Shown: positions 1 through 52,515 of the stretch, piece after piece
How the letters are laid out: every line of letters begins with the position of its first letter
Numbering within the stretch: position 1 is the first letter of the stretch
IMG/VR virus record: IMGVR_UViG_2724679237_000006
Coordinates: 1 to 52,515 of that record
Direction: 5' to 3' (one strand)
Source of the DNA: a virus
Taxonomy: Duplodnaviria > Heunggongvirae > Uroviricota > Caudoviricetes
DNA: 52,515 nt
The notes under the pieces: generated by a model
Database searches by the model: none
What the model saw: the letters and a program-made list of their open reading frames with translations, nothing else
What the model was told of the DNA's origin: nothing
Made by a program: the position numbers and the translations under genes

Positions 1-59
1 TTTTGTATTTGTATTTTGTGCAATGGCGGTGGAGTGGCGATGGTGTGGCGATATGCAGA

Positions 60-260
60 AACAATAGTAGTGCACGTGCTGTTTAAACTCTAAGGATGAA
101 GCCGAATTCTCCTGCAGCTCCTCCGTATTTCGCATAGTGAACTAGGACCTCGGTTAAACAAAAATTTTTCTGGGATTTTTCCACTCGACTTCATTTTTCC
201 TCCTGCCATCCACCAAAAGGTACCTGCGCTAATCTGTCTTTTTTAATCTGACAACATCCA
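60..260 (-). pseudogene. Decayed hok/sok-like locus copy (toxin ORF largely deleted)
   Basis: Region 100-260 is a diverged paralogue of the mok-leader/sok region at 1150-1265 (shared cctcggttaaaca and ...aaaggcacc-gcgc-taatct-tc-ctttttt blocks). The hok-coding equivalent is reduced to a C-terminal remnant (..CEIRR..) with about 125 bp missing relative to the intact copy. Confidence 0.4.
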
Positions 261-476
261 GAGAAAAGGCAAATTCGTCAGATTTACTGTTTTTCTGCTG
301 CCTCGAATGCCGATGTCTGCAGCACTGATAAGAGCTCTATCTCTTTGATATAGATCTTTTTTTTGATGAATTGCACGGCATATTATCGTTATGACACCTT
401 CTTGTTAAAGGTGTTGTACTCCACATCTCGATTTTATGATGTGGGTTATGATTGGTTAGTAATAGAGTGTATCGGT

Positions 477-758
477 ATGCGATGTGGTTTATTAATGGCA
501 ATCTGTTTTTGTTTGGTATCTTTTAGTGGGTATGCAGCAACAGGAAAGTCTGATGCTCAGATCAAGAAAGAAATAATTAAAGAATCCATTGAATCGTATC
601 CAGGCAATTGTGCGTGTCCTTATAATCATGCAAGGAATGGTAGTAGATGTGGTAGACGCAGTGCATATAGCCGTACTGGAGGGTATGACGTGGTATGTTA
701 TGAGAGTGATGTTACGGATGAAATGATCCGGCAATGGAAGCAGGAGAATGCTGAGTAA
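477..758 (+). CDS. Small secreted Cys-rich protein of unknown function
   Basis: ORF 363-758; likely start at Met39 (MRCGLLMAICFCLVSFSGYAATGK) giving a signal-peptide-like N-terminus. Followed by a terminator at 835-868. No family recognised. Confidence 0.4.
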   Translation: MRCGLLMAICFCLVSFSGYAATGKSDAQIKKEIIKESIESYPGNCACPYNHARNGSRCGRRSAYSRTGGYDVVCYESDVTDEMIRQWKQENAE

Positions 759-834
759 TCACTTTTAACTGGTTTGTTTTGCGAGCATTATGTGTGTTGT
801 TAACGGTACCTTAGCTAAGTGAGAGCTCCAAAAG

Positions 835-868
835 AAAACCCGCAGTTTTTACGCTGCGGGTTTTCTTG
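835..868 (+). terminator. Rho-independent terminator
   Basis: Stem cccgcag (839-845) / ctgcggg (854-860) followed by ttttcttgttt. Confidence 0.6.
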
Positions 869-949
869 TTTGTGTCCATGGGATAGGGTGCCACTTCGGC
901 CAGCCTTAGCAACCGATTGACGGGGGATTGCTCCCCCGTCGCGGTTTCC

Positions 950-1090
950 TTACTGCTTACACTGTAAGAACGCCGCAAACTCCGCTCCCCAGAAGCTCAT
1001 CCGTATTTCACACAGCGAACCGTGCAGCATCCAGATGATGAGGATTACCGTCACGCAGAACGTGATGGCCATAAGCGATTTTTGCGACAT
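950..1090 (-). CDS. hok: Hok/Gef-family type I toxin (46 aa, below the ORF-track cutoff)
   Basis: Minus-strand translation MSQKSLMAITFCVTVILIIWMLHGSLCEIRMSFWGAEFAAFLQCKQ: hydrophobic TM segment followed by the SLCEIR and E-x-AAF motifs typical of Hok. Hairpin gacggggga-ttg-ctcccccgtc at 919-940 lies just downstream. Confidence 0.65.
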   Translation of the reverse strand: MSQKSLMAITFCVTVILIIWMLHGSLCEIRMSFWGAEFAAFLQCKQ

Positions 1091-1220
1091 AGCGCTTGCT
1101 CCTTTTTTGGGGAGGCGCTAACCTATCACTTGCTAAGGTTAGATGGTCAGGGCCTCGGTTAAACAGAGATGTTTTCCGGGGCCTTTCCACATCCGGCCTT
1201 CGGGTATTCCCTCCAGCCAT
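1008..1220 (-). CDS. mok: mok-like overlapping reading frame (70 codons) spanning the hok start
   Basis: 70-aa ORF in another frame overlapping the 5' part of hok, the same architecture as mok in plasmid R1 hok/sok. Protein sequence itself is not diagnostic. Confidence 0.4.
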   Translation of the reverse strand: MAGGNTRRPDVERPRKTSLFNRGPDHLTLASDRLAPPQKRSKRYVAKIAYGHHVLRDGNPHHLDAARFAV

Positions 1221-1280
1221 CAGCCGAAAGGCACCCGCGCGTAATCTATCGCTTTTTTGTTACTCCGGCAATTCAGCCTG

Positions 1281-1541
1281 TTAATTCTGAGGTAATGGCA
1301 AACTCATCTGGTTGTTTCCCCTGTGCGAAGCTGGTAGCTCATTCCACGGGATGCCCTCTGAAGAGTGAACGCCGGGGGCGTGTTTCGATGTGAATTTATG
1401 GAAAGCCTCCAGTGTTGAGAAGCATACGCCGCATTCCAGGTTGTTACACTGGTAATATTTTTTCCGTACGGTATCTGAATCATTTTCCGAACGACTGGTG
1501 CGGATTCGGGCAGATGCGCCACAAAGCGGACAACGGAACAT
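1281..1541 (-). CDS. ogr: Ogr-type zinc-finger late-gene transcription activator
   Basis: N-terminus MFRCPLCG...YYQCNNLECGVCF matches the Ogr/Delta C-x2-C...C-x4-C zinc finger. Located just downstream of D as in P2. Confidence 0.75.
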   Translation of the reverse strand: MFRCPLCGASARIRTSRSENDSDTVRKKYYQCNNLECGVCFSTLEAFHKFTSKHAPGVHSSEGIPWNELPASHRGNNQMSLPLPQN

Positions 1542-1583
1542 AGCGACCTCCCTTAACGTGGTGCTGCCGCTATTCTAAGTTGC

Positions 1584-2693
1584 TCACTCTGTTTCTGCTA
1601 TCCATTCCGGGATTTTTGCCTCAAGCTCAAGCTGCGTGGTAAAGCCGCTGTTATCAATGGAGTGCTCGGCTTTTGCAATAATCCAGTCCTGATTATCAAT
1701 CTCGCTTTTAAATCCTGTTACCGTGCCATGCATTTCGGGGTAGAGTTCTGCGCGTCCACGCGCCAGCGTGATGGAGAATGATGCGGCTCCGCGTTGTAGC
1801 TGCTGCCACTTTGCCGCCGCTGCGCGTCTTGCTGCCTGCTCGTTCTGATAAGTCTTGCGTAACACAAACACGTTGCCTTCCGCACCTTCCATATAGTCAC
1901 CTTCACGGCTGCTGCTTTTCTCCTTTTTGGGTTTTGGCGGTTTGCGGCGTTTCACGCTGACTTTTTTCTTTTTCCCGTAATTAAGATCAAGCCAGTAAGC
2001 GCGTACCCCCGTATACGCCTCGCGGTCAGCAATGCGAAACTGATGGCGATCGCCGCTGCTGCGTGTGATGGCAAACGATGGTAATGGTTTTCCCTGCGCG
2101 TTCACGCCACCACCTGGCATGATGAATAACAGATTACCGCTTTTTACCGTGGTGATTGCGCCCAGCATTTCCGCCATGCGTGTAAGGAAGGACATGTCGC
2201 TTTCTTCGGTCTGGTCAGCGTGGTCGATTTCAATATCCATCAGCATTTCGCTGATTTGCGGTTTCAGGCCGTATCGGTGAGCAATTGCAGACACCACGCG
2301 TTCAACGGTCACATCATGCCAGGATACTTCGCGCTTGACGTTAAATTCATCCCGAAAATCTGCGCTTCTGGCTGAAATGGTCAGTCTGTCGGGCGGTCCT
2401 TCATGAGCAATTTCATCAACAATGTAAGTGCCTTTTTCTGTCAGCGGTTCGCCTTTCCAGCCAATGAGAACCGTCAGGCGAGCGCCCCGTGGCGGCAACT
2501 GCAACTGACCATCAGCATCATCCAGCGTGATGGTTAGCTGGTCTGCTTCAAATCCCCGGTTGTCGGTCAGTGACAGGCTCATCAGGCGTTCTGTCACACC
2601 GGACAGCGTTTTCCCCTCCGCGAGAATATCAAAATCAGGCATCTTCACGGGGTCAGTACTCTGGTTGAACAGTTGCATGGTGGTGTCAATCAT
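1584..2693 (-). CDS. D: Tail protein D (late control gene D)
   Basis: ORF 1584-2825; probable start at internal ATG 2693 preceded by GGGAGGGAG RBS (MIDTTMQLFNQ...). LSLTDNRGFEADQLTITLDDADGQL region typical of gpD. Confidence 0.85.
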   Translation of the reverse strand: MIDTTMQLFNQSTDPVKMPDFDILAEGKTLSGVTERLMSLSLTDNRGFEADQLTITLDDADGQLQLPPRGARLTVLIGWKGEPLTEKGTYIVDEIAHEGPPDRLTISARSADFRDEFNVKREVSWHDVTVERVVSAIAHRYGLKPQISEMLMDIEIDHADQTEESDMSFLTRMAEMLGAITTVKSGNLLFIMPGGGVNAQGKPLPSFAITRSSGDRHQFRIADREAYTGVRAYWLDLNYGKKKKVSVKRRKPPKPKKEKSSSREGDYMEGAEGNVFVLRKTYQNEQAARRAAAAKWQQLQRGAASFSITLARGRAELYPEMHGTVTGFKSEIDNQDWIIAKAEHSIDNSGFTTQLELEAKIPEWIAETE

Positions 2694-2850
2694 CGGCTCC
2701 CTCCCTGTGCAGCATGGTCGCATGTGTGTGCGGGCGGGGTTACTGCTTTTTGTTGTCGCCGGGCGGCAAGAACGGCGCAGGGATGAGATTACGCGCGTGG
2801 TGGGTGATGATTGTTGCCGAATCATTTAACGGATACAAGGGGCTGGAACT

Positions 2851-4035
2851 ATGAGTGAAACTCGCTTTCATGGCGCCCGCGTTACGGAAAGTACCGACCT
2901 GGTAACAGCAATTAACGACGTTGATTCCAGCGTTATCGGTATCGTGGCAACGGCGGACGATGCGGACGCGAAGCTGTTCCCGCTGAACAAGCCTGCATTA
3001 GTGACCCGCGTCAATGACGTGCTGGGAAAATGCGGGACAACGGGGACGCTGTACCGTGCGCTGAAACCCATTGCAGACCAGGTGAGCACAAAGGTGATCG
3101 TCGTTCGCGTGGCTGAACACAAAGAAGAAGACGGAAAAACACAGGATCAACTGGTTATCGGTGGTTCTGAATCCGACGGCAGCTATACGGGGATGTATGC
3201 GCTGCTTGTTGCAGAGCAGGATGAAAGCATCGGATACCGTCCGCGTATTCTGGCCGCGCCGGGGCTGGACACGGAGGCGGTGACAAAATCCCTGTGCGTG
3301 ATTGCAGGTAAACTGCGCGCGTTTGTGTATGCCTCCTGTCATGGCTGTAACACGATGGCTGAAGCCATTGCATACCGTGAAAAATTCAACGAACGCGAGC
3401 TGATGCTCCTGTGGCCGGACTTCATCGCTTACAACCCGAAAAGTGGCGAGAATGAGGTTTTCCCCGCGCCAGCCTATGCGTGCGGCCTTCGTGCGTACAT
3501 TGACCATGAGCAGGGCTGGCACAAATCGCTGTCCAACGTTCCGGTCAAAAATGTGCTGGGGATGTCCAGGCATGTGTTCTGGTCGTTGCAGGCCGAAGAC
3601 AGCGATGCCAACAGCCTCAACAACAAAGAAATCACAACCATCATTCGCCGCAACGGGTTCCGCTTCTGGGGTAACCGTACGCCGGAAACGAACGCCTACA
3701 TTTTTGAGGTGTATACCCGAATCGCACAGGTGCTGGCTGACACGGTTGCGGAAGCGCAGTTTGAAACCATCGACAGTCCACTGACGCCTGCGAACGTGAA
3801 GGACGTCATCAGTGCCATCAGGGCAAAACTGGATTCGCTGGTTACTGCCGGGAAACTGATTGGCGCATCGTGCTGGTATGACATCGTGGATAACAGCACC
3901 ACAGAATTACGACAGGGGCGCGTGCGTATTCGCTATAAATATACGCCCGTTCCTCCGCTGGAAGATATGGAGCTTTACCAGGCGTTCACTGATGAGTTCT
4001 TTGGTCCTGCATTTGCAGTGCTTGGAGGTGCTTAA
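2851..4035 (+). CDS. FI: Tail sheath protein FI
   Basis: 394 aa; strong similarity to P2 FI as recalled (FPLNKP, KLRAF, RELM..WPDF, EQGWHK.LSNV, IRRDGFRFWGNRT, YTPVPPLE). Confidence 0.9.
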   Translation: MSETRFHGARVTESTDLVTAINDVDSSVIGIVATADDADAKLFPLNKPALVTRVNDVLGKCGTTGTLYRALKPIADQVSTKVIVVRVAEHKEEDGKTQDQLVIGGSESDGSYTGMYALLVAEQDESIGYRPRILAAPGLDTEAVTKSLCVIAGKLRAFVYASCHGCNTMAEAIAYREKFNERELMLLWPDFIAYNPKSGENEVFPAPAYACGLRAYIDHEQGWHKSLSNVPVKNVLGMSRHVFWSLQAEDSDANSLNNKEITTIIRRNGFRFWGNRTPETNAYIFEVYTRIAQVLADTVAEAQFETIDSPLTPANVKDVISAIRAKLDSLVTAGKLIGASCWYDIVDNSTTELRQGRVRIRYKYTPVPPLEDMELYQAFTDEFFGPAFAVLGGA

Positions 4036-4547
4036 TGGCCGTACCAAAACATCTTCGTTTTTTTACGCTGTTTGTGGATGGTGAAAATGAAGTGGGTAAG
4101 GTGACGTCTGTCACCCCGCCTAAACTGACGCGTAAAACCGACAGCTATCGTGGTGGTGGCATGCTGGGAGCGGTGAGTATCGACCTCGGCCTGGACGATT
4201 CCGCGCTTGATGCGAGTTTTGTCATGGGGGGCGCCGTTCGTGCGCTGTTCCTTAAATATGGCGGAACAATGGACGGCACGCTGCTGCGTTTTGCGGGTGA
4301 ATACTACACCGATGCAGAAAGCGACCTGTATGAAATCGAGATGCGCGGGCGTGTGACGGAAATTGATATGGGGGAGGCCAAACAGGGCGAAGCCACGTCA
4401 CACACTTACGCTGTCAAAAACACCTACTACAAGCTGAGTATTAACGATCGTCCGGTGTGGGAAATTGACCTGGTGAACCACATCTACCGGAAGGATGGCA
4501 AGGACATTGTACCCGACCGCATCCGTTCCGCGCTCGGGCTCGGCTGA
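4035..4547 (+). CDS. FII: Tail tube protein FII
   Basis: 170 aa immediately after FI (ATG overlaps the FI stop); size and position match P2 FII. Confidence 0.85.
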   Translation: MAVPKHLRFFTLFVDGENEVGKVTSVTPPKLTRKTDSYRGGGMLGAVSIDLGLDDSALDASFVMGGAVRALFLKYGGTMDGTLLRFAGEYYTDAESDLYEIEMRGRVTEIDMGEAKQGEATSHTYAVKNTYYKLSINDRPVWEIDLVNHIYRKDGKDIVPDRIRSALGLG

Positions 4548-4601
4548 TATGTAATATGCAGGCGGCGCAGTGCGTCGCCCCTGACTGAAAGGAGTTTTCT
4601 G

Positions 4602-4970
4602 ATGAAAGAGACGAAAAATACCGATACTGAAAACGCTGTGGTGGTTGCTGATACTGCGAAAGAAACCGGCGAGCGCGGCGTAAAACTTACCCAGCCAATT
4701 GAGCGAGGCGACGAAAAAATCACGTATGTGGAGATTACCGGGGCTATTGAGCAGGCTGGATCCCTGCGTGGTCTGTCGCTGTCTGATGTGCTGAGTCTGA
4801 AAGCGGAATCCATGTTTACGCTGTTGTCACGCGTGACATCACCGCGACTGGATGAAGTGACGATCAAAAAAATGGCATCCCGTGACTTTATTCAGTTATG
4901 TGTGGTTGCCGTAAATTTTTTGAGCGGTGCGGACTCTGGCGGGAAGAACGAACAGGCGACGGAAGCCTGA
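4602..4970 (+). CDS. E: Tail assembly chaperone E (zero-frame product)
   Basis: Small ORF between FII and tape measure; contains the slippery site at 4915-4921. Confidence 0.7.
   Translation: MKETKNTDTENAVVVADTAKETGERGVKLTQPIERGDEKITYVEITGAIEQAGSLRGLSLSDVLSLKAESMFTLLSRVTSPRLDEVTIKKMASRDFIQLCVVAVNFLSGADSGGKNEQATEA
4915..4921 (+). other. Programmed -1 ribosomal frameshift site (TTTTTTG) giving the E+E' fusion, ending at 5134
   Basis: TTTTTTG heptamer inside E; the -1 frame ORF 4898-5134 continues past the E stop, as in P2 E/E'. Confidence 0.7.
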
Positions 4971-5084
4971 TCACGGTTGTGTGCTTTGAGCACATAGAAG
5001 ACTTTGTGGCAGATATTGCCGTTATTTTTAACTGGTCGCCCGCCGAAATCTTCATGATGACGCCCGGCGAAGTGGTTAGCTGGC

Positions 5085-7922
5085 GTGAGCGGGCGGCACT
5101 TCGCAGTGGGAATGCAGACGATGAAGACTCTTGACATTCGGGTCGCCTTCAGTGCTGTTGACAGGCTGACCCGGCCAGCCGAAAACGCCCGCCGCCTGAT
5201 GGGACAGCTTGGTGACTCCATCCAGCGAACGCAGGGGGCGATCAAAAATCTCGAGCGTCAGGCGCGTTCATTTGAGCGCGCCCGCGATGCTGTCAGTAAA
5301 GCGGATGCTGGCATCGTGAAAGCACGACGCCAGCTTAACGCCCTTCATCAGTTACAACGCACGGGTACGGTGCTCAGCGAAAAACAACAAAAGCTGATGC
5401 AGCAGTTAAGCACCCGGCTTGAACGCCTGAATGAATCGCGCACACGGGAAATTCAGAAAATGCGGGAGCTTGGCGGAGAGCTTAAACGCCACGGTATTTC
5501 CCTGACAGGCAGCGATAACACCATCCAGCAGGCCATCAGACGCACCGAACAGTACAACAACCAGCTTGAACTCGAACGACAGGCGCTTGCGCGTGTAACG
5601 CGGGCGCGTGAGCAGTATTCACGCGCGCAGGAAACAGCGGGAAAACTGAAAACGGGTGGTGCGCTGGCAACTGGTGCGGCAGCGGCTGGCGGCTATGCTG
5701 CCGGGCGTTTTTTGCAGCCCGCTATCGGATTCGGGAAAGAGATGTCCCGTGTGCAGGCGCTGACGCGAATTGACCAGAACAGCCCGCAGTTTAAGGCGCT
5801 GCGTGAGCAGGCGCTAAAGCTCGGCTCTGAAACGCAGTTTACTGCGAGTGATGCCGCCAGTGGGCAGGCATTTCTTGCTATGGCTGGCTTCACACCAGAA
5901 GCCATTCAGGCTGCGCTTCCCGGCGTGCTGAGCATGGCAACGGCTGGCGGTATGGACCTTGGCGAGACGGCGGATATTGGCTCAAATATCCTGACGCAGT
6001 TCGGCCTCTCTGCTGACCAGATGGATCGGGTCGGCGACACACTTACTGCGGCGTTTACCCGTACTAACACCGACCTTCGCGCGCTGGGCGAAACCATGAA
6101 ATATGCAGGTCCGGTGGCGGGTAAGCTGGGAATATCGCTGGAGCAGGCCGCAGCGATGGCGGGCGTGCTGGCGAATATGGGTATCAGAGGGAGTGATGCC
6201 GGGACGGCAATGCGTGCCAGCCTTGCTCGTCTGGCATCACCGCCAAAGGCGGCGGCAGAGGCGCTGAAAGAGCTTGGTGTGGCTGTCTCTGATGCGAACG
6301 GCAAAATGCGCCCGATGGAGGATGTGCTGGCCGACCTTTATAAAGCCACCCGCAAATACGGGGAAGTTGACCGGGTATCGTTCTTTAAGGACATAGCCGG
6401 AGAAGAGGCCTTCACGTCATTTATGGCCCTCGTTGATGCGGCAGGTGACGGTTCCTTACCTAAACTGAGAAAAGAACTTGAAGGCGCGCGCGGTGAGGCT
6501 GAACGCACAGCAAAGGTTATGGCCAACAACCTTGACGGCGATCTGAAATCACTCGACAGTGCATGGGAAGGGTTGCGCATCCGCATTGCAGATCTGATTG
6601 ACGGTCCGCTGCGTTCTGTCACGCAGTGGCTCACGCGGGTGGTATCAAGGGTGACGGCGCTGGCGCAGGCCCATCCGGTACTGACGCGCCAGCTACTGAT
6701 AGCAGGCGGTGCGTTGCTGGCAATGACTGCAACGGTTGGCTCGTTGTCGCTGGCTATTGGTGTGCTTGCTGGCCCGCTGGCAAAACTGCGTCTTGGCTTT
6801 TCCCTCCTGACCGGTTCAATGAATGCTGTCAGGGTCCTGCCAGCACTATGGGGAATGGTGACGGGTTCCGTCTCTTTACTGGGAGGTGCTATCGGGGCGT
6901 TGTTCAGCCCGGTCGGTCTTATCGTAGCTGCGCTTGCCGGAGCTGCCGTTCTCATCTGGAAATACTGGGACCCAATCAGGGCATTTTTTGCCGGGGTGTT
7001 CAGCGGGATTATGGAGCGGCTGGCCCCGTTACGCGAAACCTTTGAACGGTTTGGCCCTGTTTTCGAACTGGTTCGTGATGGCGTGATTCAGGTCTTTAAC
7101 TGGTTTACATCGCTGCTGTCACCGATGGAATCCAGCAAGGAAACGCTGGATAAATGCACCAGTGCTGGCGAGGTATTCGGCAACGTTCTTGGCGGTGCGT
7201 TACAGCTTGTCCTGACGCCTGCCAAAATGCTGCTGGATACGCTGGCATGGATACTTGAAAAACTTGGTGTCCTTCCAGATGAAGCGGAAAGGGCGAGAAA
7301 GAAAATCGAAGACGCGCAGCGTGCGGCCATTCTTCAGGACAAGGTTGCTTTGCTTCAGGGGGACCTGGCAAAAATCAATCCGCCGAAGTCTGCGGAAACA
7401 GGGACCGGAGGCGATAAGCCTAAAGACAATAAGCCGCTCACGGACAACAACACTGGCACGCTACGCAGGCTCAGCAAAATTGCAGATAATACGGGCAAGC
7501 TGGTTGATGAGACGAAAAAGCGTATCGGCCCCGGTGATATTGTCTTTAAGAACCTGCCCCGTGCGCTTGCTGTTCGTGGGGAGTGGCAGGAGCGAAAGGT
7601 TGCGCAGAGCAACAAGGCTCTTCCTGCAATCAATATCACTCCCGCGCCCCCGGCTCCGTTATCTCCGGCGCTGCCCCCTGTTGTTGCAGCAAGCTCCCGT
7701 CCGGTCGTGGAGGCCGCACGTGCGCCAGTTGCGCCCGTTTCCGCATCTTCCCGCAGCCGGGAGGCTGCGACCCCCGGATTTGGTGGTGAAATTCATGTCC
7801 ATCTGCATAACGTTGTTACGCAGAATCCCCGCGAACTGGCGAAACTGGTCGGCGAAATGGTCAGGGCAGAACTGGAGCGGCGTACCCGTGCCGGGCGTGG
7901 CAGTTTTTACGATAAAGATTGA
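5085..7922 (+). CDS. T: Tail tape measure protein T
   Basis: 945 aa; coiled-coil N-terminus, Ala/Gly-rich hydrophobic central segments; position between E/E' and U. Confidence 0.85.
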   Translation: MSGRHFAVGMQTMKTLDIRVAFSAVDRLTRPAENARRLMGQLGDSIQRTQGAIKNLERQARSFERARDAVSKADAGIVKARRQLNALHQLQRTGTVLSEKQQKLMQQLSTRLERLNESRTREIQKMRELGGELKRHGISLTGSDNTIQQAIRRTEQYNNQLELERQALARVTRAREQYSRAQETAGKLKTGGALATGAAAAGGYAAGRFLQPAIGFGKEMSRVQALTRIDQNSPQFKALREQALKLGSETQFTASDAASGQAFLAMAGFTPEAIQAALPGVLSMATAGGMDLGETADIGSNILTQFGLSADQMDRVGDTLTAAFTRTNTDLRALGETMKYAGPVAGKLGISLEQAAAMAGVLANMGIRGSDAGTAMRASLARLASPPKAAAEALKELGVAVSDANGKMRPMEDVLADLYKATRKYGEVDRVSFFKDIAGEEAFTSFMALVDAAGDGSLPKLRKELEGARGEAERTAKVMANNLDGDLKSLDSAWEGLRIRIADLIDGPLRSVTQWLTRVVSRVTALAQAHPVLTRQLLIAGGALLAMTATVGSLSLAIGVLAGPLAKLRLGFSLLTGSMNAVRVLPALWGMVTGSVSLLGGAIGALFSPVGLIVAALAGAAVLIWKYWDPIRAFFAGVFSGIMERLAPLRETFERFGPVFELVRDGVIQVFNWFTSLLSPMESSKETLDKCTSAGEVFGNVLGGALQLVLTPAKMLLDTLAWILEKLGVLPDEAERARKKIEDAQRAAILQDKVALLQGDLAKINPPKSAETGTGGDKPKDNKPLTDNNTGTLRRLSKIADNTGKLVDETKKRIGPGDIVFKNLPRALAVRGEWQERKVAQSNKALPAINITPAPPAPLSPALPPVVAASSRPVVEAARAPVAPVSASSRSREAATPGFGGEIHVHLHNVVTQNPRELAKLVGEMVRAELERRTRAGRGSFYDKD

Positions 7923-7928
7923 GGAGTC

Positions 7929-8423
7929 ATGGCCATGATGATGATCTACGGCATGTTTGTTTTTGAGCTGCGCACGTTGCCGCATCAGCAGTTACAGCAA
8001 AACAAAAGCTGGCGACATGTGAAAAACGAGCGCGTTAACCGTTCCGCAAGCTGGCAGTATATCGGTGCAGGTGATGATCGCATCGTTCTTTCCGGCGTGC
8101 TTTATCCTGAGATTACAGGCGGCGAAGTGTCGCTGTCGCTGCTGACCACGCAGGCGTATATGGGGCGCCCGTGGCCTCTGATTGATGGCGTCGGGCAGAT
8201 TTACGGCATGTATGTTCTGACCGAAACGAGCACGACCCGCTCTGAACTGGATCGCTACGGGAAAGCGAAAAAGATAGAGTTTTCCCTGACCCTTGAACGC
8301 TGTGATGAGGATTTGCGGGAACGCCTGCAATCCTCATCGTTCAGCGATATGCTGTCCGGCCTTAAAGATAAGGTAACATCATCCCTTAACAATGCAGTCA
8401 GCTCAGTTAAAGGGCTGTTCTGA
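7929..8423 (+). CDS. U: Tail protein U
   Basis: 164 aa following T; position and size consistent with P2 gpU. Confidence 0.75.
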   Translation: MAMMMIYGMFVFELRTLPHQQLQQNKSWRHVKNERVNRSASWQYIGAGDDRIVLSGVLYPEITGGEVSLSLLTTQAYMGRPWPLIDGVGQIYGMYVLTETSTTRSELDRYGKAKKIEFSLTLERCDEDLRERLQSSSFSDMLSGLKDKVTSSLNNAVSSVKGLF

Positions 8424-8431
8424 TTTAATGC

Positions 8432-8464
8432 AAAACCGCTAATGATCAGATTAGCGGTTTTTTG
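8432..8464. terminator. Bidirectional rho-independent terminator between convergent U and invertase genes
   Basis: Stem ccgctaat (8436-8443) / attagcgg (8450-8457), loop gatcag, flanked by A-run upstream and T-run downstream. Confidence 0.7.
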
Positions 8465-9069
8465 TTTCCTCTGGTCTTCTCAGTTGTCCCGGTTGATTCT
8501 CCCACGGGGTGGTAACGATAAATCGTCGATATACCAACGCCGTAAATTATGGCCAGTTGTTTTCTGTCATGGCCGTTTTTAATCAGCCTTGCTATTTGCT
8601 CATGTTGCTCTTTTGTCAGTTTCGGACGACGCCCACCAATGCGCCCCTGTGCGCGGGCTGCTGCCAGTCCTGCCCTGGTACGTTCAACTATCAGTTCGCG
8701 TTCCATTTCAGCTAAAGCCCCCATGACGTGAAAAAAGAAGCGCCCCATGGGTGTTGATGTGTCAATGCTGTCCGTCAGACTACGAAAATTGACACCTTTT
8801 TCCCGTAATTCCTCAATCAGTGTGATCAGGTGTTTCATGCTTCTGCCCAGCCTGTCCAGTTTCCAGACAACGAGCGTATCGCCTTCTGACAGTGTTCTGA
8901 GCAGTTTTTTCAATCCCGGTCTGGCTGACTTTGTTCCGCTGATTTTATCTTCAAAAATCAGTTCACATCCTGCGCTATTGAGCGCATTGCGTTGCAAATC
9001 CGTGTTCTGGTCATTTGTTGACACGCGTACATAGCCAATCAGCACATTGAATCTCCCGCTCAAAAGCAC
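8446..9069 (-). CDS. Serine recombinase, DNA invertase of the Hin/Gin/Cin/Pin family
   Basis: LIGYVRVSTNDQNTDLQRNAL...VVWKLDRLGRSMKHLI...MGALAEMERELI..RT.AGLAAAR motifs match Pin/Gin closely; active-site Ser in YVRVSTNDQ. True start may be the GTG at 9045. Confidence 0.9.
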   Translation of the reverse strand: MLLSGRFNVLIGYVRVSTNDQNTDLQRNALNSAGCELIFEDKISGTKSARPGLKKLLRTLSEGDTLVVWKLDRLGRSMKHLITLIEELREKGVNFRSLTDSIDTSTPMGRFFFHVMGALAEMERELIVERTRAGLAAARAQGRIGGRRPKLTKEQHEQIARLIKNGHDRKQLAIIYGVGISTIYRYHPVGESTGTTEKTRGNKKPLI

Positions 9070-10037
9070 AAATCATGCCATGTGGGCCAGAAACGACCAT
9101 TATCAAAACCGGTGGGCTTACTTTTGAATACGACTCAATCCTTGCCTGGATTCGGAATTCTGACTGGGCGAAGATTGGATTTAAAAATGATGCCGATGGT
9201 GACACTGATTCATTCATGTGGTTTGAAACGGGAGATAACGGCAATGAATATTTCAAATGGAGAAGCAAACAAAGCACAACAACAAAAGACCTGATGACGC
9301 TGAAATGGGATGCGCTAAATATTCTTGTTAATGCCATTGTAAATGGCGAAGTCATATCAAAATCAGCAAACGGCCTTCGTATTGCTTATGGTAATTACGG
9401 ATTCTTTATTCGTAATGATGGTTCAAACACATACTTCATGTTGACAAACTCCGGTGACAACATGGGGACTTATAACGGATTAAGGCCATTATGGATTAAT
9501 AACGCTACTGGCGCTGTTTCGATGGGGCGTGGCCTTAATGTTTCAGGGGAGACGCTTTCAGACCGTTTTGCTATTAACAGCAGTAATGGTATGTGGATTC
9601 AGATGCGCGATAACAACGCTATCTTTGGGAAAAATATAGTTAACACTGGTAGCGCTCAGGCGTTGCTTCGCCAGAATCACGCTGACCGCAAGTTCATGAT
9701 AGGTGGACTGGGGAACAAGCAATTTGGCATCTACATGATTAATAACTCAAGGACAGCCAATGGTACTGACGGTCAGGCGTATATGGACAATAACGGGAAC
9801 TGGCTTTGTGGTTCACAAATTATTCCCGGAAATTATGGAAATTTTGATTCCCGCTATGTGCGTGACGTTCGCATGGGAGCTAACCAGAGCGGAATAAAAT
9901 GGGGTGGCGAAGGTGGAACACTCCCTGCGGGGTATGTTCTTACAGGTGGTAACTTTGATGACGACTGGGAGTGGCCTGTCTATGCGCCTGTTCAGAAATA
10001 TATTAATGGTCAGTGGTACAATGTAGGACGTGCTTAA
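9051..10037 (+). CDS. Alternative (currently unfused) tail-fibre C-terminal variable domain
   Basis: Open frame starts right after a stop at 9048-9050, lacks a conserved N-terminus, and ends [11 protein letters not shown], paralleling the expressed H C-terminus INGTWYNAGSI. Confidence 0.7.
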
Positions 10038-10566
10038 TATGCAGCATTTAAAAAATATTAAAGCAGGAAATCCAAAAACTATCGAACAGTATCAACTTAC
10101 AAAAGAATTTGATGTTGTCTGGTTATGGTCGGAAGAAGGTAAGAACTGGTATGAGGAACAAAAAAACTTCCAGCCAGACACGTTAAAAGTGGCATATAAC
10201 CAGGAGGGTATTATTTGCTGCATAGAGAAAGACGCATCCCTGATTAATCCAGAGGGAATGAGTGTTATTGAGTTACCCAATATTACGGTAAACCGACGCG
10301 CTGATATTTCCGGCAACTGGATGATTAAGGATGGTGCTGTAATTAAAAGAGTCTATACAGAAGATGAATTACAACAGCAGGCTGAATCACAAAAAGCAGC
10401 TTTGCTTTCCGAAGCTGAATCAGTCATCCGGCTGCTGGAACGTGCCGTCAGGATGAATCTGGCAACAGATGAGGAACGTACACGGCTGGATGGCTGGGAA
10501 CGCTACAGCGTTCTGCTCAGCCGCGTGGATACGGCAAATCCTGAATGGCCACAAAAGCCTGAATAA
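10030..10566 (+). CDS. Alternative tail-fibre assembly protein
   Basis: 178 aa; N-terminus [21 protein letters not shown] almost identical to the oppositely oriented assembly protein at 10593-11126, C-terminus diverged. Confidence 0.8.
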
Positions 10567-10592
10567 AAAATAAGGCCCGAACGGGCCTTCTC

Positions 10593-11126
10593 TCATTCTG
10601 GTTGTTCGGGGAACGTGACTGGCAGGACGGAGGTATCCGTAGACTCTACTTTCTGCGCGTAGAGCAGCCACTCGGTCAATTTTTGTTTATTCTCAGCAGA
10701 AATAATTCCAAGTCGTAGCTGAGAATCCCATAGCTGAGTTTTATCCCTGACGAGTTGTAACAGGTTTTGCTTCTCATTTTCCGCCTGTTGTCTCTGTTCT
10801 TCTTCGGTATATTCCCGCTTTATCACTGCGCCATCTTTGAACATCCAGTTACCAGAAATATCGACCCGCCTATTGGCTGTAATATCAGGAACCTCAACAA
10901 CGCTTAAACCTTCGGGATTAATTGTCGATACATCCTTATCTACAGCCACAATGATTCCATCGGCAGTGTAAGCAAATTTTATTGTATCTTCCTGAAAGTT
11001 TTTCTGTTCCTCATACCAGTTTTTATCGTCATCAGAATACAACCAGACAACGCCAAATTGTCGTGTTAATTTATATTGTTCTACGGTTTTGGGGTTTCCT
11101 GCTTTAATATTTTTTAAATGCATCAT
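10593..11126 (-). CDS. G: Tail-fibre assembly protein (expressed orientation)
   Basis: 177 aa directly downstream of H on the same strand. Confidence 0.8.
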   Translation of the reverse strand: MMHLKNIKAGNPKTVEQYKLTRQFGVVWLYSDDDKNWYEEQKNFQEDTIKFAYTADGIIVAVDKDVSTINPEGLSVVEVPDITANRRVDISGNWMFKDGAVIKREYTEEEQRQQAENEKQNLLQLVRDKTQLWDSQLRLGIISAENKQKLTEWLLYAQKVESTDTSVLPVTFPEQPE

Positions 11127-11128
11127 AA

Positions 11129-13357
11129 TTAAATACTTCCCGCATTATACCAGGTGCCATTGATACAATATTGCACTGGCCTTGCCTGTGTTGTATCAAT
11201 AAGTTCATCTTTGTTTGAGTTAACGGAACCTGTAACAACGTAACCAGATTTATCGCCCCAGCCAGGACCATTCCATGTTTGCGCTGATGATTTTGTACCT
11301 AATCGAATACCTGTAATAAATTGTGAATTACATTCCGCTTTAGTATATGCCCCAACATCTGCTGCTGAAGGTTTTCGGGTTGTGGTGTAAAACTCTGACC
11401 AGTCAGCCTCGAAGCCATAACCATCACGCGCTGAACGATAATAAATACCACCGTTCTTATAATTTACGCGGAACTGTACAGCAGGGCAGCTACCCGCGTT
11501 CATATTGAAGTGGAGGATTAATGTCGATGCGCCACCAATATTTGCGTTATATACCCCGCTATTCCAGTTCCAGCCAACAGCTTTATCATTTCCGACAGTG
11601 CTTCCTGTTTGCCCTAAAGCAAAAGCGGCCTGCTGATTTTTCGTGTTGTAGTCACGTCGCCAGCCAGGTAAATACTCTGAACCGTGGTTAATATATATAA
11701 ATTGCGCATTAGTGGTGCCACCACTGCTAGAGGTACTCGGTGTGGTTATACGAATGGTCATGGCGCCTTTATTGCCCATAACTTCAATAACGCAACCCGC
11801 AAGGTGAATAAGTCCACATCCGGTGTCAGTAATAATTTTATTATTGCCGTATGACCATGAGCATTTACACAGCCAGTATGGATGATTGAAGGCCCACTGA
11901 GATTCCAGCCATTCAATAAATTGCGCCGTCGTCCAGTTTCCTGCACCTGTGCTAATAGAACCATGAAAAGAGCGGCAAGCACCTATTGTTTGCGTAAATT
12001 TATCTTTGTTTGGAATATCTGCGCCGTTCTGGTCTTTCTGCAATGCGCCAGCGGCCTGATTTACCGTTTCCTGCAAACCGAGGTATTCGATAACGGCGGC
12101 AACGGTCGCTTTAGCCAGAATATCCCGCCCGACTTTTGTCAGAGTTGCCAGGCTGGCGGTGTCATTCCCTGTAAAATACGGAAACCTGTCTGCCGCAGTA
12201 GCAAGCCCAGCCAGCGCCGTCAGGGTGGCGTCTTTCGGCTGCTTGCCCGCAAGCGCGTTGGTCATAGTAGTCGCAAAGTTCGGGTCATTGCCCAATGCCG
12301 CAGCCAGCTCGTTCAGCGTATTCAGTGCGTCAGGTGATGAGTCTACAAGTGCGGCAATCGCGGCCATAACGAACGCCGTGTTTGCTATCTGAGTATTGTT
12401 AGTACCCTTTGGCGCAGTTGGTGCGGTTGGCGTTCCGGTGAGTGCCGGACTCGACAGCGGCGCTTTCTTGTTCGTTTCATCCATTACCGCCTTAACAGCT
12501 TTTGGCGTCGCAGCCAGCGTTTCAGACGGGCTGTTGGTTGCACTACTGAGCTGGACAAGGCCTTTTCGCGCTGTGGTGGCGTCCTGTGCAGTATATTTCC
12601 CGTTAGCAAGGTCATAGGCGGCCTTTACCGCTTTCGGCGTTGCCGCCATCATTTCAGACACGCTGTTAGTGGCGCTACTGAGCTGGACAAGGCCTTTTTG
12701 CTCTGTGGTGGCATCCTGTGCGGTATATTTCCTGTTAGCAAGGTCATATGCAGCCTTTACCGCTTTCGGCGTTGCGGCCAGTGCTTCAGACGTGCTGTTG
12801 GTCGCACTGCTTAACTGAGTAAAGCCTTTTGCGGTCAGCGAGGCATCCGGGTGACGTCGTGACTGTTCATGCTCTTTTAGTTTGTCATCCACGTAATCCA
12901 CCGTGGCCATCACCATGGTGTTATCCACGGTAAGCGCCACGGTGGCCGTGCTGGATACGGTCAGGATGGTGCGAAATGTTTGCGCACGCCCGGACCCTTC
13001 GGCAACGGCTGGCTTGTAACTTTCGGCAGTATTTCCCACCGCGATTAAATCGCCGTGCTCATCAAACACACCAATTTCCCGGATCCAGAATCCGCCCGTT
13101 TCTGGAGGAATAACCAGCTCCGCAATAATGCGGTTCTGATGTGTTGCGTCCAGGAAGACGCGATTAACGGTATGTCGCCACACCTCATGCACAAGACGGG
13201 TCTGCTTACTGTCTGGCGTGGGTAAAGTACCGCCGCCGTCACCCACGGCCATATGTGTCAGGCGGACGGGTTTGCCATCTGGTGCGGCTGCCTGTGCTAA
13301 TTTTTTTGCACCCGTATCAGTGATAACGGTTTTAAATTTTCGTGTTGTGGTACTCAT
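11129..13357 (-). CDS. H: Tail fibre protein H
   Basis: 742 aa; N-terminus (KFKTVITDTGAKKLA...HMAVGDGGG...HEVWRH...IAELVIPPE.GGFW.RE.G) matches P2 H as recalled. Confidence 0.85.
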   Translation of the reverse strand: MSTTTRKFKTVITDTGAKKLAQAAAPDGKPVRLTHMAVGDGGGTLPTPDSKQTRLVHEVWRHTVNRVFLDATHQNRIIAELVIPPETGGFWIREIGVFDEHGDLIAVGNTAESYKPAVAEGSGRAQTFRTILTVSSTATVALTVDNTMVMATVDYVDDKLKEHEQSRRHPDASLTAKGFTQLSSATNSTSEALAATPKAVKAAYDLANRKYTAQDATTEQKGLVQLSSATNSVSEMMAATPKAVKAAYDLANGKYTAQDATTARKGLVQLSSATNSPSETLAATPKAVKAVMDETNKKAPLSSPALTGTPTAPTAPKGTNNTQIANTAFVMAAIAALVDSSPDALNTLNELAAALGNDPNFATTMTNALAGKQPKDATLTALAGLATAADRFPYFTGNDTASLATLTKVGRDILAKATVAAVIEYLGLQETVNQAAGALQKDQNGADIPNKDKFTQTIGACRSFHGSISTGAGNWTTAQFIEWLESQWAFNHPYWLCKCSWSYGNNKIITDTGCGLIHLAGCVIEVMGNKGAMTIRITTPSTSSSGGTTNAQFIYINHGSEYLPGWRRDYNTKNQQAAFALGQTGSTVGNDKAVGWNWNSGVYNANIGGASTLILHFNMNAGSCPAVQFRVNYKNGGIYYRSARDGYGFEADWSEFYTTTRKPSAADVGAYTKAECNSQFITGIRLGTKSSAQTWNGPGWGDKSGYVVTGSVNSNKDELIDTTQARPVQYCINGTWYNAGSI
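12440..12850 (-). repeat. Tandem in-frame repeats (about 132 bp / 44 aa, 2-3 copies) inside H
   Basis: Peptide unit KG(L/F)(V/T)QLSSATNS.SE..AATPKAVKAAYDLAN.KYTAQDATT repeated; corresponding DNA repeats are visible. Confidence 0.7.
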
Positions 13358-13359
13358 GC

Positions 13360-13890
13360 TTAATCGCCTGGATAAATGGTGATAACTTCACCGTCATAAG
13401 TTGCCGCCGCTGCGAAAATATCCCCCGGGATTTCCTGAATGATATTCAGTCCTGTCATGTGGCGGCTGACCGGGCGGGCATCAGCAATCAACCGCTCCAT
13501 TTCCAGATACATTTCCTCCGTCACACCGCTGTCCAGCGTGCCGACTTCAACGGTAAATGTTCCCGGTTCTCCGCCGAACTCCCACCACTCAGACACGCGA
13601 ATGAGGTATCCCAGCGGCTCAATGGCCCGGCGCAGTGCGCTGATGGTCCCCTTGTGTCGGTGTATCAGCCACGCATCGCGAATCACCTGGCGCTTTGTTT
13701 CCTCCGGCCAGTTGCGGTCCCAGCGGTCAACGGAAAACGCCCAGGCGAGATAAGGCAGCAGATGCACCGGGCATGTGTCCGGCGACCACAGCGTGTTGAG
13801 GTCTACCGGAATGTCTGTAATGCGCGTTCCGACGGCTTCGGCACAACGCATGAAATTGCTGGCTGATGGTGGTAACAGTGAATTACTCAT
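13360..13890 (-). CDS. I: Baseplate protein I
   Basis: Matches P2 gpI as recalled (LWNPDTCP..LLP.LAWAFSVDRWD, IRDA...H.KGTI.A.RR..EPLGYLI.V.EWWE, MERLIADA.P.SRH). Start assumed at MSNSLL (13890). Confidence 0.85.
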   Translation of the reverse strand: MSNSLLPPSASNFMRCAEAVGTRITDIPVDLNTLWSPDTCPVHLLPYLAWAFSVDRWDRNWPEETKRQVIRDAWLIHRHKGTISALRRAIEPLGYLIRVSEWWEFGGEPGTFTVEVGTLDSGVTEEMYLEMERLIADARPVSRHMTGLNIIQEIPGDIFAAAATYDGEVITIYPGD

Positions 13891-14779
13891 TGCGCCCACC
13901 TTCGCTGATGGTGAATGACTCACAACGCGCCGCCTGTATGTCGCTGATGGCTATATTCTGGGTGGGTTCGATTATCTCCACGCGTTGCACGCCGTGCACA
14001 TGAAGTGCGGCAGCAATGGCTGACAGCGCCACGTCCTGACCGATAAGTCCCTGCTCAGACAGCCACTTCCTGAACGACGATTCCGCAGCGGCCAGAATAG
14101 GTTCGGATTCCGGGCCGGGGTAAAAGTACAGTTTTGCATTCAGCCGCCATGTCACGATTCTGGCGCTCTGTACGGTCAGGCGGTCTGCCACCGGGCGGGT
14201 ATCCTCTGCATTCAGAACGGCGCGAACGGTATTAAGCAACGCCTCCGTTGCCGTGCCGTCGCCTTCAGTGGACAGGATGGAAACCGTCACATTTGCCGGA
14301 GACGGACTGATAGCCCGCGCATCACGCACCAGACCGCTGGCGCTGCGGGCAAAATACTCGTATGCACCTGACGGGCCAGCAACACTCAGGCCGTCGTACG
14401 CCCGCTGCGCCCGCAGTCTCAGCGAGGTGTCGCTCTCCATCACCGCGTCGGTGGTATCCGTTGCCGGAGTGATAACCAGGCGCTTTGTGTTCATATTGCC
14501 CGCGAGGTTGTCCAGGTTTGTCCCTGAACCGTGGCTTAACATGCAGGCGCGTGCGCCCTCGTTAACCCGCTGGCGTAACAGCATTTCACGAAACGACATG
14601 GTTTGAGCGATAACGTTCAGGGGTTCTGATTCCAGCTCCAGCGCGGCGGAAACGGCTTCACGCTGTTCGGCGGGATAAGCCGCAATCATCATGGCCTTTG
14701 TGTCAGCCAGAATTGCCTCAAAATCAGGCTCCGCGATGATGGCGGGTTCCGGTAACTGTGAAAGGTCAACGGCAGGCAT
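13883..14779 (-). CDS. J: Baseplate assembly protein J
   Basis: 298 aa between W and I in P2 order. Confidence 0.8.
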   Translation of the reverse strand: MPAVDLSQLPEPAIIAEPDFEAILADTKAMMIAAYPAEQREAVSAALELESEPLNVIAQTMSFREMLLRQRVNEGARACMLSHGSGTNLDNLAGNMNTKRLVITPATDTTDAVMESDTSLRLRAQRAYDGLSVAGPSGAYEYFARSASGLVRDARAISPSPANVTVSILSTEGDGTATEALLNTVRAVLNAEDTRPVADRLTVQSARIVTWRLNAKLYFYPGPESEPILAAAESSFRKWLSEQGLIGQDVALSAIAAALHVHGVQRVEIIEPTQNIAISDIQAARCESFTISEGGRNE

Positions 14780-14782
14780 GAT

Positions 14783-15133
14783 TTACTCCCTCAGCGTGAT
14801 GGTTAATTCAACATTCTGCATGGTCTGAATGACAGTACCCGATAGTGTCACCCCGGCGCGGCCTCCCGCCTTCCAGACAACATCAATGGCGCTCAGGGCA
14901 ATGCGTGGCTCCCATCGTGTCAGTGCAATCACAGCAGCGCTCATGCATTGCAGACGCGTGGTGTTATTCATGGGTTCGTCAATCAAATCAGGGACAAGAC
15001 TGCCATATTCCCGTCGCATAACCCGGCTTGCCAGCGGGGTGGTCAGGATGTCCCTGACTGACTGTTTCAGGTGCTCCATATCGTTCAGGTTTCCCGTCCC
15101 GTCCGGGTTCATTCCTGTGTAGCGGGTTGTCAC
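14783..15133 (-). CDS. W: Baseplate protein W (gp25-like)
   Basis: 116 aa; position between V and J. Confidence 0.75.
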   Translation of the reverse strand: MTTRYTGMNPDGTGNLNDMEHLKQSVRDILTTPLASRVMRREYGSLVPDLIDEPMNNTTRLQCMSAAVIALTRWEPRIALSAIDVVWKAGGRAGVTLSGTVIQTMQNVELTITLRE

Positions 15134-15711
15134 TGCGGTCCTCCTGTCGAATCGCTGCCACCTTTAACGCCACCGTGTTTATGCGTATGCACAGTGATGC
15201 CGTTTGAGGTGAAATTGCCGCCGCTGTGCGTGATATTGCCGCTCATCTTTCCCCCTTTTGTGACGTCAATCTCGGCTGTTTTCAGTAGGTTTGTGCACTC
15301 CACGACAGGTGTGTCCAGTTTCACGCTGACGGATGCCTGCAGGGTGGCCGTTTGCACGCCGCTGGCGCTCAGTGCGCCTGCGTCCGCGTCGTAGCAGAAC
15401 ACCGCGCCATCCGGCGCGCTGACCACGATTTCTTTCAGGCTTTTTCCGGGGGCCGGAATGTCATCGCTCCACAGGCTGCCAATTATCATGGCTGTTTCCG
15501 GGTTGCCGCCGATGCAGGCAATTGCCACCTGTTCGCCCACTGATGGCGGCAGCCACACATTGAAGGCTCCCGCGCGCGTGGTGTTCCAGCGCAACCAGCC
15601 TGTTTCCAGTCCGCCGCTGAGGACCCGCACGCACCAGGATTTCTCATCAATTTCAGAGATGATCCCGGTGCGGATGATATTGCTCAGCAGTCTCATAAGT
15701 TCTGCGTTCAC
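15130..15711 (-). CDS. V: Baseplate spike protein V
   Basis: 193 aa; N-terminus MNAELMRLLSNIIRTGIISEID typical of gpV. Confidence 0.8.
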   Translation of the reverse strand: MNAELMRLLSNIIRTGIISEIDEKSWCVRVLSGGLETGWLRWNTTRAGAFNVWLPPSVGEQVAIACIGGNPETAMIIGSLWSDDIPAPGKSLKEIVVSAPDGAVFCYDADAGALSASGVQTATLQASVSVKLDTPVVECTNLLKTAEIDVTKGGKMSGNITHSGGNFTSNGITVHTHKHGGVKGGSDSTGGPQ

Positions 15712-16343
15712 TGTACTGCCTCCGCAATCCGGCCCAGCACCGTGTTATAAATCAGGCGCTCATCCGCCTGACTGATACCCAGCAGCTCACGTACCGGATA
15801 ATTGGTGAAAATACCCGGCGCAACCTGATCGCGTTCACCGAACTGATGAACGCGTGCAATACGTGCGGCCACGCCGCTGTAACCCACTGTCACACCGGAG
15901 GCATCCGCGCGGGCTTTCAGGTAACGGGCGGTGCGCAGTTTTACGAACATGGGGACGTGCTTTGTGCTGTCCTGGTTGATACGTCGGGTGCGTATTTCCA
16001 GAAAACGGTCGATGTCATCCCGGTAAAACGTGCGGATATTGTTTTTATCCTCATCCCACCCGGTAATGGTTCGCCCGTATTTCCCTGTGTCGTGATGCCA
16101 GTTTTTCAGCGTGCGTGTTTCGTTATTCCAGATAAAGCGAATGCGCTCCTGTATCCGGGTTACGCGGCGTCTGCGTGGTGTCCATGCGGTCCCGTCCGGC
16201 GCTTTCTGTGACCGGATACGTGCCTGCTGGGCGCGGCGTAAATCCTGTGCCAGCTTTCTGGCGATGTTATTGATGGCCTGCTGATTCAGGCTGTCGCGGA
16301 TAGCCTCGAAGGTTTCATCCGCGCGGGTGAATGCCTTATCCAT
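15708..16343 (-). CDS. Tail completion / virion morphogenesis protein (S-like)
   Basis: 211 aa at the S position between R and V; larger than P2 S. Confidence 0.6.
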   Translation of the reverse strand: MDKAFTRADETFEAIRDSLNQQAINNIARKLAQDLRRAQQARIRSQKAPDGTAWTPRRRRVTRIQERIRFIWNNETRTLKNWHHDTGKYGRTITGWDEDKNNIRTFYRDDIDRFLEIRTRRINQDSTKHVPMFVKLRTARYLKARADASGVTVGYSGVAARIARVHQFGERDQVAPGIFTNYPVRELLGISQADERLIYNTVLGRIAEAVQ

Positions 16344-16803
16344 CGCTTTCGCCCCACGTCACATCCTGGAATACATGTGACCAGTCGCCTTCGGAAGATG
16401 GCAGGCGGGGTTTTGGCTCCGGCAGGTGTTCTGCCTGTGGTGTGCCCTGACTGCTGCGCGTGACGCGAACGCGCTCCCGCAGGGGCAGTGTAAACAGGAT
16501 GTCGGCGCTGTCATCGTCATTAATAACGGCAGAAAATTTGATGTCCTGATTACGCTCAGGGTTGAGCAACAACTGCGGCTGATTCTCCGACAACCACGCC
16601 AGCAGCGGCAGAGTCAGGTCGTCCAGCTCCCCGGCGTAATCCATGACAAACATCACCATCTGATAGCGGTAAGCAAACGAGGGAGTTTCTCCGGTCGTTT
16701 CAATGTTGCCGCTCTCCACGAAAATGGTGAATTTCTCCGGGTTGGCGTGACACCATCGACATGAACGGGTCATGGCTTCACGCAGGGAATCAGTTTTCAG
16801 CAT
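16336..16803 (-). CDS. R: Tail completion protein R
   Basis: 155 aa directly after the lysis cassette, as in P2. Confidence 0.7.
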   Translation of the reverse strand: MLKTDSLREAMTRSCRWCHANPEKFTIFVESGNIETTGETPSFAYRYQMVMFVMDYAGELDDLTLPLLAWLSENQPQLLLNPERNQDIKFSAVINDDDSADILFTLPLRERVRVTRSSQGTPQAEHLPEPKPRLPSSEGDWSHVFQDVTWGESDG

Positions 16804-17110
16804 GGCTGTTGTCCTCGTTGTTCAGTCGTTGCAGTCTGCGCTGCTCCAGTAATTCAATGGCCCGTTTATCCGCGTTACAGGTTTCCAGTGCATCCAGAAG
16901 GCGGTCGCCCCATATACCGAGATTTCCCCATGTGGGAGTGTCAGGGAAGGGGGGAGGCGTTACCGGTATGGTCAGCGTCTGCGGTATAAGCCGGACTGAC
17001 GGCGCTGGCCGTGGCGCGTTCTGCGTGCCTGCGCAACCTGTCAGTAAAACGAGCGTCAGGCAAAGCGTGGGCGCATTCATCTTTTGCAATATCGTTGCGT
17101 AGCTGTTCAC
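16790..17110 (-). CDS. Outer-membrane spanin lipoprotein (LysC/Rz1-like)
   Basis: N-terminus has a lipobox (LLTGCAG), Pro-rich body; gene overlaps the 3' part of the i-spanin gene in another frame. Confidence 0.6.
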   Translation of the reverse strand: MNSYATILQKMNAPTLCLTLVLLTGCAGTQNAPRPAPSVRLIPQTLTIPVTPPPFPDTPTWGNLGIWGDRLLDALETCNADKRAIELLEQRRLQRLNNEDNSHAEN

Positions 17111-17348
17111 GTCTGGCCTCTCCGTCCTGATTTCGCTGTTGATTTTCCACGCGGAGTTGCGCCAGCACCTGCTGCATATCCTGTACCCCGGTGCTGATGA
17201 TATTCAGGGTGTCGACGGTGCTTTTCAGGGCGCTGGCCTGCGCTTCGTTTCTGGCGTTCTCCCGGCCCAGCGACCACGACAGACGCATGGATGTTCCCCA
17301 TGCGGCAATCAGAAGGAAAGCGACACCCAGCGTGGGCCAGAGCTTCAT
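16941..17348 (-). CDS. Inner-membrane spanin (LysB/Rz-like)
   Basis: Start MKLWPTLGVAFLLIAAW (TM helix) then coiled-coil; its ATG overlaps the endolysin stop (ATGA at 17345-17348). Confidence 0.6.
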   Translation of the reverse strand: MKLWPTLGVAFLLIAAWGTSMRLSWSLGRENARNEAQASALKSTVDTLNIISTGVQDMQQVLAQLRVENQQRNQDGEARREQLRNDIAKDECAHALPDARFTDRLRRHAERATASAVSPAYTADADHTGNASPLP

Positions 17349-17737
17349 GCCGGATAGGCTCCGTGTGGTAACTGAAAATGTGGTCCGTCTTTCAGGGTCT
17401 TCCAGTCGCCGCCCCATTCCACCGGAATATTCAGTTCCCGGCTGGCCTGTCTGAATGCTGCTGCGATTTTTTCGTACAGCGGCCATTCCCATGACACCTG
17501 GCTGCCGATATAAGCCACAACATCCACGGCATGCCCCGTAAGGTGGCGGCTGTTCATGGTCTGGCTCTTACCCGTGGCCACCAGTTGCTTCTGGCGGTAA
17601 CGGCTGCGCAACCCTTCGGTGATACCAAAATCCACTTCCGAGATTTCCAGTGCCCGTCGGGTCACTTTCACCAGATCAGGATTTACGCCCTGCAAATTCT
17701 TTTCGCTCCGGCTGCTGAATTTAAATGTGTTGCTCAT
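17345..17737 (-). CDS. Endolysin, peptidase M15 (VanY-like endopeptidase) family
   Basis: 130 aa with HLTGHAVDV and DGPHF zinc-binding motifs typical of M15 endopeptidases. Confidence 0.8.
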   Translation of the reverse strand: MSNTFKFSSRSEKNLQGVNPDLVKVTRRALEISEVDFGITEGLRSRYRQKQLVATGKSQTMNSRHLTGHAVDVVAYIGSQVSWEWPLYEKIAAAFRQASRELNIPVEWGGDWKTLKDGPHFQLPHGAYPA

Positions 17738-18057
17738 TCGTCCTTCTCCTTCACCCTGCGATTAAAGGCCGCAATAACCTTGTCGCGTGCTTTTTCTGCC
17801 CCCATAAAACCGATTGATGCGCCGATAAACGTCACGGCATCTTCAGGAAAACCGAAGAAGCGCAACGACCCGGCCACGGCCATGGCAAGAACGCCGCACG
17901 CCAGCGATCCCGTTACGGTCTGAACCAGTGTTCGTCCGTCATAAAGACTCATCAGCGCGGAAATGCTGACCGCCGCGCCTACTGCATACACCGTTGGCAG
18001 GTGGTCAAGGAGCCACGCAATAACCTGCTCTGTGATCCCTGTTTGAATGGTGCTCAC
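17734..18057 (-). CDS. Putative holin
   Basis: Hydrophobic ORF between X and endolysin with charged C-terminus (RRVKEKDE); start uncertain (GTG 18057 or a downstream Met). Confidence 0.5.
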   Translation of the reverse strand: MSTIQTGITEQVIAWLLDHLPTVYAVGAAVSISALMSLYDGRTLVQTVTGSLACGVLAMAVAGSLRFFGFPEDAVTFIGASIGFMGAEKARDKVIAAFNRRVKEKDE

Positions 18058-18059
18058 CG

Positions 18060-18266
18060 CTACTCTCCCCACAACTGAATCATTTCTCGTTTCTTCTTCT
18101 CCGGCTCCGGCATCTCCACTTCCTGCCCGGCGTTCAGAAATACCTGCTGACAGAGTCCTGGGTTGGCATCCAGCACCTTTTCGGTGACGCCCTGCGTCAT
18201 GCCGTAGTAGCGGAAACAGAGCGAATCCACGGTGTCGCCTGCCAGTGCCTTCACTTTCATCAGCAC
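18060..18266 (-). CDS. X: Tail protein X (LysM-like)
   Basis: 68 aa; ALAGDTVDSLCFRYYG...VLDANPGL matches P2 gpX pattern. Confidence 0.8.
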   Translation of the reverse strand: MLMKVKALAGDTVDSLCFRYYGMTQGVTEKVLDANPGLCQQVFLNAGQEVEMPEPEKKKREMIQLWGE

Positions 18267-18763
18267 AGCTCCGCAAACATTCGTGGTCTTCCCAGAATGT
18301 CAGAGATGGCCCAGCTCACATCGCGCCACAGGTCCGCAGCCTGTGCGTCCAGTGCATCTGCCCGGCGCTCGCCCTTATCCGTTGTGTCCGCATCGCGGTA
18401 ACGCTCCAGAATCAGGGCACGGGTGGCGGTATAAACCGCATTGCGCCAGTGCCAGAGATTGACGCTTTCTCCGTTAATTAATGGCGCCGGGACATCGGCC
18501 AGTGTTTCGTGTCCGGCTGCCTGCTGTTCCTGCTGCCACGCTTCCAGCTCACGGGTAACGTGGGCCACCGCCCCGGTGGCGGTATGCAGCAGGCGGGAGG
18601 TGGTCACGCGGCCCGGCAGTCGTACCGCCAGACGCAGCTCACGCAGCACAATATCCGGCCAGAATGCCCCCGCAGAAATACGGGTATCGCCATCATCGGT
18701 ATCAGTGATGTCATCCTCTGCGGGGCGGGTTTCGGTTCTGGCAACCATACTCATGGGGTTCAC
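18260..18763 (-). CDS. L: Head completion/stabilisation protein L
   Basis: 167 aa following M in P2 order. Confidence 0.75.
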   Translation of the reverse strand: MNPMSMVARTETRPAEDDITDTDDGDTRISAGAFWPDIVLRELRLAVRLPGRVTTSRLLHTATGAVAHVTRELEAWQQEQQAAGHETLADVPAPLINGESVNLWHWRNAVYTATRALILERYRDADTTDKGERRADALDAQAADLWRDVSWAISDILGRPRMFAELC

Positions 18764-18855
18764 TCCTGAAAAAATCGGGCGGTGGGTGCGTGGTGTAAAC
18801 GGTCACGGAGTCAAACCGGAACACCGCGCACGCCGCCCGCTGACGGGGTCAGTCG

Positions 18856-19653
18856 TTAACCGCGCTTCGCCTTCTGCGTCGCGGTGGTTTTTCGTGTTGC
18901 AGGCTTCCGCGTTGTCTTTTTACTTTTGCTGCTTTCGTCCTGCGCCTGCTGTGCGCTGGCAACTGGTGCGGCTGCGGAATCGGCTTTTTTCAGGGCGCGG
19001 GAAAGGGTTGCAATCTCGCGTTTCACACCTGCGTTCGGGTTCAGGTGCATCGCTTCGCGCAGCAGCTTCAGTGATGAGGCCATGCTGTCCGCATCGCTCA
19101 GGCCACGGCGGGCAAAGGCGCACGCCTTGCATAATTTGGCGCGCACTTCGTCCGGCATATCCTGGTTGGCGACAATTTCCCAAAGTGTGTCCAGTGGTTC
19201 GATAAAGGTGGACAAATCCGCGTCGGCATCCGTCCCGGCCTGCGTCAATACCGGGTTGCAGATTTCTTCGGTCAGCACTGTGGCAGCAGTACGGCCAAAG
19301 TTATCCGGCATGATGAGGTTGTGACGGACCACATACGCACCAATACGCAGCGCAAGCGGAAGATCGCCGCAGTCAATCGCCCACACCATCAGCGTGGCAA
19401 TCACTTCATCCTGCTGCCCGCCGTCAGCCTCCAGCGTTCCCTCAATCCAGCCGGAAAAGTCCGGTAACAACTCTTTTTTGATGGCGGCTTTCGCGCTTCT
19501 GGCCTGTACGCCCTTAAGCCGGGCCTGTGCCAGACGCAGACGATACAGCACCTCTTCATGCGCGGTACGCGCGGCGTGGTCCACGCCTTCATTCGCCCGG
19601 CCTGCGCGCTGTGCCATCACGTTCTGCCAGTGTTGCTGTGCAGGAGTAATCAT
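18856..19653 (-). CDS. M: Terminase endonuclease (small) subunit M
   Basis: 265 aa with basic Lys/Thr-rich C-terminus, between N and L. Confidence 0.75.
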   Translation of the reverse strand: MITPAQQHWQNVMAQRAGRANEGVDHAARTAHEEVLYRLRLAQARLKGVQARSAKAAIKKELLPDFSGWIEGTLEADGGQQDEVIATLMVWAIDCGDLPLALRIGAYVVRHNLIMPDNFGRTAATVLTEEICNPVLTQAGTDADADLSTFIEPLDTLWEIVANQDMPDEVRAKLCKACAFARRGLSDADSMASSLKLLREAMHLNPNAGVKREIATLSRALKKADSAAAPVASAQQAQDESSKSKKTTRKPATRKTTATQKAKRG

Positions 19654-19698
19654 TTTTTCTCTCCGTTACAGGCGGGCATGATGCCCGCCGTGAGTTGA

Positions 19699-20751
19699 TT
19701 AGCTGTCGGCGAACTTCAGGCCAGTGACCATCGCGCACTTGCCATAGTCTTCAACGACATAAGCGTCATTGATGGACTGGTAGGTGGCGATGCGGTTGTA
19801 TTCCGGTTCGTCTTTCATCAGACGACGCATTGAACCTTTCTGCCAGTAAATCGACAGGTTGTTGAACGAGGTGATCAGCATCGTTGAATCCGGGAAGAAC
19901 GGCGCAAGGAACACGCCCAGCCCGCCAATGGTGCGCGATGACAGAATGAGCTGCCCGGCAAGTAATTCCGCATTGGGATTCTGGCCGCTGATACTGTTCA
20001 GTACGGGCAGACGCAGCGAGTTAAACAGGTTGCGCCCCATAATCACCACAAGGTCGTCAGCTTCCTTGTGCCATTCATCCAGCAGGGATGAGCGTGCGTC
20101 CTGTACCAGTGCATCAGCGTTCGCATACTTACCCGCGTGCGCCACGGTGTTGTCCATGTTGCGGGAGGTCAGCGTCACGTCATTCATAACGCGCTCGCTG
20201 GCGTCGGTTCTGATGTGCTCCAGCCAGCCCACGTTAACGTCCTGAAGCAGCTGGTTGGTGCTGAAGTTGGACTCATCCGCGTGAGACGTGCCGTTGAAAC
20301 CGATCATGATGCGGTCAAGTGCCACCTGCCGGGCAATCTGTGCGCTGATGCGGGACTGAAAATCAGTGTGTGCCGCCCAGGCATCAAGCTGCGGATATGA
20401 AATAAACGTGTCGTAGTTCACCTGTTCGCACTGGTATTTGCGGTTTTTCAGATCAACCACGTTATTCGGGTTACGGCGTTTTGTGCCGTCATAACTGGTA
20501 TTCGTGCGTGCAATTGGCCCGGTGGTGTCCAGGAGGATTTTTTCGCCTTTCTGGTCGGTCACTCCGATCACGTTAATTCTTTTTGTAAATTCGGTGCTTT
20601 CCTTTGAGGCGTTTTCAAAACGCTGCTGCACCGAGGGGTCTACGGTAAATCGCGATACCAGTGCGGAAACCGGGATATTATTAAGCGACGCCTGCTGCGC
20701 CATATAGCAACCCAGCTTGTTGCGGGTAATATCTGACATCACCAGATTCAT
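19699..20751 (-). CDS. N: Major capsid protein N
   Basis: 350 aa; similarity to P2 gpN as recalled (KGEKI, DLVVI.GR.L, YFP.D.MLIT...NLSIY). Confidence 0.9.
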   Translation of the reverse strand: MNLVMSDITRNKLGCYMAQQASLNNIPVSALVSRFTVDPSVQQRFENASKESTEFTKRINVIGVTDQKGEKILLDTTGPIARTNTSYDGTKRRNPNNVVDLKNRKYQCEQVNYDTFISYPQLDAWAAHTDFQSRISAQIARQVALDRIMIGFNGTSHADESNFSTNQLLQDVNVGWLEHIRTDASERVMNDVTLTSRNMDNTVAHAGKYANADALVQDARSSLLDEWHKEADDLVVIMGRNLFNSLRLPVLNSISGQNPNAELLAGQLILSSRTIGGLGVFLAPFFPDSTMLITSFNNLSIYWQKGSMRRLMKDEPEYNRIATYQSINDAYVVEDYGKCAMVTGLKFADS

Positions 20752-20774
20752 AAAAAATTTGCTCCTTTGTCTTA

Positions 20775-21644
20775 TCAGAAGTCAGCCAGCTGGTCGGAGG
20801 CTGCGCCCGTTGCGGTGAACCGGTTCTGCGGATCGCCGTCCTGCGTGCGCAGTTTTTCCTTCAGTGCTGCCAGCTCTGTGGTCAGTAAAGTGATTTTCTG
20901 GCTGTCCTGCTGATGGCGGGTTTCCAGCACATTAAAACGGTCGATAATGTCGGCCTGTGACGTTGCGACACCTTCCACCGCTTCCTGAATACGGGAGAAA
21001 CTGGCGTCATCCGCTTTGCGGCCACGGCCAATAATCCCCATAACGCGGTTAAACCACTGGGTACCTTCTTCCTGACGTTGTTCGGTGAGTTCGATAAGTT
21101 CTGACTCCATAGCGGCGGTAAACATCGCCACGTCTCCCTGCTGACAGTTGAATGTCATCAGTTGCATACGTTGTTGTGCCGCAAAGGCCAGACGTTCCGT
21201 GCCCAGGCTGGCGGGGGTGTCGGTCATTGCCAGCCCGCGCAGGTAAGGGCCTCCCGTGATGGTTGACTGTGGCTCCAGCTCAATACTGGAGTAAATTTTT
21301 TTACCATCGTTAAGCAGGGACATCATGCGAGCGGTCGGCTCAATTTCGGCATACAGTGCCGTGCGACCTGCCAGCGGGCCATCGGTTATGTCTTCGGTGC
21401 TCAACCCCACAACATCGCCCATAGCGGAAAACTCGCTACCGGGGAGTGGTGACAGGATGTGCTCAATATTCACACGTGCACCATAAACGGACGGGTTATA
21501 ACTGGTGGCGGCAGCTTTCAGCATGTCGCCGTTGATTTCGCGCCCGTCTGCCGTTACACCGGAGACAGCCACGCGAAACTTTTTGCGGGTTGTTGATTTT
21601 TCATTAGCCATAGTTTTTGCCCCTCTGACTGGTCCTTCAGTCAT
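20775..21644 (-). CDS. O: Capsid scaffolding protein O
   Basis: 289 aa upstream of N, divergent from P. Confidence 0.8.
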   Translation of the reverse strand: MTEGPVRGAKTMANEKSTTRKKFRVAVSGVTADGREINGDMLKAAATSYNPSVYGARVNIEHILSPLPGSEFSAMGDVVGLSTEDITDGPLAGRTALYAEIEPTARMMSLLNDGKKIYSSIELEPQSTITGGPYLRGLAMTDTPASLGTERLAFAAQQRMQLMTFNCQQGDVAMFTAAMESELIELTEQRQEEGTQWFNRVMGIIGRGRKADDASFSRIQEAVEGVATSQADIIDRFNVLETRHQQDSQKITLLTTELAALKEKLRTQDGDPQNRFTATGAASDQLADF

Positions 21645-21765
21645 GATGGCAAAGCGTAACAGGCTGATACAAAGGGCTTTTGTTGTAAGAAAACGGCCAG
21701 AACAGGGGGTTAAGGAGAACGGTTTCGCGCGCGGGTAATCTTCCTGTAATTACTCAGGGGGAGCA

Positions 21766-23517
21766 ATGATTCAGGACGCTTTTGTGCGCCAGCGTGCGCG
21801 ACAACTTTACTGGCAGGGTTACCCGCCCGCAGAAATATCACGTCTGATGGGAATAAACCCGAACACGATTTATGCGTGGAAAAAACGCGACCAGTGGGAT
21901 GAAACGCCACCCGTGCAGCGTGTCACGCAGTCCATCGATGCGCGCCTTATCCAGCTTACTGAAAAACAGAATAAAACAGGTGGTGACTTCAAGGAAATAG
22001 ACCTGCTGACCCGGCAGCTTAAAAAACTGCATGATGGCCAGCCGGATGCGAAGGCCACAGGAAAGAAAGGCCGGGCGAAAAAACTTAAAAATCATTTCAC
22101 GCCGGAACAGATTGCCGCACTGCGGGAAAAAATTACCAGCAGGCTGGCCGGACATCAGCGCAAATGGTTTGAGGCTATCGGTGCCTGTGAGCGTGCCGGA
22201 GTTACTGACAGGATGATTCTGAAATCCCGACAGATTGGGGCGACCTGGTATTTTGCACAGGAAGCACTGCTGATGGCGTTACGTGACGATGTGGCACAAC
22301 CTTACCAGCGTAACCAGATTTTTTTGTCAGCGTCGCGTCGTCAGGCGTTCCAGTTTAAAAACATCATTCAGAAGGCTGCATCTGAAGTTGATGTGGAGCT
22401 GAAAGGGGGCGATAAAATTATCCTCTCCAACGGCGCAGAGATGCATTTTCTCGGCACTTCTGCGGCCACCGCGCAATCGTACACGGGGAATCTGTATTTT
22501 GATGAGTTTTTCTGGACGGGGCGTTTCACAGAGCTGCGCAAGGTGGCCGCTGCTATGGCAACGCTGGATGGTTTGCGGTGTACCTATTTTTCCACGCCAT
22601 CAAGTGAAACACATGAGGCGTATGCATACTGGAATGGTGATCGCTGGAATGAAGGGCTTCGTGCTCATAAACGTCAGCATTTTGATGTGAGCTGGAATGC
22701 ACTTCATAACGGCCTTATCTGCCCTGACTACATCTGGCGGCAAATTGTGACGCTGGAAGATGTGGTCAATCAGGGATGGACGTTAACCAGCATTGACAAA
22801 ATCCGACGCAATAACACTGAAGACGAGTTCCGCAATCTCTATATGTGTGAATTTGTTCGCGAAGGGGAATCGGCATTTAACCTGAATATCCTGATTGGCT
22901 GCGGTGTTGACGGATACGACGACTGGAAAGACTGGAAACCTTTTGCTCCCCGCCCGATGGGGAATCGCCCGGTATGGATTGGGTATGACGCAAACGGCAG
23001 CAGTGGCAACGGCGACAGCGGCGCTGTGTCCGTGGTGGTTCCTCCGGCTGTTCCTGGTGGCCGTTTTCGAACGGTGGAGACGCGACGCGTTCAGGGGCTG
23101 GAATTTGAAGAACAGGCCAGAGTCATTGAAGAGTTCACGTATCGCTACAACGTGGAACACATCGGCATTGATGTGACGGGCGGGAACGGGGAGGCTGTTT
23201 ATCAGATAGTGAAACGGTTTTTCCCTGCGGCTATCCCGTACACCTTCACGCTGTCATCAAAACGGTCGCTGGTACTGAAAATGCTGCAAATAATGCGTGC
23301 CGGACGGTGGGAATACGATCGCGCTGAACGTGAGCTGGTTGCGGCCTTTAACGCCGTGCGTAAGGTAAAAACGGCGGGTGGTTTCATTACTTACGAAACG
23401 GACCGTGCTAGGGGGATCAGCCACGGCGACCTTGCGTGGGCAACCATGCTTGCAGTCATTAACGAACCGATTGGCGGCGAAGGAGAAAACGAGCGTTTCA
23501 CGGTTATGGAGTTCTGA
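21766..23517 (+). CDS. P: Terminase ATPase (large) subunit P
   Basis: 583 aa, divergent from O, followed by portal. Confidence 0.85.
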   Translation: MIQDAFVRQRARQLYWQGYPPAEISRLMGINPNTIYAWKKRDQWDETPPVQRVTQSIDARLIQLTEKQNKTGGDFKEIDLLTRQLKKLHDGQPDAKATGKKGRAKKLKNHFTPEQIAALREKITSRLAGHQRKWFEAIGACERAGVTDRMILKSRQIGATWYFAQEALLMALRDDVAQPYQRNQIFLSASRRQAFQFKNIIQKAASEVDVELKGGDKIILSNGAEMHFLGTSAATAQSYTGNLYFDEFFWTGRFTELRKVAAAMATLDGLRCTYFSTPSSETHEAYAYWNGDRWNEGLRAHKRQHFDVSWNALHNGLICPDYIWRQIVTLEDVVNQGWTLTSIDKIRRNNTEDEFRNLYMCEFVREGESAFNLNILIGCGVDGYDDWKDWKPFAPRPMGNRPVWIGYDANGSSGNGDSGAVSVVVPPAVPGGRFRTVETRRVQGLEFEEQARVIEEFTYRYNVEHIGIDVTGGNGEAVYQIVKRFFPAAIPYTFTLSSKRSLVLKMLQIMRAGRWEYDRAERELVAAFNAVRKVKTAGGFITYETDRARGISHGDLAWATMLAVINEPIGGEGENERFTVMEF

Positions 23518-24563
23518 TGAGCAGAAAAAATAAAAAAGTGCGCATGAGTTCACGCATTGATCTCGCTGATGTGCTCAGGAAAGAATCGTCGCTCAGTGCA
23601 TTCACATTTGATGGTCCTTATCGCCTGACTGGGCATGACCTGCTGGACAATATGTACTGTGCTGATAACGGGCGGTGGTATGAAACCCCGGTGGACTGGT
23701 ACGGTCTGGCAAGAGCTGCCCGGCAAACGTCCTGGCATCAGTCTGCGCTTTACTTTAAGCGCAATGTATTACTCGGTTGCTACATCCCGCACCCGTTGCT
23801 TTCCCGGCAGGATTTCTCGGCGCTGGCGCTGGACTGGTTTGTGTTCGGTAACGCATTCCTTGAGCTTCGAAGCAATATGCTCGGCGAACCGCTTAAATTA
23901 CGGCACGCCCTGGCGAAATACATGCGACGCGGAAGCGATCTTGAATCATGGTGGTATGTGCAGGATGGTAAGGACGCGTTTCAGTTTCGCCCTGGTAAAG
24001 TGTGCCACCTGATGAATCCTGACATTAACCAGGAAATCTACGGCATGCCGGAATATCTCGGCGCATTACTCTCGGCCAGCCTGTCTCATTCGGCGGACAT
24101 GTTCAGAAAACTGTATTACGACAACGGATCCCACGCCGGGTGCATCATCTACATCGGTGCAGCGCAGGTAAACCGCGAAAGCATGGACTCCCTGAAAGAA
24201 ACGCTACAGGGTGCACGTGGTGGTGGTGCGTTTAAAAACGTGCTCATTCATGCGCCCAACGGGGGCAAAGAGGGGGTGCAAATTTTGCCGTTCCAGCAGA
24301 TCACCGCAAAGGATGAGTTCATGAATGTTAAGGCGGCATCCCGTGATGATGTGCTGGCTGCGCACCGCGTTCCGCCGCAACTGATGGGGGCGATGCCGGG
24401 TGAAAAAAGTGCGTTTGGTGATGTGGAGAAGGCCGCGCGGGTTTACGCAATTAACGAGCTGATGCCCGTCATGGAGGCCATGAAGCACATCAATGACTGG
24501 CTGGGCGAAGAGGTGATCCGCTTTAACCCTTACGCACTGTTAGACACCCAGCCCACAGCCTGA
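23517..24563 (+). CDS. Q: Portal protein Q
   Basis: 348 aa directly after P (ATG overlaps the P stop). Confidence 0.85.
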   Translation: MSRKNKKVRMSSRIDLADVLRKESSLSAFTFDGPYRLTGHDLLDNMYCADNGRWYETPVDWYGLARAARQTSWHQSALYFKRNVLLGCYIPHPLLSRQDFSALALDWFVFGNAFLELRSNMLGEPLKLRHALAKYMRRGSDLESWWYVQDGKDAFQFRPGKVCHLMNPDINQEIYGMPEYLGALLSASLSHSADMFRKLYYDNGSHAGCIIYIGAAQVNRESMDSLKETLQGARGGGAFKNVLIHAPNGGKEGVQILPFQQITAKDEFMNVKAASRDDVLAAHRVPPQLMGAMPGEKSAFGDVEKAARVYAINELMPVMEAMKHINDWLGEEVIRFNPYALLDTQPTA

Positions 24564-24587
24564 CGCGCTTCGCTTGTCTGCTGCTTC

Positions 24588-24612
24588 GCCGGGGCATAAA
24601 AAATTTATGCCC
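24588..24612 (+). other. Perfect hairpin (ggggcataaa-aaa-tttatgcccc) downstream of Q
   Basis: 10-bp perfect inverted repeat; no strong T-run, so function unclear (terminator or cos-region structure). Confidence 0.4.
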
Positions 24613-24984
24613 CGACTCTCCAGCTCCTGTATCAGTCAGATAATTTCACGACGCCTTCCAGTTTATCGCCACCATCGACGGTCAGACTCTTACGCAATCC
24701 CACCGCGTTGACTGTATGTTCTCGCCGCCTCAGTGCGATTTTGACGGCCTTACCTTTCAACCCATCAAATCAAAAACCCTTACGTCTTTTTCACGCTCAG
24801 CGTGAGAAATACAGCCATTCTGTTGTGTCGCTGCGACATCGCTCGGGGAATGCTATTTACCCCCTGAAACGCGGGCTGTTCCCCCGTCACCTGCGCGCAG
24901 AAAAAACGCGTTTTTTTGTGCACGCACGGATCCTTGACGGATCCAGCCACCACGCGGGCCGGAAGGGTAAAAAGTCGTTCAAAA

Positions 24985-25017
24985 AAATTGTGCAAATTTG
25001 TGCACTATTGTGCATTG
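24985..25017. repeat. Three phased TTGTGCA direct repeats (attgtgcaaa / tttgtgcact / attgtgcatt)
   Basis: 10-11 bp spacing, immediately distal to the parR terminator; candidate protein-binding iterons. Confidence 0.4.
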
Positions 25018-25022
25018 AAATA

Positions 25023-25043
25023 AACGCCCTGGAGGAGGGCGTT
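25023..25043 (-). terminator. Terminator downstream of parR
   Basis: Stem aacgccct / agggcgtt with loop ggagg; T-rich tract follows on the minus strand. Confidence 0.5.
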
Positions 25044-25096
25044 TTGCTCATCTATTTATAGCCTTGCCCCTTACTGGCCAGCGCCCTGATGTTGTG

Positions 25097-25408
25097 TTAT
25101 TCGGGAAATAACGCCCGGATATTTCCGGCTATCTGACTGGTTATCTGTGCGGTGGGCGCTGGCTGTAACATGTGGCGTTCTGCCCTGGTTTGTGTCACTG
25201 ATAACGCCTCATCATCAGCCCATGCAGACAGTCGGTAAGCCTCTGCCGGATTCATTTTCAGAAGTGCCAGCCCGGCCAGAAAAGCCACGCGTTGGCCGCT
25301 TTTGCGGGCTTCTGGTGTAAGGCTGTCCAGCCAGTCGCATGCTTTGCCTTCGTTCTTGACGGCGGCTGGCTTCAGATAGAAACTTATTCTTCTGGTTAAT
25401 GTCGCCAT
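25097..25408 (-). CDS. parR: ParR-like centromere-binding adaptor
   Basis: Aligns with plasmid R1 ParR as recalled: ISFYLKP...CDWLDS...ER......A.LAGLAL....P and C-terminal I.GNIRALFP. Confidence 0.8.
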   Translation of the reverse strand: MATLTRRISFYLKPAAVKNEGKACDWLDSLTPEARKSGQRVAFLAGLALLKMNPAEAYRLSAWADDEALSVTQTRAERHMLQPAPTAQITSQIAGNIRALFPE

Positions 25409-25414
25409 GGAGGG

Positions 25415-26374
25415 TTACTCCTTATCCATAGCGTACAGACCGTTAACCAGAGCAAACTGTGGCACCCCGTCTGTGATGAAATTCGCATTGACTCCATAGA
25501 CTTCATGGACTGCGGGTGCCACAATCTCCGCTCCTCCACCGACAACCAGCACCCGCCCGTAACCCGAAAAGCCCGCGAGTGCGCGGATCACGCGTTGTTT
25601 TAGTGTCTCCTCCTTTTCACGAATAACTGCCATCAGGCTGTTGTAATGCGCGTCATTGTGGATGTGCCGGCGCAGCCAGGCTTCATCGTGACGATGTTCA
25701 ATAACGGTACTGGCGACGTGGTGACTGGTACGCATGCCGTTGGCGGCCATCACCGACAACACGGCATCGGTCATCAGGGAAACGCCCACATGTGGATCGC
25801 AAAATACCTGGCTGATGCCTGCCAGTTGCCCCTGAACCTTTGCCACATCCAGCGTTGTTCCGCCTAAATCCACAATCAGCAGAGATTCAAACGGACTCAT
25901 GTCAGCCAGTGCCTTAAAGCCAGCCGGAATGGATTCAGGCATAACCCGCACGTTGCGGATAGTGAATGCTTCACCGTTCTGGTACTCCACAGGGCGCAGG
26001 ACATTCGCTTTTTTGCGGTTGATGTTGGCCATGTCCGGCTGTGCGTTTGTATCGAAATACTCGCTCAGTGGCAGAGTGACAACCACGTCCACTTCCTGTG
26101 GTGTGATACCTGATTTGACCAGCGCGTGATGAATGGCAATGACATTCACATCGCTGTACTGGTATTGCGTGTCGGTCGTCTGGACAAAGCGATCGCTGAC
26201 CGGATCAAAACCATAGCGCACGCCATCAAGCATGTAGTTCGCGGGCTGCGTGCCACCGAACGGCGCAGACCATTCCGACTTGAAGCTGTTCGGGCTGATG
26301 GCGTTGCGGCGTTCGCCGTTCTCAGTCCATGCCAGCTTGATGTTGGTGGAGCCGTCGTCGATGCAAATTTTCAT
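25415..26374 (-). CDS. parM: ParM actin-like segregation ATPase
   Basis: MKICIDDGSTNIKLAW...ISPNSF...YSDVNV.A.HHAL..SG......VD.V.T.PL.E......IDLGGTTLD...GGGAE match R1 ParM/StbA along the full length. Confidence 0.9.
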   Translation of the reverse strand: MKICIDDGSTNIKLAWTENGERRNAISPNSFKSEWSAPFGGTQPANYMLDGVRYGFDPVSDRFVQTTDTQYQYSDVNVIAIHHALVKSGITPQEVDVVVTLPLSEYFDTNAQPDMANINRKKANVLRPVEYQNGEAFTIRNVRVMPESIPAGFKALADMSPFESLLIVDLGGTTLDVAKVQGQLAGISQVFCDPHVGVSLMTDAVLSVMAANGMRTSHHVASTVIEHRHDEAWLRRHIHNDAHYNSLMAVIREKEETLKQRVIRALAGFSGYGRVLVVGGGAEIVAPAVHEVYGVNANFITDGVPQFALVNGLYAMDKE

Positions 26375-26402
26375 GTCGATTTTCCTTATGTTGATTAATT
26401 AA

Positions 26403-26516
26403 TCGTTTACGGGATTCTGAAATCCCGCTTTTGCCTGTTTTGTGCGCGTTTCATATATCGCGGCGTGTTTTTCGCTCATTTACGGGATTTGTGAATCCCG
26501 TTTCTGTCTGTTTTTT
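26403..26516. repeat. parC-like centromere: two ~40-bp direct repeats each with a 16-bp palindrome, upstream of parM
   Basis: tttacgggattctgaaatcccg...ctgtttt (26404-26442) and tttacgggatttgtgaatcccg...ctgtttt (26476-26516); inner palindromes gggattctgaaatccc and gggatttgtgaatccc. Confidence 0.55.
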
Positions 26517-29271
26517 GTTTTCGCTGGTCAGGCCACCGCAGCAGGTCTGCTTTGCGGCGGGCGCGTTCAGTGGTTTCACTGATTCTCTGTGCGTGCTCTG
26601 CGTCACGGATGGTGCGCAGCATGTCAGAAAGTACGGTAACGGGTGTTTTCATGGTGTTCTGGTCCTGCTGAATTGTGGATGCCAGGCGTGCGGCGGCTTC
26701 TGGGTCTGATGCCCCGAGCTGTTTCAGATAGCTGGAAACCGGGTTATGGCGGATTTCCGTGCTGTTTACGCCGTGATTACGGCTCAGGCGCTGCCAGAGT
26801 TGTGTGATTCGGCTGTCCGGTCGGGTATCCGGTTTACGTACAATTTCAAATCCCTGCGGTGCAATGATGCTGCCGTCAACGTACAGACTGCCGCCCCGTA
26901 ACAGGTGCTGCATCTGTTGTTCACCGATATGCAGGCCGAGAGATTCGGCAGACTCCCGCCATTCTTTAGCGAGTAACTCGTGGTTATCAGGCAAAGGCCG
27001 CGGCTGTTTGCGGCTCTGTGTCCAGTTCTGCATTTCATCACTGTTGTTTTTTGCCTGTTTGTCACGCAGCGAACGCATCAGCGCCCGGCTTTCGTGCCGT
27101 TTCAGTGAGCGCATCCATTCATCCACATCAACGCCGTCAGGAAGCTGCGGCCACGGTGCTGGCCGTTCTTCCGGCTGTTCTGTCCCGTTGTTGTCCGTTT
27201 CCTGTACACGGGGACAGTTATTGCCACGAGTCCAAGGGGCGGCAGGGCCGCCCTGAAGGTCAAAACCATTTTCGCGGGCGCTGTCTTCCGCTTCCGGTTT
27301 ACGTCTTACCAGCTTCCAGTTATCCGGGTGCGTGCACACGCGGGAAGACTCCCCGATTTGTGGCGACCAGATCCCGTAAATCTGTACGCTTTGCTCGCCG
27401 TAATCGTTCAGCTCTTCTGCGAGGTCGTAGGCGGTGCGAATCAGGTAATCCTTGCGTGGAACAAGTACGCCACCCTGTTTCTCAATGTAGGTGGCAAAAC
27501 ACCCGGCATCAGCGGCAGCGAGTACCGCATCCATTGCGTCATTTTCCAGACGTTGTGGACCTTCCGGGTTGCGGGCCATCTGACTGGCAAGGCGGCGGAG
27601 TTCACGCCATACTTGACGGGAGGGGATACCAAAGAACTGGAACTGGCGGACGCGGTGAAGGCGCGCCCAGCCGATGGCGCGTTCCACGCTCTCGGCCATT
27701 GATTTTCCGGTTTCGTGATCAACGCGTGGCTTGCCTGTTTTCGGGTCAATGCCATCCACGGCGCGGCTGTCCAGGTTCTTTCCGATGTAGGTGGCGATGT
27801 AGCTGGTCGGCGTACCTTTCGAACCGTCGACGTACTCTGCCTTAAAGCGCGGAGTTATGTCATTGCCCAGCTCGTGGCGGTCTTCGCGAATGGCAATATC
27901 ACGGGTGATGTCCACGATGCTGTCGATTTCTTCAGGATGTGCAAAGACCATCATGTGCCAGTGCACGGTGCCGTCATGGTGTGGCTCCACCGTGCGGATG
28001 CCATACCAGCGCAGGCCGTCGCGATTCAGTTTTTTGCGGACCGCCTTAAAAAAAGTGTTAACCAGGTAATCACTGGAATCGCGCATGGTGGCGCCGTTCC
28101 ATTTGGGATTCGGATGACCGTTCTCTGTTGTAGCGTGGTATTTTGACGGGCAGGTGACAGTCAGAAACACCGCTCTGTCGCCACGGGCTTCGGCCAGAAG
28201 TTCCAGTCCCTTCATGGTGGCCATCATTTCTGCCTTACGGTGGACCGGGTTACTTACTCCCGCGTAATACACTGTCTCGAGATCAATCGTGAACCCGTCT
28301 TCATTTTCCAGCATGAAACTTTTCAGGAAATCGCGTGTTTTCTCGCGCTGTGCGCGAAATTCACTTAATGCGTCCTGACTCAGATAGGGTGATGTTTTTC
28401 TGGAAACCAGACAGGCAGCGCGGAGTTGTTCCTCTCTCCATTCGCAACGTAAAAGCCACAGTTTGCGTTTCCACCAGTCCGCACAGGTCAGGCGGAGGAT
28501 TGCACCCGGCAGCAGTTCCGTGTCCGGTTCGTTCTTCCGGTCTTTGTCTGTTGTCAGTGCGTCATAATGCGGCGGCACTGTGTGCAGATGTAACGCCATG
28601 CGGGCCAGCATCTGATACGCCTTCAGCGTTATATCCATGGTCAGCTCGCCGTCGGTCGCGCCACAGCCATCGCAGAGTTTTTCGAAGGTGCTGCTGAACA
28701 TTGCCGCCGTCATGACGGCCAGCGTCTGTATCTGGTGCTTGTTGAGCTGTGGCAGGTACAGCAAATCGTCCAGACGTTCACGTCCGGCAAGGGAGCGATA
28801 ACCCGGAGTCAGCCAGCGACGGTCGGTGCGGGCCAGGCGTTCGAATATTTTGCGCAGGGTTCCGCTCGCATAGCGTTCCGCCTGCTGGTTCTTTTTGCCT
28901 TTCTGGTGGCCAGATTCCTGTTTTTTGCGCAGGAAAGAGAGATGGCGGATAAGCGGATCACGCAGATAGGACGGCAGCAGACGCAGCGAGGCCATGGCTT
29001 CATCCACCGCACCGCGTGCCTGCTTTCTGGCTTCTCTTGCCAGTGTGATGACTTTGTCCTGTTTTTCCTGTGCGTCCAGGCTTTTATTAATCAGATTGCC
29101 CAGTGGTGCAGCGGAGAACGCCGCATCAGCCATTTCCTGGCGGCGCTCGTTCTCTGCCCGGTAGGCATCCAGCCAGGAAGAAAGAAGGGAGGGGCGGACA
29201 GGCTCCCCCGTTCCCTCGCGACCGACTGCATGGCGTGGTTGTTGCCAGTCTCTGATGTACTCCGTTGCCAC
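26476..29271 (-). CDS. A: Replication initiation endonuclease, gpA-like (HUH rolling-circle initiator)
   Basis: 931 aa; HHDGTVHWHMMVF (HUH motif) and SYIATYIGKNLD (catalytic Tyr region) as in P2 gpA. Confidence 0.8.
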   Translation of the reverse strand: MATEYIRDWQQPRHAVGREGTGEPVRPSLLSSWLDAYRAENERRQEMADAAFSAAPLGNLINKSLDAQEKQDKVITLAREARKQARGAVDEAMASLRLLPSYLRDPLIRHLSFLRKKQESGHQKGKKNQQAERYASGTLRKIFERLARTDRRWLTPGYRSLAGRERLDDLLYLPQLNKHQIQTLAVMTAAMFSSTFEKLCDGCGATDGELTMDITLKAYQMLARMALHLHTVPPHYDALTTDKDRKNEPDTELLPGAILRLTCADWWKRKLWLLRCEWREEQLRAACLVSRKTSPYLSQDALSEFRAQREKTRDFLKSFMLENEDGFTIDLETVYYAGVSNPVHRKAEMMATMKGLELLAEARGDRAVFLTVTCPSKYHATTENGHPNPKWNGATMRDSSDYLVNTFFKAVRKKLNRDGLRWYGIRTVEPHHDGTVHWHMMVFAHPEEIDSIVDITRDIAIREDRHELGNDITPRFKAEYVDGSKGTPTSYIATYIGKNLDSRAVDGIDPKTGKPRVDHETGKSMAESVERAIGWARLHRVRQFQFFGIPSRQVWRELRRLASQMARNPEGPQRLENDAMDAVLAAADAGCFATYIEKQGGVLVPRKDYLIRTAYDLAEELNDYGEQSVQIYGIWSPQIGESSRVCTHPDNWKLVRRKPEAEDSARENGFDLQGGPAAPWTRGNNCPRVQETDNNGTEQPEERPAPWPQLPDGVDVDEWMRSLKRHESRALMRSLRDKQAKNNSDEMQNWTQSRKQPRPLPDNHELLAKEWRESAESLGLHIGEQQMQHLLRGGSLYVDGSIIAPQGFEIVRKPDTRPDSRITQLWQRLSRNHGVNSTEIRHNPVSSYLKQLGASDPEAAARLASTIQQDQNTMKTPVTVLSDMLRTIRDAEHAQRISETTERARRKADLLRWPDQRKQKTDRNGIHKSRK

Positions 29272-29276
29272 GCCGA

Positions 29277-29642
29277 CTACTCCGCCTTTCCGCTCAGTGC
29301 ATTGTGGCAGACGGTAGCCAGCCGCTGGATTTCCTGCATGGTGCTCTCTGTGCTGGCATAACGGTGTGTTATGCGAATGCTGTCAGCAATTACATCAGCA
29401 ATCAGAGATGAAGTTCGCTGGTAAATACCCAGTACGGAAGGCGTGCCGCTTTCGATGCGGGAAAGTGTGTAATCCTCCTGGCAGCTACCAACCATGTAGC
29501 GCCCGTCAATAACAATCTGGCCGTCCGGGAGCTGCTGTTCCGGCAGTGATTTCAGATACATTGCATAGCGGTCGAGAACGCGAATACCAAAATCGCGCTC
29601 GGTTTTCAGCAGGTAATCAAAAAAGTCTTCGGCGAGAATCAT
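29277..29642 (-). CDS. Hypothetical early-region protein
   Basis: 121-aa ORF immediately upstream of A on the same strand. Confidence 0.4.
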   Translation of the reverse strand: MILAEDFFDYLLKTERDFGIRVLDRYAMYLKSLPEQQLPDGQIVIDGRYMVGSCQEDYTLSRIESGTPSVLGIYQRTSSLIADVIADSIRITHRYASTESTMQEIQRLATVCHNALSGKAE

Positions 29643-29783
29643 TGCGGCAATCCTCTTGTTGCAGATGTGCGAAGGCCTCTTGCCGCAAGGTGCAGGAAAG
29701 GCCCGGAACAGGAATTAACGGAGTTTGTTTTGCTGCCGGATGAGCTGCTGAAGCCCGACGTGGTTTCCGGCAGTTGGAGGTGC

Positions 29784-30029
29784 TCATGCTCTGATTTCTC
29801 TCAGTAGCTGGTTGAACATCTGGGTTAGAGGGTTGCTACACCCAAACGGCATCGGGTTTACCTGATAAGAAAAGCGACCGCCTGTTTTGCGCTCTTTTCT
29901 TATGACTGAACCGCTGCGCCAGAGACGGCGTAGCTCCGCATTAATGGTTGTGGTTGGTGTATTCAGTGCTGCGGCGATTTCTCCACCGCTACAACCCGGA
30001 TTGGCAGCGATGTAGTCCAGAATGGTCAT
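29784..30029 (-). CDS. Small winged-helix-like DNA-binding protein (hypothetical)
   Basis: 81 aa, ILDYIAANPGCSGGEIAAALN...LRRLWRSGSV resembles a wHTH. Confidence 0.4.
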   Translation of the reverse strand: MTILDYIAANPGCSGGEIAAALNTPTTTINAELRRLWRSGSVIRKERKTGGRFSYQVNPMPFGCSNPLTQMFNQLLREIRA

Positions 30030-30280
30030 CTGCGTGACTCCTGTACCTGTCTGATAAGATTCACCTGCACCACGTTGGTGGCGCAGAAGTAAGTACCGTC
30101 AGTGAGATAGATGTGATGTGCATCCTTTTCTGAACGGTGTTTGTCGATTGTGGTAATCAGGCGTTCGTCAACTTCGTATTCACGTCCTCTGGAGGTGAAA
30201 CGAACGACAGGAAAATGCTTAATTGCCATTACGCCTCCTTGGCGTGTGCGAATACCTCCGCGAATGCGGATTGTTTTCAC
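30026..30280 (-). CDS. Hypothetical early-region protein
   Basis: 84-aa ORF; start may be the internal Met (MAIKHF). Confidence 0.35.
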   Translation of the reverse strand: MKTIRIRGGIRTRQGGVMAIKHFPVVRFTSRGREYEVDERLITTIDKHRSEKDAHHIYLTDGTYFCATNVVQVNLIRQVQESRR

Positions 30281-30425
30281 ATTTTCTTATTTAACCTGGA
30301 GTCTTATTTGCGCGGTTATTCTTCAGTGAAAAAGCGTTCAATCTTTTTTACTGAATTAATAATTCGCATAATCCCAATAGCGCAGGCCACCGAAATAATC
30401 AGAACAAGCCATGAGATAAATATAC

Positions 30426-30668
30426 TCATGCAATATTTCCCAGTTTATATGGCTCAATATGGTCCCCGTTTTCTGCGGCGCAGACGAGTACGGAAAGCTC
30501 GTCGAGCGCGTCCGGGTCGTCAACGTAAAAAGCCGTGTCGTATATACTCTTGATAGCTCTGGTCAATGACTCTCGGGCTGCGCGTTCAGCATGAGCGCCT
30601 GATGCGTTTAAGCGAAAATGAAAGCGCTCAAGTGCTTTATTGACGAGAGTTTTATATTCTTTATCCAT
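30426..30668 (-). CDS. Hypothetical early-region protein
   Basis: 80-aa ORF in the early operon. Confidence 0.35.
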   Translation of the reverse strand: MDKEYKTLVNKALERFHFRLNASGAHAERAARESLTRAIKSIYDTAFYVDDPDALDELSVLVCAAENGDHIEPYKLGNIA

Positions 30669-30679
30669 CGCAACGCCCT

Positions 30680-30958
30680 TTAATCTGCCTTCTGAATTTC
30701 AGCTTCTGAATCCATGCAGATAATTTCGAGATAGGGTTTATCGCTATTAACCTGACGTGCTTTTTCAGCTTCTCTAATAATTTCGCATACGGGTTGATAT
30801 GGAATCTCTACGGTCAGGCGTGTGCCGTTCAGATAAATGTAAGTGGCCGTGCTTTTATCTACCGGAACCACTCCATCAATAGCTGATGCGCGCAACAACA
30901 GCTCACCGCGAAAATCAATAAAGCGGATAAATACACCCTGAGCATGGTCTTTGGTCAT
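30680..30958 (-). CDS. Hypothetical early-region protein
   Basis: ORF 30680-31057; likely start at MTKDHAQ (30958) to avoid overlap with the upstream gene. Confidence 0.35.
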   Translation of the reverse strand: MTKDHAQGVFIRFIDFRGELLLRASAIDGVVPVDKSTATYIYLNGTRLTVEIPYQPVCEIIREAEKARQVNSDKPYLEIICMDSEAEIQKAD

Positions 30959-30968
30959 AAAGCACCTG

Positions 30969-31319
30969 TTATAAATCAGCCTGTTTAATGAAATTCTGTC
31001 CACGCAGCAGACGATCAACCGTGCGCAGAGCTTCGTACAACGTGAAATCCTGTCCAAACTGATTGTCGCCGTTGCTCAGAGCAAAAATGCGGTTTCCGGT
31101 AAATGGGTTGCGTTGGCATCTGTGAACCACGATTCCAGCTTTCTCAATCAGCCAGGTGTGTTCACCAATTTGTTTTACGGGATGGCCATCAGGTGTAGCG
31201 TGTGTTTCGCTCAGGCTGTAGCGAGTGTTGCTACGTGATGTACTGATAGCGAAACGGTTAGCGTGGCGTTCTACGCCATTACGAAATTTGGAGTATGGAA
31301 TATTAGTGTTTTTTTTCAT
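30969..31319 (-). CDS. Hypothetical early-region protein
   Basis: 116-aa ORF. Confidence 0.35.
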   Translation of the reverse strand: MKKNTNIPYSKFRNGVERHANRFAISTSRSNTRYSLSETHATPDGHPVKQIGEHTWLIEKAGIVVHRCQRNPFTGNRIFALSNGDNQFGQDFTLYEALRTVDRLLRGQNFIKQADL

Positions 31320-31340
31320 GATGATGCTCTGTTCATTGTT

Positions 31341-31544
31341 TTAGCTGTTAGCCAAAGCGTCTTTTAACATCGCCACAAGGTTTACTTCAGGCTTTTCCAT
31401 TTTGGCGCGTTTGGGTCGGATAATAATTCGACCGTCAGCCAACATCTTTTTGCATGTATTAAGAGGGATACCTGTTATCTCTGCATATTTCTGCAGGGAT
31501 ACATAGGGGGCATTCACATTGATATTGATGGTTATACCTGACAT
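31341..31544 (-). CDS. Small HTH DNA-binding protein (Cox/Apl/CII-like regulator candidate)
   Basis: 67 aa; LQKYAEITGIPLNTCKKMLADGRI looks like an HTH. Confidence 0.45.
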   Translation of the reverse strand: MSGITININVNAPYVSLQKYAEITGIPLNTCKKMLADGRIIIRPKRAKMEKPEVNLVAMLKDALANS

Positions 31545-31560
31545 CCCATTAGCCTCCTGA

Positions 31561-31767
31561 TCAGGAAGATTTGTTTTGTTCTTTCTGGGTTAGCTCTAGG
31601 CCGCGAAGGAAGATCATGCGCGCCATGTTAGAGGATGAGCGTTGTTCTTTAGCTGCCATTTCATCAATGACGGCTCGCTCCTCGAGGGACAGCCGAAGTG
31701 CCAGTCTTGGACCTGTGGCGGTGTTACGCGGAATGCGTGATCTGGTATCGTGAAGAACTTGTTTCAT
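31561..31767 (-). CDS. Ribbon-helix-helix (CopG/Arc-like) regulator, first gene of early operon
   Basis: 68 aa; LRLSLEERAVIDEMAAKEQRSSSNMARMIFLRGLE fits the RHH pattern. Divergent from the C-like repressor gene. Confidence 0.5.
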   Translation of the reverse strand: MKQVLHDTRSRIPRNTATGPRLALRLSLEERAVIDEMAAKEQRSSSNMARMIFLRGLELTQKEQNKSS

Positions 31768-31809
31768 AGTGATATATTGTGATCATCTAATAGCTCGTGA
31801 AATCATTTT

Positions 31810-31827
31810 GGTATCAAAAAAGATACC
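31810..31827. promoter_or_regulatory. Perfect palindrome ggtatc-aaaaaa-gatacc in the divergent early/repressor promoter region
   Basis: 18-bp dyad 15 bp upstream of the repressor start codon; candidate operator. Confidence 0.45.
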
Positions 31828-31842
31828 TGTCAAGGTTTTTGT

Positions 31843-32247
31843 ATGAAAAATGATATTGGTCAGAGGTTGCGTGAGGAAAGGGAAAGATTGGGACTTAGTC
31901 AAGTTGCTATGAGCGACATTGGTGGAGTCAAAAAGCTAACTCAGCTTAGATATGAGAAAGGAGATAGCTTTCCTGATGCTGCGTATTTGGCAGCGCTGTC
32001 TCGTTTTGGCCTTGATGTTCAGTATGTTGTGTTGGGAATTCACTCACCTGAAACTTATAACGATGATGAGCAGGAGTTGATTACTCGCTTTCGAGCAGCT
32101 TCGTTAGATGTGAAAAACGCGGTGATCGGGGCTTTAAAAGGTGCGGCCAGTGAAAAGGAAACTCAGCCATCAGGACGTGAGTTAAATATTTCTGGCGGTA
32201 ATAACCGTATCGCTGGGCGTGACTATAACGAAACTAAGGGTAGGTGA
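31843..32247 (+). CDS. Immunity repressor, XRE-family HTH (C/CI-like)
   Basis: N-terminal HTH (LREERERLGLSQVAMSDIGGVKKLTQLRYEKGDSFP); divergent from the early operon and on the same strand as integrase, as for P2 C. Confidence 0.65.
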   Translation: MKNDIGQRLREERERLGLSQVAMSDIGGVKKLTQLRYEKGDSFPDAAYLAALSRFGLDVQYVVLGIHSPETYNDDEQELITRFRAASLDVKNAVIGALKGAASEKETQPSGRELNISGGNNRIAGRDYNETKGR

Positions 32248-32262
32248 TAGTAGGGAGGTGAC

Positions 32263-32913
32263 ATGGCCGTCAACTCAAACGGTTCAAACAATCGCGTTGC
32301 TGGGCGTGATTTTCACGAAAAGAATATTCAGATAGGGCGATATGATGGTTCTCATACCGTCAATATCGCAATCCCTTCGAATAATGATGATGACGATCGC
32401 CCTTTGCTTAAGGCTCAGCGTAAGGAGCTAAATAGCTTGGTTGCTGCTATTGCAGAAGCTAGCAATACTGAAGCGTTTATTATTTGGCAAAAAGTACATG
32501 CGGAGATTGGTGTAGCTGGTATTGATGATATGACAGTAAATCAATATAAAACAGCGGAGAGTTTTCTGCATGCAATGCTTGAGCGATGTAAAGATCATGA
32601 TGCCTGTAAGGCTCTTGTAAGTTTATTACTACGTAACAGTGAAGACTGTGGACTTCGACAAAAACTTCTGCGGTATTGCCATATCAATTTCGGTACAGGA
32701 CGTTTAAACGATCTTACTCGTTCTCAGTTGCAGTCTGCATTGTCGTGGTTAGAGCAACAATCGGTATCAAGCAACACAGAGAATTCGACCTTACCAGAAG
32801 TCCGACTTCGTGCTTCAGAATTAATCCGACTTTATCCAAAAGAAATAATATTCTTTATCTGCGTAGGGGGGGTGGTAGGTGGTGCCATTTCTAGGATGTT
32901 TTTTAATTTGTAA
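32263..32913 (+). CDS. Hypothetical protein with C-terminal TM anchor (cargo gene between repressor and integrase)
   Basis: 216 aa; N-terminus repeats the motif NNR(V)AGRD(F)HE found at the repressor C-terminus; C-terminal hydrophobic segment IIFFICVGGVVGGAI. Confidence 0.45.
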   Translation: MAVNSNGSNNRVAGRDFHEKNIQIGRYDGSHTVNIAIPSNNDDDDRPLLKAQRKELNSLVAAIAEASNTEAFIIWQKVHAEIGVAGIDDMTVNQYKTAESFLHAMLERCKDHDACKALVSLLLRNSEDCGLRQKLLRYCHINFGTGRLNDLTRSQLQSALSWLEQQSVSSNTENSTLPEVRLRASELIRLYPKEIIFFICVGGVVGGAISRMFFNL

Positions 32914-32942
32914 TCTTACTTGAGCTAAATTGAGGTAATGGT

Positions 32943-33290
32943 ATGAAAGTAAAAAATGTTCAACTATTAGTTACTTTTTTATCTATGTTTTCTTTTTCTG
33001 CCGTCGCAATGCCTTTTAAAAATATTGAACGTGAGAGTTTCAATGGGGTATGGCCATTTAATACTGATGAGGTTCAGTTACAGTGTCTAGATGGTAATCC
33101 TTATGTGATGAATTTTGACGATAATAAGTTATATGCGCTTACAGGTTTGGCTCGAATAAAAGGTAAAACATTTGGTGCGTTACCGTTAGATAACAATAAT
33201 CCATTTTGGCTGGATAATGATGCCGCCCCAGGGTTAAAAAAGAATCTGGGAGATGTCACTAAGGCTGCATTTGATTTATGTGATAAGTAA
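32943..33290 (+). CDS. Small secreted protein of unknown function (cargo gene)
   Basis: 115 aa with signal peptide (LLVTFLSMFSFSAVA); AT-rich coding sequence. Confidence 0.45.
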   Translation: MKVKNVQLLVTFLSMFSFSAVAMPFKNIERESFNGVWPFNTDEVQLQCLDGNPYVMNFDDNKLYALTGLARIKGKTFGALPLDNNNPFWLDNDAAPGLKKNLGDVTKAAFDLCDK

Positions 33291-33295
33291 CTAAA

Positions 33296-34297
33296 ATGTC
33301 GGTTCGTAAGATTCCATCAGGTAAATGGCTTTGCGAATGTTATCCTTACGGGGCATCGGGAAAACGTATTCGTAAACAGTTTGCGACAAAAAGTGAGGCG
33401 CTCTCTTATGAGCGCCGTTTAATGAATAGTAGAGTTGGAGACGAGTTTCAAGATGGTTCTGGTCCTCGTCTTTCTGAGTTGGTTGCTCGTTGGTTTGAGA
33501 TGTACGGTAAAACCTTGTCCTCTGGTGCAGAGCGCAAAGTCAAACTTGAGTCTATTTGTTCCAGGCTGGGAGATCCATTTGCTTCTCAGTTTGACAAAAA
33601 TATGTTTGCTACTTATCGGGAAAGGAGGTTATCAGGAGAATGGAATCCCAAGGGGAAGAAAAAACTTAGTGAAGCAACCGTTAATCGCGAGCAGTCATAT
33701 CTACATGCTGTTTTTGCCGAACTGAAGCGCCTTGGGGAGTGGTCTGGTGAAAACCCCCTGACTGGCATTCGCAAGTTTCGTGAGGAAGAAAAGGAATTGG
33801 CGTTTCTGTATGTAGATGAGATTGAACGCCTTCTGATTGCGTGTGATGAGTCACGGAATAAAGATTTGGGGGTTGTTGTCCGTATTGGGCTTGCGACTGG
33901 TGCTCGGTGGAGTGAAGCTGAAGGATTAAAGCAATCTCAAGTGCTGCCCGGTCGAATCACATTTGTTAAAACTAAAGGAAAGAAGAACCGCACTGTACCG
34001 ATTTCACCTCAATTGCAGGCTATGCTTCCTAAAAAACGAGGAGCGTTATTTTCACCATGTTATGAGGCTTTTGACGCTGCAATTAAGAGAGCGAAGATCG
34101 AGCTTCCTGATGGGCAATTAACTCATGTGCTACGTCACACGTTTGCCAGTCATTTTATGATGCGGGGAGGAAATATTCTTGTGTTGCAAAAAATACTGGG
34201 GCATAGCGATATAAAAATGACTATGCGTTATGCGCATTTTGCTCCAGGTCATTTAGAGGCTGCAGTTGAATTGAACCCTTTTGACAATAGAGGGTAA
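33296..34297 (+). CDS. int: Tyrosine integrase, P2 Int-like
   Basis: 333 aa; GKRIRK.F..KSEA, GARWSEA, RITFVKTK..K.RTVPIS, LRHTFASHFMM.GG.I..LQ.ILGH....MTMRYAHFAP match P2 Int as recalled, including catalytic R..H..R..Y. Confidence 0.9.
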   Translation: MSVRKIPSGKWLCECYPYGASGKRIRKQFATKSEALSYERRLMNSRVGDEFQDGSGPRLSELVARWFEMYGKTLSSGAERKVKLESICSRLGDPFASQFDKNMFATYRERRLSGEWNPKGKKKLSEATVNREQSYLHAVFAELKRLGEWSGENPLTGIRKFREEEKELAFLYVDEIERLLIACDESRNKDLGVVVRIGLATGARWSEAEGLKQSQVLPGRITFVKTKGKKNRTVPISPQLQAMLPKKRGALFSPCYEAFDAAIKRAKIELPDGQLTHVLRHTFASHFMMRGGNILVLQKILGHSDIKMTMRYAHFAPGHLEAAVELNPFDNRG

Positions 34298-34403
34298 AAA
34301 GTGGCGATAAAAAGTGACAATAGATTCAAATGGCATCGTATAGAGCTATTTGCAAAGTTAATAAAATCATAAGGTTATGATTTATAAATGGTGGTTGATA
34401 GTT

Positions 34404-34458
34404 TTTAAAATCCCTCGGCGTTCGCGCTGTGCGGGTTCAAGTCCCGCTCCGGGTACCA
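34404..34458 (+). other. 55-nt 3' fragment of a tRNA-Leu gene (anticodon loop to CCA), an attachment-site core
   Basis: tttaaaatccctcggcgttcgcgctgtgcgggttcaagtcccgctccgggtacca matches the 3' portion of an enterobacterial tRNA-Leu (UAA, leuZ-type) as recalled; upstream sequence cannot form the acceptor and D arms. Confidence 0.75.
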
Positions 34459-34502
34459 TGGGAAAGATAAGAATAAAATCAAAGCAATAAGCAGTGTCGT
34501 GA

Positions 34503-34525
34503 AACCACCTTCGGGTGGTTTTTTT
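34503..34525 (+). terminator. Rho-independent terminator after the tRNA fragment
   Basis: Stem aaccacc / ggtggtt, loop ttcg, followed by ttttttt. Confidence 0.7.
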
Positions 34526-34588
34526 GTATCTTCTTTCTCATTTCCGAAGATGCGTCCGAAGATGATTTTTCTCTGGACGCATCATCAT

Positions 34589-35605
34589 TCATTTTCTCTG
34601 GCCACCAACTACGGGCACTACTTTAACTTTCCGGTCATATGCTGCTGTCTGTCGCGGGTTCTTATGCCCGGAAATTGCTTGCTTCTCTTCCAGGCTGCCT
34701 TCCAGATCAGAGATACCTTTTGCTTTCAGATCATGAAATGTGAAGTCTATTTGCAGATGAGGATATTTTTCCTGTGCTGCCGCTTTGACATCACGCCAAC
34801 GAGAGTTAAAACCATCACGGGTATACTTGCCACCGGTAGTTTGATGAATCACAAACAGGCTACTGATTCCCGTTTTTAATGGCAGAGAACGAGCCAGAGC
34901 TATCGCTTTCTGCAGACGAGGCGACCAGGCTTTGATTTGCTTAACGCCGGTTTTTCCCTGACGAATGTAGATCCCGGAATCGAACAGCTGGTCTTTCTGC
35001 AATGAAAGTACATCACTCTGTCTGGCCACGCATAAGTAGGCAATCTCCATTGCTACGCGAACAACATCAGGAGACACTTCATAAACGGCCTGATATTCTT
35101 CATCCGTAATATAACGTTCGCGAGCTTTCTCTTTAAACTGTTTAACTCCCTGACAAGGATTCCTCTGAACATAACCTCGTTCATAACCCCAACGGAATAC
35201 CCGGGACATAAAGCTTTTTTCCCTGTTTGCCTGAGTTCGGCTTGATAAACCGCGTTGATCCATATAGCGCCGAATATGTTCAGGTTTGATTTTATCCGGG
35301 TCGATCTTCCCGAAGACAGGCAGAACTTTTCCGGAATATTTTGTGTAGTCTTTCCGGGTTTCGACTGCCAAATCCATAAAATCAGGGGAGGTCATGAATT
35401 GTTCCGTGAGCGCCTGAAAAGTATTTCTTTCTTTTTCGTCACCGACCGCTTTTTCATATGCCAGCCATACGGCTGATCGTGGTGCATCCAATGCGCACAG
35501 GCGTATCGCTTTGTTATCTTTATTCCTGAATTCGTAGGCCGCTTTGCCCTGGTAAACACGAGGCGGCATCCAGTTATCTGCTGGGTTCTTTCTCTTTCCG
35601 GCCAT
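34589..35605 (-). CDS. int: Tyrosine integrase (lambda Int family) of a second element
   Basis: ORF 34589-35635; N-terminal arm-binding-like MAGKRKNP..NWMPPRVY and C-terminal catalytic region (HDLKAKGISD...GH....TAAYDR). Confidence 0.85.
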   Translation of the reverse strand: MAGKRKNPADNWMPPRVYQGKAAYEFRNKDNKAIRLCALDAPRSAVWLAYEKAVGDEKERNTFQALTEQFMTSPDFMDLAVETRKDYTKYSGKVLPVFGKIDPDKIKPEHIRRYMDQRGLSSRTQANREKSFMSRVFRWGYERGYVQRNPCQGVKQFKEKARERYITDEEYQAVYEVSPDVVRVAMEIAYLCVARQSDVLSLQKDQLFDSGIYIRQGKTGVKQIKAWSPRLQKAIALARSLPLKTGISSLFVIHQTTGGKYTRDGFNSRWRDVKAAAQEKYPHLQIDFTFHDLKAKGISDLEGSLEEKQAISGHKNPRQTAAYDRKVKVVPVVGGQRK

Positions 35606-35837
35606 TAAATATTGCTCCAAAATCAGGTTCATCATCTTTTCGCGTCGTCACCTCCTGTAAATTGCGAAATTTTATTGGGTTCATGAAATGGCCCCAGGTT
35701 GTTTTTGGGTGTCCGTCAGCCCTTTCCATGAAGAAAATTCCAGCCCGGCGAAGAGCCTCACATTGCTTTGATTTAAGTGGGCTTCCCGTCAGCTCGACCA
35801 TTTCTTCTCTGGTGATTATGTCGTGATCGCTTTTCAT
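35574..35837 (-). CDS. Excisionase-like / small DNA-binding protein
   Basis: 87-aa ORF immediately upstream of and overlapping int; ITREEMVELTGSPLKSKQCEALRRAG is HTH-like. Confidence 0.4.
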   Translation of the reverse strand: MKSDHDIITREEMVELTGSPLKSKQCEALRRAGIFFMERADGHPKTTWGHFMNPIKFRNLQEVTTRKDDEPDFGAIFNGRKEKEPSR

Positions 35838-36027
35838 GGTCTTTCCTCATTATGTAGCTTATTGCGTCATCTGCCTTCTGGCAGGCACGGGCAATATCAG
35901 ACTCGGTCAAAGTCTGTTTCCTGACGCTGGCCGACAGTCGACCAATTTTGATATCAAATGCGGAGAGCAGAGTTGCTCCCGGTTGCCATCGCAGCATTGT
36001 GATCCTCCGGTGTCTGGTGAATCGCAA
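35773..36027 (-). CDS. Hypothetical protein
   Basis: 84-aa ORF. Confidence 0.3.
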   Translation of the reverse strand: MRFTRHRRITMLRWQPGATLLSAFDIKIGRLSASVRKQTLTESDIARACQKADDAISYIMRKDHEKRSRHNHQRRNGRADGKPT

Positions 36028-36046
36028 TGCTAGCGATGGTGAGTTT

Positions 36047-36229
36047 TTATTTCTGATTAGGCGTAATCAGTTCTTGTGGGGTGAATGCCGATTTCTCCCG
36101 AGTGACCTTAATGTTTTCTGGCAGGTGTAGCCCAAGTTCGCAGCGGCTCCGTGCTTCAATAATGCCATTGGTACCATCGGCAAGTACCAGGTGAACCGCG
36201 TCACCACGCTTTAATGTGAGTTTAAGCAT
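36047..36229 (-). CDS. Hypothetical protein
   Basis: 60-aa ORF. Confidence 0.3.
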   Translation of the reverse strand: MLKLTLKRGDAVHLVLADGTNGIIEARSRCELGLHLPENIKVTREKSAFTPQELITPNQK

Positions 36230-36798
36230 TAGCGTATCCTCAGTGACCGTTCGCCGCGTTCCATATGTGCGCCTGGTACCGGGTTTAATAACTCGGCTGG
36301 TGGTGTTTCTCCACGCGCCAGTATTTCGGCGGCAACCGCCTCCGCAGATTCAATCACTTCTTTAATGGCTCGCTTGTTTGGTGTAATAACCGTTTCTACA
36401 TCAACAAGTGACACACCCTCATACTCGTCCGGGATCTTATCTTTGTTATCAATAATTACCCGGATAGCCCCCTGTGCATCAGTAAATGTGTTTTTTGCGG
36501 TTTTCAGTTTATCCAGGCCAGCAGCTTGCAGGCAGGCGAGCATATGCTTTCGAATTGCTTTTTCCTTGCCTTCAAAGGACGTCTTACGGGTAGCCAGGCG
36601 AGACATTTCTTCAGCGCAGGTATTGGCATTGCCCTGTAAATTGCGGCAGATGACCATCATGACGTCCAGTTTGTCTCCCAGTTCTCCTTCCATACCTTCA
36701 AGCGTGTCGGCGATCATCTCTGGCGTCAGTTCGTCGGAGGTTTCCAGCAGGTCAATCAGGCTGACATATTCTTTTGCAATAGCGATAGCGGTGCTCAT
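36229..36798 (-). CDS. Gp157-like recombination-associated protein
   Basis: 189 aa acidic protein directly downstream of the SSAP gene; pattern resembles the Sipho_Gp157 family, from memory. Confidence 0.45.
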   Translation of the reverse strand: MSTAIAIAKEYVSLIDLLETSDELTPEMIADTLEGMEGELGDKLDVMMVICRNLQGNANTCAEEMSRLATRKTSFEGKEKAIRKHMLACLQAAGLDKLKTAKNTFTDAQGAIRVIIDNKDKIPDEYEGVSLVDVETVITPNKRAIKEVIESAEAVAAEILARGETPPAELLNPVPGAHMERGERSLRIR

Positions 36799-38507
36799 GC
36801 GGTTTGCTCCTGTGCAGCGGTGAGGGCGGCGAGGCGTTCAGTTTTGATGTCGGTGATACGGCGCAGGCGCGATCCCAGATACGATGAATATTCTTTATCG
36901 CCTTTGGCTTCTGCTGCTTTTCGGTGTACATCAACTTCGCGGGCGATGAGGCCAAATACCTTGTTTACTTCGTTGGTGGTTACCGCGGCGGCCAGCGTAT
37001 TGGCAACGTTGATCAGCTTCTCATCCAGTTCCTTACGAAGACGGGTAGCATCTTCCGCATTCTCGCTGGCATTCTTGATATCAAACTCAGCTTTATTCCT
37101 CTGGCGGTATTCCGGATTGTCGTACAGGCCCATGAAAATATCGGCGCTGAATCCGAGAGGGGATAGCGCTTTCTTAACAGCATCCGTCCAGGATTTCTTC
37201 GGCGCTTCGCCGTCGCTTGTTGGTCCATGTTTAGTATCGTAGATGTACGGAGTGCAACCGTAAGCCGCAGACTCGCCGCGCACCCCATTCAATATGTACC
37301 AGACTCTCACTTTCATGGTGTGGTGTATTTCACATAGGTACCCGCCAACACCGTCTTGAATCAGATCCCATTCTATTTTTTCACCAACCTGTTTTTTGCG
37401 AACTATCGGTGCGCCTTTATCAAAACGCTCTTCCAGCACCTCTACACCCCAGCCAATACCAAACGGCCCAAATTCGCGAGTCGCTTTCATCGCTATATAA
37501 GTGCCGTTGATGGATGTGCCGCCGCCATTCTGAGAGAAAGCACTGGTGAAGCGCTCATCGGTTTTGAATACGTTCTTCCACAATGCCAGGTTATCCGTGT
37601 CATCTGAGTCCTTTAACTCCGTTTCGATAGCTGAGATTGCATTCTGCCGCTTGTGCTCTTCGGTATGGATCCGCTCAACCAGCGCGTCAACGTTCTGCAC
37701 CAGATCCTTTACCTGCTCGCTAAGTTGTTCTTGTGGAGGAGTCTCTTCTGCCGGGGTAATAGCTGCAGGTTCCCTCTGTGATACGGCGTTATTTTCAGGT
37801 ACGTAATACACATGGCGAGGCGTGACAAACTGCTCACGCAACTGCTGCAAACTACGTTCTCCAGCATTCGCTGCTTCGCTTTTTTCGCCCTGATTTGAGG
37901 GTGTTTCTGACATCATCCCATCAATTGAGAATCGTCCGCCGCCGTGGTTGGTGACTTTTACATCATCCTTTGGTGCTGATTCCTTTGGCTTCTCTTCAAC
38001 AGCATTTGCATCACGCTGCCCGTTAGCTTGCAGCCAGTTGTCGATGTGACTGCGCAGGGATTGTGGGAAGTGGTACGTGTCTTTTGCGGGGGCGCTCTGA
38101 ATAACACCGAATACTGATGCGCGGTCATAGGCAAGGATCTGATCCGTTGTGCGCAAGGCCATTGACCAGCGTTTAAAATCTTCCCTGTCCTGACTGATTA
38201 TTTCGTCTGCCGCTTTCAGGATGCTGGGGGTGATTTTTTCCGGGACAACAGGTAACAGGGCGCAGGCAATTTCACGATCCAGTGTGGCGTGAGTCTGTTG
38301 GTAAGGACGTGCGGATGCTGTTTCTGGTTTTACCTCCGGCAGCATTTCATCGCGTTTACCGGGATTCTCTACCCATTTTTTTATAAATTTGGAGATAGTC
38401 CAACTGGTCGGGTTTTGTTCCTGGGTATCGCAACTTGCCAAAATTGCATGTACCAGATTATTCAATCCAGCAATATGCATGTACTCGATGGGCTTACACG
38501 CCACCAT
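36795..38507 (-). CDS. Rad52/Sak-like single-strand annealing protein domain within a long ORF
   Basis: 570-aa ORF; the C-terminal half (GTYIAMKATREFGPFGIGWGVEV...YGCTPY) resembles Sak/Rad52-family SSAPs; the N-terminal half is unassigned. Confidence 0.45.
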   Translation of the reverse strand: MVACKPIEYMHIAGLNNLVHAILASCDTQEQNPTSWTISKFIKKWVENPGKRDEMLPEVKPETASARPYQQTHATLDREIACALLPVVPEKITPSILKAADEIISQDREDFKRWSMALRTTDQILAYDRASVFGVIQSAPAKDTYHFPQSLRSHIDNWLQANGQRDANAVEEKPKESAPKDDVKVTNHGGGRFSIDGMMSETPSNQGEKSEAANAGERSLQQLREQFVTPRHVYYVPENNAVSQREPAAITPAEETPPQEQLSEQVKDLVQNVDALVERIHTEEHKRQNAISAIETELKDSDDTDNLALWKNVFKTDERFTSAFSQNGGGTSINGTYIAMKATREFGPFGIGWGVEVLEERFDKGAPIVRKKQVGEKIEWDLIQDGVGGYLCEIHHTMKVRVWYILNGVRGESAAYGCTPYIYDTKHGPTSDGEAPKKSWTDAVKKALSPLGFSADIFMGLYDNPEYRQRNKAEFDIKNASENAEDATRLRKELDEKLINVANTLAAAVTTNEVNKVFGLIAREVDVHRKAAEAKGDKEYSSYLGSRLRRITDIKTERLAALTAAQEQTA

Positions 38508-39007
38508 GGCATCAAGAACGATGCGGTTAAACGCGTCAACCTCTCCTCACTGTCAGTATCACTGTTGTCGAGCATCTCCAGGTATTCACGCGTCTGCGCA
38601 AGCAATTCACTGTCGACTTCGTTGGCGTCGTGGCTGAACAGCAGAACGGCGGCGAATCGTTCACGAGCCGGCAGTTTCATCAGGTCGTTAACTTGTGCGA
38701 TATCTGCTGAACCGCTATCTACAACGGGGGTGTTAACTACCCATTTTTCGCCATCAAAACTGTGTTCTGTGGCGAACGTCTCATCAAACTCACCAACGCC
38801 TGGGCGCGGTTGGCCCGGGGCATCTTCCCAGATTTTAGGTTTGAAATAGTTGTCGCCGTGGTCAGGGTAGGCTTCCCACAATTTGCCGATGATGATGTTC
38901 TCGGCAACTTTTTTGTTAGGGGCGTCGATGGCGATGGCCAGCGCCGGGATCGCGCCGTTTTTGAGCGCGCCTTTTTTCGCTTCTAACAAGCCGTTAAAAA
39001 TGGTCAT
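38462..39007 (-). CDS. Hypothetical protein (possibly the N-terminal part of the downstream gene)
   Basis: 181-aa ORF overlapping the next ORF by 46 nt in another frame. Confidence 0.35.
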   Translation of the reverse strand: MTIFNGLLEAKKGALKNGAIPALAIAIDAPNKKVAENIIIGKLWEAYPDHGDNYFKPKIWEDAPGQPRPGVGEFDETFATEHSFDGEKWVVNTPVVDSGSADIAQVNDLMKLPARERFAAVLLFSHDANEVDSELLAQTREYLEMLDNSDTDSEERLTRLTASFLMPWWRVSPSSTCILLD

Positions 39008-39037
39008 TGGTCTTTCCTCATTACAGGTCAGTGGTCT

Positions 39038-39358
39038 TTAGTAGGGGATTTCATCAGTATCTGGCGTGTATTCGATGCAAAGTAACTGCTGGATTTTGTC
39101 ATCGATAGCAGCAATACGCTGTTGGGCGTCGGCGACTGTTTTCTGTTTTTGTTCACGCAGTTGCTCGACCTGTAAACCGATGATGTCGATTGGCTGGGGC
39201 TGGTTGACGGTAATTTCAATTTCGCGGCTTTCCAGAAGGATGTACCTGTCTGGAAAATTTTTTGACATATCAACAGTCGCAACAAGCAGCTTTTCGTGGC
39301 TGAAAGTTGAAGTTGCATAATGAATAAAGAGTGTTACTGGGATGGTGCGCGCTTCCAT
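39038..39358 (-). CDS. Hypothetical protein
   Basis: 106-aa ORF. Confidence 0.3.
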   Translation of the reverse strand: MEARTIPVTLFIHYATSTFSHEKLLVATVDMSKNFPDRYILLESREIEITVNQPQPIDIIGLQVEQLREQKQKTVADAQQRIAAIDDKIQQLLCIEYTPDTDEIPY

Positions 39359-39505
39359 AGCGACTCCTTGGTAATGTATACTCAGAGCCGATCAGCGAAT
39401 ATTGATCAGCTTCCATAGCGTCAGTGTCGTTGGTCTTTCCTCATCACAAGTTTGGTCACTTGTGATAAATCCGAATGGTTTGGTCGCCGTTCGGGGTAAC
39501 TGGCC

Positions 39506-39530
39506 CGCCTTGTGCGGGTCTTTTGCTATC
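39506..39530 (+). terminator. Orphan plus-strand terminator-like hairpin
   Basis: cccgc-cttgt-gcggg followed by tcttttgct, with no plus-strand ORF upstream. Confidence 0.4.
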
Positions 39531-40204
39531 TAAAGGGTGCCGGTTACGTTTCCGGCGTCGTCATGTTTCCATCACGACCGTACAGGGCTGGTCTTTCCTG
39601 TTTTGAGCTGGTCAGGCTCATGGTCAACGCTGGTCAGGCGTGGTACTTCCTCCGGTCTTTCCCTGGTGTCACGCTGCGGGTTTGGCCTCTCCTGTTGGGG
39701 ACTCAGGCACAGCGATAAAACCTGGCTGTGTGAAAAAATGGCCCATCGTGCGGACTGGGCAAAGACTAAACACAGCAAATTGATGATGGGCGCCCGGAAT
39801 CGAACCGGGTAACGGGCAGGGAGTTCCCGTTAAACACCTGTTCACCACAACCGGGAGCGCACTCCGCCATTTCAAAATTTAACGACAAAGCTCAAAGTTG
39901 AGTCGATGAAGTGCGCTCTCGTGTTGTAGCCAGGACTCTTCCCTGGTGGTCACACCGTATCGCCTTGATGGTGAATCAATCGCTCATACCTGGCTGTGGC
40001 TTGCACATTCCGGCTACCTGCTATGGAGACAACGCGTTAAGGCTCCGCTTCCATCCAGACCGCTTCGACACATGTGCCATATGCCGGTGAAGTCTTTCCC
40101 TCTGTCATCGTGCTGTCGGCGACCCGAAGAATTAAGTTCCGGGATTTTTCAACACGCCCGGTCGTGCTACCTTTAATGCCCACACAACAAAAAAGGATTT
40201 TCTT

Positions 40205-40438
40205 ATGTCAGAGCTTGAACAACTTAAAGATGAACTGGCTTTACTTAAAAAGGAGCTAAAGTCTCACCAGGTAATACTGTCTGCGTTGGTTGGTCGTATG
40301 AGCTACGAGGAGAAATCCGACCTATCAAAGCATGTTGCAAAAGCGAAATCAGAGCTTTATCCGGGTGATGATTTCAGCCTGGGAATATTCAATAAGTTGC
40401 TTCTAGTAACTGATTACAAACCGATTCCCAGAAAGTAG
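40205..40438 (+). CDS. Small coiled-coil protein (hypothetical)
   Basis: 77-aa ORF (ELEQLKDELALLKKELK). Confidence 0.3.
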   Translation: MSELEQLKDELALLKKELKSHQVILSALVGRMSYEEKSDLSKHVAKAKSELYPGDDFSLGIFNKLLLVTDYKPIPRK

Positions 40439-40613
40439 CCTCATCCATTTGCGCGCCATCAAACTTATCGATGGCGCCACTTAATATCGCAAGAACATCA
40501 CCTGCATCCTTAGCGTTGAGTTCACCCGAGATCTTGCGAAGATTCTCGACCAAGGCCAAAGCTACTGGACCAACGGCACTTCCTGCCGCAATTGAAACCT
40601 TACGAAGTTCCAT
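40389..40613 (-). CDS. Hypothetical protein
   Basis: 74-aa ORF downstream of the repressor gene. Confidence 0.3.
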   Translation of the reverse strand: MELRKVSIAAGSAVGPVALALVENLRKISGELNAKDAGDVLAILSGAIDKFDGAQMDEATFWESVCNQLLEATY

Positions 40614-40764
40614 CTCTTCTCCTTTCCCTTAACGCCGGGTAGCGGAACGTGTTTCTGAACAACTGCCGCTGGGTAAGCGTTGTTGATGGAATGAATATAA
40701 CTAAAGGTAATTTTATGTGCAAGGTGTTTTATAACAAAAGTTAGTATTTGGGGTAAAAATAAAG

Positions 40765-40800
40765 GCAATGCATTGAAAACATTGCCTTTATTTTATTTTT
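40765..40800. terminator. Bidirectional terminator at the 3' end of the repressor gene
   Basis: Stem aaggcaatg / cattgcctt followed by tattttattttttgg; A/T runs on both sides. Confidence 0.65.
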
Positions 40801-41206
40801 TGGTGGGGGTTAGTTTCTTTCTGGTAACCAGTAACTCTTCAAATAAACGATTAAAGTTTTCAACTTTATCTTCTAATTCAATTAGTTGCTTTTCTTTTTC
40901 TGACTCGGGTAATGAATCAAATAACTCTAACAATCTTTTTTGACGTGAATCCAGCTCTGTTGGTAATTCGTCTACCGGAGTTGGCGCCTGGTCTTCGTCA
41001 CCAAAAAGCAGCCATGTGGCAGAACACTTAAGTGCATTGGCCAAAGCCAGCAAGTTCTGACCCTTTGGTTCATTTTGTCCGCTTTCCCATTTAAAAACGC
41101 TCACACTCGATCTTCCAACCATATCAGCAAGCTGTTGTTGGGTTAGACCAAGCTGTTTGCGTCTTTGAGATAAACGGTCGCTAAGCATCAAATTCTTCAT
41201 CCTCAT
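40793..41206 (-). CDS. CI-like repressor, XRE-family HTH (no S24 peptidase domain)
   Basis: 137 aa; LTQQQLADMVGRSSVSVFKWESGQNEP HTH; divergent from a Cro-like gene. Confidence 0.75.
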   Translation of the reverse strand: MRMKNLMLSDRLSQRRKQLGLTQQQLADMVGRSSVSVFKWESGQNEPKGQNLLALANALKCSATWLLFGDEDQAPTPVDELPTELDSRQKRLLELFDSLPESEKEKQLIELEDKVENFNRLFEELLVTRKKLTPTKK

Positions 41207-41219
41207 AATATAAGTTAAC

Positions 41220-41248
41220 TTGACATAACTTTCGTTAGTATTTATGTT
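41220..41248 (+). promoter_or_regulatory. Candidate sigma70 promoter for the cro-like gene, with operator dyads
   Basis: TTGACA (41220-41225), 17-bp spacer, TATGTT (41243-41248). Palindrome AAGTTAACTT overlaps the -35; GTTAG-N11-CTAAC dyad overlaps the -10. Confidence 0.5.
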
Positions 41249-41274
41249 GCTAACAAAAGTTACGTGGAGGGATT

Positions 41275-41472
41275 ATGAAAACAGAGACGGTTATTAGTTT
41301 TTTTGGTTCAAAGACAGCCACAGCCAAGGTGTTGGGTATATCTCAAGTGGCGGTTACTCGTTGGGGGGCAACAGTTCCTGAAAAGCGAGCTGCTCGACTC
41401 GACCATATCACTAACGGAGCACTGAAATATGACCCGACTTTTTACGATGTTCCAAAACATGAAAAAGCTTAG
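41275..41472 (+). CDS. Cro-like HTH protein (YdaS-like)
   Basis: 65 aa; KTATAKVLGISQVAVTRW HTH; first gene of the rightward operon. Confidence 0.65.
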   Translation: MKTETVISFFGSKTATAKVLGISQVAVTRWGATVPEKRAARLDHITNGALKYDPTFYDVPKHEKA

Positions 41473-41531
41473 CAAAGGGCGGCTTATTACATCTGATTAA
41501 GCGTAATCAATTTTTAGCGACAGGAGACGCT

Positions 41532-42008
41532 ATGGAAAACCCAGAGGAATTACAAAAAGAGATTTTGACCTGGGCGGCAAGGGCAGGGCAGGAACTCGTC
41601 ACGATTGAAATCTGCCGGACCTGGTTCAGACAGGGACGCAATGATGAGTTGAAACTACATGAATTTGAGGATGCGGACGGCAACGTGGACTGGAGAGCCA
41701 TCAACAACAATCGGCAGAAAATTTTTCGCTGGTTACGTGGCGAAACAACGGCGGCGCGCCGAAAAACTCAGGTGCTGGCCAGTGTGATGAAAGCCGTGCT
41801 ACCAGCAGAACGGCGGGCACGTCTGGAGTCGCCGGGCGATCCCGTTTTGCTGGCAACGCTGGCGGCAAAAGAAGGGGTGGAAGCGATTAACGCTGTACAT
41901 CTCCACTTCGCGCCAGAGTTAACTATTCAGGAAATTGACGAAGCAATAGCGGCGCTGGTAGCGACGCGAGGAGCAGTGATACGCACTGCGCAAGACCACC
42001 ATGCATGA
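41532..42008 (+). CDS. YdaT-like protein (CII-position regulator/toxin family)
   Basis: 158 aa following the Cro-like gene; FRWLRGETT...RK.Q.L pattern resembles Rac prophage YdaT from memory. Confidence 0.45.
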   Translation: MENPEELQKEILTWAARAGQELVTIEICRTWFRQGRNDELKLHEFEDADGNVDWRAINNNRQKIFRWLRGETTAARRKTQVLASVMKAVLPAERRARLESPGDPVLLATLAAKEGVEAINAVHLHFAPELTIQEIDEAIAALVATRGAVIRTAQDHHA

Positions 42009-42047
42009 GCGCCTGACCAGCGTTTAACTTATACCGAGGAAAGACCG

Positions 42048-42272
42048 ATGTTAAGACATATTGACCGCATTACCTGGCGTAACGGCTGGCACCTGAATGG
42101 GCGCCCGGCACATGTTGCAGAGATCCGCCCCATATTCGATGGCCGCGTCGCAGCTGCACGTTCTGTGTGGGAAAAGTACGAAGAAGAAAAAGCGAAACTG
42201 CGTGAGCAAAATCTCTCTGGCGCTGCCTATGAGGCTGGCTGTCGCGTTCTCTCAGAGGCTTTGGGCATATGA
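42048..42272 (+). CDS. Hypothetical protein
   Basis: 74-aa ORF. Confidence 0.3.
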   Translation: MLRHIDRITWRNGWHLNGRPAHVAEIRPIFDGRVAAARSVWEKYEEEKAKLREQNLSGAAYEAGCRVLSEALGI

Positions 42273-43279
42273 ACATCCTCCCGTTACTTGATAGACCCAT
42301 AGCCTTCCAGAGAAGTTTTATCCGTCTTGAAATGGGCGTGACTGCCGCATTGTTTCTGTCGCAGTTGACGTACTGGACAAACAGAACAACTGACGACGGC
42401 TGGGTATATAAAACCCAGGATGAGTGGGAAGAGGAAACAGGGCTTTCACGATACGAGCAGGAGGGCGCGCGCAAAAAACTACGTGGTCTCGGCGTCTTGC
42501 TGGAACGTAAACAGGGCTTGCCTGCCAGGCTGTACTACAAAATCGATAATGATGTGTTGTGCCAGCTACTTACGTCCGCACACAAGGATGCGGAAAAACC
42601 ACATACAGGTGAGGGGAAAACCACCAGGCCTGTACGTGGAAAACCAACAAACATTCTTACAGAGAATACAACAGAGAATACTACAGAGATTATAGATCCC
42701 CCTAACCCCCAGGGGGGAGACGGCGACGAGACCATTCTCGCTGATGCTCAAAAAGCACTGGCTAGTTACAACGAGCAAACCAACACGCGTTGTCGCGACG
42801 TTAAACCGTTCGTTACGCTGCTGACTCCGACAAAAACGCGAACCGGTTATACCGTCGCGGAAATCGAACTGGTGATCCGCTGGGTGTTGGCAACGTGGCA
42901 CCGTCGTAGCGGTAGTATGCCCAAAATCGCAAATATTTGCCGTGTAGGACGCTTTGATGGCTACTTGGCTGACGCTGAGGTCTGGGCTGTCGCTGAGGCT
43001 GCTGTAGACCCCTCTGAGGTCGTTAACGGCTACAACGAGATTTTCGCTGATTTACTGCCTGAGGCTGAAATCGACACAGACCGCCGCCGGGCGATCATGA
43101 AACTACTGGCACACATGCGGTCGCAAACTCTCGGGGCGTTCCTGGGGTATTTCGAAAAATTCCGTGATACCGCACCTGAATTTTATTTCGGTGGTGAGGA
43201 TCGCGACGGCTGGCGGGCAGGGTTTGATTACCTGATGAAACCGGAAACGCTGCGTAAAACCAGGGAGGGGGCATTATGA
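42269..43279 (+). CDS. Replication initiation / replisome organiser protein (O-like)
   Basis: 336 aa immediately upstream of, and overlapping, the DnaB-like helicase gene; family assignment is by context. Confidence 0.5.
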   Translation: MNILPLLDRPIAFQRSFIRLEMGVTAALFLSQLTYWTNRTTDDGWVYKTQDEWEEETGLSRYEQEGARKKLRGLGVLLERKQGLPARLYYKIDNDVLCQLLTSAHKDAEKPHTGEGKTTRPVRGKPTNILTENTTENTTEIIDPPNPQGGDGDETILADAQKALASYNEQTNTRCRDVKPFVTLLTPTKTRTGYTVAEIELVIRWVLATWHRRSGSMPKIANICRVGRFDGYLADAEVWAVAEAAVDPSEVVNGYNEIFADLLPEAEIDTDRRRAIMKLLAHMRSQTLGAFLGYFEKFRDTAPEFYFGGEDRDGWRAGFDYLMKPETLRKTREGAL

Positions 43280-44667
43280 ATCCGGAAGAACTGGAAGCGA
43301 TCGTTCTCGCTGGTCTGATTAACGGTGGCGCGACGCCTGACGCGTTTGATGTGATTGCCACCACTCCGGAGGAAGCTTTCAGCATTGTGTTTCACCGCCG
43401 CGCTTTCAGCGAAATCAAAAAGCAGGCACTGGCGAACGGCATGATCGACATGTTGTTTATCAGCGAAGCGCTGGGCGGTTCCAGCCTTGCGGATCTGTCT
43501 CAAATATCCCGGATCCCGGCAACGGTACCGAATCTGAAAGGCTATGCCGGGAAAATGGTGCGGGCATGGCGGAGCCGCAAAATGGCGGCATTGTTGCAAT
43601 CTGGCGCGGATGGTATCCGTAACGCTGTAAACCAGAGTCAGCGTGATGAGGTTATTGAATCTCATGTTGCTCAGGTGCTGGATATGAGCGCCGCTACCGG
43701 CACAGTCCAGCCGGTACACATCAAAGAGCTGTTACCGCTCTACATTGACACCGTTGATAAACGGATGTCTGGCGACGCGCAGGAAATGATGCTGAAAACC
43801 GGAGTCGAGGATCTGGATGTCGCCCTGGGCGGTATCAACATGACCGACCTTGTTGTGGTTGCCGGTCGTCCAGGCATGGGGAAAACGGAATTTACCCTGA
43901 AGATTATCGATGGCGTTACCGCAGATGGCGGCGGCGCACTGTTTTTCAGCATGGAAATGGGCGCTCAGCAGATTGTTGAACGTACCGTTGCCGGGGCTGG
44001 GAATATGTCCACGTCGCGTCTGCGTAATCCAAAAGAAATGGACGATGAGGATTTGACCAGATTAACCGCCGCGCTTGCAATCATGCAGGATCGCGATATC
44101 TGGATTGTTGATGCCACTGATTTGACGATTGAGCAGATCCGCGCCATTGCAGAGACTCATAAACGCCGTTATCCGCACCTGAAGTTGATTGGTGTTGATT
44201 ACATGGGCCTGATCAAAAAACCGAAGGCCGAGCGCCACGATCTCGCTGTCGGGCATATCTCCCGCAACATGAAGACTATGGCCATGCGTCTGCATACCCC
44301 TGTTTTTGCTCTTAGCCAGCTTTCCCGCCAGGTGGATTCTCGACCTGCTGGCCAGCGTCGCCCGGTGATGTCGGACCTGCGCGATTCCGGCAGTGTTGAG
44401 CAGGACGCTGACAGCATTTTGTTTTTGTACCGCGATGAAGTTTACACACCTGATTCACCTGCAAAGGGTATCGCCGAGGTGATTATCGGTAAAAACCGTT
44501 CTGGCGGGGCAGGTGAAATTATTTATCAGGAATTCCGGAATGGGCATTTCCTGCCAATTGATCAACACGTAGCACGCGAAAAATTACGCATCCAGAAGGA
44601 GGCAGAGCAACCGAGAAAACGTGAAAAACGGTATTCAAACAAAAACTTTAATACGGACCCCTTTTAA
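43276..44667 (+). CDS. Replicative DNA helicase (DnaB family)
   Basis: 463 aa; Walker A GRPGMGKTEF, RecA-like C-terminal domain (SQLSRQVDSR, DLRDSGSVEQDADSILFLYRDE). Confidence 0.85.
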   Translation: MNPEELEAIVLAGLINGGATPDAFDVIATTPEEAFSIVFHRRAFSEIKKQALANGMIDMLFISEALGGSSLADLSQISRIPATVPNLKGYAGKMVRAWRSRKMAALLQSGADGIRNAVNQSQRDEVIESHVAQVLDMSAATGTVQPVHIKELLPLYIDTVDKRMSGDAQEMMLKTGVEDLDVALGGINMTDLVVVAGRPGMGKTEFTLKIIDGVTADGGGALFFSMEMGAQQIVERTVAGAGNMSTSRLRNPKEMDDEDLTRLTAALAIMQDRDIWIVDATDLTIEQIRAIAETHKRRYPHLKLIGVDYMGLIKKPKAERHDLAVGHISRNMKTMAMRLHTPVFALSQLSRQVDSRPAGQRRPVMSDLRDSGSVEQDADSILFLYRDEVYTPDSPAKGIAEVIIGKNRSGGAGEIIYQEFRNGHFLPIDQHVAREKLRIQKEAEQPRKREKRYSNKNFNTDPF

Positions 44668-44705
44668 CCACGCCTGACCAGCGTGAAATAACCGAGGAAA
44701 GACCA

Positions 44706-45116
44706 ATGACCACTACTTCAGGCAAATTAGAGTACCCGTCGGACAAAGGACACATAGACGACGGTAAAAACTATCTCGACGTCATTTTGTGGAATATGAA
44801 CGCCGGGCCACGTGCGCGCACTCGTGCGGTTTTTGTACCAAGACCCAAAGCAGGCAATTTTTCAACACCAGCTCAGCCTGCCCGTCAGGCATCCGTAGCC
44901 GCAGCGCCAGCAGTGAAATGTAAGGGTAAAACGCACATCGGGATCGCGATTCGCAGAAATGGTGAGCGGCAAGTGAAACTCCACGAAACAGCGACAACCT
45001 GGTGTGCTTCACCGCATGAAACTTACGACAAGATAACCGGGCAGCGCATTGGTGCGCCTGGTCGCTGTCGCCTGCTGTTGAGCTCCATCACTCCGATAGA
45101 AAAGAAAGGGGCGTGA
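44706..45116 (+). CDS. Hypothetical protein
   Basis: 136-aa ORF. Confidence 0.35.
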   Translation: MTTTSGKLEYPSDKGHIDDGKNYLDVILWNMNAGPRARTRAVFVPRPKAGNFSTPAQPARQASVAAAPAVKCKGKTHIGIAIRRNGERQVKLHETATTWCASPHETYDKITGQRIGAPGRCRLLLSSITPIEKKGA

Positions 45117-45117
45117 T

Positions 45118-45354
45118 ATGACCGGGCAATCAGATTACCTGCCGCCCGGCTTACCACACAACCGCGCCAAATGGCCCCAGGAATACCAGCTTAAAGAGCA
45201 CTACGACATGCGAGCGGCGGCGCTGATCCGCCAGCTCTTTGATAAGCGTATTCCGAGGGGAAGCGTGATTGAGCAAATTGGTATGACGCCAGATACGTAC
45301 CGGGAATTTTTCAGAGAGCGTCTGAACTACTGGAGAGGGGTGATGGAGCAATGA
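45118..45354 (+). CDS. Hypothetical protein
   Basis: 78-aa ORF. Confidence 0.3.
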   Translation: MTGQSDYLPPGLPHNRAKWPQEYQLKEHYDMRAAALIRQLFDKRIPRGSVIEQIGMTPDTYREFFRERLNYWRGVMEQ

Positions 45355-45662
45355 AATACAAACGGTGGGTGCGTGCGGAAGTCGTAATCATCAAACAATG
45401 TGCGGGCAGCATGACAGTTGAACGTATAGGGCAGCTTATTGGCAGAACCGGTGCAGCGGTACGCACAAAAGCGCGCGAGCTGAAAATCTGTATGTATCTG
45501 CGGGGTAATTATCACCAGTCAGCAAAATACTGCCAGGAGGATATCGAGCTGGCAAGGGAATTACATCAGTCGGGTATTAATCGCCAGGATATCGCAGAAA
45601 AACTCGAAATGCCGATCGGAGCGGTGAATCAGTTTGTTTATTTTGAGCGGAGAATTTCATGA
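45351..45662 (+). CDS. Hypothetical protein
   Basis: 103-aa ORF. Confidence 0.3.
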   Translation: MKYKRWVRAEVVIIKQCAGSMTVERIGQLIGRTGAAVRTKARELKICMYLRGNYHQSAKYCQEDIELARELHQSGINRQDIAEKLEMPIGAVNQFVYFERRIS

Positions 45663-45883
45663 AAGAACTTTTTCTTGCATTTGTGCCCCGGTTTATTAAT
45701 GACCAGATCGCACTGACTGATAATGGTGAACAATATGAAATTGCCTGCAGCATGGTGGATGTGAATCCTGGCGAACGGTATGACGCGATGTGTGACCTGA
45801 AAATATTTACCTGGCTGGGTTGGGCTATTCCGTGTGGAGAACCAACCAATATTCGCTCGTTTGAGAGCAGGGAGGCTGTTTGA
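45659..45883 (+). CDS. Hypothetical protein
   Basis: 74-aa ORF. Confidence 0.3.
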   Translation: MKELFLAFVPRFINDQIALTDNGEQYEIACSMVDVNPGERYDAMCDLKIFTWLGWAIPCGEPTNIRSFESREAV

Positions 45884-46070
45884 GTGAATTGAAAATACGT
45901 CGCAAGGTAATAGCACGCGTTAAAAATCTATTACCAGTGCCTGTCAAATATCGTTTTTGTGGTGGGAATGTACGGATTGGTACGGATGTATGGTGATTGC
46001 GGAGTGACGTAAAACGAATCGTTGTGGGTGTAATATCGTCAATATCATTGGTTTCCCGGAGGGAAAGGAC

Positions 46071-46292
46071 ATGTTTGGCGATAAACTGGAGTTACCACGG
46101 AACGGGCGGATAGTGCTCTATATTTCAGATTACAAAGTAACCCGGGCTGAGGTGTTGGAACCGGAAAAACATCTGGTCACGTTACCGGACATTATTGAGT
46201 TGTATAAGCGGGTCGGATATGTGGACTTGCATCGCGATGATGTTCCCGTTGAGTGTATGGAATGTGAACACCGGAGGTTTGAAGTTGATTGA
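46071..46292 (+). CDS. Hypothetical protein
   Basis: 73-aa ORF. Confidence 0.3.
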   Translation: MFGDKLELPRNGRIVLYISDYKVTRAEVLEPEKHLVTLPDIIELYKRVGYVDLHRDDVPVECMECEHRRFEVD

Positions 46293-46516
46293 ATTGACTT
46301 AGAAAAAGTCCGGGGCTATAGTTTCCGCGCAGCCGCAAAATCGGTTGCCGGGATTGGCGTCCCGGATATCTAAGTGACGCATAGCCGCGTTAGCGGTTTT
46401 TTTATGTGTTAGGCACGGCCACATTCGCATTATGGTGGGCTGTGTGGGGGCTTCTGTGGAAGCGCCGGGTTCACTTAGCCGGTTACGCCAACCCTGCACA
46501 GCTCACCACCAGATGA

Positions 46517-47353
46517 TTGGCGTCGCTGGTGGTGATGAAAAAAACACTAAGTGAGGCCACTGCGATGACAGTCCAAATATCTGCGGAATCCCTTTCTCCG
46601 CTACATCATAACCAACTTCCCGTCATCACTACTGAATTGCTTGCCAGTTTGTATGGCACGGAAGTAAATGGTATCCAGCAAAACTTCAAGCGCAACATCG
46701 CCAGATTTGTCGTAGGAAAGCATTTTTTTAAGCTGGAAGGTAATGAATTACGCGACTTCAAAAACAGACTGACAGATAGTCAGTCAGTTGCTAAACATAC
46801 CCGATCCCTCATTCTCTGGACAGAACGCGGCGCAGCTCGCCATGCCAAAATGCTGGAAACAGAACAGGCCTGGGAAGTTTTCGAAAAGCTGGAAGATTGT
46901 TATTTTAGCCAGCGTCCAGAGAGGCGGAGTACAACTACCGATGACCGTACTCCCTTGCGTGATGCCGTTAATATACTGGTCGGCAAGAAAGGCATGATGT
47001 ATCCCGATGCCTACACCATGATTCATCAACGCTTCGCCGTCTCTCACATAGAACAACTGTCACAGACGCAAATGTTAGAGGCGATTGAATACATCCACTG
47101 CCTGCTACTCGATGAAAATCACCCAACCATTCCAGATTTTTCTTTTATCACCACTATCAAAAATGGAAAAGTGACCGGGATGCGCCATGTTGCCAAAGGC
47201 GAACATCTGATGACCTTTGACGCTTTCAAAGAGATCGCTGAGCGGGCAGGGTATCTGGTGATCCACAGCGACAATCTGCGAAGTATGACACTGGATAAAT
47301 TGATGGTAATGGGGAAAAAGTCGGCTATATCCGTTGCTAATTCAGCATTTTGA
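46517..47353 (+). CDS. Phage antirepressor (Bro-N/ORF6N-like N-terminus, KilA-C-like C-terminus)
   Basis: 278 aa; HNQLPVITTELLASLYG...FKRN..RFVVGKHFF resembles antirepressor N-domains; start codon uncertain. Confidence 0.6.
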   Translation: MASLVVMKKTLSEATAMTVQISAESLSPLHHNQLPVITTELLASLYGTEVNGIQQNFKRNIARFVVGKHFFKLEGNELRDFKNRLTDSQSVAKHTRSLILWTERGAARHAKMLETEQAWEVFEKLEDCYFSQRPERRSTTTDDRTPLRDAVNILVGKKGMMYPDAYTMIHQRFAVSHIEQLSQTQMLEAIEYIHCLLLDENHPTIPDFSFITTIKNGKVTGMRHVAKGEHLMTFDAFKEIAERAGYLVIHSDNLRSMTLDKLMVMGKKSAISVANSAF

Positions 47354-47720
47354 CAGGTTGTTTGGGGCGGAAATACTCTATTTGCGCTTAGGATACTTGT
47401 TAGCTACTTCCACTTTTGTCACAAAGCGGACTATCTGGCTGAGCTGAGGGTCCGCAGTGAGTGAGGATCGAACATTTAAGCGTCGGTACTGATGACGGAT
47501 TTGAGGTATTTAAAATATTACAGGAGCTAGTGTGGATGTGACAGACATAAAAGTGGATGCAGTCAGAAAAGACATATGTATAGCAGGCTTCTTCGAGGAC
47601 TAGATCAATCAATAAGATTTAGATAAAATTGCAGTGTTAAATAAAAAGACTAGTAGTATTTAAACTTTAAGTGCGTTAGTAAGGTCGTGCAATTATATAA
47701 AACTAACGTTTTCTGAATGT

Positions 47721-48428
47721 TTGGAGAGTAAAATGTTAGAACCGCCAAAGAATTATAATGAAATGTTACCCATGCTCCATAAGGCAACTTTTATTACTAC
47801 ATTTATATTTTACCTATCATTGGTTATTTATGGCTACATACCATTGGTTGGCATTAATGCCAAGTACATTCCACCAATCAAAGACTACGAAGAATTTATT
47901 AAGTGGATATTAACATTCGGCATATTACCAATTGCATTCTCAATTTTTTGGTCTGTGATTAGTGGGGCTTTAGATCTACATAATAACGTGGCAAAAATTC
48001 TTGGAATAAGAAAAGCATGGGATAATTACTTAATTGTTAAACCATTGGCGCAAGTTGCAGGCATTACAAGAAAATTAACTAGTGATGAATCCTCCAAAGT
48101 AATGAACAAACTGTATTACCCAGAAGTTAATGAGTTAAAAGATAAACATTATGTTGAGCTCTTCTGGAATAAGGTTTATTACTTTTGGGTTTTCTTTGAA
48201 CATACTGTGATTGCATTTATTACTGTTTTAGTAATAAGTTTTGCTAAAATAACCCATTTACTCTCTGTAACCGGTTCTTTAAAAAATCTTTGGTTGTGGG
48301 TTATTTTTATTGTTGTCTTTAATTTTCTTATTTTTATTGCATCCGTTAAACCCAGAACTGAAGGCCAAGTCAGACAAATACCTGATGATAAGATAAAGGA
48401 ATTTTTTAATAATAACAGTATTTTTTAA
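47721..48428 (+). CDS. Polytopic membrane protein (4 predicted TM helices), unknown function
   Basis: 235 aa, AT-rich; hydrophobic segments FITTFIFYLSLVIYGYIPLVGI, ILTFGILPIAFSIFWSVISGAL, YYFWVFFEHTVIAFITVLVISFA, LWLWVIFIVVFNFLIFIASV. Confidence 0.55.
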   Translation: MESKMLEPPKNYNEMLPMLHKATFITTFIFYLSLVIYGYIPLVGINAKYIPPIKDYEEFIKWILTFGILPIAFSIFWSVISGALDLHNNVAKILGIRKAWDNYLIVKPLAQVAGITRKLTSDESSKVMNKLYYPEVNELKDKHYVELFWNKVYYFWVFFEHTVIAFITVLVISFAKITHLLSVTGSLKNLWLWVIFIVVFNFLIFIASVKPRTEGQVRQIPDDKIKEFFNNNSIF

Positions 48429-49094
48429 ATGAGGTTAGTTTTGAATTACAAAATAAATGGAATGACTATACGTTCAGAAAATGCAGCAAAACCGCATACT
48501 ATGCCATCTAACTATCTCTGTAACCATATTGAAAATTCTGTTAAAAATGGCATAGCCCTTGATTTCGGATGTGGAAAGCTTAGATATTCAGAACAATTAG
48601 TAAATAAATTTGAAGCTGTGACGTTTTTAGATTCCAGAAAACAGTTAGAAAGAGTGCAAATTATCAGAGGCGTACAAACCACAATTCCAGAGTATGTGGC
48701 TAATAATTATAAAAATGCTAATGTTGTCCCTTTTGAAAGTATAGATAAAATAAAAGATAATTATGATTTCATACTTTGCGCAAACGTGCTTTCCGCAATT
48801 CCATGCAAATCAACAATTTACAAAATCATCAATGAGATTGGGAGATTATTAAAAAATGATGGTGAAGCAATTATTGTTAATCAATACAAAAGCTCTTATT
48901 TCAAAAAGTATGAGACTGGAATAAAACATTTGCATGGATATATATACCAAAACTCTCGCAATGCTTTCTATTATGGCTTATTGGATGAGAATATTGTAAG
49001 TAAAATTTGCTTGGATAACAATTTAGCAGTAATAAAGTCATGGAGCAAAGCTGGCAGTTCATATGTGGTTGTTGGTAAAAATAAACATAATTAG
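48429..49094 (+). CDS. Class I SAM-dependent methyltransferase-like protein
   Basis: 221 aa; motif I-like IALDFGCGKL, acidic residue after beta-2 (VTFLDS), motif IV-like DFILCANVL. ATG directly abuts the upstream stop (TAAATG). Confidence 0.5.
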   Translation: MRLVLNYKINGMTIRSENAAKPHTMPSNYLCNHIENSVKNGIALDFGCGKLRYSEQLVNKFEAVTFLDSRKQLERVQIIRGVQTTIPEYVANNYKNANVVPFESIDKIKDNYDFILCANVLSAIPCKSTIYKIINEIGRLLKNDGEAIIVNQYKSSYFKKYETGIKHLHGYIYQNSRNAFYYGLLDENIVSKICLDNNLAVIKSWSKAGSSYVVVGKNKHN

Positions 49095-49421
49095 TAAATT
49101 TAAAAATAATATTAGAGGGTGCCATTTTCTTATTACTTATTAACTCGCTGGGGTAGGGGCAACACGCCCCACCTCATCAAGTTACTGCAGGATTATAGAC
49201 TTTTGTCAAAACGTTGGAAAAATTCAGTACAAACTTTTCCATGTTTTTCCTAATCATAGATAATGATGCTCACTTATGTTAACAACTTCTTGTACATAAC
49301 GGTCTTCTTCAACAGGACAGCTATAAGTGAAGAAATAAAGTCGATAAACAATAAAGAGGCTCCAAATAAATATTATTCAATGAAGCCTGCTGTTTATTAT
49401 TTGTTATTATTAAATCGCTAC

Positions 49422-50321
49422 TTATAATTCAACAATTTTTAGTATTATATCAATATTATTTAGCCTTGCAATCTCTGATGAATCGTTTGCAATTTTATCT
49501 TTTAAATTATCAATGTTAATCATATCTTCAGAGCTAATACAAACCATATCACCTTGGTTAACTTTTGATTTGTTCACTATGGCTTGAATAACAGACAGAT
49601 CGTCCATTACACCTCTCAGGAATTTAACCATGCTTTGATCCTTGAAATCAGATATCGATTTTGAACGTTGCTTACGTTGGATTGTTCCTTTTGTAATTAT
49701 TTCGTTAATTTCTTTTAAACCGGCAAGCATATCAGATATGCTTCCTTCGCAACTCATCCTGTGTTTAATAGCATTGCGATTAATAACATTGAGTATTATT
49801 TCGAGTGAATCTCTATCATCCCATGGCAATAATAATGTATAATCCTGATGGCGATGAATGGCATCAAGCATATCAAGGATCATATTTTCATCTGCTTTAT
49901 CGCAAAGTTCATTTACAAAATAGCTGGGGTCGATTACTTTACAATAACTTGGAACTGAGCATTTTGAGCTTTTACAAAACCCAAAAATATATAAAAAAGG
50001 GTATATGTCTTTTAGACTCTTTCCTGATTTATTTTCTTTTTCAAAGGCTGCGATTGTTTTTTTAATTTTTGCCGGGGTTGCTTTCGTTGTAACTTGAACT
50101 GCTATCATGTTTTTATTGTCAGCTAAATCAATGGCGGGAAAGTTAACTTTAATCTGATTCATGTTTTCCAGTTCCCCCATTTTCAGTGCGCGAAACATAT
50201 AAATGGTCAATGACTCAATCATTCTTTCCATGTCATGAAAGCCAGTCTGTTTGCGTTGTTCGATATAAAGCTGAAGTAGCGCAATATCTTTCTGTAAGTT
50301 ACTAATAAGTGGGGCAATCAT
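49422..50321 (-). CDS. SMEK-domain-like protein (N-terminal domain), unknown function
   Basis: 299 aa; N-terminal region ...LENMNQIKVNFPAIDLADNKNMIAVQVTTKATPAKIKKT resembles the SMEK domain signature as recalled. Confidence 0.45.
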   Translation of the reverse strand: MIAPLISNLQKDIALLQLYIEQRKQTGFHDMERMIESLTIYMFRALKMGELENMNQIKVNFPAIDLADNKNMIAVQVTTKATPAKIKKTIAAFEKENKSGKSLKDIYPFLYIFGFCKSSKCSVPSYCKVIDPSYFVNELCDKADENMILDMLDAIHRHQDYTLLLPWDDRDSLEIILNVINRNAIKHRMSCEGSISDMLAGLKEINEIITKGTIQRKQRSKSISDFKDQSMVKFLRGVMDDLSVIQAIVNKSKVNQGDMVCISSEDMINIDNLKDKIANDSSEIARLNNIDIILKIVEL

Positions 50322-50854
50322 AGCTAATAATCCTTTTCAATTAAGTAGGGGATGTGTTTGAGCTTCTTTATTTGACTGTTAGTTTAATTTCTTGTTTTCA
50401 TATTAACAAGCTCTACAATTTTATCAAGATTTCTCAAAAACTAATCCTCCGTGTAAATCCACTAACTATGCTGAATTTATTCCGCTGTGAAACATGTCCG
50501 CTCATGGCTGTGAGTTCAACGGGTCGATGCAACGCCATCCACTCAGTAAAATTGTGTAATTCCAGTGAGCAGGCGAATCTTCAGTATGCTCTAGTTTCTT
50601 ACTCACACCTGCTTATGCTTTAACTAGGTACAATGTAGATAAACTCTCATGTTGATTTATCGCCATGATCACATTTCCGGAAGAAAAATTTTGTTTGTAA
50701 CCTTGCTAGATGAGACAGTATAGATATCATTACATATGAAACAGTACATTAGGGAACACTGAAGGCCGTAACTTTAAAAAATATAATTAATTGTACATAA
50801 TTTTATAACCATCAAGATGGTGGCAATTATATAAGTAATAATAAGGGTTGATTA

Positions 50855-52207
50855 ATGATTAAATTCACAGAAAAGGAAATACAAAATTACATATGGGAAA
50901 ATAGGAACAATTTTCCCGAACTGCTTATTGAACCTGCAGGTCTTGAAGTACTTGAATTCAACGAAGATCTCTCTGATGTAACAGCACAACTGCTAATAAA
51001 AAACAGAATAAATAGTAAACTATCCAATCTTCACTCTAAGCTTTATGGACTGGAATTTATCGGCTGCGAAGTTCCTTTAGAACAAAATTCAAACTCAACA
51101 ATTAGAGCCGATTTTTTGGCTATATTCTGTGATGATACTGGGCTTGCTGTCATAGAGCTTAAAAAAAGTGAACAGACTGAAAGGCAAGCATTCACTGAAT
51201 TGTTAGCATATTCAAACCATATGACAACATTATTTCCATCCATGACGAAAAATGACAGTGTGTATATTTTAATATCACCAATGGAAACCAGAATAGCACG
51301 TGATGCTGTCATCCAAAGTTTAATATTTGACAATAGGGATATCATTGCTTTAATTCCAACATTCTCTGATCCTCTTGATATTACCTCTCTTAAACTTGAA
51401 TTATGGATTCCAGACCAAACAGAGTTAGCGACTTTCTCAAATATTGCATTTAGAGAAGATAATTTTAGTGTCTGTAAATTATCCTGGGAGTATGATGCAG
51501 AGCGATGGGATGCAGCTAGAGGAGAAGAACTTTTACATTCATTTGTTAGTCAATTTGATAACATTTCCTGCCTTGCAGCTCAGTATATGGAAGAATCTGG
51601 AGTTCATGGTTTTACTTATTGCTCTCAGTTATGGCCTGAATTATCTCAGGCATTACCTTTTACGAATTCATTAGTACTAGTTGGCATGAATCCTTATGCT
51701 GTCGGGAGTGTCCAGCATTTATCCACAGAATGCGATAACTATGATGATATACCAGACCCAAATGCTTACACTCCTCACATATCTGAATTAATTGGTAAAC
51801 TAGGTGAAGGAGAATTATATGAGGATAATATTGATGTCCTAAGTGGTTTACATCGTGTATGGAGCTCTCAGTTATATCGTATAGGTAAGCAGGTAATTGA
51901 ACTCACCACTAGAAATACAGATGGGAAATACGTCCACGTTGAATATGGCTTTATGAATTGGGAAATCTATCAAAGGTCACTACTTGAGGATGTTTTCTGT
52001 GAAAACTTCGCTATTAGGTCTACAGGTTTAATACGACATCTCTATACTGACATTCTTAAATTAGATTATGATTTTTGTAAAAATAACGGATTAGAAAATC
52101 ACCCTATTCATGGAGACATGCCATACTTAGGTGTCAATTTTCTTAAATCCCAACAGCACTTTAGAAAATTTATTTTGCGAATGTTCTATGCCGAAATAGA
52201 TGCGTAG
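50855..52207 (+). CDS. PD-(D/E)xK nuclease-like protein, unknown function
   Basis: 450 aa; N-terminal region has a D...E.K arrangement (IRADFLAIF...GLAVIELKKSEQTE) typical of the PD-(D/E)xK fold. Confidence 0.45.
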   Translation: MIKFTEKEIQNYIWENRNNFPELLIEPAGLEVLEFNEDLSDVTAQLLIKNRINSKLSNLHSKLYGLEFIGCEVPLEQNSNSTIRADFLAIFCDDTGLAVIELKKSEQTERQAFTELLAYSNHMTTLFPSMTKNDSVYILISPMETRIARDAVIQSLIFDNRDIIALIPTFSDPLDITSLKLELWIPDQTELATFSNIAFREDNFSVCKLSWEYDAERWDAARGEELLHSFVSQFDNISCLAAQYMEESGVHGFTYCSQLWPELSQALPFTNSLVLVGMNPYAVGSVQHLSTECDNYDDIPDPNAYTPHISELIGKLGEGELYEDNIDVLSGLHRVWSSQLYRIGKQVIELTTRNTDGKYVHVEYGFMNWEIYQRSLLEDVFCENFAIRSTGLIRHLYTDILKLDYDFCKNNGLENHPIHGDMPYLGVNFLKSQQHFRKFILRMFYAEIDA

Positions 52208-52515
52208 TGAGATTTTTTGATTTATCTCTGCTGGAGAAAATTCATGGGTGAGGGAAGAGATAGATAATATTGAAAATAAAACTTTCAAAAGATGTTGAAA
52301 TAAAAAGCATGATCTAAATTATTTTGGCATTCATTTCATGTGAAACAGCTCTTCTAAAAATCTATACAGGCATAGGTGGAATTTTCTCATGATTTTTTAG
52401 TTGTAATTTATCTTTACTGAATAATATATGGGGAGGATTGTCGCCGTAAGCGGCTCGTCAGAACCGTATTGATATTTACTGAGAGCTCAGATCAACTTTC
52501 CAGGGCAACAGATCG

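Follow-up and report, generated by a model that had tools for sequence, protein, structure and literature searches.

Two-gene systems that combine an enzyme or sensor with a small multi-spanning membrane protein include lambda RexA/RexB, type I CBASS, Pycsar with transmembrane effectors, and Kiwa. Class I methyltransferases can also work at a membrane – CheR acts on chemoreceptors, and UbiG, PmtA and TehB are membrane-associated. The closest described relative of the locus analysed here is ymfE-ymfD of the e14 prophage of Escherichia coli K-12. The literature and its supplements, searched under the gene names and RefSeq accessions, yielded no functional study of either gene, and no experiment in the literature searched, the DefensePredictor supplements included, connects ymfD or ymfE with resistance to phages. 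A K-12 ymfD knockout grows without defect (PMC12096079). Deletion of ymfD reduces early biofilm formation, the sole ymfD phenotype reported in the literature searched, and the gene is induced in mature biofilm (PMC3105296). A constitutive RpoD promoter of ymfED has been mapped by SELEX (PMC3946193).

The window is the whole stretch of DNA that was analysed, 52,515 nucleotides of a tailed-phage genome (IMG/VR record IMGVR_UViG_2724679237_000006). It contains a gene pair (Table 1) that the sequence-only reading did not recognise. Judged from sequence comparison, there is very little doubt that it is a diverged allele of ymfE-ymfD. In BLASTP, the membrane protein is 60% identical to K-12 YmfE over 230 of 231 residues (E 2e-105), and the methyltransferase is 67% identical to K-12 YmfD over 216 residues (E 3e-110). 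At the nucleotide level, the pair is 68% identical to loci that carry the annotation ymfE|ymfD, and one source gives the name ymfD to a homologue of the methyltransferase (P0055). The window and e14 pairs share full-length homology, gene order, a 0-nt junction – in e14, the last base of ymfE is 6696 of locus L008 and ymfD follows on the same strand from 6697 – low GC content, location in a prophage, and an adjacent defence gene (Lit for e14, SMEK for the window). They differ in that the window pair belongs to a separate allele group, as the nucleotide identity indicates, and occupies the nin-type cargo slot of another lambdoid prophage, whereas the e14 pair is at the att end by int. The companion genes differ as well, with a convergent SMEK gene in the window and a divergent lit in e14.

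Table 1. Features of the ymfE-ymfD-like locus in the window
Feature	Position	Strand	Basis
Upstream non-coding leader with Shine-Dalgarno GGAG at 47723–47726	47574–47732	+	Edge of shared block
ymfE-like gene, 231-aa predicted inner-membrane protein	47733–48428	+	Homology to YmfE
TAA/ATG junction, ymfE-like stop abutting ymfD-like start	48426–48431	+	Sequence
ymfD-like gene, 221-aa class I SAM-methyltransferase	48429–49094	+	Homology to YmfD
SMEK-domain gene, 299 aa, convergent	49422–50321	−	Pfam SMEK_N

The TAAATG junction first noticed from the letters is present as described, with one reading frame ending and the next beginning within it. The stop that had been assigned to the membrane protein gene is also right, but not the start; TTG 47721 is merely the earliest codon at which translation could begin. 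Almost certainly the gene starts at ATG 47733, because this codon is preceded by the GGAG in the leader, because all homologues begin there (MLEPPKNY...), and because it is the RefSeq start of the 696-nt gene in a 99%-identical copy. The junction goes beyond chance, since it is also 0 nt in K-12, and the two genes are tightly spaced in ca. 30 other loci, with gaps of 2–15 nt or overlaps of 11–20 nt; close spacing or overlap was found in all homologous loci. No Shine-Dalgarno sequence was present in the sequence upstream of ATG 48429, which fits coupling by re-initiation. The abutting genes and the near-universal co-occurrence of their homologues support the earlier suggestion of a co-expressed two-gene operon, and both products are predicted to be made from a single tightly coupled transcript.

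Homologues of the two genes occur together almost without exception, and the prospect that they would prove not to co-occur elsewhere was not borne out. The methyltransferase gene adjoins the membrane protein gene in all 7 of the membrane-protein clusters sampled, including four distant-clade members at 19–25% identity, and the membrane protein gene was upstream in both methyltransferase look-ups. Both genes were found in 17 of the 18 informative genome loci (collected by a search with the methyltransferase alignment), in 24 of 24 IMG/VR loci, and in 433 of the 434 E. coli complete genomes with a match. Pairing is kept down to 15–27% identity; in two lineages (L024 and L026) the gene order is swapped and the genes are still contiguous. 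The membrane protein is the only conserved neighbour of the methyltransferase. Pairwise identities within one family rise and fall with those within the other (r = 0.84, a value that none of 2000 Mantel permutations reached), and the families have been inherited together, co-diverging in Gammaproteobacteria, Alphaproteobacteria, Planctomycetota and other phyla. It is highly likely that the two proteins form an obligate functional pair. The homologues are located in prophages, in islands with integrases and relaxases, and on a few plasmids. No copy of the pair was found in 50,697 sequenced phage genomes, an absence that counts against a role in defence. In Bradyrhizobium (L028, L029), an apparent membrane protein-methyltransferase fusion ORF was rejected: the membrane protein gene is frameshifted there, and the long ORF arises by read-through, as an artefact of the high genomic GC content.

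Four transmembrane helices had been proposed for the YmfE-like protein, and both hydropathy and structure prediction agree with this. There are four hydrophobic segments, centred near residues 28, 68, 160 and 195, which coincide with the AlphaFold helices at 8–32, 53–80, 138–173 and 183–214 (pLDDT 84.8). A helical insert of ca. 65 residues (80–146) and a conserved tail are cytoplasmic. Nothing supports the role of membrane sensor, also proposed earlier: the periplasmic loops are short and variable and are modelled with low confidence, and the conserved polar residues are on the cytoplasmic side according to the alignment, hydropathy and AlphaFold. The family comprises 236 clusters at 50% identity. 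The window protein matched no family in scans of Pfam, NCBIfam, PHROGs and PADLOC (0 matches in PADLOC-DB 2.0.0), and none of ten distant members of the family matched a Pfam family. A sequence-profile search of the PDB with the family gave 0 matches at E <= 10, and no similarity in sequence or fold to solved structures was detected.

That the YmfD-like protein truly folds as a class I SAM-methyltransferase is supported by Pfam, AlphaFold and Foldseek, in line with the methyltransferase-like motifs noticed in the sequence-only reading. It matches Methyltransf_11, Methyltransf_12, Methyltransf_23 and TehB in Pfam. Its AlphaFold model (pLDDT 89.7; each protein was modelled singly, as a monomer) has the strand order of a seven-stranded Rossmann-like fold, and Foldseek gave 995 methyltransferase matches in the PDB at E <= 0.001, the best being Trm9, NNMT, DhpI, NodS and DnrK. 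The prospect that DFGCG would turn out a chance match in a different fold was not borne out either. This GxGxG-type motif I (residues 45–49, window 48561–48575) is invariant across 25 homologues with 39–83% identity to the window protein. The invariant residues in these 25 sequences include D45, G47, G49, E103, N119 and D68, the acidic residue at the end of strand 2. Every SAM-contacting position is kept invariant, many invariant Lys, Arg and Tyr residues surround the SAM pocket, and the median pI of the family is 9.1. The enzyme is probably catalytically active. The family also has invariant motifs of its own: NAAKP, GKLRY, CxNVLSAIPC, NQxxSSYFKK and YYG. A regular-expression search of the protein for the DNA-methyltransferase motifs (D/N/S)PP(Y/F) and PCQ/ENV found none; its only PC, at residue 125, is at a helix-capping position. 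In the AlphaFold model the 221 residues form a single domain without a target-recognition domain. The class of restriction-modification DNA methyltransferases was rejected for this enzyme, as catalytic motifs, target-recognition domain and a conserved cognate nuclease are all absent. We know of no YmfD-dependent motif reported in K-12 methylomes.

Defence genes are found beside the pair in a variety of genomes. Hachiman HamA/HamB directly adjoin it in two loci (L017 and L021), Olokun OloA/OloB in another (L020) and Lamassu LmuA/LmuB in a fourth (L023). A retron RT-Toprim is 3 kb away in L005, a mad3-like gene is near the pair in L025, a PD-DExK DUF6602 protein and a DUF3584 operon in L010, and Dcm, Vsr and a HATPase in L038. 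Lit adjoins ymfE in e14, and in the window the SMEK gene, with its nuclease-type domain, and a 450-aa gene with a weak likeness to REases are nearby. By raw count, about half of the distinct loci have no recognisable defence neighbour (L009, L015, L016, L018, L022, L024 and L026). The idea that this architecture marks a defence system draws on the neighbourhood, and neither protein has a significant match to a system model in PADLOC-DB 2.0.0. The methyltransferase weakly matches mad2 alone (E 1.6e-4, residues 30–157), a match confined to the generic SAM-binding core within a profile of 492 residues; the window has none of the other mad genes, and no mad gene corresponds to the membrane protein.

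The best reading of these data is that the pair encodes a membrane-anchored methyltransferase complex that acts in phage defence or exclusion, to which we give a probability of about 0.45, the figure for the defence or exclusion function as the least certain of its steps. It is the neighbourhood only that argues for this function. The two proteins would form a complex of ca. 1:1 at the inner face of the membrane, in which the YmfE-like protein docks and regulates the enzyme or is regulated by it. The enzyme would methylate a target other than DNA – a small molecule, a lipid, RNA or a protein, possibly YmfE itself – and the membrane protein would be the likely effector. Such a module would resemble other two-gene systems with a cytosolic enzyme and a transmembrane partner. 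By analogy, RexA/RexB, CBASS, Pycsar and Kiwa also consist of one soluble and one small four-helix membrane protein that are co-transcribed, carried on prophages or in defence islands and, as may hold for this pair, often expressed constitutively in the lysogen. This likeness is one of architecture; no similarity of the pair to their PADLOC models or solved structures was detected, none of these systems is known to use a SAM-methyltransferase as its soluble partner, and the partners of the window pair co-diverge and are not modularly swapped. CheR, UbiG, PmtA and TehB offer a comparison of mechanism, as soluble class I methyltransferases that depend on a membrane partner or surface, and they differ from the YmfD family with its own invariant motifs. 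The pair is a good candidate defence module, as yet unproven. The wider proposal, that ymfED-type pairs are a widespread, previously unrecognised two-gene anti-phage system represented by ca. 236 membrane-protein clusters, is tentative. In such a system a SAM-methyltransferase that does not act on DNA, with a dedicated four-helix partner of uncatalogued fold, would tag a phage or host target at the membrane or, by methylation, regulate a membrane effector. An experimental phage link in the literature searched, a PADLOC model and a defence neighbour in about half of the loci are all missing, which counts against defence, as do the normal growth of the K-12 ymfD knockout (PMC12096079) and its sole reported phenotype, the reduced early biofilm formation (PMC3105296).

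It is also against defence that most of the structures closest to the enzyme belong to small-molecule methyltransferases (NNMT, DhpI, NodS and DnrK), which would fit a metabolic or envelope role equally well. The pair could be a lysogenic-conversion module in which the membrane protein brings the methyltransferase to a small molecule or lipid embedded in the membrane, such as a quinone, a phospholipid head group or a lipid-linked intermediate, and a changed cell surface or biofilm behaviour favours the lysogen. Besides the structural neighbours, this explanation is consistent with the biofilm phenotype and induction of ymfD (PMC3105296), the constitutive K-12 promoter (PMC3946193), and the att-proximal position of the e14 pair, the usual place of conversion genes. 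The weak profile matches to TehB, UbiG and BioC, and the UbiG-like labels that metagenome sources give to homologues, also point this way, but all of these matches are generic, with scores that fall far short of the family cut-offs (TehB scores 29.5 bits in NCBIfam against a cut-off of 218). There is no conserved biosynthetic neighbour, and the repeated adjacency to Hachiman, Olokun and Lamassu in islands that are not prophages would be unexpected for a metabolic moron. On balance a role in the envelope is rather unlikely.

The strict coupling of the two genes, which overlap in some loci, and their location on mobile elements would also suit a toxin-antitoxin pair that stabilises the element carrying it, and toxin-antitoxin modules are known to accumulate in defence islands as well. 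The membrane protein would then be a membrane-damaging toxin, which the methyltransferase neutralises, for example by methylation. This is improbable. The Keio ymfD deletion, in which ymfE is intact, grows normally (PMC12096079), although this argument would be softened if ymfE, as its 31% GC content may suggest, is silenced in K-12. Spontaneous loss of the whole of e14 is tolerated, and in Bradyrhizobium it is membrane protein genes that are frameshifted, not methyltransferases. In one further locus (L032) a split methyltransferase gene is found beside an intact membrane protein gene, a state that no cell should survive if the methyltransferase served as an essential antitoxin.

A nucleic-acid methyltransferase, orphan or restriction-linked, with DNA or host or phage RNA as its target and the membrane protein as an accessory, is very improbable: the basic pI, the Lys, Arg and Tyr residues flanking the SAM pocket, the best Foldseek match (the tRNA methyltransferase Trm9), the weak match to MADS mad2 and the fewer m6A-seq peaks of a K-12 ymfD knockout would favour it, but the DNA-methyltransferase motifs and target-recognition domain are absent, there is no conserved nuclease partner outside enterobacteria, and all four of the unrelated knockouts in that m6A-seq study lost most peaks, and its authors found no specific m6A writer (PMC12096079).

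If the reading of the pair as a membrane-anchored methyltransferase complex in phage defence is true, methylation of a target other than DNA would join the chemistry of bacterial immunity. Two long-standing y-genes of K-12 would gain a function, and one such system would have sat unnoticed next to lit, an abortive-infection gene, in that strain. This is cheap to test, as knockouts, e14-free strains and phage panels exist. Even without a role in defence, the pair defines an obligate membrane protein/methyltransferase family with a membrane side outside the models of Pfam, NCBIfam, PHROG and PADLOC.

The cassette has a GC content of 31% and is inserted in a lambdoid prophage, at a variable slot flanked by the antirepressor and Q genes. 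A block of 2.9 kb (window 47574–50502, from query position 275 onwards) is 83.6% identical to a different lambdoid prophage. The leader is within this block and moves together with the cassette, and the pair's own promoter is probably located in it. A promoter scan gave 19 promoter-like sites against 17.4 expected from shuffled sequence, a terminator scan gave 0, an Rfam search found no RNA inside the cassette, and the repeats within the island look like chance. In another prophage the cassette is inverted, and it is therefore autonomous.

The SMEK gene is also inside the shared block, and its nuclease-type domain is matched by Pfam SMEK_N (2.8e-23), NCBIfam (1.1e-31) and PADLOC Aga_REase-PNTD (5.9e-20). 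As a third core component of the system it was rejected – it is present in 19 of the 24 IMG/VR loci, from enterobacterial prophages, but is absent from e14 and from all non-enterobacterial loci, and is thus a frequent companion in enterobacterial prophages. Related prophages carry HNH/GIY-YIG or ImmA/IrrE cargo in the same slot, and the region between the antirepressor and Q is a cargo hotspot in this prophage lineage.

The two genes of the operon, a pair that the sequence-only reading did not recognise, are a known combination: ymfE-ymfD (ymfED) of the e14 cryptic prophage of E. coli K-12. Over the full length of the proteins, the window's membrane protein is 60% identical to YmfE and its methyltransferase 67% identical to YmfD. 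Of 5,426 complete E. coli genomes searched at DNA level with a sensitive method, 434 have the pair: 5 match it at ≥99% identity, 146 at 80-90% and 283 at 60-80%. Genomes in this lowest-identity group, K-12 MG1655 among them, carry the annotations "ymfE: protein YmfE" and "ymfD: class I SAM-dependent methyltransferase". In K-12, the ymfE stop likewise abuts the ymfD ATG, and ymfED is at the att end of e14, between icd and the divergent abortive-infection gene lit. The window pair is a new allele of this known, functionally dark gene pair. In a genomic SELEX study, ymfED is listed as one operon whose constitutive RpoD promoter lies in the spacer between ymfE and lit (PMC3946193), and the two genes are not SOS-induced, in contrast to other e14 genes (PMC11002266). 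YmfD was regarded in 2025 as an uncharacterised putative methyltransferase, and the loss of m6A-seq peaks in a ymfD knockout was no more specific than in three unrelated knockouts (PMC12096079).

The stop and start codons of the two genes are contiguous in the window (TAAATG, 48426-48431), as had been proposed, and the calls of an operon and of a methyltransferase were both correct. Judged from this sequence, the pair would be carried on one coupled transcript. For the upstream gene, ATG 47733 is the most probable start, in place of TTG 47721: GGAG at 47723-47726 lies ahead of that ATG, the equivalent Met is the start of all homologues, and RefSeq gives a 696-nt gene in E. coli EC28, whose copy is 99% identical.

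The two families are strictly co-inherited and have diverged together. Co-occurrence of homologues was the key test put forward by the sequence-only reading, and the outcome was decisively positive in cluster look-ups, a species scan and IMG/VR loci. A methyltransferase gene (product of 212-218 aa) is immediately downstream in all seven membrane-protein clusters looked up, which include four distant-clade members, with a gap of 11-15 nt or an overlap of 11-20 nt. From the methyltransferase side, a YmfE-like gene is 8 nt upstream in both look-ups, the one from Halomonas being 36% identical. Scanning one genome per species for the pattern gave 19 loci, whose hosts include Pseudomonas, Marinomonas, Microbulbifer, Amphritea, Colwellia, Saccharophagus, Enterobacter, Bradyrhizobium, a planctomycete and a Cellvibrionales MAG. 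Both genes are present in 17 of these; the others are a truncated methyltransferase remnant (L027) and a fragment at a contig end. In the planctomycete and the Cellvibrionales MAG the order is swapped, with the methyltransferase gene first and the membrane gene contiguous with it. In IMG/VR, both genes were found in 24 of 24 loci. Pairwise identities of the two proteins are correlated (r = 0.84 over 24 non-identical pairs, a value reached by none of 2000 permutations), with the membrane protein diverging faster than the methyltransferase. The pair was absent among 50,697 sequenced phage genomes and was on only 4 of 72,556 plasmids.

An apparent membrane-methyltransferase fusion in Bradyrhizobium was rejected as an artefact of a frameshifted membrane gene, found in two assemblies (L028, 3861-5276, and L029, 3534-4949). 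On one metagenomic contig (L032, 5719-6442) the methyltransferase gene is present and split by a frameshift. Unless they are sequencing errors, these decayed copies mean that either partner can be lost without obvious lethality.

Pfam, an AlphaFold model, Foldseek and invariant SAM-contacting positions all identify the downstream product as a class I SAM-methyltransferase with an intact SAM site. The Pfam matches are weak but concordant: Methyltransf_11 and TehB pass their cut-offs, and Methyltransf_12 and Methyltransf_23 narrowly miss theirs. The model, built from 25 homologues (pLDDT 89.7), has the canonical strand order, supplemented by a hairpin at the N-terminus and by additional strands between 5 and 6. 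Foldseek matched 995 PDB methyltransferases at E ≤ 0.001, none of them close (TM-score ~0.6), the best being Trm9, NNMT, DhpI, NodS and DnrK. The SAM-contacting D45, G47, G49, D68, E103 and N119 are invariant across the family, as are the family-specific motifs NAAKP (near the N-terminus), GKLRY, CxNVLSAIPC, NQxxSSYFKK and YYG, an argument that the YmfD-like protein is catalytically functional and that its substrate is specific and conserved. The family is basic (median pI 9.1), a weak suggestion of an anionic substrate or a membrane surface.

The membrane protein has 231 aa and four hydrophobic segments, which coincide with long helices of a confident AlphaFold model (pLDDT 84.8). By the positive-inside rule, the N-terminus, the C-terminal tail and a helical insert of ~65 residues between TM2 and TM3 (80-146, with 10 Lys or Arg) are cytoplasmic. 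The protein matches nothing in Pfam, NCBIfam, PHROGs or PADLOC, and there is no related sequence or structure in PDB and no related viral predicted structure. An exhaustive profile search gave a family of 236 clusters at 50% identity, nearly all of 220-250 aa and aligned end to end. Conserved residues are common to members down to 19-25% identity: an N-terminal PKNY-EML motif, FY.Y, D.H, LH(D/N)..S...GIR..FD where the cytoplasmic insert begins, and W.WFW..E where TM3 begins. Conservation and model confidence are both lowest in the first periplasmic loop. Given this placement of the motifs, the polar residues that are conserved lie in the cytoplasm or at the interface with the membrane, and the conserved surface faces the cytoplasm, which is at odds with a sensor in the periplasm.

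Complete known defence systems directly abut the pair in four independent loci. In Pseudomonas sp. PICF141 the neighbour is Hachiman HamA/HamB on the upstream side; Amphritea has Hachiman on the downstream side. Microbulbifer has Olokun OloA/OloB next to the pair, and P. simiae has Lamassu LmuA/LmuB there. A type I-C retron RT-Toprim is 3 kb away on a relaxase-bearing island, a PD-DExK DUF6602 protein and a DUF3584 operon adjoin the pair in Halomonas, Dcm, Vsr and HATPase adjoin it on an integrase-bearing element, and a mad3-like gene is near it in Saccharophagus. Genes for integrases, resolvases and S24 peptidases turn up repeatedly in a set of 150 neighbouring ORFs. No recognisable defence neighbour was found in about half of the distinct loci; the association is suggestive, not proof.

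The proposed mechanism has three steps, in order of falling confidence. The two proteins would work as a complex on the inner side of the membrane; the module would depend for its function on methylation of a target other than DNA; and the module may serve anti-phage defence or exclusion, with the 4-TM protein as effector or regulated element. Concretely, CheR-like carboxyl methylation could control the membrane protein; alternatively, the methyl group could go to a membrane lipid or an incoming phage component. In architecture the module would work in the manner of RexAB, or of CBASS and Pycsar with TM effectors, which likewise combine a cytosolic enzyme with a small TM protein; the ymfED-type pair is not a member of any of these. 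The defence role is a plausible candidate, better founded after this analysis. A role in the envelope or in lysogenic conversion is a less likely reading; the small-molecule methyltransferases among the structural neighbours fit it equally well, as does reduced early biofilm formation, the sole reported phenotype (PMC3105296). A toxin-antitoxin module is improbable; the healthy, normally growing ymfD knockout (PMC12096079) and the tolerance of e14 loss speak against it. That the enzyme modifies nucleic acids is more doubtful still: the protein has neither a DNA-methyltransferase catalytic motif nor a target-recognition domain.

The pair and a convergent SMEK-domain gene form a 2.9-kb block (47574-50502) that recurs in a different lambdoid prophage at 83.6% identity, inverted relative to the phage backbone; the cassette therefore probably brings the signals for its expression with it. 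SMEK has been described as a nuclease domain found in fusion with short-Argonaute partners (PMC10810196), of which the window's protein is a stand-alone version; it matches PADLOC Aga_REase models, and ~180 residues without a family match follow SMEK_N. In 19 of 24 prophage loci of enterobacteria the SMEK gene is found with the pair; it is never beside the pair outside the enterobacterial clade, is absent from e14, and is treated as a neighbour of the pair, not a component. A 450-aa ORF accompanies only the 99%-identical island copies and may be a separate single-gene nuclease-type defence candidate.

Features of the two prophages and of the low-GC island
Feature	Position	Strand	Remarks
Partition/stability gene, P2-like element	25097-25408		beside replication endonuclease gene
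ParM-like gene, P2-like element	25415-26374		beside replication endonuclease gene
Replication endonuclease gene, P2-like element	26476-29271		
Integrase, P2-like prophage	33296-34297		ends the element (tandem prophages within window 1-35635)
Integrase, lambdoid prophage	34589-35635	-	starts the lambdoid element
a1/b1 target of C4	46316-46368	+	Rfam, above gathering score
isrK Hfq-binding RNA	46329-46403	+	Rfam, above gathering score
C4 antisense RNA	46428-46513	+	Rfam, above gathering score
TAA stop of upstream ORF	48426-48428		directly before ATG 48429
Downstream ORF	48429-49094		starts with ATG
SMEK-domain protein gene	49422-50321	-	nuclease-type SMEK_N at residues 9-120
450-aa ORF	50855-52207	+	weak HSDR_N (0.0026) and PADLOC REase_II (0.0022); phrog_30092 (4e-11)

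The window consists of a P2-like prophage and then a lambdoid prophage in tandem. GC drops from ~0.5 to 0.31 at ~47300 and is low up to the window end. This island is downstream of the C4/isrK antisense RNA and an ORF6N antirepressor-like gene (46517-47353), which the RNAs at 46316-46513 (+) directly precede; the stretch is a P1/P7 ImmI-type c4-ant immunity module within the lambdoid prophage. In the EC28 copy, DUF1367, DUF1364 and Q lie downstream of the island. The slot between the ORF6N gene and DUF1367/DUF1364/Q (~47354-52445) was compared with two loci from other genomes (L041, 9455-15900, and L042, 9461-17000). It holds an LprI-family gene and an ImmA/IrrE pair in ST131-type prophages (flank 99.9% identical) and HNH and GIY-YIG nuclease genes in E24377A, and the window's island is in only 5 of the 5,426 E. 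coli genomes; with such differing cargo in related prophages, the slot is a variable cargo hotspot. The final 70 nt (52445-52515) are 98-100% identical to >3,000 E. coli records and several lambdoid phages, so the island ends at ~52445, where common lambdoid backbone resumes. CRISPR spacers annotated in two E. coli genomes (H107, H108) match the ORF6N gene at 33 of 33 nt (46690-46722), and the window's prophage lineage is therefore a CRISPR target.

Follow-up and report, generated by a model that had tools for sequence, protein, structure and literature searches.

SMEK/Mrr nucleases, whose defining domain is named 'Mrr' in the Argonaute papers, are known to supply the killing function in immune systems of several components (short Argonautes, Lamassu and STAND NTPases), in which activation depends on a large sensor and usually on higher-order assembly. 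SMEK is the nuclease effector of the KjAgo/SMEK-APAZ heterodimer, and the Kordia SMEK domain has been reported to be active within this SMEK-APAZ/pAgo complex (PMC10810196, PMC12205087). It is likewise the N-terminal nuclease effector domain of short Lamassu LmuA proteins (PMC12663957). Here we describe a much smaller protein, in which an N-terminal SMEK domain is joined to a family-specific C-terminal domain, and which we think, on balance, probably represents a defence nuclease that is carried by mobile elements, stands alone and is regulated by its own C-domain.

The gene lies in a stretch of 52,515 nucleotides, which we call the window and which comprises positions 1 to 52,515 of the IMG/VR Caudoviricetes record IMGVR_UViG_2724679237_000006. 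Two prophages appear in tandem in the window. The first (~1-34300) has its tail-fibre genes at 9075-10566, its integrase at 33296-34297 and, from the ORF layout, a P2-like look, while the second, lambdoid, starts at 34589 and carries an integrase (34589-35635, minus strand), replication genes (42269-44667) and an ORF6N anti-repressor (46517-47353). In the first, presumed P2-like prophage, positions 25097-26374 on the minus strand encode a 319-aa ParM/StbA actin-like segregation ATPase (PF06406, 6.7e-82, plus the ParM C-terminal domain) together with a 103-aa StbB/Plasmid_stab_B protein. This pair lies between a 348-aa ORF (23517-24563) and a 931-aa ORF (26476-29271), which we take to be portal and gpA, by ORF size and order only. 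If that is right, a plasmid-type partition pair occupies a locus where P2-like phages usually carry defence cargo; the pair itself gave no PADLOC match.

The SMEK gene was identified in the ORF list as an ATG-to-stop reading frame for 299 aa, with the ribosome-binding motif AAGGA located 9 nt 5' of the start codon.

49422-50321, minus strand: complete SMEK-domain gene, with its stop codon at 49422-49424 (ORF list, SMEK_N matches, RefSeq near-identity, dN/dS)
50322-50502, minus strand: region 5' of the gene and kept with it, presumed to hold its promoter and ribosome-binding site; the block common to the second E. coli allele ends near 50502

The gene sits within a segment of 30-36% GC that starts near 47.4 kb, the rest of the window having 43-60% GC. 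When this AT-rich locus was scanned for consensus promoters, matches did not rise above chance or shuffled sequence, and the promoter is presumed for that reason; a terminator scan likewise did no better than shuffled sequence, and repeats were unremarkable. At the DNA level, the window gene is 98.9% identical to that of E. coli EC28 and four other complete genomes, and the coding sequence at the EC28 locus is WP_097478789.1, which RefSeq names 'SMEK domain-containing protein'. In these genomes, as in the window, the gene is part of a lambdoid prophage, flanked by the Q antiterminator on one side and by the replication genes and an ORF6N anti-repressor on the other; the interval from the replication genes to Q is a classic accessory-gene position in lambdoid prophages. 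A comparison of the two E. coli alleles yielded a dN/dS of 0.27 (0.36 for the N-domain and 0.21 for the C-domain), from which it follows that both halves of the gene are coding and under purifying selection. The window allele has Leu at residue 165 (49827-49829), which is a His within an S-L-H-P-W/Y consensus in at least 90% of the 34 close relatives; this position is not conserved in the wider family.

An earlier note on this DNA had likened the N-terminal 120 residues to the SMEK domain and left the C-terminal 180 unassigned, and our analysis supports it on both counts. The profile search against the SMEK model, which that note had named as a check, returned strong matches to Pfam PF21941 SMEK_N (E=2.8e-23; 82.8 bits, cut-off 27; residues 9-120) and to NCBIfam NF033859 SMEK_N (E=1.1e-31; 108.6 bits, cut-off 30; residues 5-98), making this a bona fide SMEK_N domain by both model collections. 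Since the Pfam match spans only positions 2-108 of the 140 in the model, the window domain represents a divergent subfamily. The PADLOC model of the Argonaute-associated 'REase' (Aga_REase) was also matched (E=5.9e-20), at model positions 7-109 of 463 only. When a profile built from 34 relatives was compared with solved structures, it matched one, 26bh_D (E=9.3e-12), entitled 'the Mrr domain from Kordia jejudonensis Mrr-APAZ pAgo'. The NFPAIDLAD...QxT...K block aligns between the family profile and this structure, and N60, F61, P62, I64, D65, D68, Q76, T78 and K85, all invariant in the 34 relatives, are the same residues in 26bh_D. The alpha/beta restriction-endonuclease core fold of Mrr-like PD-(D/E)xK nucleases is present in the protein.

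49893-50321, minus strand: SMEK / Mrr-like PD-(D/E)xK nuclease domain, residues 1-143
50214-50216, minus strand: near-invariant residue E36
50127-50129, minus strand: near-invariant residue D65
50094-50096, minus strand: near-invariant residue Q76
50088-50090, minus strand: near-invariant residue T78
50067-50069, minus strand: near-invariant residue K85

Down to ~18% identity, E36, N55, D65, Q76, T78 and K85 are near-invariant, with E36, D65, Q76, T78 and K85 conserved in at least 90% of members. The full D...(D/E/Q)-x-K catalytic motif is absent: it reads D65...Q76-V-T78, with an invariant Thr at the lysine position. Judged from the sequence, K85, which is invariant and lies on the next helix, may take the place of the catalytic lysine. 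The missing canonical lysine counts against a defence nuclease, for which K85 or another residue must substitute, and it is in keeping with a non-defence role: the protein might process DNA or serve a regulatory function for its prophage or mobile element, form an addiction module, or be a nuclease in decay with a catalytically dead SMEK domain. Some database records do label relatives 'regulator', and literature searches with the protein accessions, and with SMEK combined with defence terms, found no study of, or experiment on, the SMEK-four-helix-bundle family. Nevertheless, we consider a non-defence role improbable, as both domains are under purifying selection, the acidic and polar active-site residues are invariant across ~18-100% identity, and the Kordia SMEK domain, for which activity is reported, shows the same QxT plus K configuration. 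Moreover, the spread of the gene over many unrelated elements speaks against a role bound to the life cycle of any one of them.

SMEK_N is also found on larger proteins: some of ~500 aa, the size of SMEK-APAZ and with the Kordia protein among them, others of ~1100 aa that combine SMEK with a STAND NTPase, and one of 1304 aa with a C-terminal PIN-TPR-GreABC domain. Because it occurs in each of these contexts, SMEK_N is a modular, swappable N-terminal effector.

The C-terminal half of the protein is a different matter, as no model in Pfam, NCBIfam, PADLOC or PHROG covers this region. Structure prediction, a step that the earlier note had recommended, yielded a predicted up-down four-helix bundle of ~140 residues, which gives generic fold matches only.

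49425-49853, minus strand: family-specific four-helix-bundle domain, residues 157-299
49761-49778, minus strand: near-invariant R182-N-A184-I-K-H187
49743-49748, minus strand: near-invariant E192-G193
Minus strand, same domain: near-invariant residues D169, G212 and K221

The domain has a conserved polar/charged site of its own together with a conserved Lys/Arg-rich loop, and D169, R182, A184, E192, G193, G212, K221 and L235 remain near-invariant down to ~18% identity. A search with the C-domain profile against 1.84 billion protein representatives returned only 77 proteins, all with the match at the C-terminus of ~290-320 aa proteins, bar short fragments and one weak outlier, and no other architecture carrying the domain was found among these representatives. 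Because of this search result and because SMEK_N is present in 46 of the 47 C-domain members scanned, the C-domain is exclusive to the SMEK_N architecture. None of the 34 close relatives departs from R182 or H187, whose R182-x4-H187 spacing resembles the Rx4-6H motif of HEPN domains. A HEPN identity was rejected, since no HEPN profile or fold match was obtained, H187 is often Asp in distant members (R182 staying at least 90% conserved), and the motif lies at the wrong end of the bundle.

The properties of the C-domain bear directly on a second alternative, in which the protein is a type IV-like (modification-dependent) or constitutive restriction endonuclease, whose C-domain dimerises and binds DNA or reads a modified base with no infection-triggered switching. 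The Mrr-like catalytic domain would suit such an enzyme, as would the Lys/Arg-rich loop, the invariant rather than fast-evolving charged site, the lack of a cognate DNA methyltransferase or any conserved partner, and the presence of two Mrr_cat proteins among the neighbours in our locus set, i.e. of restriction-type islands. PvuRts1I-type enzymes, with an N-terminal nuclease and a small C-terminal domain, have a similar size and layout. However, the prediction is of a plain four-helix bundle and not of a modified-base reader fold (SRA, winged helix or YTH), no PADLOC type IV model matches, and every characterised SMEK system is an activated collateral nuclease rather than a site-directed restriction enzyme, so that we regard a type IV-like enzyme as rather unlikely. 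Conversely, conservation of the C-domain equals or exceeds that of the nuclease domain, a pattern unlike that of many fast-evolving sensors of phage proteins and one that counts against a sensor reading of the C-domain.

How widely is this architecture distributed? Full-length relatives form 99 clusters at 90% identity, nearly all of 290-310 aa, from gamma-, beta- and alpha-Proteobacteria with a few in Campylobacterota, Verrucomicrobiota and Planctomycetota. An 83%-identical copy of the enterobacterial-type gene on a 3-kb contig labelled Streptomyces sp. (L003, NZ_JBFBIU010000052.1) is probably assembly contamination. In E. coli the gene was found in 152 of 5,426 complete genomes (~2.8%), on prophages, and a tblastn search with the protein against 50,697 deposited phage genomes found no homologue. 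When all ORFs within 5 kb of the gene at 33 loci were compared with one another, no recurring partner gene emerged, the sole recurrent 'families' being antisense ORFs inside the SMEK gene itself.

We then scanned three genes either side at 23 homologue loci, a scan in which not every match was assigned to its locus. Strong PADLOC matches among these neighbours were to LmuA and LmuB (two members each), HerA with DUF4297, PtuA, a CBASS cyclase with a 4TM effector, PDC-M01A/B, RT_IV, RT_V, PDC-S21 and AriA. Pfam matches were to Mrr_cat, S_4TM, SLATT_5, a pPIWI-associating nuclease (one), integrases and relaxases. The settings of the homologues thus include defence islands with Lamassu, Hachiman, CBASS, Septu and reverse-transcriptase systems, and individual loci illustrate the range of mobile elements:

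L082: homologue between a Lamassu operon and AAA_15/21 genes
L084: homologue preceded by Hachiman and a DUF87 ATPase, with a SymE toxin alongside
L076: homologue as a single-gene insert beside SymE and TacAT
L075, L077, L078 and L085: homologue adjoining a DUF6538 integrase
L088: homologue in an integrative conjugative element with AbiGi and ArdC
L089: homologue between the primase of a P4-like satellite and the satellite's end (att)
L087: homologue on a Citrobacter koseri IncHI2A plasmid

Published work counts the region from primase to att in P4 satellites among the minor P4 defence hotspots (PMC13586616). That the homologues lie in defence islands and hotspots is a plain observation here, and guilt by association of this sort is not proof of function. 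Two further features of these neighbourhoods were seen. A SymE-family toxin gene lies just 3' of the SMEK homologue at L076 (8407-8871) and L084 (8154-8369), and this adjacency in hosts as distant as Enterobacter and Cupriavidus suggests a shared type of hotspot and not a functional link. At Pseudomonas L079 (7958-10736; also L080 and L081), three genes lie 3' of the homologue in the same orientation, encoding a 219-aa protein without a Pfam match, a SLATT_5 two-TM effector protein and a 309-aa protein; these downstream genes may constitute a separate SLATT-based system or a local operon.

Turning to the immediate surroundings of the window gene, the earlier note had described it as convergent with the neighbouring operon. 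This was confirmed, with two genes on the plus strand and the SMEK gene on the minus strand, the latter converging on the abutting pair across a 327-bp spacer.

47721-48428, plus strand: ymfE-like membrane protein, with 68% nucleotide identity to K-12 e14 ymfE/ymfD; context and not a demonstrated part of the system
48429-49094, plus strand: ymfD-like class I SAM methyltransferase, with Methyltransf_11/12 and TehB-like matches; a context gene

The pair are diverged homologues of the e14 genes (68% DNA identity), whose products are a protein that RefSeq names YmfE and a class I SAM methyltransferase, and in K-12 it is the abortive-infection gene lit that adjoins ymfE/ymfD; a ymfE/ymfD-type pair thus adjoins two unrelated stand-alone accessory genes, lit and SMEK, in different prophages. 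In 151 of the 152 E. coli genomes with the SMEK gene the pair is present in the same convergent arrangement, a co-occurrence that reflects two or three lineages and not independent events. The three-gene block (window 47574-50502) recurs at 83.6% identity in a second lambdoid prophage (query 175-3103 of 47400-52515), where it has the opposite orientation relative to the phage backbone, and is also found on the Citrobacter koseri IncHI2A plasmid. The spacer (49095-49421) is conserved about as well as coding DNA across these three contexts, with a mean column identity of 86%. All of this speaks for a third alternative, a three-gene system in which, for example, methylation of self protects from the nuclease or a membrane-linked signal is involved. 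Yet the pair is missing at the loci of homologues with no more than 78% identity (in Pectobacterium, Yersinia, Enterobacter, Pantoea, Pseudomonas and further afield), E. coli EC05 has the SMEK gene without it, ~284 E. coli genomes, K-12 e14 included, have ymfE/ymfD without the SMEK gene, and the E. coli count comes down to those few lineages. In addition, the ymfD-like sequence contains no (D/N/S)PP(Y/F) DNA-methyltransferase motif and matches TehB and small-molecule class I enzymes only. We therefore see little likelihood of a three-gene system, which we retain as an alternative on account of the block on the plasmid. The pair is an often co-travelling but separable module; ymfE/ymfD as obligatory partners were rejected because each occurs without the other, and a restriction-modification pair with the ymfD-like enzyme was rejected on the same ground and for want of the DNA-methyltransferase motif.

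Within the spacer we observed a short hairpin rich in GC, GGGGC-AACAC-GCCCC, in which the changes seen in the plasmid copy are partly compensatory; Rfam gave nothing credible on the 327 bp. Two candidate small genes were discarded: a 54-codon ORF (49263-49427, plus strand), considered as a small toxin or antitoxin, is open in two copies and interrupted by a stop in the common allele, and a hydrophobic frame on the minus strand has no canonical start codon. A 450-aa ORF (50855-52207, plus strand) flanks the SMEK gene at its other end and diverges from it. Residues ~51-166 of its product have a weak HSDR_N / type II REase-like match (PADLOC REase_II E=0.0022; Pfam E=0.0026), and phrog_30092 is matched as well (4e-11). 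The ORF, which may be another nuclease-type accessory gene, is found only with the SMEK allele of at least 99% identity (5 genomes) and is missing from the block of the common allele.

We return to a stand-alone defence nuclease as the best explanation for the identity of the domain, the conservation of its putative catalytic residues, the exclusivity of the C-domain, the lack of a conserved partner gene and the location in defence islands. In such a protein, the Mrr-like PD-(D/E)xK domain would act as the nuclease effector, as it does in SMEK-APAZ, short LmuA and STAND-NTPase proteins, and the compact four-helix bundle would stand in for the APAZ/pAgo, LmuB/C or STAND sensor modules. Because the bundle gives generic fold matches only, it is purely by inference that we assign it the part of regulator. 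The C-domain, with its invariant charged site (D169, R182, A184, H187, E192, G193 and K221) and its Lys/Arg-rich loop, might hold the nuclease in check and release it on binding a feature of nucleic acid or some other cue of infection, by driving oligomerisation, or both. Once activated, the nuclease would be expected to cut either the invading phage DNA or all DNA in the infected cell, and in doing so could protect the lysogen population from superinfecting phages. Since no full-length PADLOC model matches it, the protein belongs to no defence system of PADLOC-DB v2.0.0 (2023), and this weighs against the reading, as do the lack of homologues in the deposited phage genomes and the Leu at residue 165 of the window allele.

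More tentatively, the SMEK-four-helix-bundle protein could be the founding member of an undescribed single-gene anti-phage system, its C-domain being a new minimal sensor or switch that works via the invariant D-R-x-A-x-x-(H/D)...E-G site; this we hold to be possible but short of probable. In its boldest version, the C-domain site would be a second, HEPN-like RNase centre, giving a dual DNase/RNase abortive-infection enzyme.

The SMEK domain call, which is in RefSeq, and SMEK as an effector domain were already known. What we did not find described in the libraries and papers searched are the family as a unit, its exclusive C-domain with the conserved site, and its stand-alone distribution across defence islands, none of it mechanistically surprising unless the C-domain is a new type of switch or a second catalytic centre. 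If defensive, a protein of 299 residues with a helical domain of 140 would be one of the smallest self-contained sensor-effector nucleases, and a tractable model for how such effectors are silenced and switched on. The gene, which is also carried on plasmids, conjugative elements and satellites in many Proteobacteria and is missed by current defence catalogues, could then affect phage host range, including the outcome of phage therapy. If inactive or non-defensive, it is simply a correctly annotated accessory prophage gene.

Among known systems, Lit of e14 is a positional analogue only. Like the SMEK gene, lit is a single-gene prophage element beside a ymfE/ymfD pair, but the two flank their pairs at opposite ends: lit and ymfE diverge, while the SMEK gene and the ymfD-like gene converge. 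RefSeq annotates Lit as 'cell death peptidase Lit', and in sequence this peptidase is unrelated to the SMEK protein. Mrr-family type IV enzymes (E. coli Mrr, PF04471) share the PD-(D/E)xK fold and a D...Q-x-(K) type of motif, and are similarly found stand-alone, without a methyltransferase, in restriction/defence islands. Against this, Mrr_cat gave no match to the window protein at E<=1, and the motif lysine is a Thr in the window protein. Mrr has its DNA-binding domain at the N-terminus; in the window protein the domain order is reversed, and the partner domain is a helical bundle and not a winged helix. Short Lamassu LmuA carries the same type of effector domain as the N-terminal nuclease described here (PMC12663957), yet neither the window protein nor its neighbours match an LmuA or LmuB model and the window contains no LmuB/LmuC. 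Lamassu genes do lie beside 2 of the 23 homologue loci, as complete separate operons, the one at L082 having its own LmuA. The neighbours of the SMEK gene in the window are a membrane protein, a methyltransferase and the 450-aa protein with the weak HSDR_N-like match. In short pAgo systems an APAZ domain follows the nuclease, which the window protein lacks (only 7-109 of 463 positions of the Aga model are matched), and no partner gene of any kind recurs beside its homologues at the 33 loci. The Kordia SMEK-APAZ protein ('SPARMA' / Mrr-APAZ) is ~500 aa long, with a C-terminal APAZ, and forms a heterodimer with pAgo, whereas the window protein is 299 aa long and ends in a four-helix bundle; what unites them is a homologous SMEK/Mrr nuclease domain, N-terminal in both proteins.

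Follow-up and report, generated by a model that had tools for sequence, protein, structure and literature searches.

A NucS-like PD-(D/E)xK nuclease joined to a family-specific C-terminal domain is a candidate single-gene defence protein carried by a lambdoid prophage and other mobile elements

INTRODUCTION

NucS/EndoMS is the mismatch endonuclease of archaea and actinobacteria (PDB 2vld, 5gke), a core repair gene whose product carries its nuclease C-terminally, behind an N-terminal DNA-binding domain. A NucS-like nuclease is also found in the defence system Shedu (SduA, DUF4263; PDB 8ps4), in which the regulatory part is N-terminal. GAPS1 (WP_005477165.1) presumably unites sensor and PD-(D/E)xK effector in one polypeptide, with the nuclease near the C-terminus (D313, K328). 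Hachiman HamA, a DUF1837 nuclease (PDB 8vxy), needs the adjacent HamB helicase. Type IV (modification-dependent) and type IIS-like restriction endonucleases, with the architecture of FokI, N.BspD6I and the PvuRts1I/AbaSI type, complete the set of described systems that come closest to the protein studied here.

Herein, we analysed a window of 52,515 nucleotides, positions 1-52,515 of the IMG/VR virus record IMGVR_UViG_2724679237_000006 (Caudoviricetes). A gene near its end had been predicted, from the sequence alone, to encode a large PD-(D/E)xK nuclease-like protein with a long C-terminal region, a type of architecture regarded as typical of single-gene defence effectors with added sensor domains. 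This protein is one of many candidate single-gene nucleases, and its family is undescribed; in it, an effector of a known type is fused to a domain that no other family has.

RESULTS

The gene and its nuclease domain

The open reading frame fills 50855-52207 of the plus strand exactly, with an ATG start, a TAG stop and 450 codons for amino acids, and the product is 98% identical to E. coli hypothetical proteins (WP_097478788.1 and P0001). An AAGGG motif resembling a Shine-Dalgarno sequence lies at 50843-50847, 7 nt 5' of the start codon. Considering that the GC content around the gene is ~33%, which makes stop codons frequent, and that 232 homologues were found, this is not a chance reading frame, and the gene called in the original prediction is real.

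Residues 1-185 (50855-51409) constitute the nuclease domain. In the predicted structure, it is composed of an N-terminal helix with the invariant E6, a variable helical insert (residues ~24-63) and an alpha-beta-beta-beta-alpha-beta core, which is the core fold of PD-(D/E)xK enzymes. The catalytic core is encoded at 51068-51163 and includes E72 (51068-51070), D86 (51110-51112) and E101-L-K103 (51155-51163). D86 is located on the strand of residues 83-91 in the context 'IRADFLA', while E101 and K103 are located at the end of the strand of residues 97-102 in the context 'LAVIELKKS'. Across an alignment of 96 sequences spanning down to ~27% identity, residues E6, E72, R84, D86, E101, K103, T108, E109, R110 and Y119 were invariant in all 96, and a family signature, KKSxQTERQ...Y119, followed the catalytic core. 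The predicted D...E.K motif near residues 85-105 was thus confirmed both by its fold and by its conservation.

The C-domain of NucS follows a pattern of a glutamate in the N-terminal helix, then 'E-V-P', 'R-A-D-F' and 'E-L-K-K', and then a Q/Y helix, and the layout of the domain studied here matches this pattern. Because of this layout and the invariant residues, the assignment as a PD-(D/E)xK nuclease is solid: the N-terminal domain has a NucS-type fold with the full invariant metal-binding and catalytic set, E6, E72, D86, E101 and K103. The complete conservation of the active site also argues that members of the family would be active enzymes.

When the whole protein was searched against Pfam, NCBIfam, PADLOC and PHROGs, there were, besides one PHROG of unknown function (4e-11), only sub-threshold PD-(D/E)xK matches (HSDR_N, E 0.0026; REase_II, E 0.0022), of which the HSDR_N match recurred below threshold in 27 of 40 family members. 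PADLOC-DB v2.0.0 (5027 models, dated 2023, with later systems outside it) gave no significant match, the best being REase_II and PDC-S11 (E 0.02), both of which cover the nuclease core only. The original prediction would have been contradicted by a lack of the PD-(D/E)xK fold or by a match to a known phage structural or replication function; the fold was present, and the protein matched no such function. Sequence searches of the PDB with the single protein and two profiles returned nothing credible; the hits to titin kinase (E 0.035) and Gp29.2 (E 0.43) were judged spurious.

Proteins of 473-772 aa from metagenome-assembled genomes (L064-L066; Eubacteriales, Solibacter and Bryobacteraceae) share the N-terminal nuclease domain only, with 24-26% identity over ~160-190 aa, and their C-terminal regions differ. 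These proteins indicate that the nuclease module recombines with other domains, unlike the C-terminal domain described below.

A C-terminal domain confined to one family

The original prediction had left about 340 aa unassigned behind the nuclease core. As the nuclease domain extends over residues ~1-185, the unassigned part is shorter, ~265 aa (residues 186-450, encoded at 51410-52204). Modelled separately (pLDDT 88.7), these residues were predicted to form a ferredoxin-like beta-alpha-beta-beta-alpha-beta core with several added helices. Among the 96 sequences, N271, N279 and P280 of this domain were invariant, and E246, Q258, E262, W369, G391 and D421 were nearly so. A HMMER search of 1.84 billion representative proteins with a profile of the domain found only 96 proteins, and in every full-length match the domain begins at residue ~180-196 of a protein of 430-480 aa, indicating that the domain is confined to this family and is never combined with other architectures. 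Mean pairwise identity was highest in the nuclease core (58%), lower in the C-terminal domain (31%) and lowest in the 293-327 loop (23%). The lower conservation of the C-terminal domain is also compatible with a faster-evolving sensor.

In the fold search against the PDB, the weak neighbours of the C-terminal domain included HUH Rep, Thg1, the CCA-adding enzyme and the Pol I palm, and no known modified-DNA reader fold was matched. One reading along the lines of these neighbours is that the domain, instead of binding DNA passively, belongs to the palm, HUH or Thg1 class as a new module for handling nucleotides or nucleic acids. It would then bind a small nucleotide signal or synthesise it, or else engage DNA covalently, and thereby license the fused nuclease in cis. 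We consider this quite improbable; if true, a whole sense-signal-cut defence pathway would be contained in one polypeptide of 450 aa.

Distribution of the family

The 232 relatives were found in a search of 5.8 billion protein clusters. Nearly all of them are 430-480 aa long and align from end to end. Their sources are E. coli, Serratia (90% identity), Vibrio, Pectobacterium, Aeromonas, Pseudoalteromonas, Bacteroidota, Bacillus and Priestia. When one genome per species was scanned, further members were detected in Cyanobacteria, Elusimicrobia, Campylobacterota, Alpha- and Betaproteobacteria, Pseudomonas and a Methanogenium metagenome-assembled genome. The family also occurs in six IMG/VR viral contigs and, at full length, on plasmids of Gluconobacter and Rhizobium. 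The distribution is thus patchy, rare and pan-phylum, from archaea to enterobacteria. No Pfam or NCBIfam model covers the family, and its members bear no functional name apart from one label, 'DUF91 domain-containing protein'. No description of it was found in the open-access literature; a very recent one is possible.

This distribution bears on whether the protein is a DNA repair or recombination enzyme, either a mismatch or branched-DNA nuclease of the NucS/EndoMS kind or a junction-resolving function of the nin-like region of a prophage. We regard such a role as highly improbable, since the gene is present in just 5 of 5426 complete E. coli genomes, tblastn found no match to the protein in 50,697 GenBank phage genomes, and most homologues lie outside prophages. 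Low GC content together with the patchy distribution points to accessory, horizontally moved cargo, and on the protein side the N-terminal DNA-binding domain of NucS is absent and no NucS model of Pfam or NCBIfam was reached.

Prophage setting and leader

The final 5 kb of the window, which include the gene, have a GC content of 31-35%, compared to ~45-58% over most of the remainder. The segment 47500-52445 is 98.8% identical to a chromosomal lambdoid prophage in E. coli EC28 and four other complete genomes. In the EC28 prophage, the genes for integrase, RepO, a DnaB-like helicase, an ORF6N protein, a membrane protein with a class I SAM methyltransferase, and a SMEK-domain protein (on the opposite strand) precede the gene, which is annotated there as 'hypothetical protein' (WP_097478788.1); several hypothetical genes, DUF1367, DUF1364, the Q antiterminator, lysis genes and the terminase follow it. 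This gene order identifies it as accessory cargo between the replication and late-regulation modules of a lambdoid prophage.

Upstream in the low-GC block, 47721-48428 encodes a predicted multi-pass membrane protein and 48429-49094 a TehB-like class I SAM methyltransferase, the start of which overlaps the stop of the membrane-protein gene. A SMEK-domain protein of 299 aa is encoded on the opposite strand (49422-50321; NCBIfam SMEK_N, 1e-31), and its N-terminus matches a PADLOC model for a short-Argonaute-associated nuclease (5.9e-20). This trio is found at 83.6% identity in many E. coli prophages without the nuclease gene, and the match to these prophages ends near 50502, so that the nuclease gene is a separable module. 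For the same reason, a functional link between it and the trio was rejected. The TehB-like methyltransferase was likewise rejected as a restriction-modification partner, since the SMEK gene intervenes and the methyltransferase occurs without the nuclease gene in many E. coli strains. Given its recurrence in prophages that lack the nuclease gene, the trio may represent one or two further uncharacterised modules of defence type. At the other end, the last 70 bp of the window (52446-52515) are the end of an IS66-family (ISCro1-like) element present in ~1800 E. coli genomes; in this strain it lies ~240 bp past the stop codon of the nuclease gene, and the homology to the EC28 prophage ends there.

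Upstream of the start codon, ~350 bp (50505-50854, plus strand) can be aligned with the region 5' of the 90%-identical homologue in Serratia inhibens, and the cassette therefore appears to carry its own leader. Inside the leader there is a putative promoter-like site, TTTAAA-17-CATAAT (50773-50801), recognised by consensus match only. The search for a terminator-like site beyond the stop codon was negative, and no structured RNA in 47000-52515 was matched in Rfam at E <= 0.1. The conserved leader also contains an ORF of 24 codons (MLIYRHDHISGRKILFVTLLDETV) at 50649-50723. Its start, frame and stop are kept in the S. inhibens leader, 10 of its 24 residues differ, and it has no obvious ribosome-binding site. 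This ORF is probably non-coding; alternatively, it could specify a leader peptide.

Genomic neighbourhoods of the homologues

We called ORFs in 72 fetched loci and clustered the neighbours all-vs-all, with four duplicate or irrelevant loci skipped in the counts. Besides the nuclease gene itself (67 loci), no cluster was present in more than five loci, and those few occupied scattered positions, indicating that the gene is a stand-alone unit. A conserved partner (methyltransferase, antitoxin, helicase and AbiGi were sought) was not found in the 67 loci. Membership in a type II restriction-modification system was rejected, because no methyltransferase is conserved beside the gene.

In the other loci, the 147 genes one or two places away from the homologue (+/-1 and +/-2) were heterogeneous in their Pfam and PADLOC content. 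Old/GajA/AriA-like ATPases occurred four to five times among them, and ArdA, AbiJ_NTD4, resolvase, PIN and SNF2/ResIII twice each. The two ArdA genes fit mobile-element cargo in general, not defence specifically. In S. inhibens, SIR2 and HerA lie directly downstream of the homologue (PADLOC E 6.7e-55 and 7.3e-168); in Priestia megaterium, a gene for an Old-family ATPase-TOPRIM protein lies directly upstream (8.4e-55), and in Aureibacter, a pair of C5-methyltransferase and type II restriction endonuclease does so (3.5e-130).

Several homologues are carried by other kinds of mobile element. The homologue of Pectobacterium polaris sits in a P4-like satellite (AlpA, D5/alpha-type primase, Ogr/Delta, integrase next to smpB), between a delta-like gene and int. 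P4-like satellites have a defence hotspot between psu and int (PMC9122126), and the Pectobacterium slot is equivalent to it by position only, as no psu gene was recognised in the element. In Vibrio parahaemolyticus, the homologue lies behind zot, where an inovirus prophage ends, and in Vibrio splendidus, it closes a PM2-like prophage and has HicAB and ParDE as neighbours. Directly after an integrase is its place in two viral contigs. Thus, four very different kinds of mobile element, namely lambdoid, inovirus and PM2-like prophages and a P4-like satellite, carry the same cargo. The inovirus slot of V. parahaemolyticus also contains, 80 bp downstream of the homologue and on the same strand, a gene for a 238-aa PLD-like protein (L078/L079, 11398-12114; PADLOC PDC-S69, 2.4e-14, with weak DrmC-like matches), possibly a second cargo nuclease or phospholipase. 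In Aeromonas veronii, the homologue stands alone between the genes for transketolase and alcohol dehydrogenase, with no mobile-element signature.

Taken together, the association with mobile elements and with defence systems strongly suggests a role in anti-phage defence. The proposal of a single-gene defence effector with an added sensor domain was therefore supported in part: the gene stands alone in 67 loci, is cargo of mobile-element hotspots and lies beside SIR2-HerA, Old and restriction-modification genes, an association in each case, whereas the C-terminal domain is family-specific and not a recognisable sensor domain, so that its sensor role is putative.

Mobility of this kind could also mean that the cargo serves the element rather than the defence of the host against phages. 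The product might then be a counter-defence enzyme, attack competing elements, act as an addiction module or be a free-standing selfish (homing-type) endonuclease that drives its own propagation. A leader of ~350 bp travels with the gene in a one-gene cassette, the gene is a lone insertion between housekeeping genes in Aeromonas, its homologues reside on prophages, a satellite and plasmids, and ArdA genes flank it in two loci. We still judge this reading unlikely. Absence from all 50,697 GenBank phage genomes would be unusual for a phage counter-defence or homing gene, a cognate immunity or antitoxin gene was not found in the 67 loci, and SIR2-HerA, Old and restriction-modification neighbours are typical of defence islands. 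For a homing endonuclease in particular, a length of 450 aa with a large, conserved second domain is atypical.

A sister family paired with AbiGi

A protein of 403 aa represents a sister family and occurs in 16 E. coli plasmids of ~111 kb, which are non-mobilizable and carry cobT, a DNA ligase gene and an integrase gene. These plasmids resemble phage-plasmids of the SSU5/pHCM2 type. The 403-aa protein (phrog_30092-like) is a true but distant homologue, with 24% identity to residues 2-277 of the protein studied here (BLASTP E 6e-13; PHROG match, 4e-11). The nuclease D/ExK motifs and the first half of the C-terminal domain, including the 'HGF' strand, are common to both, whereas the C-terminal half of the sister protein is unlike that of its relative, and the sister, itself uncharacterised, is paired with AbiGi. 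On plasmid NZ_CP061757.1 (L073, 5147-7206; also in L074), an AbiGi gene (Pfam 4.2e-25; PADLOC 6.1e-47) is followed 27 bp downstream by the sister gene. No PADLOC model, AbiGii included, matched the sister protein, and the two genes may form an undescribed pair of AbiGi plus nuclease. The position of the sister gene directly behind AbiGi ties the wider superfamily to a component of abortive infection. When the AbiGi protein of the phage-plasmid was compared by BLAST with all neighbours of the family studied here, there was no match.

DISCUSSION

From its sequence features and context, the protein is probably a defence nuclease in the general sense. As a self-contained nuclease on a mobile element, it would protect the host, here a lysogen, against incoming phages or other foreign DNA. 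The N-terminal domain would cleave DNA in a Mg2+-dependent manner, and the always-fused C-terminal domain of ~265 aa would decide what is cut. Since the gene is never accompanied by a methyltransferase, an antitoxin, a helicase or an ATPase, the discrimination between self and non-self must be built into one polypeptide.

There are two obvious modes for this discrimination, direct recognition of foreign nucleic acid and auto-inhibition released by a phage trigger, and we weakly favour the first, because polar residues of the C-terminal domain are invariant from archaea to enterobacteria and its weak fold neighbours include domains that handle nucleic acids or nucleotides. In this mode, the C-terminal domain may read a nucleic-acid feature of the invader directly, for example base modifications, free ends or an unusual DNA structure. 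Such a mode would be closer to that of type IV restriction enzymes or Shedu than to the sensing of a phage protein. We put forward a defence nuclease with direct recognition of this kind as a tentative reading, plausible in the light of these sequence patterns.

In the second mode, the protein would be an abortive-infection or dormancy nuclease resembling GAPS1: the C-terminal domain would keep the nuclease inhibited until a phage protein (capsid, portal or DNA mimic) is bound, and indiscriminate cutting of DNA or another phosphodiester substrate would then stop the infected cell. The evidence of genomic context is the same for both modes, and the link of the sister family to AbiGi, a component of an abortive-infection system, speaks for triggering, as do the greater variability of the C-terminal domain and the 293-327 loop and the precedent of GAPS1, a single-protein PD-(D/E)xK defence with a capsid protein as its trigger (bioRxiv 10.1101/2023.03.28.534373). 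Triggering is nonetheless a doubtful reading, considering that the invariant polar residues of the C-terminal domain are kept across phyla whose phages share few proteins and that the domain order of GAPS1 is the opposite one. Counter-defence, competition between elements, a selfish endonuclease and a repair or recombination enzyme are less likely readings.

A protective role against phages would enlarge the known defence repertoire by a small one-gene system (1.35 kb, with a leader of 0.35 kb in addition), spread from archaea to enterobacteria. The target of the C-terminal domain, once worked out, could point to a new means by which foreign DNA is distinguished from self, and if recognition is specific, the protein could yield a new nuclease reagent. 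Even without a defensive role, the family would be a good illustration of a nuclease that is horizontally mobile across phyla. With regard to its control in the host, a bioRxiv preprint entitled 'H-NS silences antiviral immunity through 3D chromatin compaction' (10.64898/2026.09.05.749240) mentions a NucS-like protein in an E. coli anti-phage context, and its premise is that H-NS silences AT-rich immunity genes of mobile elements. By analogy, such silencing could apply to the cassette described here, with its GC content of 34%.

Compared with the known systems, the protein falls outside NucS, Shedu, Hachiman and type II restriction-modification, as well as outside the systems modelled in PADLOC-DB v2.0.0. 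The likeness to NucS/EndoMS is structural only. The nuclease of the present protein starts at residue 1 with no DNA-binding domain before it, and none of its Pfam or NCBIfam matches at E <= 1 was a NucS model; in contrast to a core repair gene, it is an accessory of mobile elements with an extra C-terminal domain of 265 aa and an unrelated, ferredoxin-like fold. Hachiman differs in its dependence on HamB, whereas the gene studied here has no conserved helicase in 67 loci, and the PADLOC HamA model did not match the protein. The regulatory part of Shedu is N-terminal, whereas here the domain order is reversed and the C-terminal domain is unrelated, and neither the SduA model of PADLOC nor DUF4263 matched. 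GAPS1 is similar in being a single polypeptide, in its carriage as mobile-element cargo and in its widespread but patchy occurrence, including Vibrio and E. coli; it is set apart by its described architecture, with the nuclease near the C-terminus instead of the N-terminus (D86 and K103 here). The gene is solitary, its C-terminal domain matched no known reader fold, and type IV and type IIS-like restriction endonucleases are among the closest known systems. By analogy, the protein would work most like the single-polypeptide PD-(D/E)xK defence proteins, that is, Shedu, GAPS1 and the type IV/IIS restriction enzymes.
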